Of a DNA stretch of 32,000 nt, positions 1-32,000 are shown one piece after another. Location of the stretch: assembly GCF_051307035.1 (NCBI RefSeq), contig NZ_CP195536.1:2160001-2192000 (forward strand), in the 5' to 3' direction. The position numbers and the translations under genes were made by a program. The notes below the pieces were generated by a model. It did no database searches and was not told the origin of the DNA. It was given only the letters and a program-made list of their open reading frames with translations. Positions within the stretch are counted from its first letter, which is position 1; the number at the start of each line of letters is the position of its first letter. This stretch comes from Psychrobacter sp. DM4. GTDB taxonomy: Bacteria > Pseudomonadota > Gammaproteobacteria > Pseudomonadales > Moraxellaceae.

Positions 1-140
1 CCTTAAAGTATTTTAAGGCAATTAAATAGTTTTGTAGCTGCTATTTTGGCGTAGCGAGTGTTTGATTATCTTACCGAGATTCTACTCATGTCAACTCCGC
101 CTACTCTTATCAACTCCATCTGTGCACTAAACTCAATCGA

Positions 141-157
141 CTTAACGCCTTCTTAAC
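141..157 (+). promoter_or_regulatory. PmrA-box-like direct repeat (CTTAAC-N5-CTTAAC) upstream of eptA
   Basis: The sequence cttaac-gcctt-cttaac is a hexamer direct repeat with an 11-bp period. It matches the YTTAAK-N5-YTTAAK / HTTAAD-N5-HTTAAD site type described for PmrA (BasR). A -10-like TATGTT lies at 169-174, exactly 11 bp after the box, the same geometry as at 4119-4135. The box ends 59 bp before ATG 216. Confidence 0.6.
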
Positions 158-215
158 AAGCAGCTTGCTATGTTGTAGTGATACTCCTCGCATACTCCGG
201 TTAAGAAGTCGCGCT

Positions 216-1907
216 ATGTCATTATCTCAAACCGCTAATATCGCCGCGCCCAAAACTAACAAAGAACGTCGCTACCTCGATACACTCTATCGTTTTGAGC
301 TGAATCCAAACGCTCTTATCATTATTGTCGCGCTATTTTTGGTTGTTACCGCTAATGTCAGCTTTTTTTCGCAAGTGCTAAGCATTTATCCTTTTAGCAC
401 CAATATTGGCTTTATAGTATCTATCACAGGACTATTATTTAGTCTGATGTGGCTACTCTTTCAGTTGTTATGCTACCGACCTACTACCAAGCCCGTACTC
501 ATCACCATGGTTATGATAGGCGCCGTATGTAGTTATTTCACTGATGCTTACGGTACCGTGTTCGATACTAATATGCTGATCAACAGTATGCAAACCGATC
601 AAGCAGAAGCCATGGGGTTGATGTCGCCAAGCTTCTTTATTCGGGTGTTTTTGCTGGGTGTTATACCCGCAATTATTATTGCCACATTGAATATCAAGCG
701 CGTACCTTTACGCCGAGCATTGTGGCAAAGAGCAGTTACTCTGATTTTAGCTATTGCTTTGATAGCGTTATGTTTACTACCCTTTGGGGATCAATATGCT
801 ACTTTTTTTCGTCAGCACAAAGTCGTCCGCAGTTATGCCAATCCTATCACCCCTATCTATTCTGTTATCAAACTAGGTACTGATTATGTTGAGGAGCTAC
901 GTCGACCTGATACTTTGACCCTACATGCAACCGATGCCAAACGTAGCGCCACTATCAGTGATAAAACAAAACCTAAACTCATGGTATTTGTGGTTGGTGA
1001 AACAGTTCGCGCCGATCATGTTGGTCTCAACGGCTATGAGCGCAACACTATGCCGCTTCTAGCAAGCCAATCAGATGTATACAGCTTTAAAAACGCCACC
1101 TCTTGCGGAACTTCTACTGCTTACTCCGTTCCTTGTATGTTCAGCTACGCTAATAGAGAACATTATGACAACAACACTTCAGACTATAATGAAAATGTCC
1201 TAGACACGCTACACAAGCAAGGCGTCAATGTGGTTTGGCGCGATAATAATTCAAGCGCCAAAGGGGTGGCAGATCGAGTTACCTTTGAGGACTACAAAAC
1301 GACAGATGTCAATCCAAATTGCGATGAGGAGTGTCGTGATATTGGGATGCTTGACGGTTTTGATAAGCTAGTTAGAGCAGACTCTCCTGCTAAAGACACG
1401 CTTATTTTATTACATCAGATGGGTAATCATGGTCCTGCTTATTACAAACGTTATCCAAAGGCGTTTGAGGAATACAAACCCGTCTGTATGACTAACGAGC
1501 TCTCTAAATGTGATGATCAGTCCGTCATCAACGCTTACGACAATGCTATCCGCTATACTGATTACTTCTTAAACAACGTGATTGATACGCTAAAAAAGTA
1601 TGAGTCCGATTATGATGTCGTAATGGTATACGTAAGCGACCATGGCGAGAGCTTGGGGGAGAACAATATCTACTTGCATGGGATGCCCTACGCTATAGCG
1701 CCCGATGCGCAAAAGCAGGTTCCCGTCATCGTTTGGTCGCCTACTGGCAACGGTATCAATACTAATAACAGAGATAAAGGTAGCCTTGCCAATATGATAA
1801 ATCAGCCTGTGTCACATGACTTTATTACCCCAACTTTACTGAAATTTTTTGGTATTACTACTGAAGAAGTAGCAGCAGCACCAACCTTTTTTGAATCTGT
1901 ATACTGA
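216..1907 (+). CDS. eptA: Lipid A phosphoethanolamine transferase (EptA/PmrC, MCR-like)
   Basis: About five N-terminal TM helices precede a sulfatase-type periplasmic domain. The motifs VVGETVRADH, TSCGTSTAYSVPCMFSY, HQMGNHGPAY and YVSDHGESLGEN match my recollection of the MCR-1/EptA catalytic-domain blocks. The ORF track starts at TTG 165. I prefer ATG 216 (MSLSQT...) because TTG 165 lies inside the predicted promoter. Confidence 0.9.
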   Translation: MSLSQTANIAAPKTNKERRYLDTLYRFELNPNALIIIVALFLVVTANVSFFSQVLSIYPFSTNIGFIVSITGLLFSLMWLLFQLLCYRPTTKPVLITMVMIGAVCSYFTDAYGTVFDTNMLINSMQTDQAEAMGLMSPSFFIRVFLLGVIPAIIIATLNIKRVPLRRALWQRAVTLILAIALIALCLLPFGDQYATFFRQHKVVRSYANPITPIYSVIKLGTDYVEELRRPDTLTLHATDAKRSATISDKTKPKLMVFVVGETVRADHVGLNGYERNTMPLLASQSDVYSFKNATSCGTSTAYSVPCMFSYANREHYDNNTSDYNENVLDTLHKQGVNVVWRDNNSSAKGVADRVTFEDYKTTDVNPNCDEECRDIGMLDGFDKLVRADSPAKDTLILLHQMGNHGPAYYKRYPKAFEEYKPVCMTNELSKCDDQSVINAYDNAIRYTDYFLNNVIDTLKKYESDYDVVMVYVSDHGESLGENNIYLHGMPYAIAPDAQKQVPVIVWSPTGNGINTNNRDKGSLANMINQPVSHDFITPTLLKFFGITTEEVAAAPTFFESVY

Positions 1908-1967
1908 GATTTTGAACCCAGACGCTACGACTATTCATGCACGAGACCCCTTATGCACAAGACCCCT

Positions 1968-2672
1968 ATGTACAAAATCCTTGTCATTGAAGATAATCCT
2001 GATATCGTCGCCAATATTTATGCTTTTTTTGAGCCCAAAGGTTTTGAGCTAGATAACGCTCATAATGGCATTAGCGGCCTGACGCTCGCCTCTAATAATC
2101 GTTATGACGTTATACTATTAGATGTGATGCTGCCGGGTATGAATGGCACCACTCTCTGTAAAAAGCTTCGAGAAGAATTACATGATAAAACACCCGTACT
2201 CATGCTAACGGCTCGCGATACGATTTTGGATAAAGTATCAGGTTTTGATAGTGGTGCTGATGATTATTTGGTCAAGCCTTTTTCACTGGTTGAGTTAGAA
2301 TCCCGTATCAAGGCGCTTATACGTCGACATCAAGACGAGCATTTTGAGCATAGTATAACGGTCGGTCAGTTATCCCTAAATGCTAATGAGCACACGATTA
2401 CTAGAGAAGGTAAATCACTAAAGCTTACGCCAACAGGGTTTAAAATACTGAATACACTAATGAGTGCGACACCTCGAGTCGTCAGCAAGCATGAGCTTGA
2501 GGAAAAAGTATGGGGTGAGGATATTCCAAGTAGCGACGCATTGCGGACTCATATGCATAGCGTACGTGTACAAGTCGATAAGCCATTTGCTAGGCCTATG
2601 ATAATGACCATATCAGGCGTCGGTTATCAAATTATCAACCCAGAGCACTCTGAGCTGCACGGCGATTTATGA
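1968..2672 (+). CDS. pmrA: OmpR/PhoB-family response regulator (PmrA/BasR-like)
   Basis: The receiver domain shows MYKILVIEDN...DVILLDVMLPGMNG...LMLTA...KPF, and the C terminus is a winged helix (LTPTGFKIL...GVGYQI). The gene sits between eptA and a histidine kinase, as in Acinetobacter pmrCAB. The ORF track start is 1953; ATG 1968 gives the usual M-x-ILVIED N terminus. The symbol is inferred from context and the PmrA-type boxes. Confidence 0.85.
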   Translation: MYKILVIEDNPDIVANIYAFFEPKGFELDNAHNGISGLTLASNNRYDVILLDVMLPGMNGTTLCKKLREELHDKTPVLMLTARDTILDKVSGFDSGADDYLVKPFSLVELESRIKALIRRHQDEHFEHSITVGQLSLNANEHTITREGKSLKLTPTGFKILNTLMSATPRVVSKHELEEKVWGEDIPSSDALRTHMHSVRVQVDKPFARPMIMTISGVGYQIINPEHSELHGDL

Positions 2673-2703
2673 CTGACTTTACCCCTTTAAATAAGTAAAT
2701 ACT

Positions 2704-4068
2704 ATGTTCAATCTAGACGCTATAGCCAATAAATTTCGGCTATCCTACTTCTTGTTTGCCATACTCATATGCGTCACTTTCGTCAGTATTTTTATGTATG
2801 CTGAGGTGCGTATGGAGCGAGAACTGGTCAAAGCTCGATTATTACAACAGCTTGAGCTTAGTCAAAAAGAAAACCTTGAACAGCCTATTTATAGCGCTGA
2901 ACCTGGTATCAATATTTATCGTTATGATAATGCACCTGGTAATCTACAATTGTTAGCGACTGAAACCGTGCAAGAGATGCCAGTGACCTTCACAACTCAG
3001 GAAGGCGATATCAAAACAGAGCTACATTTTTTTCGTTATCAAAAAGACAAGCAAAACTATATTTTGACGTATTTAGAAGATGACGAGATGGTGATGGAAA
3101 ATTATCCTGTTTTGGCCATTTTTGAGCATTTAGAAGATATATTTGCCGATGCGTTGAAAGCGGCTGTGCTGCTTAGTTTACTTATCGCCGCGGTATTCTC
3201 TCAGCTGTCCTCTAGGCAGATTACTAAGCCTTTATTAGACTTGAAACAAGCGGTTGAGACCGATCATCAAAATTTAACCGAGCTGACTCATCTGCCATCA
3301 GAGGTAGGAGTATTAGCACGCGCTATTGACGATAAAAACCATAAGCTTGAGCAATACCTAAAACGCGAGCAACTATTTACAGGAGATGTTAGTCACGAAT
3401 TACGTACGCCTCTGACGATTATCATGGGCGCATCTGAAGTACTAGCGTCACAATTAGAACATGATCCTCGTTTGAGCGAATTTGCCAATCGCATCAGTCA
3501 CACGGCGAAAGAAACCTCGGAGATTATCAGTGCTTTGCTTCTACTCTCGCGCGCGCCTGAAAAACTAGATACTCCGCAAACCTCTATCAATAGCATTGCT
3601 ATAAGTGAAGTTGCGCGTCTAAAGTATTTACTGCGTCATAAGCGTGTTACTTGTATCGTAGTGGCTGAGCAAGAATACAGCGTATGCGTGCGACCTGAAC
3701 TGCTAAAGATGGCTCTTGGCAACCTCATAAAAAATGCTTTTCAGTACACGGACGAGGGCGAAGTCGTTGTTTCTATAGACGCTAAAAAAATAGTCATCAC
3801 TGATACCGGACTTGGCATTCCTGAGGATATGATGCCACTACTCTACGAAAGGTTTGAGCGTTTAGATCATAAACGTACAGGCGAGCAAACTGATAATGTA
3901 GTGTCAGACAGCTATTCTAGCTATAAGGTAGAAGGCACAGGCTTGAAGGTAGAAGGCACAGGCTTGGGTCTGAGCATTGTGCAGCGCATTATGACTCACA
4001 TGGACTGGCAGCTCACTCATCAAGCCCACGCTTCAGGGGGTAGTACCTTTAGTATTTATTATAAATGA
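2704..4068 (+). CDS. pmrB: Sensor histidine kinase (PmrB/BasS-like)
   Basis: There are two TM segments (FLFAILICVTFVSIF and AVLLSLLIAAVF). Kinase boxes present are the H-box SHELRTPL, N-box LIKNAFQY, G1 DTGLGI and G2 GTGLGLSIV. The gene starts 31 bp after the response regulator. A 21-bp in-frame tandem duplication sits at the G2 box (see findings). Confidence 0.88.
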   Translation: MFNLDAIANKFRLSYFLFAILICVTFVSIFMYAEVRMERELVKARLLQQLELSQKENLEQPIYSAEPGINIYRYDNAPGNLQLLATETVQEMPVTFTTQEGDIKTELHFFRYQKDKQNYILTYLEDDEMVMENYPVLAIFEHLEDIFADALKAAVLLSLLIAAVFSQLSSRQITKPLLDLKQAVETDHQNLTELTHLPSEVGVLARAIDDKNHKLEQYLKREQLFTGDVSHELRTPLTIIMGASEVLASQLEHDPRLSEFANRISHTAKETSEIISALLLLSRAPEKLDTPQTSINSIAISEVARLKYLLRHKRVTCIVVAEQEYSVCVRPELLKMALGNLIKNAFQYTDEGEVVVSIDAKKIVITDTGLGIPEDMMPLLYERFERLDHKRTGEQTDNVVSDSYSSYKVEGTGLKVEGTGLGLSIVQRIMTHMDWQLTHQAHASGGSTFSIYYK

Positions 4069-4118
4069 TCACTTATCTTGTCACCTGTCGCCATCATTCT
4101 CACTATCATTCCAATCCT

Positions 4119-4135
4119 CTTAACGCTTTCTTAAT
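4119..4135 (+). promoter_or_regulatory. PmrA-box-like direct repeat (CTTAAC-N5-CTTAAT) upstream of dgkA-pap2
   Basis: The sequence is cttaac-gcttt-cttaat. A good -10, TATACT, lies at 4147-4152, 11 bp after the box. ATG 4189 is about 37 bp further on. The flank atcctcttaa is shared with the box at 5536. Confidence 0.6.
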
Positions 4136-4188
4136 GCGCCCTGCTCTATACTAAAAACCTATCATATATACGCTATGAAGTCATCTAT

Positions 4189-4662
4189 ATGGACACGACC
4201 AAAGCCGTCACTTGCAATATCAGATCAATAGACACCTACTCTGAAAATAAAAAACCATCTGACACTTTGGTTGTACTCGATAGCTATGCCAGTAGTGTCA
4301 AAGGTCAAAAAGGCCTTTCTCGTATCCTCAAAGCCACAGGTTATTCTATCGATGGGTTTAGAGCCGCTTATAAATTTGAGGCGGCTTTTAGACAGGTTTT
4401 GTGGCTCAATCTTGTATTGTTCATCGTTATTGTAACCATGCCTTTTGATATCAGCACAAGCATGATGCTGATAATTGTCTCTTTTTTGTCCCTTATTGTT
4501 GAGCTATTCAATACCGCTATTGAGGCTTGCGTCGATCACACTTCAACAGATCAACATCCCCTCGCTAAAATAGCCAAAGATGTCGGCTCTGCTGCGCAGT
4601 TTTTAGCATTGTTACTGCTATTTATTTTATGGCTACTCGCCTTGTCGCCCTTTTTATTCTAA
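4189..4662 (+). CDS. dgkA: Diacylglycerol kinase (DgkA family)
   Basis: The block GLSRILKATGYSIDGFRAAYKFEAAFRQ and the motifs ELFNTAIEACVD and KDVGSAA match the E. coli DgkA pattern, and three TM helices are present. Using ATG 4189 gives about 40 extra N-terminal residues relative to classical DgkA. An internal TTG (codon L of TLVVL, near 4267) is a possible alternative start. Confidence 0.85.
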   Translation: MDTTKAVTCNIRSIDTYSENKKPSDTLVVLDSYASSVKGQKGLSRILKATGYSIDGFRAAYKFEAAFRQVLWLNLVLFIVIVTMPFDISTSMMLIIVSFLSLIVELFNTAIEACVDHTSTDQHPLAKIAKDVGSAAQFLALLLLFILWLLALSPFLF

Positions 4663-4709
4663 ATCAGGTCCAAATAAATCGTGAGCTACTATATCTGAGG
4701 TAGGGTTTG

Positions 4710-5540
4710 ATGACTATAGAGCGTAATTTAAAAAGGTGTCATTCGACCAATTGGGTCTGGCTCAAACTACTATGCTTGACCATTATTGCAACCTTAGTCT
4801 CTGAGCATAGTCAATTCGACATTCGTATCAGTGAGTTTTTCTATAGCAATGGTCAGTGGCTGATACAAAAGGGCGCGCAGCCTTACGCCTTTATCTTTTA
4901 CGATGGCCCTAAAGCGTTATTAATCTTGTCAGCTCTCTATTTATTAGTCATATTAGTTATCAGATACAGACAACCTTCAAATACGACCGCTATCACTGGT
5001 AACCGTAAGTTTTATAAATTGATGACTCGTCTGTCGGCTCGTGAAATAAGTTACGTACTAAGTATGCTAGTCGTAGTACCTTCTACTATTGCGCTATTAA
5101 AAGGCGTAACTCATGTAAGCTGTCCCAATCATTTAATAGCTTTTGGCGGTGATTTGCCCTATCTCAGTCTATGGCAAAACATGGTCGCAAGCACGCCAGC
5201 CAAGTGCTTCCCAGCCGCTCATGCCAGCGCAAGTTTTTCTTTATATGGGTTAGCTTTTTTGCCTGCTCTTTATGAGTATCGTTATCGAATATTTGAGATA
5301 GTGACCGTCTTAGGTTGGACAATGGGGCTCTATAAAATGCTCTTTGGCGATCATTTCTTTAGTCATACTTTAGTCTCAATGCTGCTATCACTGACGATTG
5401 CGTGTACGCTGGCTGCTATATTTTTCAAGGACAAATCTACTCATAAAGCTCTAAATAAAACATTGAGCCGTACAAAACGCTATAAAACGTCCGCTTTAAT
5501 AAAAACAATGACGCTGTCCAAAACAGACTCATCCTCTTAA
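4710..5540 (+). CDS. PAP2-superfamily membrane phosphatase (lipid phosphatase-like)
   Basis: This is a polytopic membrane protein with PAP2-like blocks: LKGVTHVSCP (KX6-CP instead of KX6RP), FPAAHAS (the PSGH position) and GDHFFSHTLVS (the C3 position). The ORF track begins at TTG 4707, with ATG at 4710. The family call is moderately confident; whether it is catalytically competent is uncertain. Confidence 0.7.
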   Translation: MTIERNLKRCHSTNWVWLKLLCLTIIATLVSEHSQFDIRISEFFYSNGQWLIQKGAQPYAFIFYDGPKALLILSALYLLVILVIRYRQPSNTTAITGNRKFYKLMTRLSAREISYVLSMLVVVPSTIALLKGVTHVSCPNHLIAFGGDLPYLSLWQNMVASTPAKCFPAAHASASFSLYGLAFLPALYEYRYRIFEIVTVLGWTMGLYKMLFGDHFFSHTLVSMLLSLTIACTLAAIFFKDKSTHKALNKTLSRTKRYKTSALIKTMTLSKTDSSS

Positions 5541-5552
5541 TACTTTCTTAAC
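5536..5552 (+). promoter_or_regulatory. PmrA-box-like direct repeat (CTTAAT-N5-CTTAAC) overlapping the pap2 stop codon
   Basis: The sequence is cttaat-acttt-cttaac, and the TAA stop of pap2 (5538-5540) lies inside the first hexamer. A further in-phase CTTAAA occurs at 5580-5585 (+33 bp). With the geometry seen at the other two boxes, the -10 position (5564-5569, TTACCT) is poor, so promoter function is uncertain. Confidence 0.45.
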
Positions 5553-5739
5553 GGCTTACAGACTTACCTCAAAATTCGCCTTAAAAGATAAGTGTGTTTT
5601 TGCCAAAAAAATACACTAAGCCATTGAAAAACAATGTATAAATAGACAATAATTAGTTGAAGCAGCTAGAAAATAGCTATCGTGTCAGCTCAAGTCATCA
5701 AGGATGAGTGACTCGTTTTGTGAGTTTGATAAGGATATT

Positions 5740-7140
5740 ATGAAGCCTCTTTTTATAATGATGTCAGCGCTGGTTGTCGGTTTGGTGTCCCATGCTGCGA
5801 TAGCAGACAGCATAAGTGTCCAAAAGACATTGCCCCCCAGAATAAGCCTACCCAACGTTAGCCCGATTAATAGCGATCTGGCTAATCGCGGTGCTTATGT
5901 GGCGCGGACTGCTGATTGCATGGCATGTCACCGTGAGAACTATAGCGGCGGCGTCCCTATTGAGACGCCTATTGGCAATATCTATTCAACCAATATTACC
6001 CCGTCCAAGATTTATGGTATCGGTAACTATACCGAAGCTGATCTGGCAAAAGCATTGCGTAAAGGTCGTGCCCCTAACCATCAAATTTATCCCGCCATGC
6101 CCTATCCCTCTTATCATGGTATGACCGATGCGGATATCAGTGCGCTGTTTGCTTACTTTCAAACTGTGCCGCCAGTAGAAAAAGCACCTGACAAAACCAC
6201 CAACTTACCTTTCCCGTTAAATATACGCAGTCTGATGCTGGCGTGGAATGTCATCAATGTGCCCTCCACCGAGAACCGCGTAGGTCTGACGCCTGTAGAG
6301 CAGCGCGGCGAATATCTAGTCAATAATTTAGAGCATTGCGGCACTTGTCATACCCCGCGCAACCTCACTCAAGGACTGGATAAAGATCGCTACCTCTCTG
6401 GCGCGCCGCTCGGTAAATGGTTTGCGCCCAACATCACCCCTGATAACGATACGGGCATTGGGCGCTGGAGCAAGGGTGATATCATCACCTATCTGCGTAC
6501 AGGCAAGCTCGATCAACGAGCCTATGCAGGCGGTCCGATGGCAGAAGCCGTCGCTCATAGCACCCGTTATCTCACTGATGACGATCTGATAGCGATGGCG
6601 AATTATCTAAAAGTCATCCCTGCTATCAAGACCGATAACTATCTAATACCTGTCAACATTGCGCGTTTGCCTACTCCAGTCAGCGACTCTATTACTTATG
6701 ATTTGTTAGAACAAAAAGACTATCTGGCCCAAGTGAAATCTAAGACGACTCCTGCTGCTAGTACTACTAGTAGCAATAGGAGTAAAAGCGCTAGTAACAG
6801 CAGCAATAGTAATAGTAGCAATTCGCCAAAGGGCTTATATCTGACTCATTGTGCTAGCTGCCACGGCGTCGATGGCTATGCTCAGCCTGATGCACGCTAT
6901 GCCGCTATCGTCGGTCTAAGTAGCATTCGCCGCGCCAAACCTGATGCGCTGATTGGCGTTATCGCCTTTGGAGCAAAAGGCGCGTTCAATACCGCACCCA
7001 AAATGCCAGGATTCAAAGAAGATTTGAGCTATGCGCAGATGGCAAGTATTACTAATTATGTACGCGTCACTTTTGGCGGTTTGCCAAGTAGTGATGTCAG
7101 TGCGGCTAAGGTCAAACGCGTCATTAAAGATAAAAGCTAA
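5740..7140 (+). CDS. Triheme cytochrome c subunit of the membrane-bound dehydrogenase type (AdhB / gluconate-2-DH cytochrome-like)
   Basis: Three CXXCH motifs are present (CMACH, CGTCH, CASCH). The blocks PIGNIYSTNITP and YPAMPYPSY are typical of AdhB-type cytochrome subunits. The signal peptide is MKPLFIMMSALVVGLVSHAAIA. ATG 5740 has an AAGGA Shine-Dalgarno 5 nt upstream, whereas the ORF-track start 5704 has none at usable spacing. Confidence 0.85.
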   Translation: MKPLFIMMSALVVGLVSHAAIADSISVQKTLPPRISLPNVSPINSDLANRGAYVARTADCMACHRENYSGGVPIETPIGNIYSTNITPSKIYGIGNYTEADLAKALRKGRAPNHQIYPAMPYPSYHGMTDADISALFAYFQTVPPVEKAPDKTTNLPFPLNIRSLMLAWNVINVPSTENRVGLTPVEQRGEYLVNNLEHCGTCHTPRNLTQGLDKDRYLSGAPLGKWFAPNITPDNDTGIGRWSKGDIITYLRTGKLDQRAYAGGPMAEAVAHSTRYLTDDDLIAMANYLKVIPAIKTDNYLIPVNIARLPTPVSDSITYDLLEQKDYLAQVKSKTTPAASTTSSNRSKSASNSSNSNSSNSPKGLYLTHCASCHGVDGYAQPDARYAAIVGLSSIRRAKPDALIGVIAFGAKGAFNTAPKMPGFKEDLSYAQMASITNYVRVTFGGLPSSDVSAAKVKRVIKDKS

Positions 7141-7205
7141 GTCATTAACCCTAACAACAAAACTACTCGACCATCATAAATACTGAGCACGATAAGGATA
7201 ATGAG

Positions 7206-8822
7206 ATGAATGATTTGCTGCCCTCTGCTACGCGCAGGCAACTGCTCGCTATGATAGGCAAGACTGCGGGCGCGGCGGCTATGTATCAGGCGATGACGAC
7301 TTTAGGTTTCGCCTCAGAGTCCAGTTTTAAACAAGGGATGAATCTAAAAGGCGCGCCTGCTGGGGCGAGCATTGTTATCCTCGGCGCAGGTTTGGCAGGT
7401 CTTACAGCGGCGTATGAGCTACGCAAAGCGGGGTATAAAGTCACCGTTCTTGAATACCAAAACCGCGGTGGCGGGCGCAGTTGGACGCTCAATAGCGGTG
7501 ATAAATATACTGAGCTTGGCGGCGAGCAAGTCACTTGCAACTTTCAAAAAGGCAACTACTTTAACGGTGGGCCGTGGCGACTGCCTATCCATCACTACGC
7601 CGTTTTTCATTATTGCAAAAAGTTCAATGTCGCTTTGCAACCCTTTATCCAAACCAATGATCGCGCTTATTTACATCGTACCAATCACTTTAATGGTGCG
7701 CCGCAGCGTTTGGGCGATGTACAAAACGATATTCGCGGTTATGTCTCAGAGCTATTATCCAAAGCGGTGAACAAAGGCAGCTTAGATGATGCGGTCACTA
7801 CAGAGGACAAAGAAAAGCTACTCGTCGGGCTCAAAGGCTGGGGCGTACTCGACAATAATTATCGCTATGTCAAAAGCGCCGATACCAGCAAGCATCGCGG
7901 CTATAGCGTCTATCCTGGCGGCGGTTTGATGCCAGATGCGCAGCCATCGACGCCGATACCTAGAGACAAACTTCTCGATTCAGAGATGTGGGCTGATATT
8001 TATAATAATTACACGGTACACGTGCATCAGCCTGCGATGTTTCAGCCCGTAGGCGGTATGGGCAAAATCGGCGACGCCTTTACACGCGAGTGCCGCGATA
8101 TGATTACGTTCAATGCCAAAGTGACCAAGATTAATCAAGATGAGACAGGCGTGACTGTTGATTATGTGGATAGTACTAATTCTAGGAGCGACAATCCTGA
8201 AGGTATGGGCAAAAGCGTTCGCGCCGACTGGTGCATATGTACGATCCCACTGTCTATATTGACCCAAATTGACATCAATGTCTCAGAGCCAATGAAACAA
8301 GCGATGGCAGCGGTGCCTTATGACAGCTCCTATAAAGTCGGTTTGGAGTTTAAGCGGCGCTTTTGGGAGGAGGATGAATGGATATACGGCGGTATCACTT
8401 ACACCGACTTGCCGATAACCCAAATCTCCTACCCGTCGCAAGATCTGTTTAGTTCAGGATCTGGCGTGCTCCTTGGCGCTTACGGCTTTGGCGAGGCGTC
8501 TTATAAATTCAACTCCCTCACGCCAAAAGAGCGTATTAGCGCAGCGCTTGAATATGGTAAACGTATTCATCCGCAGTACAGCAAAGAGTTTCGCGCGGGC
8601 ACTTCAGTCGCATGGCACCGTATACCGTGGTCGCTTGGCTGCTATGGCATCTGGAGTGAATCAAGCCGCGAGCAATATTACGACACCTTATGCGCTATTG
8701 ATCACCGCATTGTATTGGCAGGCGAGCACTGCTCACACATTCCTGCTTGGCAAGAAGGCGCGATACTATCAGGGATGGATTCGGCAAACCGCTTACATCA
8801 AAAGGCAAAAAAACTCGGTTGA
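7206..8822 (+). CDS. Tat-exported flavin amine-oxidase-fold protein (MAO/L-amino-acid-oxidase family), substrate unknown
   Basis: The N terminus has a twin-arginine motif (SATRRQLLAMIGKTAGAAAMYQA). An FAD dinucleotide-binding fold is present (IVILGAGLAGLTAAYELRKAGYKVTVLEYQNRGGGRSWT), and the C terminus has a LAGEH block typical of the amine oxidase family. AAGGA lies 7 nt upstream of the ATG. Confidence 0.85.
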   Translation: MNDLLPSATRRQLLAMIGKTAGAAAMYQAMTTLGFASESSFKQGMNLKGAPAGASIVILGAGLAGLTAAYELRKAGYKVTVLEYQNRGGGRSWTLNSGDKYTELGGEQVTCNFQKGNYFNGGPWRLPIHHYAVFHYCKKFNVALQPFIQTNDRAYLHRTNHFNGAPQRLGDVQNDIRGYVSELLSKAVNKGSLDDAVTTEDKEKLLVGLKGWGVLDNNYRYVKSADTSKHRGYSVYPGGGLMPDAQPSTPIPRDKLLDSEMWADIYNNYTVHVHQPAMFQPVGGMGKIGDAFTRECRDMITFNAKVTKINQDETGVTVDYVDSTNSRSDNPEGMGKSVRADWCICTIPLSILTQIDINVSEPMKQAMAAVPYDSSYKVGLEFKRRFWEEDEWIYGGITYTDLPITQISYPSQDLFSSGSGVLLGAYGFGEASYKFNSLTPKERISAALEYGKRIHPQYSKEFRAGTSVAWHRIPWSLGCYGIWSESSREQYYDTLCAIDHRIVLAGEHCSHIPAWQEGAILSGMDSANRLHQKAKKLG

Positions 8823-8868
8823 TCATGAAGTTATTAATTTTCGCTAAATAGCGACGCATATAAAGGCG

Positions 8869-9546
8869 ATGTTAGACATGACAAAAGCAAAAACTACTCG
8901 GATAAACTTGCATAAACCCTATCGTTTGCCAATCCTATTGATAATGGGTGGCAGCGCTTTTTTATCAGCGTGTAGCCAATACCACAAACAAAGTGCCCCT
9001 ACTCTTGCCAGTTTACAAACGCCGATGGTTTCTAACAACAATTTTAGCAATCAAGACAGCCGCAACAACGGTGCGTGGGGCGCAGTTTATATGTCCAAAG
9101 ACGAGCTGACCCGCCCGCCTATGAATATCGTCGATGTCAGCTCAATTCCTAAGATGAGCAATGATGCTAGTTTACAAAAATGGCTCGCCAAATTTGAAGG
9201 CAGTGCACAAGGTAAAAAGGGATTTTTTACCACGAACGGCAAAAAGCTCTATGATGATTCTTGCGCCGGCTGTCATATGGTAGATGGCAAAGGTGCACAA
9301 GGCGCAGGCTACTATCCGCCGCTTGCCAATAACAGTAAGATGGAATCAAAATATTATATTATCAGTGTGGTCATCAACGGTTTGCGCGGCATGCCCGCCT
9401 TTCATAGCATGATGGATGATGAGCAAATAGCCGCAGTGACGCAGTATGTGCACAGCGAATTAAACCCTTATACCGATACAGTGAGCGCTGACAATGTCGC
9501 CCAGCTGCGCCATGAGTTTCCGCCAGGGTCTGATCCGAGTGAGTAG
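8869..9546 (+). CDS. Monoheme c-type cytochrome lipoprotein
   Basis: The lipobox is FLSAC. There is a single CAGCH heme motif, with a downstream GLRGMPAF methionine-ligand region. The gene starts 47 bp after the flavoprotein gene on the same strand. ATG 8878 is an alternative start. Confidence 0.8.
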   Translation: MLDMTKAKTTRINLHKPYRLPILLIMGGSAFLSACSQYHKQSAPTLASLQTPMVSNNNFSNQDSRNNGAWGAVYMSKDELTRPPMNIVDVSSIPKMSNDASLQKWLAKFEGSAQGKKGFFTTNGKKLYDDSCAGCHMVDGKGAQGAGYYPPLANNSKMESKYYIISVVINGLRGMPAFHSMMDDEQIAAVTQYVHSELNPYTDTVSADNVAQLRHEFPPGSDPSE

Positions 9547-9661
9547 CTATAACGATAATGATAGCAATAATAGATTTGCGACCACTCCTTTATCAGACGA
9601 GCAGTAGCTCTAAACCGATTTTGTAGAATGAGATGCAACATTAAATACAAAATAATGAGAG

Positions 9662-10300
9662 ATGATGATGACACCCTATAACCGTAACTTATCTATTAAG
9701 CCTAATCAGTGGCTTAGATCGCTTGTTTTATTAGCTGCTATATCGACGTTATTGGCTTGTAGCGAGCCTGATGTAAATGCTAGTGACACAACATCAGCTA
9801 CTAAGCCGCCTGTCGTCACACAACCAGCGCAAACAGAACAACCAAAAACTCAGATGACATCTGTCAGTGCTCACTCAGAGACTCAATCAAGCATTTTGCA
9901 AAACGTCTCGGCGACCGTATACAAGGATGCCAATTGTGGCTACTGTAAAGAGTGGATCAGTCATATCGAAGATAATGGTTTAAACGCCACTGCTCATGAT
10001 GTTGAAGAGATGTCTTTATTCAAAGATCGTTATAGCGTTCCTCAGCAAATGCGCTCTTGTCATACTGCGGTTACCACCGACGGCTATGTGTTTGAAGGTC
10101 ATGTTCCTGCTAAATATATGGCACAGTTTTTGGCCAAGCCGCCAAGTGATGCGATTGGACTTGCCGTACCCGGTATGCCAGTGGGTAGCCCCGGTATGGA
10201 ATATCAAGATAAGTTTACGCCGTACCAAGTAATGCAGCTGAATAAAGACGGTACATTAGAGGTCTATGCTGATATTAAATCATCACATGAGCAACTGTGA
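9662..10300 (+). CDS. DUF411 (CopG-like) metal-binding lipoprotein
   Basis: The lipobox is LLAC, followed by a Thr/Pro/Gln-rich linker. The DUF411 signature blocks are VYKDANCGYCKEW, SCHTAV, GYVFEGHVPA and LAVPGMPVGSPGME. Confidence 0.8.
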   Translation: MMMTPYNRNLSIKPNQWLRSLVLLAAISTLLACSEPDVNASDTTSATKPPVVTQPAQTEQPKTQMTSVSAHSETQSSILQNVSATVYKDANCGYCKEWISHIEDNGLNATAHDVEEMSLFKDRYSVPQQMRSCHTAVTTDGYVFEGHVPAKYMAQFLAKPPSDAIGLAVPGMPVGSPGMEYQDKFTPYQVMQLNKDGTLEVYADIKSSHEQL

Positions 10301-10457
10301 CTCTGATTCAGGTGTTTGACCCGTTGGCATGCTGATATCAGTGACGCACGCATGTGCACTAATCAGCTGATAATATTAAAGGTACAAAAGCATGATATTG
10401 ACAAGATAAACCAATTGGCTGAAGCGCTCAAATGATCAGTCTGTCTAAAAGAATGAC

Positions 10458-10901
10458 TCAACGCTTAAAGCGTCTGATACCACTTGCCACTACGCCAAAC
10501 AGCTCAAGCGAGCCCTTAACTTCAATGTCAGTATAATCATCATTGAGCGAGCGCAAAATGATCGTCTCCCCTAATATCAATTGCTTGGCAGCAAAACCGT
10601 CATCGACTAATGCAATTACGATGTCTTTATTACTCGCCGTCAACGACCTGTCCACCACCAAAATATCGTTGGGATAGATACCAATATCTATCATGCTATC
10701 GCCTTCTACTTCGACGAGATACGTCGTTGCTGGATGGCGAATGAGCAAGGTATTAAGATCAATACGATTTTGCACGTAGTCGGTTGCAGGACTTGGAAAC
10801 CCTGCTTTGACTCTATCGCTGTATAAGGACAAAAGGACAGGTTTGCCCTCATCCGTCAGTTTGCCTATTATTTTTACCGTCATAGTTGCGCCTGTTCTCA
10901 C
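10458..10901 (-). CDS. umuD: UmuD-like S24 peptidase subunit of DNA polymerase V
   Basis: VKAGFPSPATDY aligns with E. coli UmuD VQCGFPSPAADY, giving an Ala-Gly cleavage site. GDSM carries the catalytic Ser, and the catalytic Lys region is FAAKQL. GTG 10901 and ATG 10883 (MTVKII...) are both possible starts. Confidence 0.9.
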   Translation of the reverse strand: MRTGATMTVKIIGKLTDEGKPVLLSLYSDRVKAGFPSPATDYVQNRIDLNTLLIRHPATTYLVEVEGDSMIDIGIYPNDILVVDRSLTASNKDIVIALVDDGFAAKQLILGETIILRSLNDDYTDIEVKGSLELFGVVASGIRRFKR

Positions 10902-10925
10902 TTCGAAAGAATTAACCTTAATAGG

Positions 10926-12227
10926 CTAGTGTACCTTTGGTAGCTGATTGATATTAGTAGTGTAGCAAGGCGATAGCATCTCGCGACTCATCTGCCACGT
11001 TTGTTTGTCCTTGATGCCTTCGCTCGCGATAAAGACCGCTCCTTGATTATGACGGTTCTGTCCGTACTTTTTATTGAGCTCGTCCATGAGTGCGCTGATC
11101 TCCTCACTTTGAGTTGAAGTCTGCTTATCTTTTGAATCATCATTAGCGAATAAATCTAGCTGCACCTCATCATGCTGGCATAAGTCCAGTAGCATGACGC
11201 CAGCCTTAGCATAGCGAACGTTTTCTTTATAAATGATTTTGAGCACTTGCCGCGCGGCCAATATCATTACCCGAGTATCCGCCGTCGGTGTCACAAATTG
11301 GTATTGACCCGATATCGCCGTATAAGTTTCTGACTGATTAAAGGGACTATTCATAGAAAATATACTGAGATAATGACAAACGCTATTTTGTTGACGTAGT
11401 TTGTTCGCAGCGTTTGCCACATGACTACAGATCGACTCGCTGAGCTCATTAGGGCAAGTAACACGGCGCGAAAAAGAGCGTGAAGAGATAATTTGCTTTT
11501 TGGGCTCTACGCTCTCAATGCCGATACAAGACTGCCCGTTCAGCTCCAAGCAGGTGCGCTCTAATACTACGCCGAAGTGCTGACGAATCTTGCCAGGCTC
11601 ACAAACCGCCAATTGATGAACGGTATGAATACCCAGAGCATTTAACCTCAACTTGTAGCGCCGACCGACACCCCATAGCTCGCCCACATCCGTAATTTGC
11701 ATCAAACGGCGTATCCACCTCAGACTCTCAAGCACGCAGATGCCATGAGTCGCAGGGTATTTTTTTGCCGCCTGATTGGCAAGTTTTGCCATAGTTTTGG
11801 TGCTACCGATACCGACGCTGACCGCGATACCGGTATGGCTCTCTATAATCATTTTGAGCTTGCCAGCGTAAGCCTTTAGGTCTTGCATGGCGACGGGATA
11901 ATCCGCCAAATACAAGAACGCTTCATCGATAGAATACACCTCAACCGTCGGACACAACGTCTCTATCGTCGTCATGACCCGCTGCGACATATCAGCATAA
12001 AGCGTATAGTTGGAGCTAAAAACCGTAATGTTGTTTGCGGTACAAAAGTCTTTTACCTGAAAATAGGGTACTGCCATTTTGATACCCAGACGCTTTGCTT
12101 CAGAGGAGCGCGCCACCACGCAGCCATCATTATTCGATAAGACAACGACGGGCTTATCCTTTAAATCAGGACGAAATAGCTTCTCACAGTTGGCATAAAA
12201 GCTGTTGCAATCGACGAGCGCATACAT
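10926..12227 (-). CDS. umuC: UmuC, Y-family DNA polymerase V catalytic subunit
   Basis: The N terminus MYALVDCNSFYANCEKLFRPDLKDKPVVVLSNNDGCVVARS and the YSIDEAF and GIGSTKTMAKLAN blocks are canonical for UmuC/MucB-type Y-family polymerases. Confidence 0.92.
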   Translation of the reverse strand: MYALVDCNSFYANCEKLFRPDLKDKPVVVLSNNDGCVVARSSEAKRLGIKMAVPYFQVKDFCTANNITVFSSNYTLYADMSQRVMTTIETLCPTVEVYSIDEAFLYLADYPVAMQDLKAYAGKLKMIIESHTGIAVSVGIGSTKTMAKLANQAAKKYPATHGICVLESLRWIRRLMQITDVGELWGVGRRYKLRLNALGIHTVHQLAVCEPGKIRQHFGVVLERTCLELNGQSCIGIESVEPKKQIISSRSFSRRVTCPNELSESICSHVANAANKLRQQNSVCHYLSIFSMNSPFNQSETYTAISGQYQFVTPTADTRVMILAARQVLKIIYKENVRYAKAGVMLLDLCQHDEVQLDLFANDDSKDKQTSTQSEEISALMDELNKKYGQNRHNQGAVFIASEGIKDKQTWQMSREMLSPCYTTNINQLPKVH

Positions 12228-12485
12228 GAGCGGACTCTTTTTGTGGTAGAAATTTCTGGAAAAAAATATAGGAGGAGTGGCTTTAATTGTAGGGAGATTG
12301 CTTCAAATTTTTCAAGTCAAAGAGTCAGTTACACGTCAACGGTTGTCGTTATATTTTCAGTGATGGGGTCTTAAAACGTGAGATAAATGATAGTGTTATA
12401 CCCAAAAATTCACGTATACTGGTAACGCGCTGTGCGTCAAAGATGCATATGGATAGGCGCTAACCACCATAATAAGGATATTTAA

Positions 12486-14114
12486 ATGTTAGGAAAAATG
12501 ATGTACCAGCCGCTGCTAATTAGCAGCCTGATCGAGCACGCCGCGCAATATCATAGCGATACCGCAGTCTACTCAAAAGAAGTCGATGGCACCATGACCA
12601 AGAGCAATTGGCTGAGCGTCTCAGACAACTCAAAACGTTTGGCAAATGCCCTACAGTCCTTAGGACTCAAGTCTTCAGATTGCATCGCTACCCTCGCATG
12701 GAATAATCGTCGCCACTTAGAAGCATGGTATGCCATCTCTGGTAGCGAGATGATTTGCCATACGATCAATCCGCGACTATTCCCCGAGCAGCTCACCTAC
12801 ATTATCAATGACGCCAAAGACCAAGTATTGTTTTTTGATATTACATTCCTACCCCTTATCGCGGCTATCAAAGAGCATATCAAAGGTATCAAGCACTTTA
12901 TCTTGTTGGGCGATCGCGATGAGAAAGTCTTAGAGGAGCTACCTAACGCGCTATTTTTTGACGAGTTATTAGCCGAGAACGATACCAATTTTGACTGGCC
13001 ACAGTTCGATGAAAAACAAGCCAGCTCTTTATGTTATACCTCAGGGACGACTGGGAATCCAAAAGGTATCTTGTACTCGCATCGCTCATCCGTACTACAT
13101 GCTATCGCCCTATGTATGCCTGATGTGTCCGCGTTGTCAGCGCAAGATGTCCTATTACCCGTCGTACCGATGTTCCATGTCAATGCGTGGGGTACGCCTT
13201 ATGCGGCAGCACTGACTGGCTGCTCGTTAATACTGCCAGGGCCCAATTTGGATGGCGATAGCCTAGTCTCTGTGATCGACGACTATAAAGTAACGGTGGC
13301 GCTGGGCGTACCGACCATTTGGCAAAGCCTGCTGACCGCTGCTAAGAATAAAGGCAGCACACTTGAGAGCATGACCCGTACTATCGTTGGCGGCGCGGCT
13401 TGTCCACCCTCGATCATCACATCCTTTCGAGAGGACTTCAATTGTGACGCCATCCATGGTTGGGGTATGACTGAAACCAGCCCACTTGGTACGATGAATC
13501 AGATCAAAGCCAAGCACAAATCATTAAGTCGCGATGAGATCAACGAGCTACGCAAATCACAAGGTCGCCCGCCTTATGGGGTTCAGATACGTCTTATGGG
13601 TACTGAGAAAAAGGATCAGCATGTTGCCGAAGACGGCGAATCACAAGGGCGCTTGCAAATTCGCGGGCACTGGGTCATTGATGATTACTTTACCCACAAG
13701 CCTGATACAATCACCGAAGACGGTTGGTTCGATACTGGTGATATCGCGACCATCGATGAAGACGGCTATATGAACATCCGCGATCGCTCAAAAGATCTCA
13801 TCAAGTCAGGTGGCGAATGGATATCCTCAGTTGAGCTTGAGAATATTGCCGCGGGTCATGCAGAAGTAAAAATGGCCGCCGCGATTGCCGCCAATCACAA
13901 ACAGTGGGGTGAGCGCCCTGTATTGATCGTGGTTAAAGAAGAGGACTCAAACGTAGATGAGGCGCAGATTTTGGACTTTTATAAAGACAAAGTTGCCAGC
14001 TGGCAGATTCCAGACAAAGTTATCTTCGTCGATAACATCGTATTGAACGGCGCAGGTAAAATGATGAAAAACAACTTGCGTGATGAGCATGGTGATGTCT
14101 TGCTTGAACAATAA
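12486..14114 (+). CDS. AMP-dependent acyl-CoA synthetase (fatty-acid--CoA ligase family)
   Basis: The AMP-binding motif is YTSGTTGNPKG. Other family blocks are GWGMTET, TGDIATIDEDGY and IRDRSKDLIKSGGEWIS. AAGGA lies 7 nt upstream of ATG 12486. Confidence 0.88.
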   Translation: MLGKMMYQPLLISSLIEHAAQYHSDTAVYSKEVDGTMTKSNWLSVSDNSKRLANALQSLGLKSSDCIATLAWNNRRHLEAWYAISGSEMICHTINPRLFPEQLTYIINDAKDQVLFFDITFLPLIAAIKEHIKGIKHFILLGDRDEKVLEELPNALFFDELLAENDTNFDWPQFDEKQASSLCYTSGTTGNPKGILYSHRSSVLHAIALCMPDVSALSAQDVLLPVVPMFHVNAWGTPYAAALTGCSLILPGPNLDGDSLVSVIDDYKVTVALGVPTIWQSLLTAAKNKGSTLESMTRTIVGGAACPPSIITSFREDFNCDAIHGWGMTETSPLGTMNQIKAKHKSLSRDEINELRKSQGRPPYGVQIRLMGTEKKDQHVAEDGESQGRLQIRGHWVIDDYFTHKPDTITEDGWFDTGDIATIDEDGYMNIRDRSKDLIKSGGEWISSVELENIAAGHAEVKMAAAIAANHKQWGERPVLIVVKEEDSNVDEAQILDFYKDKVASWQIPDKVIFVDNIVLNGAGKMMKNNLRDEHGDVLLEQ

Positions 14115-14168
14115 GCATTATCGAATCACTCTGACATTGCCCTAATATTTATCTTATTTTTACCCCGT

Positions 14169-14195
14169 AAAAGCCTGCAATATTGCAGGCTTTTT
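14169..14195. terminator. Bidirectional intrinsic terminator between convergent genes
   Basis: A perfect 18-nt palindrome GCCTGCAATATTGCAGGC (14173-14190) is flanked by AAAA (14169-14172) and TTTTT (14191-14195). It lies between the stop at 14114 (+) and the stop at 14216 (-). Confidence 0.85.
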
Positions 14196-14215
14196 ATTCT
14201 TTGAATGATTGAAAA

Positions 14216-14704
14216 TCATAGCTCACGCCACTGTAACCACAGACGCGTATCTAACTCAAACTGGTGGTAATTTGGCTCCATATGACAGCACAATTGATAA
14301 AAAGATTTGCTGTGCTCTTTTTCTTTAAAATGCGCCAACTCATGTACCACAATCATCTGTAAAAACTCAGGTGGCGCGTCTTTGAACAAACTGGCGACGG
14401 TAATACCGTTATGTGATTTGAGCTTGCTGCCCTGCACTCGCGACTGGTACGTATGAATGCCTAGCGCGTTTTTTAGAGTACTCAGCTTACTATCGTAACG
14501 CACTTGCGATAAAGTACCACTTTTACGCATGTACTCCGTTTTTATATCGTTCACGTACTGGTAGAGCGCTTTGTCACTTTGAACCTGATGCGTGTCTGGA
14601 TAACGCAGCTCAATATATGCGCCTAGTCGACCACTGCTGATAAGCTCGCTTGCTTGATTTTGAATAGGCTCAGGATAATGAGCGATGTACTTCAAAGAGG
14701 TCAT
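14216..14704 (-). CDS. YgjP-like / DUF45 (M48-like) metal-dependent hydrolase
   Basis: The HExxH motif appears in MIVVHELAHFKEKEHSKSFY, which is typical of the DUF45/YgjP family. Size and context are consistent with this call. Confidence 0.75.
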   Translation of the reverse strand: MTSLKYIAHYPEPIQNQASELISSGRLGAYIELRYPDTHQVQSDKALYQYVNDIKTEYMRKSGTLSQVRYDSKLSTLKNALGIHTYQSRVQGSKLKSHNGITVASLFKDAPPEFLQMIVVHELAHFKEKEHSKSFYQLCCHMEPNYHQFELDTRLWLQWREL

Positions 14705-14727
14705 TGTTTTTATCCTTACTATAAACT

Positions 14728-14760
14728 AAAAGGGTGCCAATCCATGATTAGCACCCTTTT
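14728..14760 (-). terminator. Intrinsic terminator after the tpgA-like gene
   Basis: The stem AAAAGGGTGC (14728-14737) pairs with GCACCCTTTT (14751-14760). On the minus strand the stem is followed by a TTTT run. It lies 22 bp after the stop at 14782. Confidence 0.75.
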
Positions 14761-14781
14761 AATTTACTTAATTTTTATGAG

Positions 14782-15633
14782 TTATTGATTGACGGTGATA
14801 TCTAGCGTAACACGGCGGTTGGGCTGCAAGCAATCAATCTCTTGCTGGCGTGGCAGGTTGGTTGAGCACTGTACAATAGGCTGCAACTCCCCTGCTCCCG
14901 TTGCTATTATAGTGTTAGGATTGACGCCTTGATTGACAAGGTAGTTGGCAACGGCGCGCGCACGCTGGGTAGACAAGTTCATATTGTAAGCGTCATCACC
15001 CTTACGATCAGTGTGTCCGGTAATCATAATTTGGCTATCGCCTCTTTGTTGATATTGCCTTAAGGTTTGGGCTAGCCCATCAAGCTCCTCTCTACCTTGT
15101 GGTAAGACATCTTGCACCGTTGACTTGTCAAATGCGAATAGAGCATCAGCGTTTAAGTTGATACGCTCTGGTGCTGGTTGCATAGTAGGCACTGACGCTA
15201 CCATCACTGGGTTCGTTTGCATAACAGCCATTGATTGAGGCGGGCAATCAGCGGGACTCCAATAGAACTCTTGACCCTTGTACTCCTTATCAAAGATGAC
15301 TTTGTACTGGCAAACTTTGACTTGCTGGTTGTTGTCGTAGAATTTGAGAATATAGTCCCATTCACGAGCCTTATAACTCTCGCTAAAGTGTGGCGGACCA
15401 ATAAGCTGATAGAGATCATCTTTGCTTATTCCTGGTCTTATCTTGGCAAGATCGTCGACATCAGCGATGGTGCCCTCTTCTCTCCAAGCAGTATTCTGTT
15501 CTGGAAAGACTAAATCACTGGCGCTCACGCGGCCATCGTCTGTCAAGTTGGTACTTATGTTTCGAGTACACCCTGTGACCGAGAGCAGTAATACGGTGGC
15601 GAGCGCGCCGTAGCAATATACAGATTGTTTCAT
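14782..15633 (-). CDS. tpgA: TpgA-like lipoprotein (BamE/SmpA_OmlA-like N-domain + OmpA_C peptidoglycan-binding domain)
   Basis: The lipobox is LLSVTGC. The N-domain ISKDDLYQLIGPPHF...WDYILKF is BamE-like, and the C-domain TGHTDRKGDDAYNMNLSTQRARAVANYL is OmpA_C-like. The gene lies immediately downstream of the TAA gene on the same strand, matching the AtaA-TpgA arrangement reported for Acinetobacter sp. Tol 5. Confidence 0.8.
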   Translation of the reverse strand: MKQSVYCYGALATVLLLSVTGCTRNISTNLTDDGRVSASDLVFPEQNTAWREEGTIADVDDLAKIRPGISKDDLYQLIGPPHFSESYKAREWDYILKFYDNNQQVKVCQYKVIFDKEYKGQEFYWSPADCPPQSMAVMQTNPVMVASVPTMQPAPERINLNADALFAFDKSTVQDVLPQGREELDGLAQTLRQYQQRGDSQIMITGHTDRKGDDAYNMNLSTQRARAVANYLVNQGVNPNTIIATGAGELQPIVQCSTNLPRQQEIDCLQPNRRVTLDITVNQ

Positions 15634-15666
15634 TTATCTCTTCCTTGATATATTTTATGAATGGTT

Positions 15667-15696
15667 TGATGGCGTCTATTTTTATAGACGCCATCA
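15667..15696 (-). other. Intercistronic 13-bp stem-loop between the TAA gene and the tpgA-like gene
   Basis: A perfect inverted repeat TGATGGCGTCTAT / ATAGACGCCATCA surrounds a 4-nt loop. No U-tract follows it on the minus strand, so it is more likely an mRNA-stability or attenuation element than a full terminator. Confidence 0.6.
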
Positions 15697-15714
15697 TTGA
15701 ACGATGAGGTTATA

Positions 15715-18700
15715 TTAAAAATGGAAACCTGCACCAACTGCACCGCCTGCATTCCCTTCTGAGTCTGCTGTACCATTCGCTTTTATGACCCAGCGACCGT
15801 TGTCAGATACTTTAGAGAGACCGATGGCAACAGCGCTTTGACCATTGTAGGTTGCAATACCGCCGCCCACCATAGCTTTGCCTGGAATATAAGCTTGTGG
15901 TAGTGAAGACATAGCCATTGCAGCTGATATACCCGCGTTAGCACCGTCTTCCACATCGTTAATCTTATAACCTAAGTCATTCATATTGTTGACAAGTCGA
16001 TTATCAACAGCTCTAAGCTGTGACACGTTAACCGCATCTGAGTCTGCTGTTCCTGCGGCAACACCTGTCACTTGACGGTATACCTCGTTGTTTGCATTAC
16101 CGACAGCTACTGCGCCTGTTGTGCTCGTAGTAGCCGCGATAGCTGCGTCGTTGACAGCGCCATAACCTGCAATGCCTGCGCCTGTCGTCGCTCCAGAACC
16201 TGTACCCAGTACCACTGAACCTTCAACCGTTTCGGTCACATTATTGCCTAGTACAAAGGCATCATTACTATTTACAGTATTGTTATTACCTACTGAGTAG
16301 CTATTGTTACCATCGATGACACTTGGGTCGCCAAACGCACCTGAATTGTTACCATTAACGACGTTGCCTGTACCTACACTAATAGACTGGTTGCCATTCG
16401 CTTGAGCCCCATTACCGATAGCGATAGAAGAAGCGCCGCTAACTACGGAGCCGTTACCAACCACCACAGCGTTTGTCGCCTCTGAGGTCGCTTTGGTATT
16501 AAATCCTAATGCAACAGTATTGTCAGCGCCAGACTCTACAATAGCATTGACACCAATAGCTGTTGAGTTAGCACCGCCAGCACTTGAATCGTTGGTAACT
16601 CCCAAATCCCCTTCAGTACTCACCGCATTTGTGTGCGAGAATTTGACGCCTTGAGTATTCATTTTTTGAACCGTCTCGCCTATGGTTAGACGATCCGTCA
16701 CTTCTTGACCTTCGACATCATAAGTCAAGAATAAAGACTCTTCGTTATCATCATCTAGATTTCTATTGACGACTTGATCCGTTATGTTGACTGTCACCTC
16801 GTTTCCGTCTTGATCAGTCACATTCACGTCAGTAAGATTTTGAGCTATTACACTGTCGAGTTGACCCTTATTAACAGCATCATCTGCATTGATGCCATTA
16901 GCAACGTTACCAAGCGTAGTACCACCACTCACCACAAAGTCGTTGCCATCATCATCGGTATCTATGACTGCTTGAGTACCTGCTAATGATACGCTGTCGT
17001 AATTGACCGTGTTATCAGGGTTACGATCATATTGAACGCTACCTGCAGATAAATCGGTTAAATCTCCAGAAACTGTGTTGAGTTGACCAACAGTTGCTGC
17101 ATCTGTCGTAGCGACTCCATCAGCTAAATTGCTAAGTGCATTACCACCTGCATCAATACCTGCGGTGGTGATGCTTGGGCCGCCTGAAATAGTGAGACCA
17201 TCGGCACCATAAGTACTGGCATTCGTGCCATCGTTTACGACTAAGCCTGCACTGTTCAAAGTACTGTTACCAGTGACAACGCTATCGATATCGAGGTCTC
17301 TGGCAGTTGCAACCTCGTAGTTTGTAGAACCATCAGCATTCGTTGTCGTTGCGACAAGAATGTTCTCACCTTGAGTGACTGTACTCTTGGCTTGAGTCGC
17401 TGCTGTGTTAAGTGATGAGATTGCTCCATCGATAGTGTCAGCACCTGTACCGCCAATGTCAGTTGTGGTGACCACACCACCGTTATTCACAGCATTGCCG
17501 CCAATAATAGTGGCCAAAGACGCAGCGCTGGTATTCAACTGATCACCTGTAACGGCTTCTGTCGATCCCGCAGCTACAGTACCGTTAGCAACCCCTGTGA
17601 GTTGACGATTACCATCGGTTCCAGCAAAGCTGACGCTGTTACCACCCGTTTGAGCGCCAACGGTGATAACGCCAGTGCCCGCGTCTTGACGGACGATGCC
17701 TGTACGACCTGCAGCTAGATCATTGATGTCACCGGTATTGGTGCTGGTACGTGTGTCCAAGTTACCCAACGCGTCGCCGACGTTGGTAAACGGCGCCGCA
17801 TTCGTCCCGGTGTTGGTACCATCGTCAAGCACGTAGCTTGGTGCGGTCACAATGCCTGTTGTAGGATCGAAGGTTGAGTTACCGCCAAGGTTGGTTGCGA
17901 TAGAGCTTGCGGCGGTGTTCAACTGAGCGCCATTGATGGCGTCGGTTGAGTCGTCAGCAAGACTGCCGTCTGCTACGCTTGTGATCACGGTGTTACCGGC
18001 GTCGATACCTGTCGCTGTGAGGCTAGGACCGACTGGTGCATTGTTGTCATCTAAGAAGGTGACGCCTGCTTGGTTAAAGACGGTACTGGTGGTGCCATCG
18101 GTTGTGGTGAAGCCGTCAGCGCCATAGGTACTAGTGTTGGGGCCGTCGGTGACGTTGGTGCCTGTTGCACTGACGGTGGTGATGTTGCCGTTACCATCGT
18201 TAGCGGTGACGCTGTCAACGGTGATGGCGTCCGCTAAGCTGTAGTTGATGCCGTTGTCACTTACGGTGGTGACTAGGTTGGCATCACTGGTAAAGTCAAC
18301 GGTTTCACCCAACTGTACGTTGTCTTCATCGGCCTCGACGCCATTCGCGGTGATGTTAAAGCCAAGGTTGGACTGCGCTTGAACGTTAGCGATGTCACCG
18401 GTATTAGTGCTGGTACGTGTGTCCAAGTTACCCAACGCGTCGCCGACGTTGGTAAACGGCGCCGCATTCGTCCCGGTGTTGGTACCATCGTCAAGCACGT
18501 AGCTTGGTGCGGTCACAATGCCTGTTGTAGGATCGAAGGTTGAGTTACCGCCAAGGTTGGTTGCGATAGAGCTTGCGGCGGTGTTCAACTGAGCGCCATT
18601 GATGGCGTCGGTTGAGTCGTCAGCAAGACTGCCGTCTGCTACGCTTGTGATCACGGTGTTACCGGCGTCGACACCTGTCGCTGTGAGGCTAGGACCGACT

Positions 18701-21700
18701 GGTGCATTGTTGTCATCTAAGAAGGTGACGCCTGCTTGGTTAAAGACGGTACTGGTGGTGCCATCGGTTGTGGTGAAGCCGTCAGCGCCATAGGTACTAG
18801 TGTTGGGGCCGTCGGTGACGTTGGTGCCTGTTGCACTGACGGTGGTGATGTTGCCGTTACCATCGTTAGCGGTGACGCTGTCAACGGTGATGGCGTCCGC
18901 TAAGCTGTAGTTGATGCCGTTGTCACTTACGGTGGTGACTAGGTTGGCATCACTGGTAAAGTCAACGGTTTCACCCAACTGTACGTTGTCTTCATCGGCC
19001 TCGACGCCATTCGCGGTGATGTTAAAGCCAAGGTTGGACTGCGCTTGAACGTTAGCGATGTCACCGGTATTGGTGCTGGTACGTGTGTCCAAGTTACCCA
19101 ACGCGTCGCCGACGTTGGTAAACGGCGCCGCATTCGTCCCGGTGTTGGTACCATCGTCAAGCACGTAGCTTGGTGCGGTCACAATGCCTGTTGTAGGATC
19201 GAAGGTTGAGTTACCGCCAAGGTTGGTTGCGATAGAGCTTGCGGCGGTGTTCAACTGAGCGCCATTGATGGCGTCGGTTGAGTCGTCAGCAAGACTGCCG
19301 TCTGCTACGCTTGTGATCACGGTGTTACCGGCGTCGATACCTGTCGCTGTGAGGCTAGGACCGACTGGTGCATTGTTGTCATCTAAGAAGGTGACGCCTG
19401 CTTGGTTAAAGACGGTACTGGTGGTGCCATCGGTTGTGGTGAAGCCGTCAGCGCCATAGGTACTAGTGTTGGGGCCGTCGGTGACGTTGGTGCCTGTTGC
19501 ACTGACGGTGGTGATGTTGCCGTTACCATCGTTAGCGGTGACGCTGTCAACGGTGATGGCGTCCGCTAAGCTGTAGTTGATGCCGTTGTCACTTACGGTG
19601 GTGACTAGGTTGGCATCACTGGTAAAGTCAACGGTTTCACCCAACTGTACGTTGTCTTCATCGGCCTCGACGCCATTCGCGGTGATGTTAAAGCCAAGGT
19701 TGGACTGCGCTTGAACGTTAGCGATGTCACCGGTATTGGTGCTGGTACGTGTGTCCAAGTTACCCAACGCGTCGCCGACGTTGGTAAACGGCGCCGCATT
19801 CGTCCCGGTGTTGGTACCATCGTCAAGCACGTAGCTTGGTGCGGTCACAATGCCTGTTGTAGGATCGAAGGTTGAGTTACCGCCAAGGTTGGTTGCGATA
19901 GAGCTTGCGGCGGTGTTCAACTGAGCGCCATTGATGGCGTCGGTTGAGTCGTCAGCAAGACTGCCGTCTGCTACGCTTGTGATCACGGTGTTACCGGCGT
20001 CGACACCTGTCGCTGTGAGGCTAGGACCGACTGGTGCATTGTTGTCATCTAAGAAGGTGACGCCTGCTTGGTTAAAGACGGTACTGGTGGTGCCATCGGT
20101 TGTGGTGAAGCCGTCAGCGCCATAGGTACTAGTGTTGGGGCCGTCGGTGACGTTGGTGCCTGTTGCACTGACGGTGGTGATGTTGCCGTTACCATCGTTA
20201 GCGGTGACGCTGTCAACGGTGATGGCGTCCGCTAAGCTGTAGTTGATGCCGTTGTCACTTACGGTGGTGACTAGGTTGGCATCACTGGTAAAGTCAACGG
20301 TTTCACCCAACTGTACGTTGTCTTCATCGGCCTCGACGCCATTCGCGGTGATGTTAAAGCCAAGGTTGGACTGCGCTTGAACGTTAGCGATGTCACCGGT
20401 ATTGGTGCTGGTACGTGTGTCCAAGTTACCCAACGCGTCGCCGACGTTGGTAAACGGCGCCGCATTCGTCCCGGTGTTGGTACCATCGTCAAGCACGTAG
20501 CTTGGTGCGGTCACAATGCCTGTTGTAGGATCGAAGGTTGAGTTACCGCCAAGGTTGGTTGCGATAGAGCTTGCGGCGGTGTTCAACTGAGCGCCATTGA
20601 TGGCGTCGGTTGAGTCGTCAGCAAGACTGCCGTCTGCTACGCTTGTGATCACGGTGTTACCGGCGTCGATACCTGTCGCTGTGAGGCTAGGACCGACTGG
20701 TGCATTGTTGTCATCTAAGAAGGTGACGCCTGCTTGGTTAAAGACGGTACTGGTGGTGCCATCGGTTGTGGTGAAGCCGTCAGCGCCATAGGTACTAGTG
20801 TTGGGGCCGTCGGTGACGTTGGTGCCTGTTGCACTGACGGTGGTGATGTTGCCGTTACCATCGTTAGCGGTGACGCTGTCAACGGTGATGGCGTCCGCTA
20901 AGCTGTAGTTGATGCCGTTGTCACTTACGGTGGTGACTAGGTTGGCATCACTGGTAAAGTCAACGGTTTCACCCAACTGTACGTTGTCTTCATCGGCCTC
21001 GACGCCATTCGCGGTGATGTTAAAGCCAAGGTTGGACTGCGCTTGAACGTTAGCGATGTCACCGGTATTAGTGCTGGTACGTGTGTCCAAGTTACCCAAC
21101 GCGTCGCCGACGTTGGTAAACGGCGCCGCATTCGTCCCGGTGTTGGTACCATCGTCAAGCACGTAGCTTGGTGCGGTCACAATGCCTGTTGTAGGATCGA
21201 AGGTTGAGTTACCGCCAAGGTTGGTTGCGATAGAGCTTGCGGCGGTGTTCAACTGAGCGCCATTGATGGCGTCGGTTGAGTCGTCAGCAAGACTGCCGTC
21301 TGCTACGCTTGTGATCACGGTGTTACCGGCGTCGACACCTGTCGCTGTGAGGCTAGGACCGACTGGTGCATTGTTGTCATCTAAGAAGGTGACGCCTGCT
21401 TGGTTAAAGACGGTACTGGTGGTGCCATCGGTTGTGGTGAAGCCGTCAGCGCCATAGGTACTAGTGTTGGGGCCGTCGGTGACGTTGGTGCCTGTTGCAC
21501 TGACGGTGGTGATGTTGCCGTTACCATCGTTAGCGGTGACGCTGTCAACGGTGATGGCGTCCGCTAAGCTGTAGTTGATGCCGTTGTCACTTACGGTGGT
21601 GACTAGGTTGGCATCACTGGTAAAGTCAACGGTTTCACCCAACTGTACGTTGTCTTCATCGGCCTCGACGCCATTCGCGGTGATGTTAAAGCCAAGGTTG

Positions 21701-24700
21701 GACTGCGCTTGAACGTTAGCGATGTCACCGGTATTGGTGCTGGTACGTGTGTCCAAGTTACCCAACGCGTCGCCGACGTTGGTAAACGGCGCCGCATTCG
21801 TCCCGGTGTTGGTACCATCGTCAAGCACGTAGCTTGGTGCGGTCACAATGCCTGTTGTAGGATCGAAGGTTGAGTTACCGCCAAGGTTGGTTGCGATAGA
21901 GCTTGCGGCGGTGTTCAACTGAGCGCCATTGATGGCGTCGGTTGAGTCGTCAGCAAGACTGCCGTCTGCTACGCTTGTGATCACGGTGTTACCGGCGTCG
22001 ATACCTGTCGCTGTGAGGCTAGGACCGACTGGTGCATTGTTGTCATCTAAGAAGGTGACGCCTGCTTGGTTAAAGACGGTACTGGTGGTGCCATCGGTTG
22101 TGGTGAAGCCGTCAGCGCCATAGGTACTAGTGTTGGGGCCGTCGGTGACGTTGGTGCCTGTTGCACTGACGGTGGTGATGTTGCCGTTACCATCGTTAGC
22201 GGTGACGCTGTCAACGGTGATGGCGTCCGCTAAGCTGTAGTTGATGCCGTTGTCACTTACGGTGGTGACTAGGTTGGCATCACTGGTAAAGTCAACGGTT
22301 TCACCCAACTGTACGTTGTCTTCATCGGCCTCGACGCCATTCGCGGTGATGTTAAAGCCAAGGTTGGACTGCGCTTGAACGTTAGCGATGTCACCGGTAT
22401 TGGTGCTGGTACGTGTGTCCAAGTTACCCAACGCGTCGCCGACGTTGGTAAACGGCGCCGCATTCGTCCCGGTGTTGGTACCATCGTCAAGCACGTAGCT
22501 TGGTGCGGTCACAATGCCTGTTGTAGGATCGAAGGTTGAGTTACCGCCAAGGTTGGTTGCGATAGAGCTTGCGGCGGTGTTCAACTGAGCGCCATTGATG
22601 GCGTCGGTTGAGTCGTCAGCAAGACTGCCGTCTGCTACGCTTGTGATCACGGTGTTACCGGCGTCGACACCTGTCGCTGTGAGGCTAGGACCGACTGGTG
22701 CATTGTTGTCATCTAAGAAGGTGACGCCTGCTTGGTTAAAGACGGTACTGGTGGTGCCATCGGTTGTGGTGAAGCCGTCAGCGCCATAGGTACTAGTGTT
22801 GGGGCCGTCGGTGACGTTGGTGCCTGTTGCACTGACGGTGGTGATGTTGCCGTTACCATCGTTAGCGGTGACGCTGTCAACGGTGATGGCGTCCGCTAAG
22901 CTGTAGTTGATGCCGTTGTCACTTACGGTGGTGACTAGGTTGGCATCACTGGTAAAGTCAACGGTTTCACCCAACTGTACGTTGTCTTCATCGGCCTCGA
23001 CGCCATTCGCGGTGATGTTAAAGCCAAGGTTGGACTGCGCTTGAACGTTAGCGATGTCACCGGTATTGGTGCTGGTACGTGTGTCCAAGTTACCCAACGC
23101 GTCGCCGACGTTGGTAAACGGCGCCGCATTCGTCCCGGTGTTGGTACCATCGTCAAGCACGTAGCTTGGTGCGGTCACAATGCCTGTTGTAGGATCGAAG
23201 GTTGAGTTACCGCCAAGGTTGGTTGCGATAGAGCTTGCGGCGGTGTTCAACTGAGCGCCATTGATGGCGTCGGTTGAGTCGTCAGCAAGACTGCCGTCTG
23301 CTACGCTTGTGATCACGGTGTTACCGGCGTCGATACCTGTCGCTGTGAGGCTAGGACCGACTGGTGCATTGTTGTCATCTAAGAAGGTGACGCCTGCTTG
23401 GTTAAAGACGGTACTGGTGGTGCCATCGGTTGTGGTGAAGCCGTCAGCGCCATAGGTACTAGTGTTGGGGCCGTCGGTGACGTTGGTGCCTGTTGCACTG
23501 ACGGTGGTGATGTTGCCGTTACCATCGTTAGCGGTGACGCTGTCAACGGTGATGGCGTCCGCTAAGCTGTAGTTGATGCCGTTGTCACTTACGGTGGTGA
23601 CTAGGTTGGCATCACTGGTAAAGTCAACGGTTTCACCCAACTGTACGTTGTCTTCATCGGCCTCGACGCCATTCGCGGTGATGTTAAAGCCAAGGTTGGA
23701 CTGCGCTTGAACGTTAGCGATGTCACCGGTATTGGTGCTGGTACGTGTGTCCAAGTTACCCAACGCGTCGCCGACGTTGGTAAACGGCGCCGCATTCGTC
23801 CCGGTGTTGGTACCATCGTCAAGCACGTAGCTTGGTGCGGTCACAATGCCTGTTGTAGGATCGAAGGTTGAGTTACCGCCAAGGTTGGTTGCGATAGAGC
23901 TTGCGGCGGTGTTCAACTGAGCGCCATTGATGGCGTCGGTTGAGTCGTCAGCAAGACTGCCGTCTGCTACGCTTGTGATCACGGTGTTACCGGCGTCGAT
24001 ACCTGTCGCTGTGAGGCTAGGACCGACTGGTGCATTGTTGTCATCTAAGAAGGTGACGCCTGCTTGGTTAAAGACGGTACTGGTGGTGCCATCGGTTGTG
24101 GTGAAGCCGTCAGCGCCATAGGTACTAGTGTTGGGGCCGTCGGTGACGTTGGTGCCTGTTGCACTGACGGTGGTGATGTTGCCGTTACCATCGTTAGCGG
24201 TGACGCTGTCAACGGTGATGGCGTCCGCTAAGCTGTAGTTGATGCCGTTGTCACTTACGGTGGTGACTAGGTTGGCATCACTGGTAAAGTCAACGGTTTC
24301 ACCCAACTGTACGTTGTCTTCATCGGCCTCGACGCCATTCGCGGTGATGTTAAAGCCAAGGTCTGCTGCCGTCTGAGCAGCATTTGCAGCGTTTTGCGCA
24401 TTTGTCACATTATTGTTAGTTGTCGTCAGCTGACCGAAGTTCACTGCATCTGTAGCAACTGTGCCTGCTGCAACACCCGTAATTTTATTATTATTTAAAT
24501 TAGCACCACCGTTTAGATTAGATGCACCAGTGACAGTCAACGATCCTGCATTCATCGCACCAGTTGAAGTGACTGTCGTAAATGTCGGTGTCGCTGAAGT
24601 ACCGATAGTGACATTATTACCTGCACGAGTGATCTCAACATTATTGCCATCGATGAATGTAACCGTATCACCTGCCGCTACTGCGGTTGACGTATCAGTA

Positions 24701-26154
24701 TTTGCACGCAGTCTAAAGGTCTGGTTTTGTAAGCTTGTGATATTACCTGTGTTCGTCGTAGTGCGACCGTCTATGTTTCCAAGTGCCGCACCCACATTGT
24801 TAAAAGTTGCACCGTCTACGTTGTAAGTCGGTAAGCTAACCGCGCCGTTATTCGCAGTATAAGTAGATCCACCACCAAGCGCCGCTGCAGTATCAGTTCC
24901 TTGACGATTGGTTCTTGTGTTCTGCTCTGTCAATTGAGCGACGTTCACCGCATCAGTCGCAGCTGATCCACCTGCGACATTCTGAATACGTCTGGTCGCA
25001 GCAGCGGTGCCGACAGACACCACACCATTTGCAGGTACTACAGCGACATTAGTCAAGAACGAGTTGCCAGCTGGTGTGGTTGTCGTTGAGCCTGCACCCA
25101 AAGCGACAGAGTTAGCGATGTTTGCATTGGCAGTGGCACCGATACTAATACTAGAAGTTCCAGTCGCTTCAGAGGACTGACCAATGGCGATGGCACGAGT
25201 GTTAGTGGCTCTTGCACCGCCTGCGTTATTACCACCACTACCGATGGCGATAGCTCCCTGACCACTAGTTTGAGCGGCGCCGCCGCCAGCTGTACCGCCG
25301 CCTATGGCAACAGAGGATTGACCTGTTGAGCTTGCAGCACGACCGATGCTGACACCGTATTGCGTATTACTACTAGTGTCCGCACCGAGGGCAACGGTGT
25401 TTTGAGCTGCTGCATTAGCATTTTCGCCAAGGGCATAAGCATTGGCGCTAGAAGCCCTAGAACCTGCGCCAATAGCAACAGAGTTTGCAGCTGAAGCCTC
25501 TGCACCAGACATGAGAGCTAAGGCATGGTTACCTGAGGCAATAGCACCATTTAAGCCATTAGTTGTGGCATTTCCACTTGACCCGATAGCAACAGAACCA
25601 ATACCATTGGCAATTGGGCTATCTAAGTTTGGAGTTAAACCACTACCAATAGCGACCCCACCTGCACCAGTAGATGTCGTAGGATTACTATTAAAATTTG
25701 AACCAATGATAACCGCTTGTGCAGCATTACTATCTGCAATAATATCATTACCGATAACGGTTGATTGTGAACCTGCTGCTTCAAGATTTGCGCCTATTGC
25801 AATTGTCTCTGCACCTGAGGCACAAGCAACATTACCCACACCTCCATTTCCAATAGCTATCGAAGAAGCTTCAGTACCAAAACCAGTAGCATCCCTTGTA
25901 CAGTTTGCAAAAGTCGACCCGCCGCCTACTTCATAGCCTGCTACTGCCTGCATACTAAATCCAGTAGCAGCCATTCCCACACATAATGCACTTAATTTTA
26001 CTAGTCGTGCACCTTCTGCCATAGCGCCTGTAGAAGGACTAGCGCCAGAGCTGACAGTACCACTCGAAGATTTGCCGCGGCTCTTAGCATATTCAGCGAC
26101 AGCCGTAAAACAGCCTAATGAGCGGTTCCAAACAACTTTAAAGTTACGATTCAT
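15715..26154 (-). CDS. Giant trimeric autotransporter adhesin (Ata/AtaA/YadA-family), 3479 aa
   Basis: The N terminus carries an extended signal peptide region (MNRNFKVVWNRSLGCFTAVAEYAKSRGK ... SMQAVA, about aa 1-72). YadA-type head repeats (xSIAIGxxAxAxG) occupy about nt 25000-25938, and neck motifs are present (RRIQNVAGGSAATDAVNVAQL). A long repetitive stalk follows, then a second head-like repeat block at about nt 16190-16590. The C terminus is a YadA-type beta-barrel anchor (...GISAAMAMSSLPQ...GRWVIKANGTADSEGNAGGAVGAGFHF). The Shine-Dalgarno AAGGAAGAAG precedes the ATG. Confidence 0.95.
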   Translation of the reverse strand: MNRNFKVVWNRSLGCFTAVAEYAKSRGKSSSGTVSSGASPSTGAMAEGARLVKLSALCVGMAATGFSMQAVAGYEVGGGSTFANCTRDATGFGTEASSIAIGNGGVGNVACASGAETIAIGANLEAAGSQSTVIGNDIIADSNAAQAVIIGSNFNSNPTTSTGAGGVAIGSGLTPNLDSPIANGIGSVAIGSSGNATTNGLNGAIASGNHALALMSGAEASAANSVAIGAGSRASSANAYALGENANAAAQNTVALGADTSSNTQYGVSIGRAASSTGQSSVAIGGGTAGGGAAQTSGQGAIAIGSGGNNAGGARATNTRAIAIGQSSEATGTSSISIGATANANIANSVALGAGSTTTTPAGNSFLTNVAVVPANGVVSVGTAAATRRIQNVAGGSAATDAVNVAQLTEQNTRTNRQGTDTAAALGGGSTYTANNGAVSLPTYNVDGATFNNVGAALGNIDGRTTTNTGNITSLQNQTFRLRANTDTSTAVAAGDTVTFIDGNNVEITRAGNNVTIGTSATPTFTTVTSTGAMNAGSLTVTGASNLNGGANLNNNKITGVAAGTVATDAVNFGQLTTTNNNVTNAQNAANAAQTAADLGFNITANGVEADEDNVQLGETVDFTSDANLVTTVSDNGINYSLADAITVDSVTANDGNGNITTVSATGTNVTDGPNTSTYGADGFTTTDGTTSTVFNQAGVTFLDDNNAPVGPSLTATGIDAGNTVITSVADGSLADDSTDAINGAQLNTAASSIATNLGGNSTFDPTTGIVTAPSYVLDDGTNTGTNAAPFTNVGDALGNLDTRTSTNTGDIANVQAQSNLGFNITANGVEADEDNVQLGETVDFTSDANLVTTVSDNGINYSLADAITVDSVTANDGNGNITTVSATGTNVTDGPNTSTYGADGFTTTDGTTSTVFNQAGVTFLDDNNAPVGPSLTATGIDAGNTVITSVADGSLADDSTDAINGAQLNTAASSIATNLGGNSTFDPTTGIVTAPSYVLDDGTNTGTNAAPFTNVGDALGNLDTRTSTNTGDIANVQAQSNLGFNITANGVEADEDNVQLGETVDFTSDANLVTTVSDNGINYSLADAITVDSVTANDGNGNITTVSATGTNVTDGPNTSTYGADGFTTTDGTTSTVFNQAGVTFLDDNNAPVGPSLTATGVDAGNTVITSVADGSLADDSTDAINGAQLNTAASSIATNLGGNSTFDPTTGIVTAPSYVLDDGTNTGTNAAPFTNVGDALGNLDTRTSTNTGDIANVQAQSNLGFNITANGVEADEDNVQLGETVDFTSDANLVTTVSDNGINYSLADAITVDSVTANDGNGNITTVSATGTNVTDGPNTSTYGADGFTTTDGTTSTVFNQAGVTFLDDNNAPVGPSLTATGIDAGNTVITSVADGSLADDSTDAINGAQLNTAASSIATNLGGNSTFDPTTGIVTAPSYVLDDGTNTGTNAAPFTNVGDALGNLDTRTSTNTGDIANVQAQSNLGFNITANGVEADEDNVQLGETVDFTSDANLVTTVSDNGINYSLADAITVDSVTANDGNGNITTVSATGTNVTDGPNTSTYGADGFTTTDGTTSTVFNQAGVTFLDDNNAPVGPSLTATGVDAGNTVITSVADGSLADDSTDAINGAQLNTAASSIATNLGGNSTFDPTTGIVTAPSYVLDDGTNTGTNAAPFTNVGDALGNLDTRTSTNTGDIANVQAQSNLGFNITANGVEADEDNVQLGETVDFTSDANLVTTVSDNGINYSLADAITVDSVTANDGNGNITTVSATGTNVTDGPNTSTYGADGFTTTDGTTSTVFNQAGVTFLDDNNAPVGPSLTATGIDAGNTVITSVADGSLADDSTDAINGAQLNTAASSIATNLGGNSTFDPTTGIVTAPSYVLDDGTNTGTNAAPFTNVGDALGNLDTRTSTNTGDIANVQAQSNLGFNITANGVEADEDNVQLGETVDFTSDANLVTTVSDNGINYSLADAITVDSVTANDGNGNITTVSATGTNVTDGPNTSTYGADGFTTTDGTTSTVFNQAGVTFLDDNNAPVGPSLTATGVDAGNTVITSVADGSLADDSTDAINGAQLNTAASSIATNLGGNSTFDPTTGIVTAPSYVLDDGTNTGTNAAPFTNVGDALGNLDTRTSTNTGDIANVQAQSNLGFNITANGVEADEDNVQLGETVDFTSDANLVTTVSDNGINYSLADAITVDSVTANDGNGNITTVSATGTNVTDGPNTSTYGADGFTTTDGTTSTVFNQAGVTFLDDNNAPVGPSLTATGIDAGNTVITSVADGSLADDSTDAINGAQLNTAASSIATNLGGNSTFDPTTGIVTAPSYVLDDGTNTGTNAAPFTNVGDALGNLDTRTSTNTGDIANVQAQSNLGFNITANGVEADEDNVQLGETVDFTSDANLVTTVSDNGINYSLADAITVDSVTANDGNGNITTVSATGTNVTDGPNTSTYGADGFTTTDGTTSTVFNQAGVTFLDDNNAPVGPSLTATGVDAGNTVITSVADGSLADDSTDAINGAQLNTAASSIATNLGGNSTFDPTTGIVTAPSYVLDDGTNTGTNAAPFTNVGDALGNLDTRTSTNTGDIANVQAQSNLGFNITANGVEADEDNVQLGETVDFTSDANLVTTVSDNGINYSLADAITVDSVTANDGNGNITTVSATGTNVTDGPNTSTYGADGFTTTDGTTSTVFNQAGVTFLDDNNAPVGPSLTATGIDAGNTVITSVADGSLADDSTDAINGAQLNTAASSIATNLGGNSTFDPTTGIVTAPSYVLDDGTNTGTNAAPFTNVGDALGNLDTRTSTNTGDINDLAAGRTGIVRQDAGTGVITVGAQTGGNSVSFAGTDGNRQLTGVANGTVAAGSTEAVTGDQLNTSAASLATIIGGNAVNNGGVVTTTDIGGTGADTIDGAISSLNTAATQAKSTVTQGENILVATTTNADGSTNYEVATARDLDIDSVVTGNSTLNSAGLVVNDGTNASTYGADGLTISGGPSITTAGIDAGGNALSNLADGVATTDAATVGQLNTVSGDLTDLSAGSVQYDRNPDNTVNYDSVSLAGTQAVIDTDDDGNDFVVSGGTTLGNVANGINADDAVNKGQLDSVIAQNLTDVNVTDQDGNEVTVNITDQVVNRNLDDDNEESLFLTYDVEGQEVTDRLTIGETVQKMNTQGVKFSHTNAVSTEGDLGVTNDSSAGGANSTAIGVNAIVESGADNTVALGFNTKATSEATNAVVVGNGSVVSGASSIAIGNGAQANGNQSISVGTGNVVNGNNSGAFGDPSVIDGNNSYSVGNNNTVNSNDAFVLGNNVTETVEGSVVLGTGSGATTGAGIAGYGAVNDAAIAATTSTTGAVAVGNANNEVYRQVTGVAAGTADSDAVNVSQLRAVDNRLVNNMNDLGYKINDVEDGANAGISAAMAMSSLPQAYIPGKAMVGGGIATYNGQSAVAIGLSKVSDNGRWVIKANGTADSEGNAGGAVGAGFHF
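17725..24362 (-). repeat. Tandem array of about 9.97 x 666-bp (222-aa) near-identical in-frame units within the TAA stalk
   Basis: Shadow ORFs recur every 666 bp (17933, 18599, ... 23927). My base-by-base comparison of units 1, 2 and 6 found only two variable positions. At protein level all ten units are identical except for one I/V site. Confidence 0.95.
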
Positions 26155-26924
26155 AATGCTTCTTCCTTGAGGTATATGGAGTCGATATAGTTGATAAATG
26201 TCTATAGCCAGCAGTTTTAAACCAAAAAATAATGACGTCTTTATTACTCAAAATATTTTGCTTAAAAATACATATAGGCTGCAAATAAATTAATAGTCTG
26301 TAAGTGATTCTATTTGAATATAACAAAAAATCAACAACTTTATTCATATATCAATCAATTGTAATTTTTTATGTGTTTTTTTTAAATCTGGGTGAATAGC
26401 ATATATCCCTACTTAAGAGCAACTTAATAGATTCATAATAATTTTATGTATATATACTTAAACGAATATTAATATCTAATATTATAGATATAAGAATAAA
26501 TATATTTATTTTTTGATATATAACTTTTGACTTTATTTTTTACTACTATTACGACGCCCCTTTTAAGTAGCAGATGGTAATGCCTCTCACGCTGACTTTG
26601 CTAAGTTAATGGCGTCACTACCGTTGCTAGCGCAGTCCTAGGGTTCATCTGACATCAAGATAATACCGATATCTTTTATAACGACTTTTTAGGACATAAA
26701 TAAATAAGTCATATATCGTTTTATATTATTGATATATTCATTTTATTAAATATAGAGAGTAATAGAGAAGTTTTTTGAAGGCACAAGTAGCATTAGCCTT
26801 ATAGAATAAGACTAGGAAGGGAGATTAATTAGGAAGAGTGTTTTGGTCGCGGCGGAATAATAGAATTTTTAAACCAGCTTGTATCTGATAAATAAATGCC
26901 AAGCTATTGATGATTATAGAATAA
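26155..26924 (-). promoter_or_regulatory. 770-bp extremely AT-rich upstream region of the TAA gene
   Basis: No credible ORF is present. By my count 26401-26520 has 18 G+C in 120 nt. The region contains many A/T tracts (T8 at 26376-26383) and AT palindromes. It must contain the TAA promoter, but I could not pin down -35/-10 elements. Confidence 0.6.
26412..26428 (+). promoter_or_regulatory. PmrA-box-like direct repeat (CTTAAG-N5-CTTAAT) in the TAA upstream region
   Basis: The sequence is cttaag-agcaa-cttaat. It has the same plus-strand orientation as the other three boxes, which is inverted relative to the TAA gene. It lies 258-274 bp upstream of the TAA ATG. A degenerate copy, cttaaa-cgaat-attaat, lies at 26457-26473. 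Confidence 0.35.
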
Positions 26925-29135
26925 TTACAAAAGCGTTTTTACTTTATTAGTAAATTGAATAAGCGCCTGTTTGTAAGCTTTATCTGTGGTCGTTAATGTA
27001 CTTAGGCGTCCATAGCGCAATTGTCGATACTGTTGCATCACTTGGATCAAACAAGTAGACAACTCTTCGTTATTTTTAGAGTCTATTGTAAGTCGCTCAA
27101 GCCACGCTAATTGTCCTTCGTTATCGAAGCGTGCGAGTGTATTATCGCTTTTAGATAAACGCTGAGATAACTTAATGAGCGGCTGATCGGCAGGATGCCA
27201 GTGTTTACGCCTACGCTGCCAAATCATAAATATGATAATACTCATAATCAAGATAGCAATTGCTGCCATCCACATCACTTGTTGCATGACAGAAATAATG
27301 TTGAACCATTTGAGCAGTGAGCTGGCTTGACTATCCTGATCGTAGCCGACGATGTCCTTTTGCCAGTAGTAGCTTGCTTGATCGGATAAGCGCCGTAGGG
27401 ATTGGAGCATCTGATATTGCTGATAGCTAAGCTGAGCGCCCGCGCCATCACCGAACATCGCCACGCCTTGCGCCTGCGTTATCGCGTCCATACCTTGCTC
27501 GACGCGCTCTGGCGCTACAAATGCTGTTGGGTCGACTCGTACCCAGCCTTGACCTGCCAGCCAAACCTCTGTCCAAGCGTGCGCATCCATTTGCCGCACC
27601 TCCCAGACATCACCGCCGCGACTCAGCTCGCCGCCTTGGTAGCCTGCTACTACCCTAGCGGGAATACCCGCGGCGCGCAGCATAAAGGTAAAACTTGAAG
27701 AATAGTGCTCACAGAATCCAGCTTTGGTATCGAATAAGAATTCATCAATACGATTTTGACCCAGGCGCGGCGGTGCAAGCGTATAGCGAAATTCAGTCTG
27801 GTTGATCCAGCGCTCAATGGCAGTCATATATCGCTGCGGATCTGATCCTGCTTGTGCAAAAAGCTGCTTGGCAAGCGCGCGCGATTTAGGGTTGCCATCA
27901 CTTGGTAGCGCTAAATTGATACGTCGATCGTTATCACTCAACATAGGATCAATACGCATCGGCGCATAACGCAGCACATCATAGCGCAGCTGCTGAGTGA
28001 CAGGCTCATCTTTGAGTAAAGTAAAGTCAGAGGTGACAGCTGTATCTTGCTGCTGAGTAAAAGGATAATCGAGACCAAATAACCAACGCTGCTGGGTCGG
28101 CTCTAGGATAATCTCATAAGTGACAGGGGCTAATTTGGTGGCATCGGCAGCGGTAGCGAACGCATTCACCAGCCATGGCGGCATCTGCCGCGCGGATTCC
28201 CATTGCCACTGCTGACGACTTGGGTTGGGTCGCCAGGTAATACCATCAAAATCACTAAACACAAGGCCGCGCCAGTACAGATCTTCTTGCGGCGGACGTC
28301 CCTCTGCGAACTCCACGCGAAATGCCAGCGCCGTTGATTGACTTAAATTGGCAAAGTCGCCAGGCGACATACTGTCAGAGACACCCGTTGTTGCTTGTTG
28401 TCCTGAGAGTTGTACGGACCATAAAGGCGGCAGACGCGGGAAGAATAAAAACAGCACGACCAGTAGCGGTAATGCGCCGATGCCAAGCACGCCTAGAGTA
28501 CGCACACGACCATCGCCGCGCTGATTGCCATCATCGTTGAGCGCAATAAACGCCAATAAGACAGCGAGAGTACCTAGGATAACTTGTAGGGTTGTTAGTA
28601 GCCCTTGATCCATTAAGAACAGCGCAGCTAACACAAATAGCGATAGATTGAGTACTACATAAGCATCACGGCGCTTGTACAGCTCCCACAGCTTACTGAC
28701 CAAACACAGCACCAAAAATGCCACGCCCATATCAAGACCAAAAGCAGTGCTATAAGTTAGCCACAATCCTACCAGCCCTAATAAGAAGCCGAGCATTTGC
28801 ATGCCTTGATACAGGCGTTTAAAGTAACGAGTGCGACTAAACTTGGCTTTAACGCGCGGTAATTGAGCGATGATACTTAACACCGCAAATCCTATCAGCC
28901 ACAGCGGCAAATGCGCTACGTGTGGCAAGATGACGAATACTTGCGCGATTAATACCCAATAATAAGCAGGTAACGCTAATAGCTTACGATGCCACTTTTT
29001 TTTTACATCTAAGTTATCACTTGGATCGGTGCGGCGATACAGCTGACCTAGGGCTAATTGCTCAAAGCTAAGATAAGCGTCCTTAGTTGAGCTATCTTGC
29101 CCAGATATAGACTTATTGATAATTGTATTGGTCAT
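26925..29135 (-). CDS. tgpA: TgpA-like transglutaminase-domain membrane protein (DUF3488 + transglutaminase core + DUF4129-like tail)
   Basis: The N-terminal half has multiple TM helices. A Cys-His-Asp triad context is present (GFCEHYSSSF, DAHAWTEVW, VRVDPT), and a late TM segment is MWMAAIAILIMSIIIFMIW. The start overlaps the stop of the upstream DUF58 gene (ATGA at 29132-29135). Confidence 0.85.
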   Translation of the reverse strand: MTNTIINKSISGQDSSTKDAYLSFEQLALGQLYRRTDPSDNLDVKKKWHRKLLALPAYYWVLIAQVFVILPHVAHLPLWLIGFAVLSIIAQLPRVKAKFSRTRYFKRLYQGMQMLGFLLGLVGLWLTYSTAFGLDMGVAFLVLCLVSKLWELYKRRDAYVVLNLSLFVLAALFLMDQGLLTTLQVILGTLAVLLAFIALNDDGNQRGDGRVRTLGVLGIGALPLLVVLFLFFPRLPPLWSVQLSGQQATTGVSDSMSPGDFANLSQSTALAFRVEFAEGRPPQEDLYWRGLVFSDFDGITWRPNPSRQQWQWESARQMPPWLVNAFATAADATKLAPVTYEIILEPTQQRWLFGLDYPFTQQQDTAVTSDFTLLKDEPVTQQLRYDVLRYAPMRIDPMLSDNDRRINLALPSDGNPKSRALAKQLFAQAGSDPQRYMTAIERWINQTEFRYTLAPPRLGQNRIDEFLFDTKAGFCEHYSSSFTFMLRAAGIPARVVAGYQGGELSRGGDVWEVRQMDAHAWTEVWLAGQGWVRVDPTAFVAPERVEQGMDAITQAQGVAMFGDGAGAQLSYQQYQMLQSLRRLSDQASYYWQKDIVGYDQDSQASSLLKWFNIISVMQQVMWMAAIAILIMSIIIFMIWQRRRKHWHPADQPLIKLSQRLSKSDNTLARFDNEGQLAWLERLTIDSKNNEELSTCLIQVMQQYRQLRYGRLSTLTTTDKAYKQALIQFTNKVKTLL

Positions 29136-30160
29136 GGCGCTTTTGCCAACCTTAACAAGCAGGCTTGTGCAAAGGCGTCGCCTGCTCCGGTGCCCGTTTG
29201 TTGATTAGGATCAATAGACACCTCATTGGGCAGTTGCATCTCAAACGGTACGCCAAGTTGACCTAAAGTCAGCGCACCGTACGCCAGTTGCGCGAGCTTT
29301 TGTTCGTGGTTAGCCGCTGGCATATCGATATAATTTAGCGTTTGCTCGGCGCCAACAGGATCAGCGAAGTGCTTGGTAAACATGCCCTGCCCGCGCGCCA
29401 CGTGACCCCAAGAGACCCGTGCTAGCGACTCGCCTGCGATATAAGTATCCAGGCGATCAAAGTCATCTTGCCCTTGCACGTATTGCCCGCCTGCCTGTAA
29501 ATCGTCTTGAGTAACCGACAGATACTGCGCTTGCCAGTCAAAGGCTTGCGGCTTGGGATACACCCAAGCGCTACGTGCAAAATAGACGTAAGACCATGCG
29601 CGCATAATGCCCAGCGGGTAAGTAGTTTTGATGATAAGCCTTGGTAGCTCGAGCTGACCACGAGCATGAGTATAAATAGGCAGGCGTATGGTTTGCTCAC
29701 CGTCTACTCTAGCGATAAGCAATGGCTCTGTTGGTTGAGGCGCATTTGCGGCACTGCTTACTTGCTCAAAACCAAAGGCTAATTGACGTCTAGGCTGACG
29801 ACTCTCGCTATGCAGCTGCAACGTCGCCCATATAGGTTCGCCTACCTCGCTTGTGGTCACCTCAAGCAAGCGTATCTGTAATCCTGATATGTGCGCAAAG
29901 GTCACATGAAAGCTGATGAGCCAGACACTAATTAGATAAAAACACAGCCCCAGCACCAAATTATTGCCGTAATTAATACCGGCGATAAAGGTGATAAGCA
30001 GGAGCACCGCAAATAGCATCCCTTCGCGGTTAAAAAAGATATAGACATTACGCAGATTAAGCGTTGCGCTATCATTCTTTGGCGCACGCTTCGCAAACCA
30101 GCGGGTTGATGCGGTTTTAATTGGTGCAGTTAAGACGCGCGGCAAAAGACTCATAACCAC
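29132..30160 (-). CDS. DUF58-family protein (MoxR-associated)
   Basis: There are two N-terminal TM helices. The DUF58-type block is DDFDRLDTYIAGESLARVSWGHVARG. The gene sits between moxR and tgpA. GTG 30160 and ATG 30154 are both possible starts. Confidence 0.8.
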   Translation of the reverse strand: MVMSLLPRVLTAPIKTASTRWFAKRAPKNDSATLNLRNVYIFFNREGMLFAVLLLITFIAGINYGNNLVLGLCFYLISVWLISFHVTFAHISGLQIRLLEVTTSEVGEPIWATLQLHSESRQPRRQLAFGFEQVSSAANAPQPTEPLLIARVDGEQTIRLPIYTHARGQLELPRLIIKTTYPLGIMRAWSYVYFARSAWVYPKPQAFDWQAQYLSVTQDDLQAGGQYVQGQDDFDRLDTYIAGESLARVSWGHVARGQGMFTKHFADPVGAEQTLNYIDMPAANHEQKLAQLAYGALTLGQLGVPFEMQLPNEVSIDPNQQTGTGAGDAFAQACLLRLAKAP

Positions 30161-30181
30161 CTTTATCTAAACGTAAGCGTG

Positions 30182-31225
30182 CTAAACAATGACTGGCACT
30201 GCGGCCATGATGCGTTGCGAGAGGGTTTGCGGCGCTTGTCCACTGATGATATGGGCCGGAACAAAGCGCTGACCGAGCCTATGATCAGTGACGGCAGCAA
30301 ATACCGCTTGGATATCTTCAGGTGTGGTTTCGGTATGACCAGACACATAGGCATGTGCTTGTGCGGCGCGTTTAAGGGACAATACACCGCGCGGCGAGAG
30401 GCCATGATAGTCTTGACTGCTACGGGTTTTTGCGACCAAACGTTGCAAATAGTCGAGCACCGCATCTGCGACAAATACCTGCTCTACGCCAGCTTTAGCG
30501 AGTAGCACCGCCTCGGTATCAAGCACGGCGGCTAAGCTATTAAGAAGCTCGCGACGGTCTTGACCTTGTAGTAACGCTCTCTCTGCTTTTGGAGAGGGGT
30601 AACCCAAAGATAAGCACATCAAAAATCGATCCAGCTGTGATTCTGGTAGCGGATAGACGCCCGCTTGTTGTAAAGGGTTTTGTGTTGCAATCACAAAAAA
30701 TGGCTTGGGCAACGTATAAGTCTGACCGTCTTGGGTGACTTGACGCTCCTCCATGGCCTCAAGTAGCGCGCTTTGAGTCTTGGGGCTAGAGCGGTTGATC
30801 TCATCAGCGAGTAGCAATTGGGTAAAGATAGGACCGGGACGAAACTCAAAGCTGAGTTTGCTTTGATCATAGATGCTCATGCCCAAGATATCGGCAGGGA
30901 GCATATCGTTAGTGAACTGGACACGGCTAAAGCTCAAACCGAGTAATTGTGCGAGTCCCTGAGCGAGGGTCGTTTTGCCCATACCGGGCAAATCTTGCAA
31001 TAGCAAATGCCCACCTGCCAGCACGCAACTGAGTGCCAACTTGACCACTTGTGGTTTGTCCAATACCACTTGATTAAGCTGGTTAAGGAGGTGGGCTATG
31101 CGCTGCTGATTGCTAGCATAGTCGGGTATAACTTGATTTGCGGTATCAACGTCTATATTGGAAGTAGTCAAATGAGACCTTGCATTAGAAGTAGTAAACA
31201 GGCGACGGGCATGGCTTTGAGACAT
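30182..31225 (-). CDS. moxR: MoxR-family AAA+ ATPase
   Basis: Walker A is LPGMGKTT and Walker B is LLADEINR. The blocks FFVIATQNP and LPESQLDRF are typical of MoxR. It is the first gene of the moxR-DUF58-tgpA operon. Confidence 0.88.
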   Translation of the reverse strand: MSQSHARRLFTTSNARSHLTTSNIDVDTANQVIPDYASNQQRIAHLLNQLNQVVLDKPQVVKLALSCVLAGGHLLLQDLPGMGKTTLAQGLAQLLGLSFSRVQFTNDMLPADILGMSIYDQSKLSFEFRPGPIFTQLLLADEINRSSPKTQSALLEAMEERQVTQDGQTYTLPKPFFVIATQNPLQQAGVYPLPESQLDRFLMCLSLGYPSPKAERALLQGQDRRELLNSLAAVLDTEAVLLAKAGVEQVFVADAVLDYLQRLVAKTRSSQDYHGLSPRGVLSLKRAAQAHAYVSGHTETTPEDIQAVFAAVTDHRLGQRFVPAHIISGQAPQTLSQRIMAAVPVIV

Positions 31226-31351
31226 AGGGGATAATCAGCTTTATTATGAGGATATTTTTATAGCACTTTATTCATTGGAATAGAACAAGCGTCCTATGTT
31301 TTATCATACATTTATTTGATTTTGTAGCAATAATTGAGCCACATATACAAG

Positions 31352-31891
31352 CTATCCAAAATCTGCAGCAGGTTTATGCTCTGCGCCCTCTAGCACGTCA
31401 ACCGCATCGTTAGCGGGTTGCTCAACATTGTCATCGTCCTCGCTCGGAGTAGCTTTGTTTGCATCCGCGCGTAGGGTTGAGACATAAGCAATCACATCAG
31501 CGCGCTCCTTGCTATCTGGCATCGGATCAGCAAGCATTTTGGAGCCAGGCATCGCCTTTTCCGCATCAGCGATATAGGGATCTAAAGTGTCCGCATCCCA
31601 TATCCAGCCCGATACACTTAGCGCTTCACTATAATCATAATCTGATAGCTGCGCCGCCTTTGCACCATAAACATTCATAAGCTGCGGGCCTTTTTTGTTC
31701 AGACCTGGGGTCAGCTGATGGCACTGGGCGCAAGCGTCTTTGTATATCAGCGCACCTGCGACCGCGTCTCCTTTGGTATATAGCGGTAAAGTCACAGGTG
31801 CGCGCGAATCTGCAGGCGGCGTAGGCTCACAGCCGGCGAGTACTAACAGGGCAAGAATAGCCACGCCGAATTGGTGTATAGCAAAAGGCAT
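31352..31891 (-). CDS. Lipoprotein class I c-type cytochrome (cytochrome c2-like) with an acidic C-terminal tail
   Basis: The lipobox is LVLAGC and the heme motif is CAQCH. GPQLMNVYG and MPGSKM (the Met ligand) follow the mitochondrial/c2-type pattern. The C-terminal tail is rich in D/E. Confidence 0.82.
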   Translation of the reverse strand: MPFAIHQFGVAILALLVLAGCEPTPPADSRAPVTLPLYTKGDAVAGALIYKDACAQCHQLTPGLNKKGPQLMNVYGAKAAQLSDYDYSEALSVSGWIWDADTLDPYIADAEKAMPGSKMLADPMPDSKERADVIAYVSTLRADANKATPSEDDDNVEQPANDAVDVLEGAEHKPAADFG

Positions 31892-32000
31892 TATTTATAA
31901 TCTTTAAGTAGAGGGCTATAGATAAGTAGAGTGACTGGCATGAATCACTATACCTGATACAAATTATACCTAATACAACAAGCCACAACCTGTACAAATG

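Follow-up and report, generated by a model that had tools for sequence, protein, structure and literature searches.

Conserved TTAA-core direct repeats at the eptA and dgkA-pap2 promoters of Psychrobacter and a predicted PmrA-like regulon

The window, meaning the whole 32,000-nucleotide stretch of Psychrobacter sp. DM4 DNA that was analysed, contains lipid A modification genes next to the genes of a two-component system. The features discussed are the following:

141-157, + strand: box 1, CTTAACGCCTTCTTAAC (two CTTAAC hexamers around the spacer GCCTT), read from the sequence; predicted regulator site of the eptA promoter
169-174, + strand: -10-like hexamer TATGTT, 11 bp downstream of box 1
216-1907, + strand: eptA, phosphoethanolamine–lipid A transferase, nearest to the MCR-1/2/6 families (NF028537, 750 bits)
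1953-2672, + strand: OmpR-family response regulator (PF00072 and PF00486)
2704-4068, + strand: sensor histidine kinase, PmrB-like (histidine kinase family matches)
4119-4135, + strand: box 2, CTTAACGCTTTCTTAAT (CTTAAC and CTTAAT around the spacer GCTTT), read from the sequence; predicted regulator site of the dgkA-pap2 promoter
4147-4152, + strand: -10-like hexamer TATACT, 11 bp downstream of box 2
4189-4662, + strand: dgkA, diacylglycerol kinase (PF01219, 95.5 bits)
4710-5540, + strand: pap2, PAP2-family lipid A phosphatase (NF028538, 355.7 bits; cut-off 275)
5536-5552, + strand: box 3, CTTAAT-ACTTT-CTTAAC, overlapping the pap2 stop codon
5624-5653: sigma-70-like promoter, separate from box 3 (promoter search)

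The eptA product is 49-50% identical to MCR-1 and MCR-2 and scores 570-587 bits with the MCR-2, MCR-6 and MCR-1 models, under the cut-offs of those models. Its start is placed at the ATG at position 216, as the homologues of relatives can be aligned to the corresponding product from its first residue. The order lipid A phosphoethanolamine transferase, regulator, sensor kinase is that of pmrCAB-type operons, and all 28 Psychrobacter loci in which the eptA start is covered have it too. The kinase contains a seven-residue duplication (KVEGTGL) at the G2 box that is absent from four relatives, and which by this comparison is a strain-specific trait.

The regulator had been taken for PmrA in the original prediction, an assignment that the family model does not bear out (NF007928, 168.7 bits for a cut-off of 330). 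The heavy-metal, PhoB and MtrA models slightly outscore the PmrA model, all under their own cut-offs (for PhoB, 175.6 bits and 296.2). The top matches of a PDB search include PmrA/BasR structures from Klebsiella and E. coli. The genome encodes seven other OmpR-family paralogs with 28-36% identity to the regulator, and the regulator adjoining eptA in an Acinetobacter-like genus, with 33-35% identity, is no closer than these. The Psychrobacter regulator is only about a third identical to the PmrA proteins of Klebsiella and Acinetobacter. The residues of Klebsiella PmrA reported to read the TAA bases are T187, N188, V192 and H195 (PMC10570014); they align with S, D, T and H, so that only H195 is identical. 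Because the regulator scores below the cut-off of the PmrA model, the term PmrA-like is based on synteny and site architecture.

The sequences and coordinates of boxes 1 and 2 and their 11-bp gap to the -10-like hexamers were found to be exactly as originally predicted at both promoters. Transcription is predicted to start near position 181 for eptA and near 4159 for dgkA. The promoter search called no sigma-70 promoter with a -35 element at box 1 or box 2. The proposed PmrA/BasR architecture holds for the direct repeat of TTAA-core hexamers, the 5-bp spacer and the 11-bp period. It does not extend to the literal YTTAAK or HTTAAD consensus, which the focal boxes miss because the sixth base is C (in three of the four focal hexamers). 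In the window, YTTAAK-N5-YTTAAK has a single match, at 26412, and HTTAAD-N5-HTTAAD matches only at 26412 and 26457, neither of which is a focal box. Likewise, the four double hexamers announced for the window are recovered with the relaxed pattern CTTAA-N6-CTTAA (at 141, 4119, 5536 and 26412, with 0.07 expected from window shuffles), not with the literal patterns. Three of them are intergenic as claimed; the one at 5536 overlaps the pap2 stop codon.

Scored with a PWM, box 1 is the best match in the entire genome (37.3 bits), box 2 the second (34.8 bits) and box 3 the third (19.8 bits), versus 11.5 bits for the best match outside the locus. The flank ATCCT is common to boxes 2 and 3. Box 3 is not followed by a proper -10 hexamer at 11 bp, and no box is present at its position in any of 11 further relatives checked (L067-L077). 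It is possibly an extra binding site, and a promoter function is doubtful. The fourth site, at 26412, scores 2.6 bits, faces no gene and looks like a chance match.

A genome-wide check for enrichment of the motif gave no signal: the bare pattern occurs 8 times, and 20 genomes simulated with a first-order Markov model gave 11.75 ± 2.9. It is on the local scale that sites are in excess, three of them falling within 5.5 kb against an expectation of about 0.02 at the simulated genome-wide rate. The evidence for the boxes is therefore their local clustering and conservation, not the genome-wide density of the motif. More generally, when a regulon has only two or three promoters, enrichment across the genome is uninformative and conservation is the working test.

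A box of the same type is found upstream of eptA in all 28 Psychrobacter loci and upstream of dgkA in 28 of 28 (17 loci and 11 further ones; in one of them, L017, the box precedes pap2), related genomes being non-independent samples in these counts. The box remains with dgkA-pap2 where about 2 kb separate dgkA from the kinase gene, and with pap2 where dgkA is missing. Boxes of the same geometry are also found upstream of other genes in relatives. Over 49 distinct sites, the geometry from box to -10 hexamer is preserved while spacer and flanks vary: the T, A and T of the -10 hexamer, 11 bp from the box, are retained in 42, 46 and 47 sites, respectively, and the dgkA promoters of relatives have TATACT at the identical offset. 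As the conserved boxes came from a pattern search, CTTAA is invariant in part by construction, and the signals independent of the search are the presence rate (28/28) and the -10 spacing. The sites can be summarized as tCTTAAC-rynTT-CTTAAY followed by 11 bp and TAnnnT, a model usable for annotating the regulon throughout the genus. Within the DM4 locus, the sole significant local similarity between the upstream regions of eptA and dgkA is the box with a short flank (alignment score 17; shuffles, mean 9.3 and maximum 15).

The number of boxes was compared with the presence of the kinase. Of 148 genomes of the genus, 110 have an ortholog of the kinase. The mean number of boxes per genome is 3.26 with the ortholog and 1.16 without, the reversed-pattern control giving 0.45, and at least two boxes are found in 104 of the 110 genomes with the ortholog. 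The sites, their spacing, their conservation across the genus, their top rank in the genome and this association with the kinase ortholog are direct observations.

Together, the conserved site, the -10 spacing and the kinase association lend comparative support to the predicted autoregulation of the eptA-regulator-kinase operon and to the predicted co-regulation of dgkA-pap2. Boxes 1 and 2 are most probably the sites for a dimer of the regulator encoded at 1953-2672, which would activate both operons. Most likely, the locus follows the known PmrA logic in a variant not described before. As to the box-binding protein, activation rather than repression, the transcription starts and the inducing signal, we infer the following scheme. 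The kinase (2704-4068) would phosphorylate the regulator, which would then sit head-to-tail on the two CTTAAC/CTTAAY hexamers, one helical turn apart. If the -10 hexamer lies at -12 to -7, the box would be at about -40 to -24, and would therefore occupy the place of a -35 element, none of which was called at either promoter. Bound at this position, the regulator would act as a class II activator that recruits RNA polymerase. A single signal would raise expression of eptA and of the regulator and kinase genes, amounting to positive autoregulation, and the same signal would raise dgkA and pap2 via their separate promoter. The dgkA product would recycle the diacylglycerol freed by phosphoethanolamine transfer to lipid A, and the pap2 product would act as a lipid A phosphatase.

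The boxes could instead be regulatory sites of another protein, one of the seven paralogous OmpR-family regulators or an unrelated factor, their adjacency to the two-component system being coincidental. The adjacent regulator is indeed not assignable to PmrA by sequence, and at least two pattern matches occur in 12 of the 38 genomes that are devoid of a close kinase ortholog. Nevertheless, boxes precede the adjacent regulator's own operon in every one of the 28 loci, and their number follows the presence of the kinase ortholog, up to genome G118 with three kinase matches and 11 boxes. Moreover, the matches listed from the kinase-less genomes G008, G046 and G086 are without the TT before the second hexamer, unlike the conserved sites. 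A different binder is thus considered improbable. Should the adjacent regulator be the binder, it might mainly repress, in a negative autoregulation, with transcription from an unrecognised promoter, since a regulator bound over the -35 region can also keep RNA polymerase off the promoter. This is quite improbable, as no -35 element that could be occluded was called in either promoter, the 11-bp gap to the -10 hexamer, fixed over 49 sites, fits a face-specific contact with the polymerase, and known PmrA and PhoB promoters of such layout are activated (PMC10570014).

That the boxes have no function, as chance matches or neutral remnants of shared descent, would agree with the chance density of the bare pattern genome-wide, and some conservation is expected because the compared loci are homologous. 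Yet the hexamers and -10 spacing are kept while flanks and spacer have diverged, the upstream regions of eptA and dgkA otherwise share nothing, and the box remains with dgkA or pap2 after rearrangements. Same-geometry boxes before other genes in relatives and the clustering of three sites in 5.5 kb also argue against this reading, which is highly unlikely. Activation of both operons by the adjacent regulator is accordingly the preferred reading. It gives lipid A modification in Psychrobacter a small, concrete and testable predicted regulon, of which no published account was found in the literature.

PmrA boxes are described as two TTAA-core hexamers, 5 bp apart, overlapping the -35 region (PMC10570014). 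In Acinetobacter, the consensus is HTTAAD-N5-HTTAAD (PMC9431647), and gel-shift assays show binding of A. baumannii PmrA to TTTAAG-N5-TTTAAG (PMC10927774). A. baumannii belongs to the same bacterial family as Psychrobacter, and its pmrCAB operon has the same order of transferase, response regulator and kinase, with two TTAA-core hexamers 5 bp apart upstream (PMC9431647, PMC10927774). In the Acinetobacter-like genus of our sample, TTTAAG-TCTTT-TTTAAG is found upstream of the eptA-regulator-kinase genes. In contrast, the CTTAAC/CTTAAY hexamers of Psychrobacter fail HTTAAD at position 6; since their other strand reads GTTAAG, they could be oriented either way relative to the Acinetobacter box. 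Besides the regulators, the transferases also differ between Psychrobacter and the Acinetobacter-like genus (36-37% identity), and dgkA-pap2 is an added predicted direct target in Psychrobacter. In the Acinetobacter-like genus, pap2 is divergent and preceded, at a distance of about 300 bp, by a TTAA-N7-TTAA site. The nearest -10-like hexamer in that genus appears closer to the box, at about 8-9 bp as judged by eye on single sequences.

The likeness to enterobacterial PmrA/BasR includes TTAA-core hexamers repeated in direct orientation at 5-bp spacing, which replace the -35 element in enterobacteria (PMC10570014) and are predicted to do so in Psychrobacter, and the autoregulation of the eptA-pmrAB operon, likewise predicted in Psychrobacter. 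It also includes the predicted targets: in E. coli, eptA, dgkA and the PAP2-family gene ybjG are all positively regulated by PmrAB (PMC7559476). Besides the mismatch to YTTAAK and the score of the regulator under the PmrA model cut-off, the differences are that the key base-reading N188 is an aspartate in the Psychrobacter regulator (PMC10570014), that the inferred position of the box is about 3 bp further upstream than that of the Klebsiella pbgP box (derived from PMC10570014), and that no arn or ugd targets were seen in Psychrobacter, unlike in the enterobacterial regulon.

The mobile mcr-1-pap2 and mcr-3-dgkA cassettes also link an MCR-1/2/6-like transferase to pap2 and dgkA accessory genes (PMC10285318), whereas the Psychrobacter genes are chromosomal, linked to a two-component system and served by separate, putatively box-controlled promoters. 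No box was found upstream of mcr-1 and mcr-2 in the cassettes examined; most mcr families are reported to be without a dedicated regulator (PMC10285318), with which these boxless cassettes agree. The dgkA and pap2 genes, which travel with mcr genes, appear to be wired on the chromosome to the signal of the transferase.

Pho-box promoters, too, have a direct-repeat site in place of the -35 element and class II activation by an OmpR/PhoB regulator, as is predicted for the Psychrobacter promoters. The PhoB site is at -41 to -25 (PMC10570014), almost the same place as the roughly -40 to -24 predicted for the Psychrobacter box. This predicted position is also close to the shifted position of Klebsiella PmrA (PMC10570014). 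The sequence of the hexamers differs from that of the pho box, and the Psychrobacter targets are lipid A modification genes instead of phosphate genes. Klebsiella PmrA has been seen to shift its position within the transcription activation complex (PMC10570014). A tentative and rather unlikely proposal is that the Psychrobacter regulator represents a separate OmpR-family lineage, with TTAA-core repeats fixed about 3 bp upstream of the enterobacterial position, at roughly -40 to -24. If true, the shifted state would occur naturally at the Psychrobacter promoters, which could be used to test whether activation needs the shift.

The first 5.5 kb of the window, in a host Psychrobacter genome of 2.88 Mb, encode five genes on the plus strand, two of which, eptA and dgkA, are preceded by a hexamer direct repeat. 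The features are the following:

141–157, plus strand: box 1, predicted regulator site, CTTAACGCCTTCTTAAC; TATGTT at 169–174 after 11 bp
216–1907, plus strand: eptA, phosphoethanolamine–lipid A transferase (NF028537, 750 bits)
1953–2672, plus strand: OmpR/PhoB-family response regulator
2704–4068, plus strand: sensor histidine kinase
4119–4135, plus strand: box 2, predicted regulator site, CTTAACGCTTTCTTAAT; TATACT at 4147–4152 after 11 bp
4189–4662, plus strand: dgkA, diacylglycerol kinase (PF01219)
4710–5540, plus strand: pap2, PAP2-family lipid A phosphatase (NF028538, 355.7 bits)
5536–5552, plus strand: box 3, CTTAATACTTTCTTAAC, overlapping the pap2 stop codon

The next-best models for eptA were MCR-2, MCR-6 and MCR-1, all under cut-off. 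The kinase gene contains a perfect in-frame 21-bp tandem duplication (window 3925–3966) that yields KVEGTGL-KVEGTGL at the G2 (GTGLGL) box. These seven additional residues are missing in four relatives, and they could alter the kinase or phosphatase activity, and through it the expression of the regulon here.

Boxes 1 and 2 and their -10-like hexamers were found exactly where the original prediction had placed them. With the -10 hexamer taken at -12 to -7, the box lies at about -40 to -24. Promoter calling gave no recognizable -35 element at either promoter. The best local alignment of the two upstream regions consists of the box and a short flank (CAATC..CTTAACGC.TTCTTAA), scoring 17 where shuffles averaged 9.3 and reached at most 15; beyond this, local alignment detected no likeness between the eptA and dgkA promoters.

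The main evidence for the predicted boxes is their conservation in the genus. Among 28 Psychrobacter loci covering the start of an eptA gene (73–81% identical to that of this genome), the exact CTTAA-N6-CTTAA box is present 58–150 bp upstream of the gene in 27, and TTTAAC-ATCTT-CTTAAC is found instead in the 28th. A box also lies just upstream in all 17 loci of this sample that contain dgkA or pap2, and upstream of dgkA in 11 of 11 further loci retrieved by a genus-wide DNA search. It is kept with dgkA despite a gap of about 2 kb to the kinase gene in some relatives (loci L001, L003, L006–L009), and directly precedes pap2 in L017, where dgkA is missing. When 49 distinct sites were aligned, anchored on the box, the spacer (GCCTT, GTCTT, ACCTT, ATTTT, ACATT and others) proved variable, as did the sequence on either side of the site, and a TAnnnT hexamer exactly 11 bp past the box kept its T, A and T in 42, 46 and 47 of the sites. 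As the sites came from a pattern search, the constancy of CTTAA is in part a product of the method; the signals independent of it are how often a box is present and its distance to the -10 hexamer. As a working motif, the site reads tCTTAAC-rynTT-CTTAAY, followed after 11 bp by TAnnnT. One relative has three in-phase CTTAAC hexamers before eptA (CTTAAC-ACCTT-CTTAAC-GCCTT-CTTAAC, L018 5847–5874).

An alternative reading as promoters of an ECF sigma factor was rejected. Such promoters have an AAC-type -35 element with a 16–17 bp spacing, and neither the direct repeat nor a TAnnnT only 11 bp away is compatible with that. Chance occurrence was assessed by motif frequency. In their literal form, the published YTTAAK-N5-YTTAAK and HTTAAD-N5-HTTAAD patterns match neither box 1 nor box 2, because three of the four hexamers have a terminal C. 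The four sites originally counted in the window are recovered only with the relaxed CTTAA-N6-CTTAA (141, 4119, 5536 and 26412), for which window shuffles give an expectation of 0.07. The genome-wide enrichment check that had been proposed was run against twenty first-order Markov genomes: this pattern occurs 8 times on both strands, versus 11.75 ± 2.9 in the simulations. The bare pattern is therefore not enriched genome-wide, the check does not support the prediction, and the claim cannot be carried by it. For CTTAAC-N5-CTTAAY, 3 matches were observed versus 1.3 in simulated genomes, and roughly one chance match is expected per genome; for the box plus TAnnnT, 2 were observed versus 0.35, with a simulation maximum of 2. 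The third CTTAAC-N5-CTTAAY match (C1:239329, on the contig of this genome) was discarded, as it lies inside an opposite-strand ispE-like frame and no gene follows it for 3.8 kb. The excess is local, with 3 sites inside 5.5 kb versus about 0.02 predicted by the simulated genome-wide rate. When a position-weight matrix (PWM) derived solely from the sites of relatives was scored on the whole genome, box 1 ranked first (37.3 bits), box 2 second (34.8 bits) and the 5536 site third (19.8 bits), all remaining sites scoring at most 11.5 bits.

Box 3 has the flank ATCCT in common with box 2, and has no proper -10 hexamer, with TTACCT at 11 bp and TACCTC at 12 bp. An ordinary sigma-70-like promoter is found at 5624–5653, about 70 bp downstream. 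A box was absent from this position in 11 of 11 further relatives checked (L067–L077), and box 3 was dismissed as a conserved promoter on this ground. Pure chance is disfavoured because of the local clustering; box 3 may be an additional binding site particular to this strain and is not called a promoter. The interval that separates pap2 from the triheme cytochrome gene, about 900 bp in relatives (L067 1714–2652), is only 163 bp here (window 5541–5703), and this short interval contains box 3. In L067, the one relative read here, it is occupied by a YceI-like gene. The site at 26412 (PWM 2.6 bits) was rejected as a regulator site and treated as chance: its spacer lacks TT, a -10 hexamer is absent, and it faces no gene; it lies in AT-rich DNA, flanked on both sides by minus-strand genes. 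The very AT-rich 770-bp intergenic region (26155–26924) that holds it, upstream of a gene for a 3479-residue adhesin, has a further HTTAAD-type match at 26457; base composition most likely accounts for both matches.

The number of boxes was compared with the presence of a close kinase ortholog in 148 Psychrobacter genomes. CTTAAC-N5-CTTAAY matches averaged 3.26 in the 110 genomes with the ortholog (at least two in 104) and 1.16 in the 38 without (at least two in 12); the reversed-pattern control averaged 0.45 over all 148. As related genomes are not independent, this association supports the proposed link as a pattern but does not amount to a statistical test of it. One genome (G118) has three kinase matches and 11 boxes. 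In three genomes without the kinase (G008, G046 and G086), the listed matches lack TT ahead of the second hexamer.

Boxes of the same geometry also precede genes for DUF347 membrane, DedA/VTT-domain or cytochrome b561-like proteins in other Psychrobacter genomes (L005 3103 and 9259; L019 11079; L023 10286; L024 1800; L025 11709 and 13256; L026 4465; L029 11694 and 13229), and the regulon would therefore be larger there than in this genome, from which the DUF347 gene is absent. The DedA/VTT-domain gene of P. glaciei has a perfect box. This genome has a weak candidate at C1:902441 (7.7 bits), ahead of its own DedA gene, whose upstream region fails to align with the box region of P. glaciei. A conserved leader of about 80 nt (GATACCCAAGTGCTAACCAGTGCCCTCCTACACTGGGATCATTAC...) comes after some boxes and their -10 hexamers in relatives, where the gene downstream is dgkA, pap2 or one resembling cytochrome b561 (L003 6834–6950; L005 11415; L008 12014; L012 10039; L017 9992; L025 13256; L029 13229). 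The reading as a known RNA was rejected: a match in Rfam is lacking, and the fold z-score of -0.5 is not significant. The leader is absent from this genome.

In the proposed mechanism, the phosphorylated regulator would bind the boxes head-to-tail and recruit RNA polymerase, resulting in positive autoregulation of eptA and the two-component genes, with dgkA-pap2 induced in parallel. The stretch from the kinase gene to box 2 gave no terminator call, and read-through may therefore contribute to dgkA-pap2 expression. The physiological logic of such co-control has precedent: phosphoethanolamine transfer releases diacylglycerol, which is recycled by DgkA, and in E. coli eptA, dgkA and the PAP2 gene ybjG are under positive PmrAB control (PMC7559476).

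The regulator is labelled PmrA-like because of synteny and site architecture, PmrA membership not being claimable from sequence. It scores 168.7 bits against the PmrA model, for a cut-off of 330, and its best PDB matches include Klebsiella and E. coli PmrA/BasR, but also DrrD and MtrA. It is 33–35% identical to the eptA-adjacent regulator of an Acinetobacter-like genus and 28–36% identical to seven paralogs in this genome. The residues T187, N188, V192 and H195 that read TAA bases in Klebsiella PmrA (PMC10570014) align with S, D, T and H.

In the mobile mcr-1-pap2 (L078 1240–1500) and mcr-2 (L079 1300–1500) plasmid cassettes examined, the transferase gene is not preceded by a TTAA-N7-TTAA box. 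In other genera of the family (L080–L082, L084, L093), pap2 directly follows eptA without an adjacent two-component system. A conserved TTAAG-N5-GTTAAG (for example CTTAAG-GTTCA-GTTAAG) is present about 100 bp before eptA (about 1309–1337 in L080–L082, 1315 in L084, 1395 in L093), its second hexamer being the reverse complement of the Psychrobacter CTTAAC.

Enterobacteria are known to have the PmrA box, its autoregulation and control of dgkA and a PAP2 gene by PmrAB, and the PmrA box is likewise established in Acinetobacter (PMC10570014, PMC10927774, PMC9431647, PMC7559476); a literature search found no published description of such a system in Psychrobacter. PmrA boxes consist of two TTAA-core hexamers 5 bp apart that overlap the -35 region (PMC10570014). 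New here is the predicted genus-specific hexamer, with C as its sixth base, and a slightly different box position. The box beside eptA in the Acinetobacter-like genus is TTTAAG-TCTTT-TTTAAG, whereas the Psychrobacter hexamers are CTTAAC/CTTAAY. Since TTAA is palindromic and the Psychrobacter hexamer reads GTTAAG on the other strand, it cannot be oriented unambiguously against known boxes. Judged by the inferred -10-based position, the Psychrobacter box lies close to the position of PhoB and upstream of the pbgP box of Klebsiella by about 3 bp; at about -40 to -24, it has the same layout as class II promoters activated by OmpR/PhoB.

Follow-up and report, generated by a model that had tools for sequence, protein, structure and literature searches.

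We favor, with moderate confidence, a reading in which three consecutive genes of Psychrobacter sp. DM4 make up a single operon encoding a periplasmic L-amino-acid dehydrogenase system. They lie within the 32,000-nt stretch of contig NZ_CP195536.1 that we analyzed (the window) and constitute a Psychrobacter-type, operon-like trio on the plus strand, encoding in order a triheme cytochrome c, a flavoprotein, and a monoheme cytochrome c. The flavoprotein is probably a periplasmic dehydrogenase whose electron acceptors are c-type cytochromes and not O2. The principle is known from cytochrome-c-dependent dehydrogenases (NicA2, Pnao, and those of Akram et al. 2025); the three-gene form is not described.

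Gene layout and the three encoded proteins

An ORF check bore out the three genes at the positions given by the first-pass annotation, all on the plus strand, and the HMM searches that it had proposed matched Amino_oxidase, Cytochrom_C, and Cytochrome_CBB3 in the respective proteins (Table 1). The intergenic gaps measure 65 nt (triheme–flavoprotein) and 46 nt (flavoprotein–monoheme), and no terminator-like hairpin was found in either. The promoter-like site upstream of the trio is weak evidence, because the region holds no more of them than shuffled sequence would be expected to. Genes flanking the trio are unrelated to it, with lipid A modification genes upstream and DUF411 and umuDC downstream. 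Signal-peptide assignments for all three proteins derive from motifs and motif conservation.

Table 1. Features of the trio locus, in window positions
Feature	Position	Strand	Basis
Promoter-like site, TTGAAA, 18 nt, AATAAT; upstream of trio	5624..5653	+	10/12 consensus matches
Triheme cytochrome c, FdhC/AdhB type, 466 aa, without C-terminal membrane helix	5740..7140	+	CxxCH motifs, PDB matches
Putative Sec-type signal peptide, triheme cytochrome (MKPLFIMMSALVVGLVSHAAIA, then DS)	5740..5805	+	read from sequence
Heme-binding motif 1, triheme cytochrome (CMACH, residue 60)	5917..5931	+	sequence motif
Heme-binding motif 2, triheme cytochrome (CGTCH, residue 200)	6337..6351	+	sequence motif
Ser/Asn-rich low-complexity linker ahead of third heme domain, triheme cytochrome	6736..6834	+	sequence
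Heme-binding motif 3, triheme cytochrome (CASCH, residue 371)	6850..6864	+	sequence motif
Tat-signal FAD flavoprotein, L-amino-acid oxidase homologue, 538 aa; proposed L-amino acid:cytochrome c dehydrogenase	7206..8822	+	Pfam, PDB, Foldseek
Twin-arginine signal peptide, flavoprotein (TRRQLL ... GFA, then SE)	7206..7313	+	RR at 7233-7238; motif and conservation
FAD-binding GxGxxG, flavoprotein (GAGLAG)	7383..7400	+	NAD_binding_8 and DAO N-terminal matches
Monoheme class-I cytochrome c lipoprotein, 225 aa; would take electrons directly from flavoprotein	8869..9546	+	Pfam, motifs, synteny
Lipobox L-S-A-C, residues 32-35, monoheme cytochrome	8962..8973	+	Cys35 predicted lipidated residue; Ser at +2
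Heme-binding motif, monoheme cytochrome (CAGCH, residue 132; single)	9262..9276	+	sequence motif

The longest open reading frame of the triheme gene begins at 5704; we place the start at ATG 5740 on account of the ribosome-binding site AAGGA 5 nt upstream and a 466-aa entry in the protein collection (P0121) that is identical to the window protein and has the same start. Psychrobacter orthologues have an N-terminus similar in kind to its putative Sec signal. Pfam Cytochrom_C matches the protein at 7e-23, and its best PDB match is the triheme subunit of fructose dehydrogenase (7w2j_C, 3e-79), with further matches to those of alcohol dehydrogenase (8gy2_B, 2e-77) and FAD-glucose dehydrogenase (8hdd_B, 2e-70). 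This homology upholds the AdhB type first assigned to it, with the correction that the C-terminal membrane helix is missing: the window protein stops at about residue 438 of FdhC's 486. Its Ser/Asn-rich linker is weakly matched to FdhC and unmatched to AdhB and GDH-beta. The orthologue at locus L008 aligns with FdhC from residue 20 to residue 484 of 486, a span that takes in the hydrophobic helix and basic tail at the C-terminus, and an FdhC-like transmembrane helix is retained in 16 of the 24 loci that have all three genes. The helix appears to have been lost in the window's subclade; other Psychrobacter orthologues retain it.

[quoted passage not shown] With a mean pLDDT of 67.5, the AF2 model is of mediocre quality; its best Foldseek match is 2jb1/2jae (~1e-40, target-normalized TM-score 0.83), and ranks 1-42 consist entirely of L-amino-acid, L-glutamate, or L-lysine oxidases. 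NicA2 is absent from the top 60 PDB sequence matches and the top 50 Foldseek matches. The N-terminus reads SATRRQLLAMIGKTAGAAAMYQAMTTLGFA followed by SE, and the twin-arginine signal noted in the first pass proved to be conserved, with R10, R11, L13, and L14 invariant across 14 diverse relatives. A pattern search finds the motif in 78 of 84 related loci; inspection of protein sequences adds four with RR or KR, and the remaining two are undecided. G60, G62, and G65 are likewise invariant in the 14-relative alignment.

The monoheme protein matches Pfam Cytochrome_CBB3 (2e-15), and its orthologues conserve C-x-x-C-H-M and a downstream G-M-P (candidate Met ligand). Its lipobox comes after an N-terminal stretch that is basic and hydrophobic. 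All Psychrobacter orthologues with a readable N-terminus have an L-[SLTA]-G-C-S lipobox, including those of lineages whose triheme protein retains its helix. Among orthologues of other genera none was found, except that the pattern scan flagged a VSAC match within the signal peptide of L036 (Pseudomonas fragi). The lipid anchor first proposed for this cytochrome is thus predicted only in Psychrobacter loci, the window included, and does not hold for the family as a whole. By the E. coli rule, Ser at +2 would direct the lipoprotein to the outer membrane, a rule that may not hold in Moraxellaceae.

Neighborhood conservation and the choice of electron acceptor

The 84 related loci come from alpha-, beta-, and gammaproteobacteria and one Campylobacteraceae MAG, and in every one of them the flavoprotein gene is directly followed by a monoheme cytochrome c gene. 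In 24 of them (Psychrobacter, Rhodobacteraceae, and Azoarcus) the triheme gene immediately precedes the flavoprotein gene, and these 24 are monophyletic in a midpoint-rooted neighbor-joining tree of the 84 loci; in two Rhodobacteraceae loci the triheme stop overlaps the flavoprotein start by 4 nt. This survey, suggested in the first pass, found trio order and strand kept across three proteobacterial classes, with flanks that otherwise differ. One trio locus adjoins COX1 and COX2 genes. A secreted RidA-like gene follows the cytochrome gene at 26 of the 84 loci; RidA is an imine deaminase family, and its presence fits an imino-acid product.

In the FAO superfamily, no published feature predicts dehydrogenase function better than a cytochrome c gene next door (PMC12224317). 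For Tat-signal FAOs with such a gene, Akram et al. 2025 report a slow reaction with O2 against a kox(CytC) between 1e4 and 1e6 per M per s; they also report that oxidase versus dehydrogenase behavior is not readable from sequence, and that clade 1 enzymes, which have membrane-bound diheme partners, are sluggish with those cytochromes in solution (PMC12224317). The first-pass annotation had proposed a dehydrogenase by analogy with NicA2. Comparative support for this is strong (84/84 adjacency, the conserved Tat motif, and the adjacency predictor), and the analogy has since been generalized to more than 100 candidate FAO/cytochrome c enzymes that combine a Tat signal with a neighboring cytochrome c gene, and representatives of these were confirmed kinetically (PMC12224317).

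That the flavoprotein is instead a true periplasmic or secreted H2O2-forming LAAO, its cytochromes serving another role such as peroxide handling, or an unrelated one, seems unlikely to us. Its nearest characterized homologue, R. opacus LAAO, is an oxidase with a Tat signal of its own (PMC5053998), and K377 is the conserved flavin-N5 Lys tied to O2 activation in a superfamily where oxidase function has re-evolved repeatedly inside dehydrogenase clades. However, the same Lys is found in proven dehydrogenases, and neither cytochrome resembles cytochrome c peroxidase, their PDB matches being electron carriers and dehydrogenase subunits. The invariable adjacency, with gene overlap in some loci, and the loss of the pathway in Gluconacetobacter diazotrophicus cytochrome c maturation mutants also argue against an oxidase. 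A gene order that is merely coincidental, with three products lacking a joint function, is already disfavored and would be very surprising: the unrelated flanking genes are compatible with it, but order and strand persist in 24 loci of three classes amid otherwise different flanks.

Substrate class and closest known systems

The first-pass annotation held that the substrate could not be deduced from the sequence. Its class can nevertheless be inferred, as LAAO homology and the conserved carboxylate-binding Arg and Tyr and flavin-N5 Lys make L-α-amino acids the most likely substrates. By manual motif matching, R125, K377, Y426, and A514-W515 correspond to Arg90, Lys326, Tyr372, and Gly464-Trp465 of snake-venom LAAO, where the Arg, Tyr, Lys, and Gly-Trp bind substrate and the flavin-N5 water (PMC7052187). 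The R. opacus LAAO alignment contains the same motifs, which recur in 74 to 84 of the 84 relatives. We rejected a generic amine oxidase identity, given the closeness to LAAO and the conserved Arg/Tyr. It is correspondingly improbable that the substrate is another amine (a D- or β-amino acid, polyamine, or alkaloid) and the enzyme a NicA2- or Pnao-like amine dehydrogenase. Databases do label the protein 'flavin monoamine oxidase family protein', and most FAO dehydrogenases have no known substrate; the carboxylate-binding residues, the run of L-amino-acid, L-glutamate, and L-lysine oxidases to structural rank 42 with NicA2 outside the top 50, the RidA association in 26 loci, and the genetics that tie the G. 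diazotrophicus enzyme to Trp oxidation all speak against it.

Searches aimed at the trio found no published description of the three-gene composition, in line with the first-pass view of it as uncharacterized, whereas its two-gene core is known as the lao-cccA(-ridA) cluster, which in G. diazotrophicus PAL5 is GDI2456-2454 (Rodrigues et al. 2016, PMC5053998). There, Tn5 insertions in lao abolish conversion of Trp to indole-3-pyruvate and IAA, ccm (cytochrome c maturation) mutants lose ~95% of IAA, and the cytochrome was proposed to act in LAAO redox turnover (PMC5053998); the evidence for this pairing is genetic only. Both systems have a Tat-signal LAAO homologue followed by a cytochrome c gene, and the lao-cytochrome-ridA order occurs in 26 of our 84 loci. 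The window differs in lacking ridA, in its upstream FdhC-type triheme gene, and in having a predicted lipoprotein as monoheme cytochrome. Orthology of the flavoprotein with GDI2456 is suggested solely by two peptides encoded by the lao primers, YPSHGYF and VIHPNY, whose matches at residues 409-415 and 454-458 lie almost in register.

With NicA2/Pnao-CycN the window system shares an Amino_oxidase-fold FAD enzyme, a Tat signal, an adjacent class-I cytochrome c gene, and, as proposed here, two-step one-electron reoxidation of FADH2 by a periplasmic cytochrome c, but its enzyme belongs to another superfamily branch, near the L-amino-acid oxidases, and differs in substrate class. The survey of Akram et al. 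was seeded with NicA2 and does not mention L-amino-acid oxidases or triheme partners (PMC12224317). R. opacus LAAO (2JAE, 2JB1) is the best sequence and fold match and conserves the substrate-binding Arg and Tyr and also the Lys, yet it is a broad-specificity H2O2-forming oxidase with only about 34-40% identity to the flavoprotein. The triheme protein is homologous (E 1e-70 to 1e-90) to the corresponding subunits of fructose dehydrogenase FdhSCL, FAD-glucose dehydrogenase, gluconate 2-dehydrogenase, sorbitol dehydrogenase, and PQQ alcohol dehydrogenase (subunit II). This likeness extends to the C-terminal membrane helix in most trio loci, though not in the window, and the trio's heme count of four equals that of alcohol dehydrogenase (1 + 3). 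Unlike these membrane-bound dehydrogenases, whose catalytic subunits are of the GMC or PQQ families, the trio has an Amino_oxidase-family catalytic subunit that bears the Tat signal itself, without a small Tat-signal 'hitch-hiker' subunit, and a separate monoheme cytochrome in place of their Fe-S cluster or fused heme domain.

Proposed electron route

In the mechanism we propose, Tat would export the flavoprotein folded and FAD-loaded, and in the periplasm it would oxidize L-amino acids to 2-imino acids, hydrolysis of which would yield 2-oxo acids and ammonium. The monoheme cytochrome would reoxidize FADH2 in two one-electron steps, as in NicA2/CycN, with little or no H2O2 formed. More speculatively, it may relay single electrons to the triheme cytochrome, a part taken in alcohol dehydrogenase by the heme c domain of subunit I and in fructose dehydrogenase by the Fe-S cluster, and the triheme cytochrome may pass them to the membrane chain at ubiquinone. 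Electrons could run from FAD through the monoheme to the triheme cytochrome, or from FAD to the triheme cytochrome and out by way of the monoheme one. That the triheme protein reduces quinone is a more speculative step, suggested purely by homology with FdhC/AdhB, and the case is weaker for the window genome because its copy lacks the membrane helix. Equally speculative is that the monoheme lipid anchor is the sole membrane tether of the complex in the window's lineage, since the triheme protein there appears to have lost its own helix. That Psychrobacter monoheme proteins are predicted lipoproteins even where the triheme helix is kept suggests that helix loss was tolerated given a second tether, which would fit a physical complex.

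A less probable but still plausible alternative keeps the dehydrogenase and makes the triheme protein a periplasmic or membrane-associated wire or store rather than a quinone reductase, handing electrons on at the level of cytochrome c to, for instance, a cbb3- or aa3-type oxidase. This would suit the absence from the window protein of the membrane helix of FdhC and GDH-beta, the COX1 and COX2 genes beside one trio locus, and the two-gene loci, which work with the monoheme cytochrome alone and so imply ancestral entry at the cytochrome c level. It sits less well with the FdhC-like helix of 16 of the 24 trio loci and with the fact that all characterized FdhC/AdhB family members serve, to our knowledge, as membrane-side subunits of dehydrogenases feeding the ubiquinone pool.

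Returning to the periplasmic L-amino-acid dehydrogenase system that we favor, the encoding of an LAAO relative between a triheme and a monoheme cytochrome suggests that electrons from amino acids would probably go to the respiratory chain rather than to H2O2.

Gene content of the cluster and its flanks

The first-pass annotation had described a Tat-exported flavoprotein with an amine-oxidase fold, encoded between a triheme and a monoheme cytochrome c. This description proved accurate, with coordinates confirmed and Pfam matches far beyond chance. The three genes (hereafter the trio) share one strand and are separated by 65 nt (triheme to flavoprotein) and 46 nt (flavoprotein to monoheme), with no terminator-like hairpin found in either gap. 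A promoter and terminator scan around the trio gave site counts at shuffle expectation and was uninformative. The start assigned earlier to the triheme gene, position 5740, is likewise borne out: AAGGA lies 5 nt upstream of this ATG, and the coordinates match an identical protein-collection entry. The alternative ATG at 5704 was rejected because an AGGA abuts it with zero spacer.

The triheme product starts with a Sec-type signal, and its three CxxCH motifs lie at residues 60, 200 and 371. In the PDB it is matched best by the triheme subunits of fructose dehydrogenase (7w2j_C, 3e-79), PQQ alcohol dehydrogenase (8gy2_B, 2e-77) and FAD-glucose dehydrogenase (8hdd_B, 2e-70). Judged by these matches, it is a homologue of FdhC and AdhB, the corresponding subunits of fructose dehydrogenase (FDH) and PQQ alcohol dehydrogenase. 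The monoheme protein consists of a basic and hydrophobic N-terminus, a lipobox (LSAC, with Ser at position +2), an extension of ~80 residues and a class-I cytochrome c domain. None of the three proteins has a family-level match in NCBIfam, where only sub-threshold matches to the N-terminal FAD motif and to generic cytochrome c were returned.

Features of the window and their positions
Feature	Position	Strand	Remarks
Lipid A modification module	165-5540	+	Polymyxin-resistance type; next five rows
EptA/MCR-like phosphoethanolamine transferase	165-1907	+	
OmpR-type response regulator	1953-2672	+	
Sensor kinase	2704-4068	+	
DgkA	4189-4662	+	
PAP2 lipid A phosphatase	4707-5540	+	NCBIfam PAP2_lipid_A 1e-106; second match PAP2_near_MCR1
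Triheme cytochrome c gene	5740-7140	+	466 aa; identical to entry P0121 (100%)
Flavoprotein gene	7206-8822	+	Pfam Amino_oxidase 5e-57 over residues 63-530, nearly full length
Monoheme cytochrome c gene	8869-9546	+	225 aa; single class-I cytochrome c domain, CAGCH at residue 132
DUF411 protein	9662-10300	+	Lipoprotein-like N-terminus (LLAC); CGYC motif
umuD-like and umuC-like pair	10458-12227	-	S24 peptidase-like (10458-10901) and Y-family polymerase-like (10926-12227); from translations only
Adhesin-like protein	15715-26154	-	3479 aa; trimeric-autotransporter type, from sequence only
Low-GC stretch	26001-27000		Sharp GC fall to 0.31
TgpA-like transglutaminase gene	26925-29135		
Second monoheme cytochrome c	31352-31891	-	Lipobox LAGC; Pfam Cytochrom_C 1e-8

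The lipid A modification module lies directly upstream of the trio, and a pap2 gene is also found upstream of the trio in four related loci (L001-L003, L016). The DUF411 gene just 3′ of the trio was rejected as an operon member because no homologue lies beside the trio in any other locus. Farther downstream, the adhesin-like protein includes a 222-aa (666-nt) unit, of which a script counted at least nine perfect copies in tandem; TRF reported no tandem repeat in this gene, the 666-nt period being above its 500-nt limit. GC content is ~0.55 in the adhesin gene, compared with 0.42-0.50 in its surroundings. The low-GC stretch between the adhesin and transglutaminase genes is a possible promoter or regulatory region for the adhesin.

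Conservation of the neighbourhood and membrane anchoring

The first-pass annotation had proposed a survey of the gene neighbourhood. A scan of one genome per species yielded at least 594 loci with relatives of the flavoprotein. The best 80 of these, three loci from the contig index and the window make up the 84 loci compared here, a sample skewed to relatives sharing 53% identity or more. In 84/84 loci, the flavoprotein gene is immediately followed, on the same strand, by a homologue of the monoheme cytochrome c gene. Of the 84, 24 have the triheme gene immediately upstream of the flavoprotein gene: the window, all 16 of the other Psychrobacter loci, one locus from an Azoarcus MAG, and six that are either unassigned or from Rhodobacteraceae. 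The end of the triheme gene and the start of the flavoprotein gene overlap by 4 nt in two of the Rhodobacteraceae loci. A midpoint-rooted neighbour-joining tree of the flavoprotein puts the 24 trio loci in a single clade, with the 60 two-gene loci, which lack the triheme gene, as its sister group. More distant flanking genes vary among taxa. The conservation of this neighbourhood indicates that the trio is a conserved unit and that the flavoprotein-monoheme pair is older and far more widespread.

A gene for a secreted RidA-like protein follows the cytochrome gene in 26 of the 84 loci, all of them two-gene loci, and never accompanies the triheme gene. Presence was scored by tblastn with the RidA-like neighbour gene of one such locus (L022) as query, which matched nothing in the window or the other trio loci. 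Two trio loci have anecdotal neighbours: in Marivita sp. (L081, 1465-3068), tatA/B/C genes lie <3 kb upstream, a link to export, and on a metagenome contig (L082, 1226-3626), fragmented genes for COX1 and COX2 are found upstream in the opposite orientation, a link to a terminal oxidase.

The trio loci differ in how the triheme protein ends. A hydrophobic C-terminal helix followed by an Arg-rich tail is present in 16 of 24; the P. glacincola orthologue (L008), for example, aligns to residues 20-484 of the 486 of FdhC (7w2j_C), including the helix and an RRKKR tail. Aligned to FdhC, the window protein stops at about residue 438, ~45 residues earlier than the helix-bearing form, and the top 19-residue hydropathy within its last 100 residues is 0.9, versus 2.1-3.5 in the 16 helix-keeping loci. 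The window shares the helix-less form with seven closely related Psychrobacter loci (L001-L005, L014, L016), with the helix-bearing form found elsewhere in the genus (L006-L013, L015), and the gap to the flavoprotein gene is shorter in the helix-less form. Because eight independent assemblies agree, the loss of the helix is real. The AdhB-type assignment made from the sequence thus stands as regards homology, but the window copy is without the C-terminal membrane helix of FdhC and AdhB.

Similarly, the lipid anchor previously assigned to the monoheme cytochrome is supported in the window by the LSAC lipobox but is not a family-wide trait. The protein is a lipoprotein in every Psychrobacter locus with a readable N-terminus and has an ordinary Sec signal in other genera, with the exception of a lipobox-like match (VSAC) in Pseudomonas fragi (L036). 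We infer that this lipid anchor is the sole tether of the trio proteins in the lineage of the window, an arrangement that makes sense if they form a complex. With the second lipobox-bearing cytochrome near the end of the window, lipid-anchored c-type cytochromes occur more than once in this genome.

Substrate class of the flavoprotein

The N-terminus of the flavoprotein (...SATRRQLLAMIGKTAGAAAMYQAMTTLGFA/SE) contains a motif-based Tat signal, in which TRRQLL is followed by a hydrophobic region and then GFA/SE. An N-terminal FAD-binding motif is also recognized (NAD_binding_8, 4e-10). The arginine pair is invariant in an alignment of 14 relatives. Across the 84 loci, a twin arginine was found by pattern in 78, and RR or KR by inspection or protein alignment in four more, with two unresolved.

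[quoted passage not shown] An AF2 model built from the 14-sequence alignment was of moderate quality (pLDDT 67.5) and was used solely for fold search. With this model, Foldseek placed 2jb1/2jae first (2jb1_A, 2.4e-40, target-normalised TM-score 0.83), and the next 40 ranks are taken up entirely by oxidases of L-amino acids, L-glutamate or L-lysine. NicA2 is missing from both the best 60 PDB sequence matches and the best 50 Foldseek matches.

For comparison with LAAOs, we considered the Arg and Tyr that bind the substrate carboxylate, the triad of Lys, water and flavin N5, and the backbone contact that x-Trp makes with the amino group. The Arg and Tyr matched in the R. opacus enzyme correspond to its Arg84 and Tyr371; a literature search on these two residues found nothing, and roles were drawn from the snake-venom LAAO literature. 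In the venom enzyme, Arg90, Tyr372 and Gly464 hold the substrate and Lys326 holds the flavin-N5 water (PMC7052187). By our motif matching, R125 (in GPWRLP), Y426, K377 and A514-W515 of the flavoprotein correspond to Arg90, Tyr372, Lys326 and Gly464-Trp465. R125, K377, Y426 and W515 are invariant in the 14-sequence alignment (55-79% identity), and the substrate and flavin-N5 motifs were found again in 74 to 84 of the 84 loci. Given the LAAO homology and the conserved carboxylate-binding residues, the substrate class is most probably L-alpha-amino acids. The earlier statement that the substrate cannot be deduced from the sequence was therefore too pessimistic.

Electron acceptor and relation to known systems

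Flavoproteins of the flavin amine oxidoreductase (FAO) superfamily that use cytochrome c have been described before. Akram et al. 2025 list >100 candidate FAO enzymes that combine a Tat signal with a neighbouring cytochrome c gene; many tested representatives are dehydrogenases, with kox(CytC) of 1e4 to 1e6 per M per s and a slow reaction with O2, and adjacency to cytochrome c predicted dehydrogenase function better than did the Tat signal (PMC12224317). They seeded their set, in which dehydrogenase clades 1-3 are distinguished, with NicA2; L-amino-acid oxidases and triheme partners do not feature in the text, and none of the genera in our 84-locus comparison is named in the paper or its supplement (PMC12224317). 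The flavoprotein of the window resembles these dehydrogenases in its FAO fold and N-terminal FAD motif, its Tat motif and the cytochrome c gene immediately downstream; it resembles the R. opacus and snake-venom LAAOs in full-length homology, fold and retained substrate and flavin-N5 residues. The trio also includes a triheme subunit homologous to FdhC/AdhB, like the FDH, GADH, SLDH and FAD-GDH complexes. Unlike these complexes, its sole flavoprotein belongs to the Amino_oxidase family, with a GMC domain absent from the scanned genes around the trio; there is no small Tat-signal subunit (no extra ORF lies within 5541-9546), the Tat signal being on the catalytic subunit; and the window triheme cytochrome has no C-terminal membrane helix.

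The closest genetic precedent is the lao-cccA-ridA cluster of G. diazotrophicus, in which GDI2456 (lao) encodes a Tat-LAAO adjoining cccA and ridA (PMC5053998). Tn5 insertions in lao abolish the conversion of Trp to indole-3-pyruvate and IAA, earlier ccm mutants had lost ~95% of their IAA, and the cytochrome was proposed to act in redox turnover of the LAAO (Rodrigues et al. 2016, PMC5053998). The qPCR primers of that study translate to YPSHGYF and VIHPNY, matching residues 409-415 and 454-458 of the window flavoprotein in nearly the same register, so that GDI2456 very probably belongs to the same family. Both clusters have a Tat-LAAO-type gene followed by a cytochrome c gene, but the window lacks ridA. 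This was the single genetic report on the two-gene core that we found; our literature search returned no paper on the trio, on a triheme partner or on the biochemistry of the core. The novelty claimed in the first-pass annotation is accordingly narrowed: the three-gene architecture is undescribed in the literature searched, but lao-cccA-ridA (PMC5053998) and the FAO dehydrogenases (PMC12224317) are prior art. The principle of a cytochrome c-dependent dehydrogenase is already established, and the three-component architecture is new. By its sequence relationships, the trio is probably a cytochrome-c-dependent FAO dehydrogenase of the LAAO branch to which an FdhC-type triheme module has been added.

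A mechanism can be proposed from what the sequence and its comparison provide, namely the identity of the trio's parts, their export signals, the conserved substrate-binding residues and the conserved gene linkage. The FAD-loaded flavoprotein would leave the cytoplasm by Tat and, in the periplasm, oxidize L-amino acids to imino acids, and the monoheme cytochrome would take its electrons in two one-electron steps. More speculatively, the monoheme cytochrome would feed the triheme protein, which would then reduce ubiquinone. The two-electron cofactor of alcohol dehydrogenase is separated from the triheme subunit by one heme c domain, and an Fe-S cluster takes that position in FDH and FAD-GDH; the separate monoheme cytochrome could conceivably fill this role, giving 1 + 3 hemes as in alcohol dehydrogenase. 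An ‘L-amino acid:quinone oxidoreductase’ of this kind would be an LAAO-family enzyme and its cognate cytochrome c joined to an FdhC/AdhB membrane module.

Several other readings bear on this proposal. That the genes are adjacent by chance is excluded by the conservation of gene order. The conserved Arg and Tyr and the family's association with RidA make a substrate other than an amino acid unlikely. The flavoprotein could instead be a true H2O2-forming oxidase, as is its nearest characterised enzyme, but this would leave the universal cytochrome partner unexplained; from the conserved cytochrome partners, we predict that O2 is not the acceptor and H2O2 not the product. The periplasmic-dehydrogenase mechanism of the first-pass annotation is largely supported, through the 84/84 cytochrome adjacency, the conserved Tat motif and the published adjacency rule. 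It is also plausible, especially in the window, that the trio cytochromes form a cytochrome-level wire without quinone reduction; the quinone step is the weakest link of the proposal for the anchorless triheme copy there. We offer only tentatively, as a possibility we consider rather less than even, the full reading in which the trio is a four-heme periplasmic flavocytochrome complex passing electrons from L-amino acids to ubiquinone, and the much larger two-gene family, annotated as ‘monoamine oxidase’ at more than 590 genome loci, consists of L-amino acid:cytochrome c oxidoreductases rather than oxidases.

If this full reading is true, the trio would represent an unrecognised class of membrane-bound respiratory dehydrogenase, and its triheme variant would be the first case found of an FdhC/AdhB module with a catalytic subunit that is neither GMC- nor PQQ-type. 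Direct-electron-transfer biosensors are built on FdhC-type complexes, so that an amino-acid-specific analogue would be of practical interest. The occurrence of anchored and anchorless triheme orthologues in one genus offers a natural contrast for the function of the membrane helix. More broadly, a large and widespread proteobacterial gene group, currently given names such as ‘flavin monoamine oxidase’, ‘tryptophan 2-monooxygenase’ or ‘L-amino-acid oxidase’, would comprise respiratory L-amino-acid dehydrogenases; the likely reassignment of this large ‘oxidase’-annotated family is new and would bear on bacterial auxin synthesis via indole-3-pyruvate. Energy would be conserved from periplasmic amino-acid oxidation without H2O2, which would matter for organisms such as Psychrobacter that live largely on amino acids and organic acids.

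Follow-up and report, generated by a model that had tools for sequence, protein, structure and literature searches.

The window analysed here is a 32,000-nucleotide stretch of the Psychrobacter sp. DM4 genome. It carries a complete gene for an AtaA-like trimeric autotransporter adhesin (TAA), the exact protein sequence of which is found on a 2.84-Mb NCBI contig of this strain. Pfam searches revealed an extended signal peptide region (ESPR), a YadA-like membrane anchor and 14 stretches of the YadA_stalk (neck) family (E = 2.4e-99), bearing out the original prediction that this is a TAA, and all PDB matches are themselves TAAs (AtaA, BpaA, VompD, UspA1, SadA, BadA and Hia). Judged by these domains, the reading frame encodes an intact adhesin of the type Vc secretion class, predicted to form a trimer. 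The N-terminal region is 68–76% identical to other Psychrobacter TAA heads in a word-indexed protein search, in which the listed matches are at most ∼1430 amino acids long. Four further YadA_head stretches are present in the C-terminal 669 residues, scoring 24.7 bits, just below the cut-off of 25.

Directly downstream of the adhesin gene and in the same orientation, after an 81-nt gap in which no terminator-like site was found, lies a gene with a BamE-like N-terminal domain and an OmpA_C peptidoglycan-binding domain. This is the architecture of TpgA, which is encoded in an operon with ataA (PMC12523085). On the other side, the intergenic region upstream of the adhesin gene is presumed to be its promoter and regulatory region. 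No recombinase-type gene was identified among the flanking reading frames scanned, no simple-sequence tract was reported by the tandem-repeat scan of the adhesin gene, and the window contains no TAA pseudogene; nothing seen at this locus suggests a programmed switch.

Table 1. Features of the adhesin locus, in window coordinates.
Feature	Position	Strand	Residues	Basis or detail
TpgA-like gene	14782..15633	-		Pfam: BamE 1.1e-13, OmpA 5.4e-23
TAA gene, complete, AtaA-like	15715..26154	-	3479 in total	ORF list and Pfam
YadA-like membrane anchor	15718..15900	-	3419–3479	PF03895, E = 2.6e-16, 59.9 bits (cut-off 22.7)
Diverged GIN-type module, C-terminal of the array	17023..17346	-	2937–3044	BLASTP
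Tandem array, 9.97 × 666 bp	17725..24362	-	598–2810	Lag-666 identity and column comparison
Array unit starts (plus-strand coordinates)	17725, 18391, 19057, 19723, 20389, 21055, 21721, 22387, 23053, 23719			
Site B, unit offset 15	17740+666k (17740..23734)	-		G A G G G A G G G G
Site A, unit offset 281	18006+666k (18006..24000)	-		T C T C T C T C T T
Unique N-terminal part (head and first necks)	24363..26016	-	47–597	YadA_head, 5 stretches (31.8 bits); YadA_stalk, 2
Diverged paralogue (neck-FGG half of unit)	24742..25098	-	353–471	BLASTP
ESPR extended signal peptide	26017..26154	-	1–46	PF13018, E = 1.2e-14
Intergenic region upstream of the TAA gene, 770 bp, AT-rich (∼31% GC)	26155..26924			Composition profile and sequence

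Between the unique N-terminal region and the C-terminal 669 residues, self-comparison of the window shows a sharp-edged block at lag 666. This block is 6638 bp long, or 63.6% of the 10440-bp reading frame, and its units (666 bp, encoding 222 residues) are arranged head to tail, the last one, starting at 23719, being 644 bp long. Both the span and the unit length are as originally predicted, as is the share of the gene (∼64%). Column-by-column comparison of the ten units identified exactly two variable columns, GAGGGAGGGG and TCTCTCTCTT; only two such sites had been claimed, and their coordinates, alleles and codon effects all match the alignment and the gene frame. In the minus-strand frame, site B falls at the third position of a threonine codon (ACC/ACT) and is synonymous. 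Site A falls at the first codon position (ATC/GTC) and exchanges Ile for Val in TATG[I/V]DAGN, at the GIN motif G[I/V]DAGN; its C allele gives the sequence GTCGAC (SalI) at 18667, 19999, 21331 and 22663. Writing the states as (B,A), the unit types are a = (G,T) with Ile, b = (A,C) with Val and c = (G,C) with Val, and the order of types along the plus strand is a b a c a b a c a a. On average, units differ by 0.9 nt per 666 (∼99.9% identity). At a finer level, the array consists of ten 644-bp cores and nine 22-nt joints, GCTAACGTTCAAGCGCAGTCCA, which encode ANVQAQS and are absent from both array flanks. A tandem-repeat scan with a period limit of 500 missed the 666-bp array, and returned a nested 21-nt repeat occurring once per unit.

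Alignments to known TAA modules indicate that the order of elements within the 222-residue unit is a Trp-ring-like domain with Gly-Phe, a GIN domain, a neck, a short coiled coil and an FGG domain. The C-terminal stalk structure of AtaA (3WPA) is the best structural match, and aligns over the GIN, neck and FGG domains. In Acinetobacter Ata proteins, Trp-ring/GIN/neck/FGG modules can likewise be aligned with the unit, at an identity of only ∼32%, its start GFNITANG corresponding to GWNLASNG or GWTVSANG in these modules. Apart from YadA_stalk and a weak match to Gp18_dom_I, a Pfam scan of the unit (E up to 1) gave no hits, including none to a Trp-ring family. The unit had been described as a GIN segment followed by a neck-like segment; both are indeed present, but it is larger than this, with the Trp-ring-like start, an insertion of ∼37 residues in the GIN domain, and the FGG domain.

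A diverged relative of the unit had been proposed on the C-terminal side of the array, and BLASTP located it there, with 33% identity over 136 residues (unit residues 42–177 against C-flank residues 127–234, E = 1.4e-9). A second one is found on the N-terminal side, with 40% identity over 132 residues (unit residues 100–222 against N-flank residues 353–471, E = 4e-13). The view of the array as an amplified stalk module is supported, but the flanking paralogues are too diverged to be its source. Searches elsewhere gave no close relative: identity to any other protein was at most 56% in a search of 5.8 billion sequences, and none of the 23 loci found in a genome-contig scan with the unique C-terminal 669 residues carries the 666-bp unit (best 64–71% identity). 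A metagenome-contig scan with the unit yielded matches to the conserved neck motif only. In a search with TpgA, the closest other homologue is 76% identical, so that this search gave no nearer strain for a comparison of copy number. Faucicola contigs with identical TpgA and TAAs of 2877 and 2967 residues were considered as a copy-number pair and rejected, as they show mosaic divergence instead and are short-read assemblies. Parallel arrays, built from different modules, are found in other long-read Psychrobacter TAAs (732 bp × 6.8 at 99%, and 480 bp × 4 at 98%).

Because the copies are ∼99.9% alike, compared to 33–42% identity for the paralogous modules of the same protein and no more than 56% for any other match found, the array is best explained by one 222-residue stalk module in the AtaA-like TAA of DM4 having been amplified in tandem and in frame, recently and specifically in this lineage. 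I put the probability of this explanation at about 80%. Selection on the protein could in principle forbid change and hold the copies identical, and the module is structural, with a conservative Ile/Val exchange as the sole amino-acid change. However, silent positions are as uniform as replacement ones, with one synonymous difference in the whole array, and homologous modules elsewhere tolerate 45–65% divergence. The near-absence of synonymous differences refutes purifying selection as the cause of copy identity, and I give this idea virtually no credence.

The array could also owe its appearance to the assembly: the repeat would exist, but the count of ten copies, or the near-perfect identity, would have been made by the assembler or by polishing with multi-mapping reads. 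The complete array is found in one assembly only, on which the ten-copy count rests, and two markers per 2.7 kb offer an assembler little to anchor on. In addition, short-read assemblies of this locus and its relatives always break at such repeats, and one of the units in a related long-read assembly has a 1-nt deletion, possibly a read error. Against this, the array lies in a 2.84-Mb contig and is perfectly in frame, the states of its two variable sites recur in an ordered, periodic way unlike noise, and independent samples break exactly at the predicted array edge. Three short-read contigs of independent origin match the window exactly and end at 17739 or 17754, 15–30 nt inside the array edge. 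This is where contigs would stop as an assembler enters a repeat, and I therefore consider the repeat to be real. An exact TpgA look-up returned four short Logan contigs, which support the array edge and not the array length. Taken together, an artefact appears improbable.

The arrangement of unit types also contains information on how the array was built. It is a higher-order repeat, in that a unit resembles those a multi-unit period away more than it does the adjacent ones: adjacent units are of the same type in 1 of 9 pairs, and this rises to 4 of 8 at lag 2 and to 5 of 6 at lag 4, a value reached by 18 of 1260 arrangements, although two sites underlie all of these lag statistics. The T/C alternation at site A is non-random, only 2 of 210 arrangements being as extreme. 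A nested history of 2-unit and 4-unit duplications is the unique most parsimonious class, with six events compared to eight without the 4-unit duplication, and all minimal histories (18/18) end in a 4-unit duplication. This favours the proposed 2664-bp duplication on top of a 1332-bp one, but the original wording, that the pattern implies it, is too strong: the 4-unit signal comes from one pair of units that have a synonymous allele (ACT) in common. Likewise, units 2–5 and 6–9 do share the same pattern, but a register of 1–4 and 5–8 fits equally well. With only two informative sites, the order of events is weakly constrained. Furthermore, the 22-nt joint is missing at both flanks; a simple L-X-X-R duplication would not account for this, which implies one or more additional events at an array edge.

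A single gene-conversion event, or parallel mutation, is an alternative to the 2664-bp step. In its extended form, the array would be older, ongoing gene conversion (concerted evolution) would have kept its units alike, and the 4-unit pattern would reflect either a parallel mutation or a short conversion tract. The b and c units differ at site B only, such that one conversion event also explains the second ACT, and the spacing of four for this pair has a 2/6 chance given the alternation, that is, with both copies on Val-type units. Unit 10, at the edge, is off both periodicities, as expected if array ends are less homogenised. This scenario nonetheless takes eight events, against six for duplications and point changes, and conversion by short tracts would tend to scramble the strict alternation over nine units. 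No relative was found with the DM4 unit at any copy number, which also speaks against an older array. I consider concerted evolution unlikely, albeit less so than an assembly artefact.

Under the favoured explanation, recent amplification, the copies probably arose as the 666-bp repeats underwent unequal homologous recombination or replication slippage. The steps would have involved one unit, then two units (producing the Ile/Val alternation), then four units (copying the ACT marker). Scaling from AtaA, where 3428 residues span 225 nm, each additional unit would lengthen the trimeric fibre by ∼15 nm. The array would then contribute ∼145 nm to a fibre of ∼220 nm and keep the N-terminal head at a great distance from the cell. 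Homology between the repeats would also be expected to destabilise copy number, with changes in multiples of 666 bp.

A more ambitious reading is that the array is an actively length-variable, periscope-like stalk, with natural cells differing in copy number and thereby tuning the projection of the head. Length would then change in quanta of one, two or four units (∼15, 29 or 58 nm). Two independent metagenome contigs end one base before site B, within 15 nt of the unique flank, which hints that the sequence branches there between G and A, i.e. that different units adjoin the flank in different cells. I regard this reading as possible but doubtful. If true, it would extend the periscope concept to multi-domain modules of trimeric fibres, outside its current definition.

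As an in-frame amplification of recent origin, the DM4 array belongs to a type already described for adhesins like AtaA and BadA; it is real but ordinary, and leaves the current understanding of TAAs unchanged. It does provide a clean example of how a giant bacterial adhesin lengthens, with one 222-residue module present ten times and a readable order of one-, two- and four-unit steps. It also illustrates why such genes come out broken or mis-sized in short-read assemblies, and nearly all database relatives are annotated as partial. Should copy number prove variable, the locus would offer a simple natural system for relating adhesion to the length of the fibre, in a bacterium that is cold-adapted and non-pathogenic, and a ready length series for AtaA-style engineering of cell immobilisation.

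The closest known system is AtaA of Acinetobacter sp. Tol 5, from the same family (Moraxellaceae), a protein of 3630 residues compared to 3479 for the DM4 TAA, and whose function is size-dependent. Both possess an ESPR, an N-terminal Ylhead and a YadA anchor, and in both a tpgA-like gene lies directly downstream. AtaA also has a C-terminal Ylhead, for which the C-terminal YadA_head stretches of DM4, with the sub-threshold score given above, are a candidate counterpart. In the AtaA Trp-rings, Trp is replaced by Phe or Leu (PMC3498257), in line with the Gly-Phe of the Trp-ring-like domain aligned in the DM4 unit. AtaA also contains long near-identical stalk repeats, of 58–243 residues, comparable to the ten DM4 units with their one variable residue. 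However, in AtaA six repeat groups form a mosaic, whereas DM4 has a single unit repeated strictly head to tail over 64% of the protein. The ∼37-residue GIN insertion and the low identity to Acinetobacter modules further set the DM4 unit apart.

BadA of Bartonella henselae is likewise a very long TAA with a repetitive neck/stalk, where four-domain blocks repeated 2–5 times were missed by Sanger and short-read sequencing and resolved by PacBio (PMC8859334). Its length varies among strains, which has been ascribed to recombination (PMC8859334). In contrast to DM4, its domains are 68–147 residues long and fall in several similarity classes, with pseudogene donors nearby, and the DM4 copies are far more uniform. 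In the BatA-type TAA of Brucellaceae, a TrpRing-GIN-neck module is perfectly repeated six times. Both the type of module and its GID motif are as in DM4, but the unit is shorter (∼113 residues), lacks FGG, is present in six copies, and belongs to an alphaproteobacterium.

For Cha, a TAA of the Haemophilus cryptic genospecies, entirely conserved tandem repeats have been described whose copy number alters adhesive activity (cited in PMC3498257 and PMC9704523); these repeats are 28 residues long, compared to the 222-residue multi-domain modules of DM4. Periscope proteins, such as Rib, SasG and Alpha C, have a stalk of DNA-identical repeats of more than 50 residues, the number of which shifts by homologous recombination and sets the projection of the tip domain (PMC9704523). 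The DM4 stalk resembles these as a tandem array of highly identical repeats above this length. The class is nevertheless defined as monomeric single-chain rods, with TAAs explicitly excluded (PMC9704523), and the DM4 protein falls on the other side of this definition, bearing all the sequence hallmarks of a TAA.

Compared with itself at a lag of 666 bp, the window shows a single, sharp-edged block of near-perfect identity, 6638 bp or 9.97 units in length, contained in frame within the 3479-aa ORF of the trimeric autotransporter adhesin (TAA). When the ten units are stacked, exactly two columns vary. Site B (offset 15) reads G A G G G A G G G G across the units and is silent in the minus-strand gene frame (ACC/ACT, Thr), while site A (offset 281) reads T C T C T C T C T T and exchanges Ile for Val (ATC/GTC) in TATG[I/V]DAGN. 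The coordinates, alleles and codon effects of the original prediction were all reproduced by the lag comparison and the column stacking, and the full ten-unit alignment yielded no third varying column. The array is not reported by the tandem-repeat tool because its period limit is 500; all it returned from the array was a trivial 21-nt repeat in each unit. The Val allele at site A gives rise to GTCGAC, a SalI site, in alternate units, 1332 bp apart, and SalI sites are also present on the flanks; this pattern offers a simple restriction assay for the array structure.

Pfam identifies an ESPR extended signal peptide, 14 YadA_stalk (neck) stretches and a YadA-like anchor in the ORF. The unique N-terminal 597 aa additionally include a YadA head, and the unique C-terminal 669 aa include four necks and the anchor, with a candidate second head that is borderline (24.7 bits, for a cut-off of 25). 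Among solved structures, the unit matches the AtaA C-terminal stalk best (3WPA, E=8e-13), over the GIN motif, the neck and then an FGG-type segment, and all remaining matches are TAAs. Alignment to Acinetobacter Ata proteins gives a common module order, with the Ata motifs GWNL…/GWTV… (Trp-ring), …GPSITTAGIDA… (GIN), DAVNKGQL (neck) and …FGGGA…PTYNV…NVGDAL..LD (FGG). The DM4 unit starts with GFNITANG, and its Phe for Trp is reminiscent of AtaA, with twelve Trp-rings and Phe or Leu in place of Trp (PMC3498257). Its GIN domain has ∼37 additional residues. No Trp-ring family was matched in the Pfam scan of the unit, and this assignment is therefore by alignment only. The unit appears to be a four-part stalk module (Trp-ring-like/GIN/neck/FGG): the GIN and neck originally proposed are both present, but the unit is larger, with an FGG part indicated by the 3WPA match and the Ata alignment, and a Trp-ring-like part indicated by the Ata alignment.

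The 283-aa product of the gene 81 nt downstream of the TAA combines a BamE-like N domain with an OmpA domain (Pfam); no terminator-like site was found between the two genes. Its architecture matches that of TpgA, a partner of AtaA that binds peptidoglycan and whose gene shares an operon with ataA in Acinetobacter sp. Tol 5 (PMC12523085). The neighbours are ordinary chromosomal genes (EptA and a two-component pair, cytochromes, UmuDC, an acyl-CoA ligase, MoxR/TgpA), and the cluster around EptA resembles a lipid A modification/polymyxin-resistance module. The intergenic stretch upstream of the TAA start is AT-rich (∼31% GC versus 45–50% around it) and presumably regulatory, with A/T runs and no obvious simple-sequence tract.

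Positions of the array, its markers, neighbouring genes and related loci
Sequence	Feature	Position	Strand	Details
DM4 window	Array	17725-24362	-	666-bp (222-aa) unit
DM4 window	Site A	18006+666k		T/C
DM4 window	Site B	17740+666k		G/A
DM4 window	SalI sites, array	18667, 19999, 21331, 22663		
DM4 window	SalI sites, flanks	15454, 25913		
DM4 window	TAA gene	15715-26154	-	
DM4 window	TpgA-like gene	14782-15633	-	
DM4 window	Intergenic stretch	26155-26924		770 bp
DM4 window	UmuD-like (Peptidase_S24) and UmuC-like (Y-family polymerase) pair	10458-12227	-	3.5 kb from adhesin operon
DM4 window	EptA-type phosphoethanolamine transferase, response regulator, histidine kinase, diacylglycerol kinase, PAP2 phosphatase	165-5540	+	
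L058, Psychrobacter GCA_904846145.1, 3.16-Mb contig	Array in tpgA-linked TAA	3401-8371		732-bp (244-aa) unit x6.8, 98.9-99.6% identity
L057, Psychrobacter raelei CP093310.2	Array in tpgA-linked 3333-aa TAA	7163-9089		480-bp (160-aa) unit x4, 98% identity
L060, Faucicola mancuniensis metagenome contig	TpgA and upstream TAA	1271-9904		TAA 2877 aa
L061, Faucicola mancuniensis metagenome contig	TpgA and upstream TAA	1001-9904		TAA 2967 aa

Over tpgA and the C-terminal portion of the TAA, three Logan short-read contigs, each from a different run, match the window exactly or almost exactly. One of these (ERR13858334) ends at 17754, the end expected for a k=31 assembler on entry to a repeat starting at 17725; the repeat is therefore present in independent samples. 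The other two (ERR13858645, ERR13858649) end at 17739, one base short of site B, with 15 nt of unique flank retained in the last 31-mer. Branching between G and A beside the flank would explain this stop, and suggests, as read from the contig ends only, that the terminal unit adjoining the flank differs between cells or strains. The count of ten copies comes from a single assembly, and is taken as assembled.

The units differ pairwise by a mean of 0.9 nt per 666 (0.13%), with equal uniformity at silent and replacement positions. This is of the same order as the 0–4 nt in 3–4 kb that separate independent contigs of the same strain type from the window. The relatives found for the unit are far more diverged: the GIN module directly C-terminal of the array, already noticed in the original observation, is 33% identical over 136 aa (E=1e-9), two further segments of the same TAA are 40–42% identical, and the top match in a search of 5.8 billion proteins, a fragment from Psychrobacter sp. 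JB385, reaches 56%. The uniformity therefore stems from recent copying or recombination-driven homogenisation and not from selection, in line with the recent expansion or gene conversion first proposed. The unit was absent from related loci among 185,579 species genomes and the metagenome collection, and the amplification is specific to the DM4 lineage. The most likely account, with a probability of about 80%, is unequal recombination or slippage between the 666-bp repeats, which would have amplified one Trp-ring-like/GIN/neck/FGG module stepwise and in frame. Scaled from AtaA (3428 aa for 225 nm), the array would lengthen the fibre by roughly 145 nm.

With unit types defined by sites B and A as a=(G,T), b=(A,C) and c=(G,C), the order is a b a c a b a c a a. 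Alternation of T and C across nine units is non-random, with equally extreme arrangements amounting to 2/210. Under a model allowing only tandem block duplications in any register and single-site changes, the minimum history from one founder unit takes six events, and a 4-unit duplication is the last step in all 18 minimal histories; the cost rises to eight events without 4-unit duplications, and to seven without 2-unit duplications. On these counts the nested history originally proposed, a 1332-bp step followed by a 2664-bp step, is the most parsimonious. The 4-unit signal, however, comes from one silent allele common to two units, and a single gene-conversion event supplying the second copy would give an equal outcome; once the alternation is taken as given and both alleles are placed on Val-type units, the chance of the 4-unit spacing is 2/6. 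The two sites are compatible with more than one register of the duplicated block.

The array can also be described as ten 644-bp cores separated by nine 22-nt joints (GCTAACGTTCAAGCGCAGTCCA, encoding ANVQAQS), one per internal junction. Simple duplication of a segment would leave the joint sequence beside one flank. The joint is found in neither flank of the array, and at least one edge has therefore changed since and is not the original duplication boundary, for instance through recombination with a diverged TAA. Such an exchange would fit the mosaic nature of TAA genes: Acinetobacter TAAs are what the N-terminal flank resembles, and a JB385 TAA is what the joint resembles.

Nearly all database homologues are labelled "partial" and end within repeats, and tpgA-linked TAAs in long-read Psychrobacter genomes frequently have arrays of their own. 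The 732-bp unit of L058 contains a collagen-like Gly-rich segment, and one copy of 731 nt causes a frameshift, splitting the gene into ORFs of 2478 and 1217 aa; either the gene is truly inactivated or the long reads carry an indel error. The 732-bp unit is a different module from the DM4 unit (36% identity over 84 aa only), and the arrays are independent amplifications. The P. raelei TAA also has longer dispersed repeats (lags of ∼1850 bp), and a two-partner-secretion haemagglutinin pair downstream. In JB385, two partial proteins on different contigs (P0003 and P0128; L006) both end in ...GNLVATVS, within a unit that shares 56% identity with that of DM4, and one contig spans 1106 bp only; a tandem array seems to have collapsed in this short-read assembly. 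The two Faucicola mancuniensis contigs encode identical TpgA proteins, but their TAAs are only 91–97% identical, with rearranged blocks; divergence is much faster in the passenger than in the partner gene. Among the arrays found in the compared set, that of DM4 is the longest and most uniform.

The phenomenon, protein family and module type are already known, and interest is modest unless copy-number variation within a population is demonstrated; in DM4, two markers record a tidy 1-2-4 unit history. BadA has its own four-domain blocks, repeated 2–5 times, which required PacBio to resolve and have been linked to recombination, and a Brucellaceae TAA possesses six perfect TrpRing-GIN-neck repeats. 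A review of periscope proteins considers that TAAs may act similarly, yet places them outside the definition. Repeat number alters adhesion by Cha, and AtaA requires a minimum length for its function.
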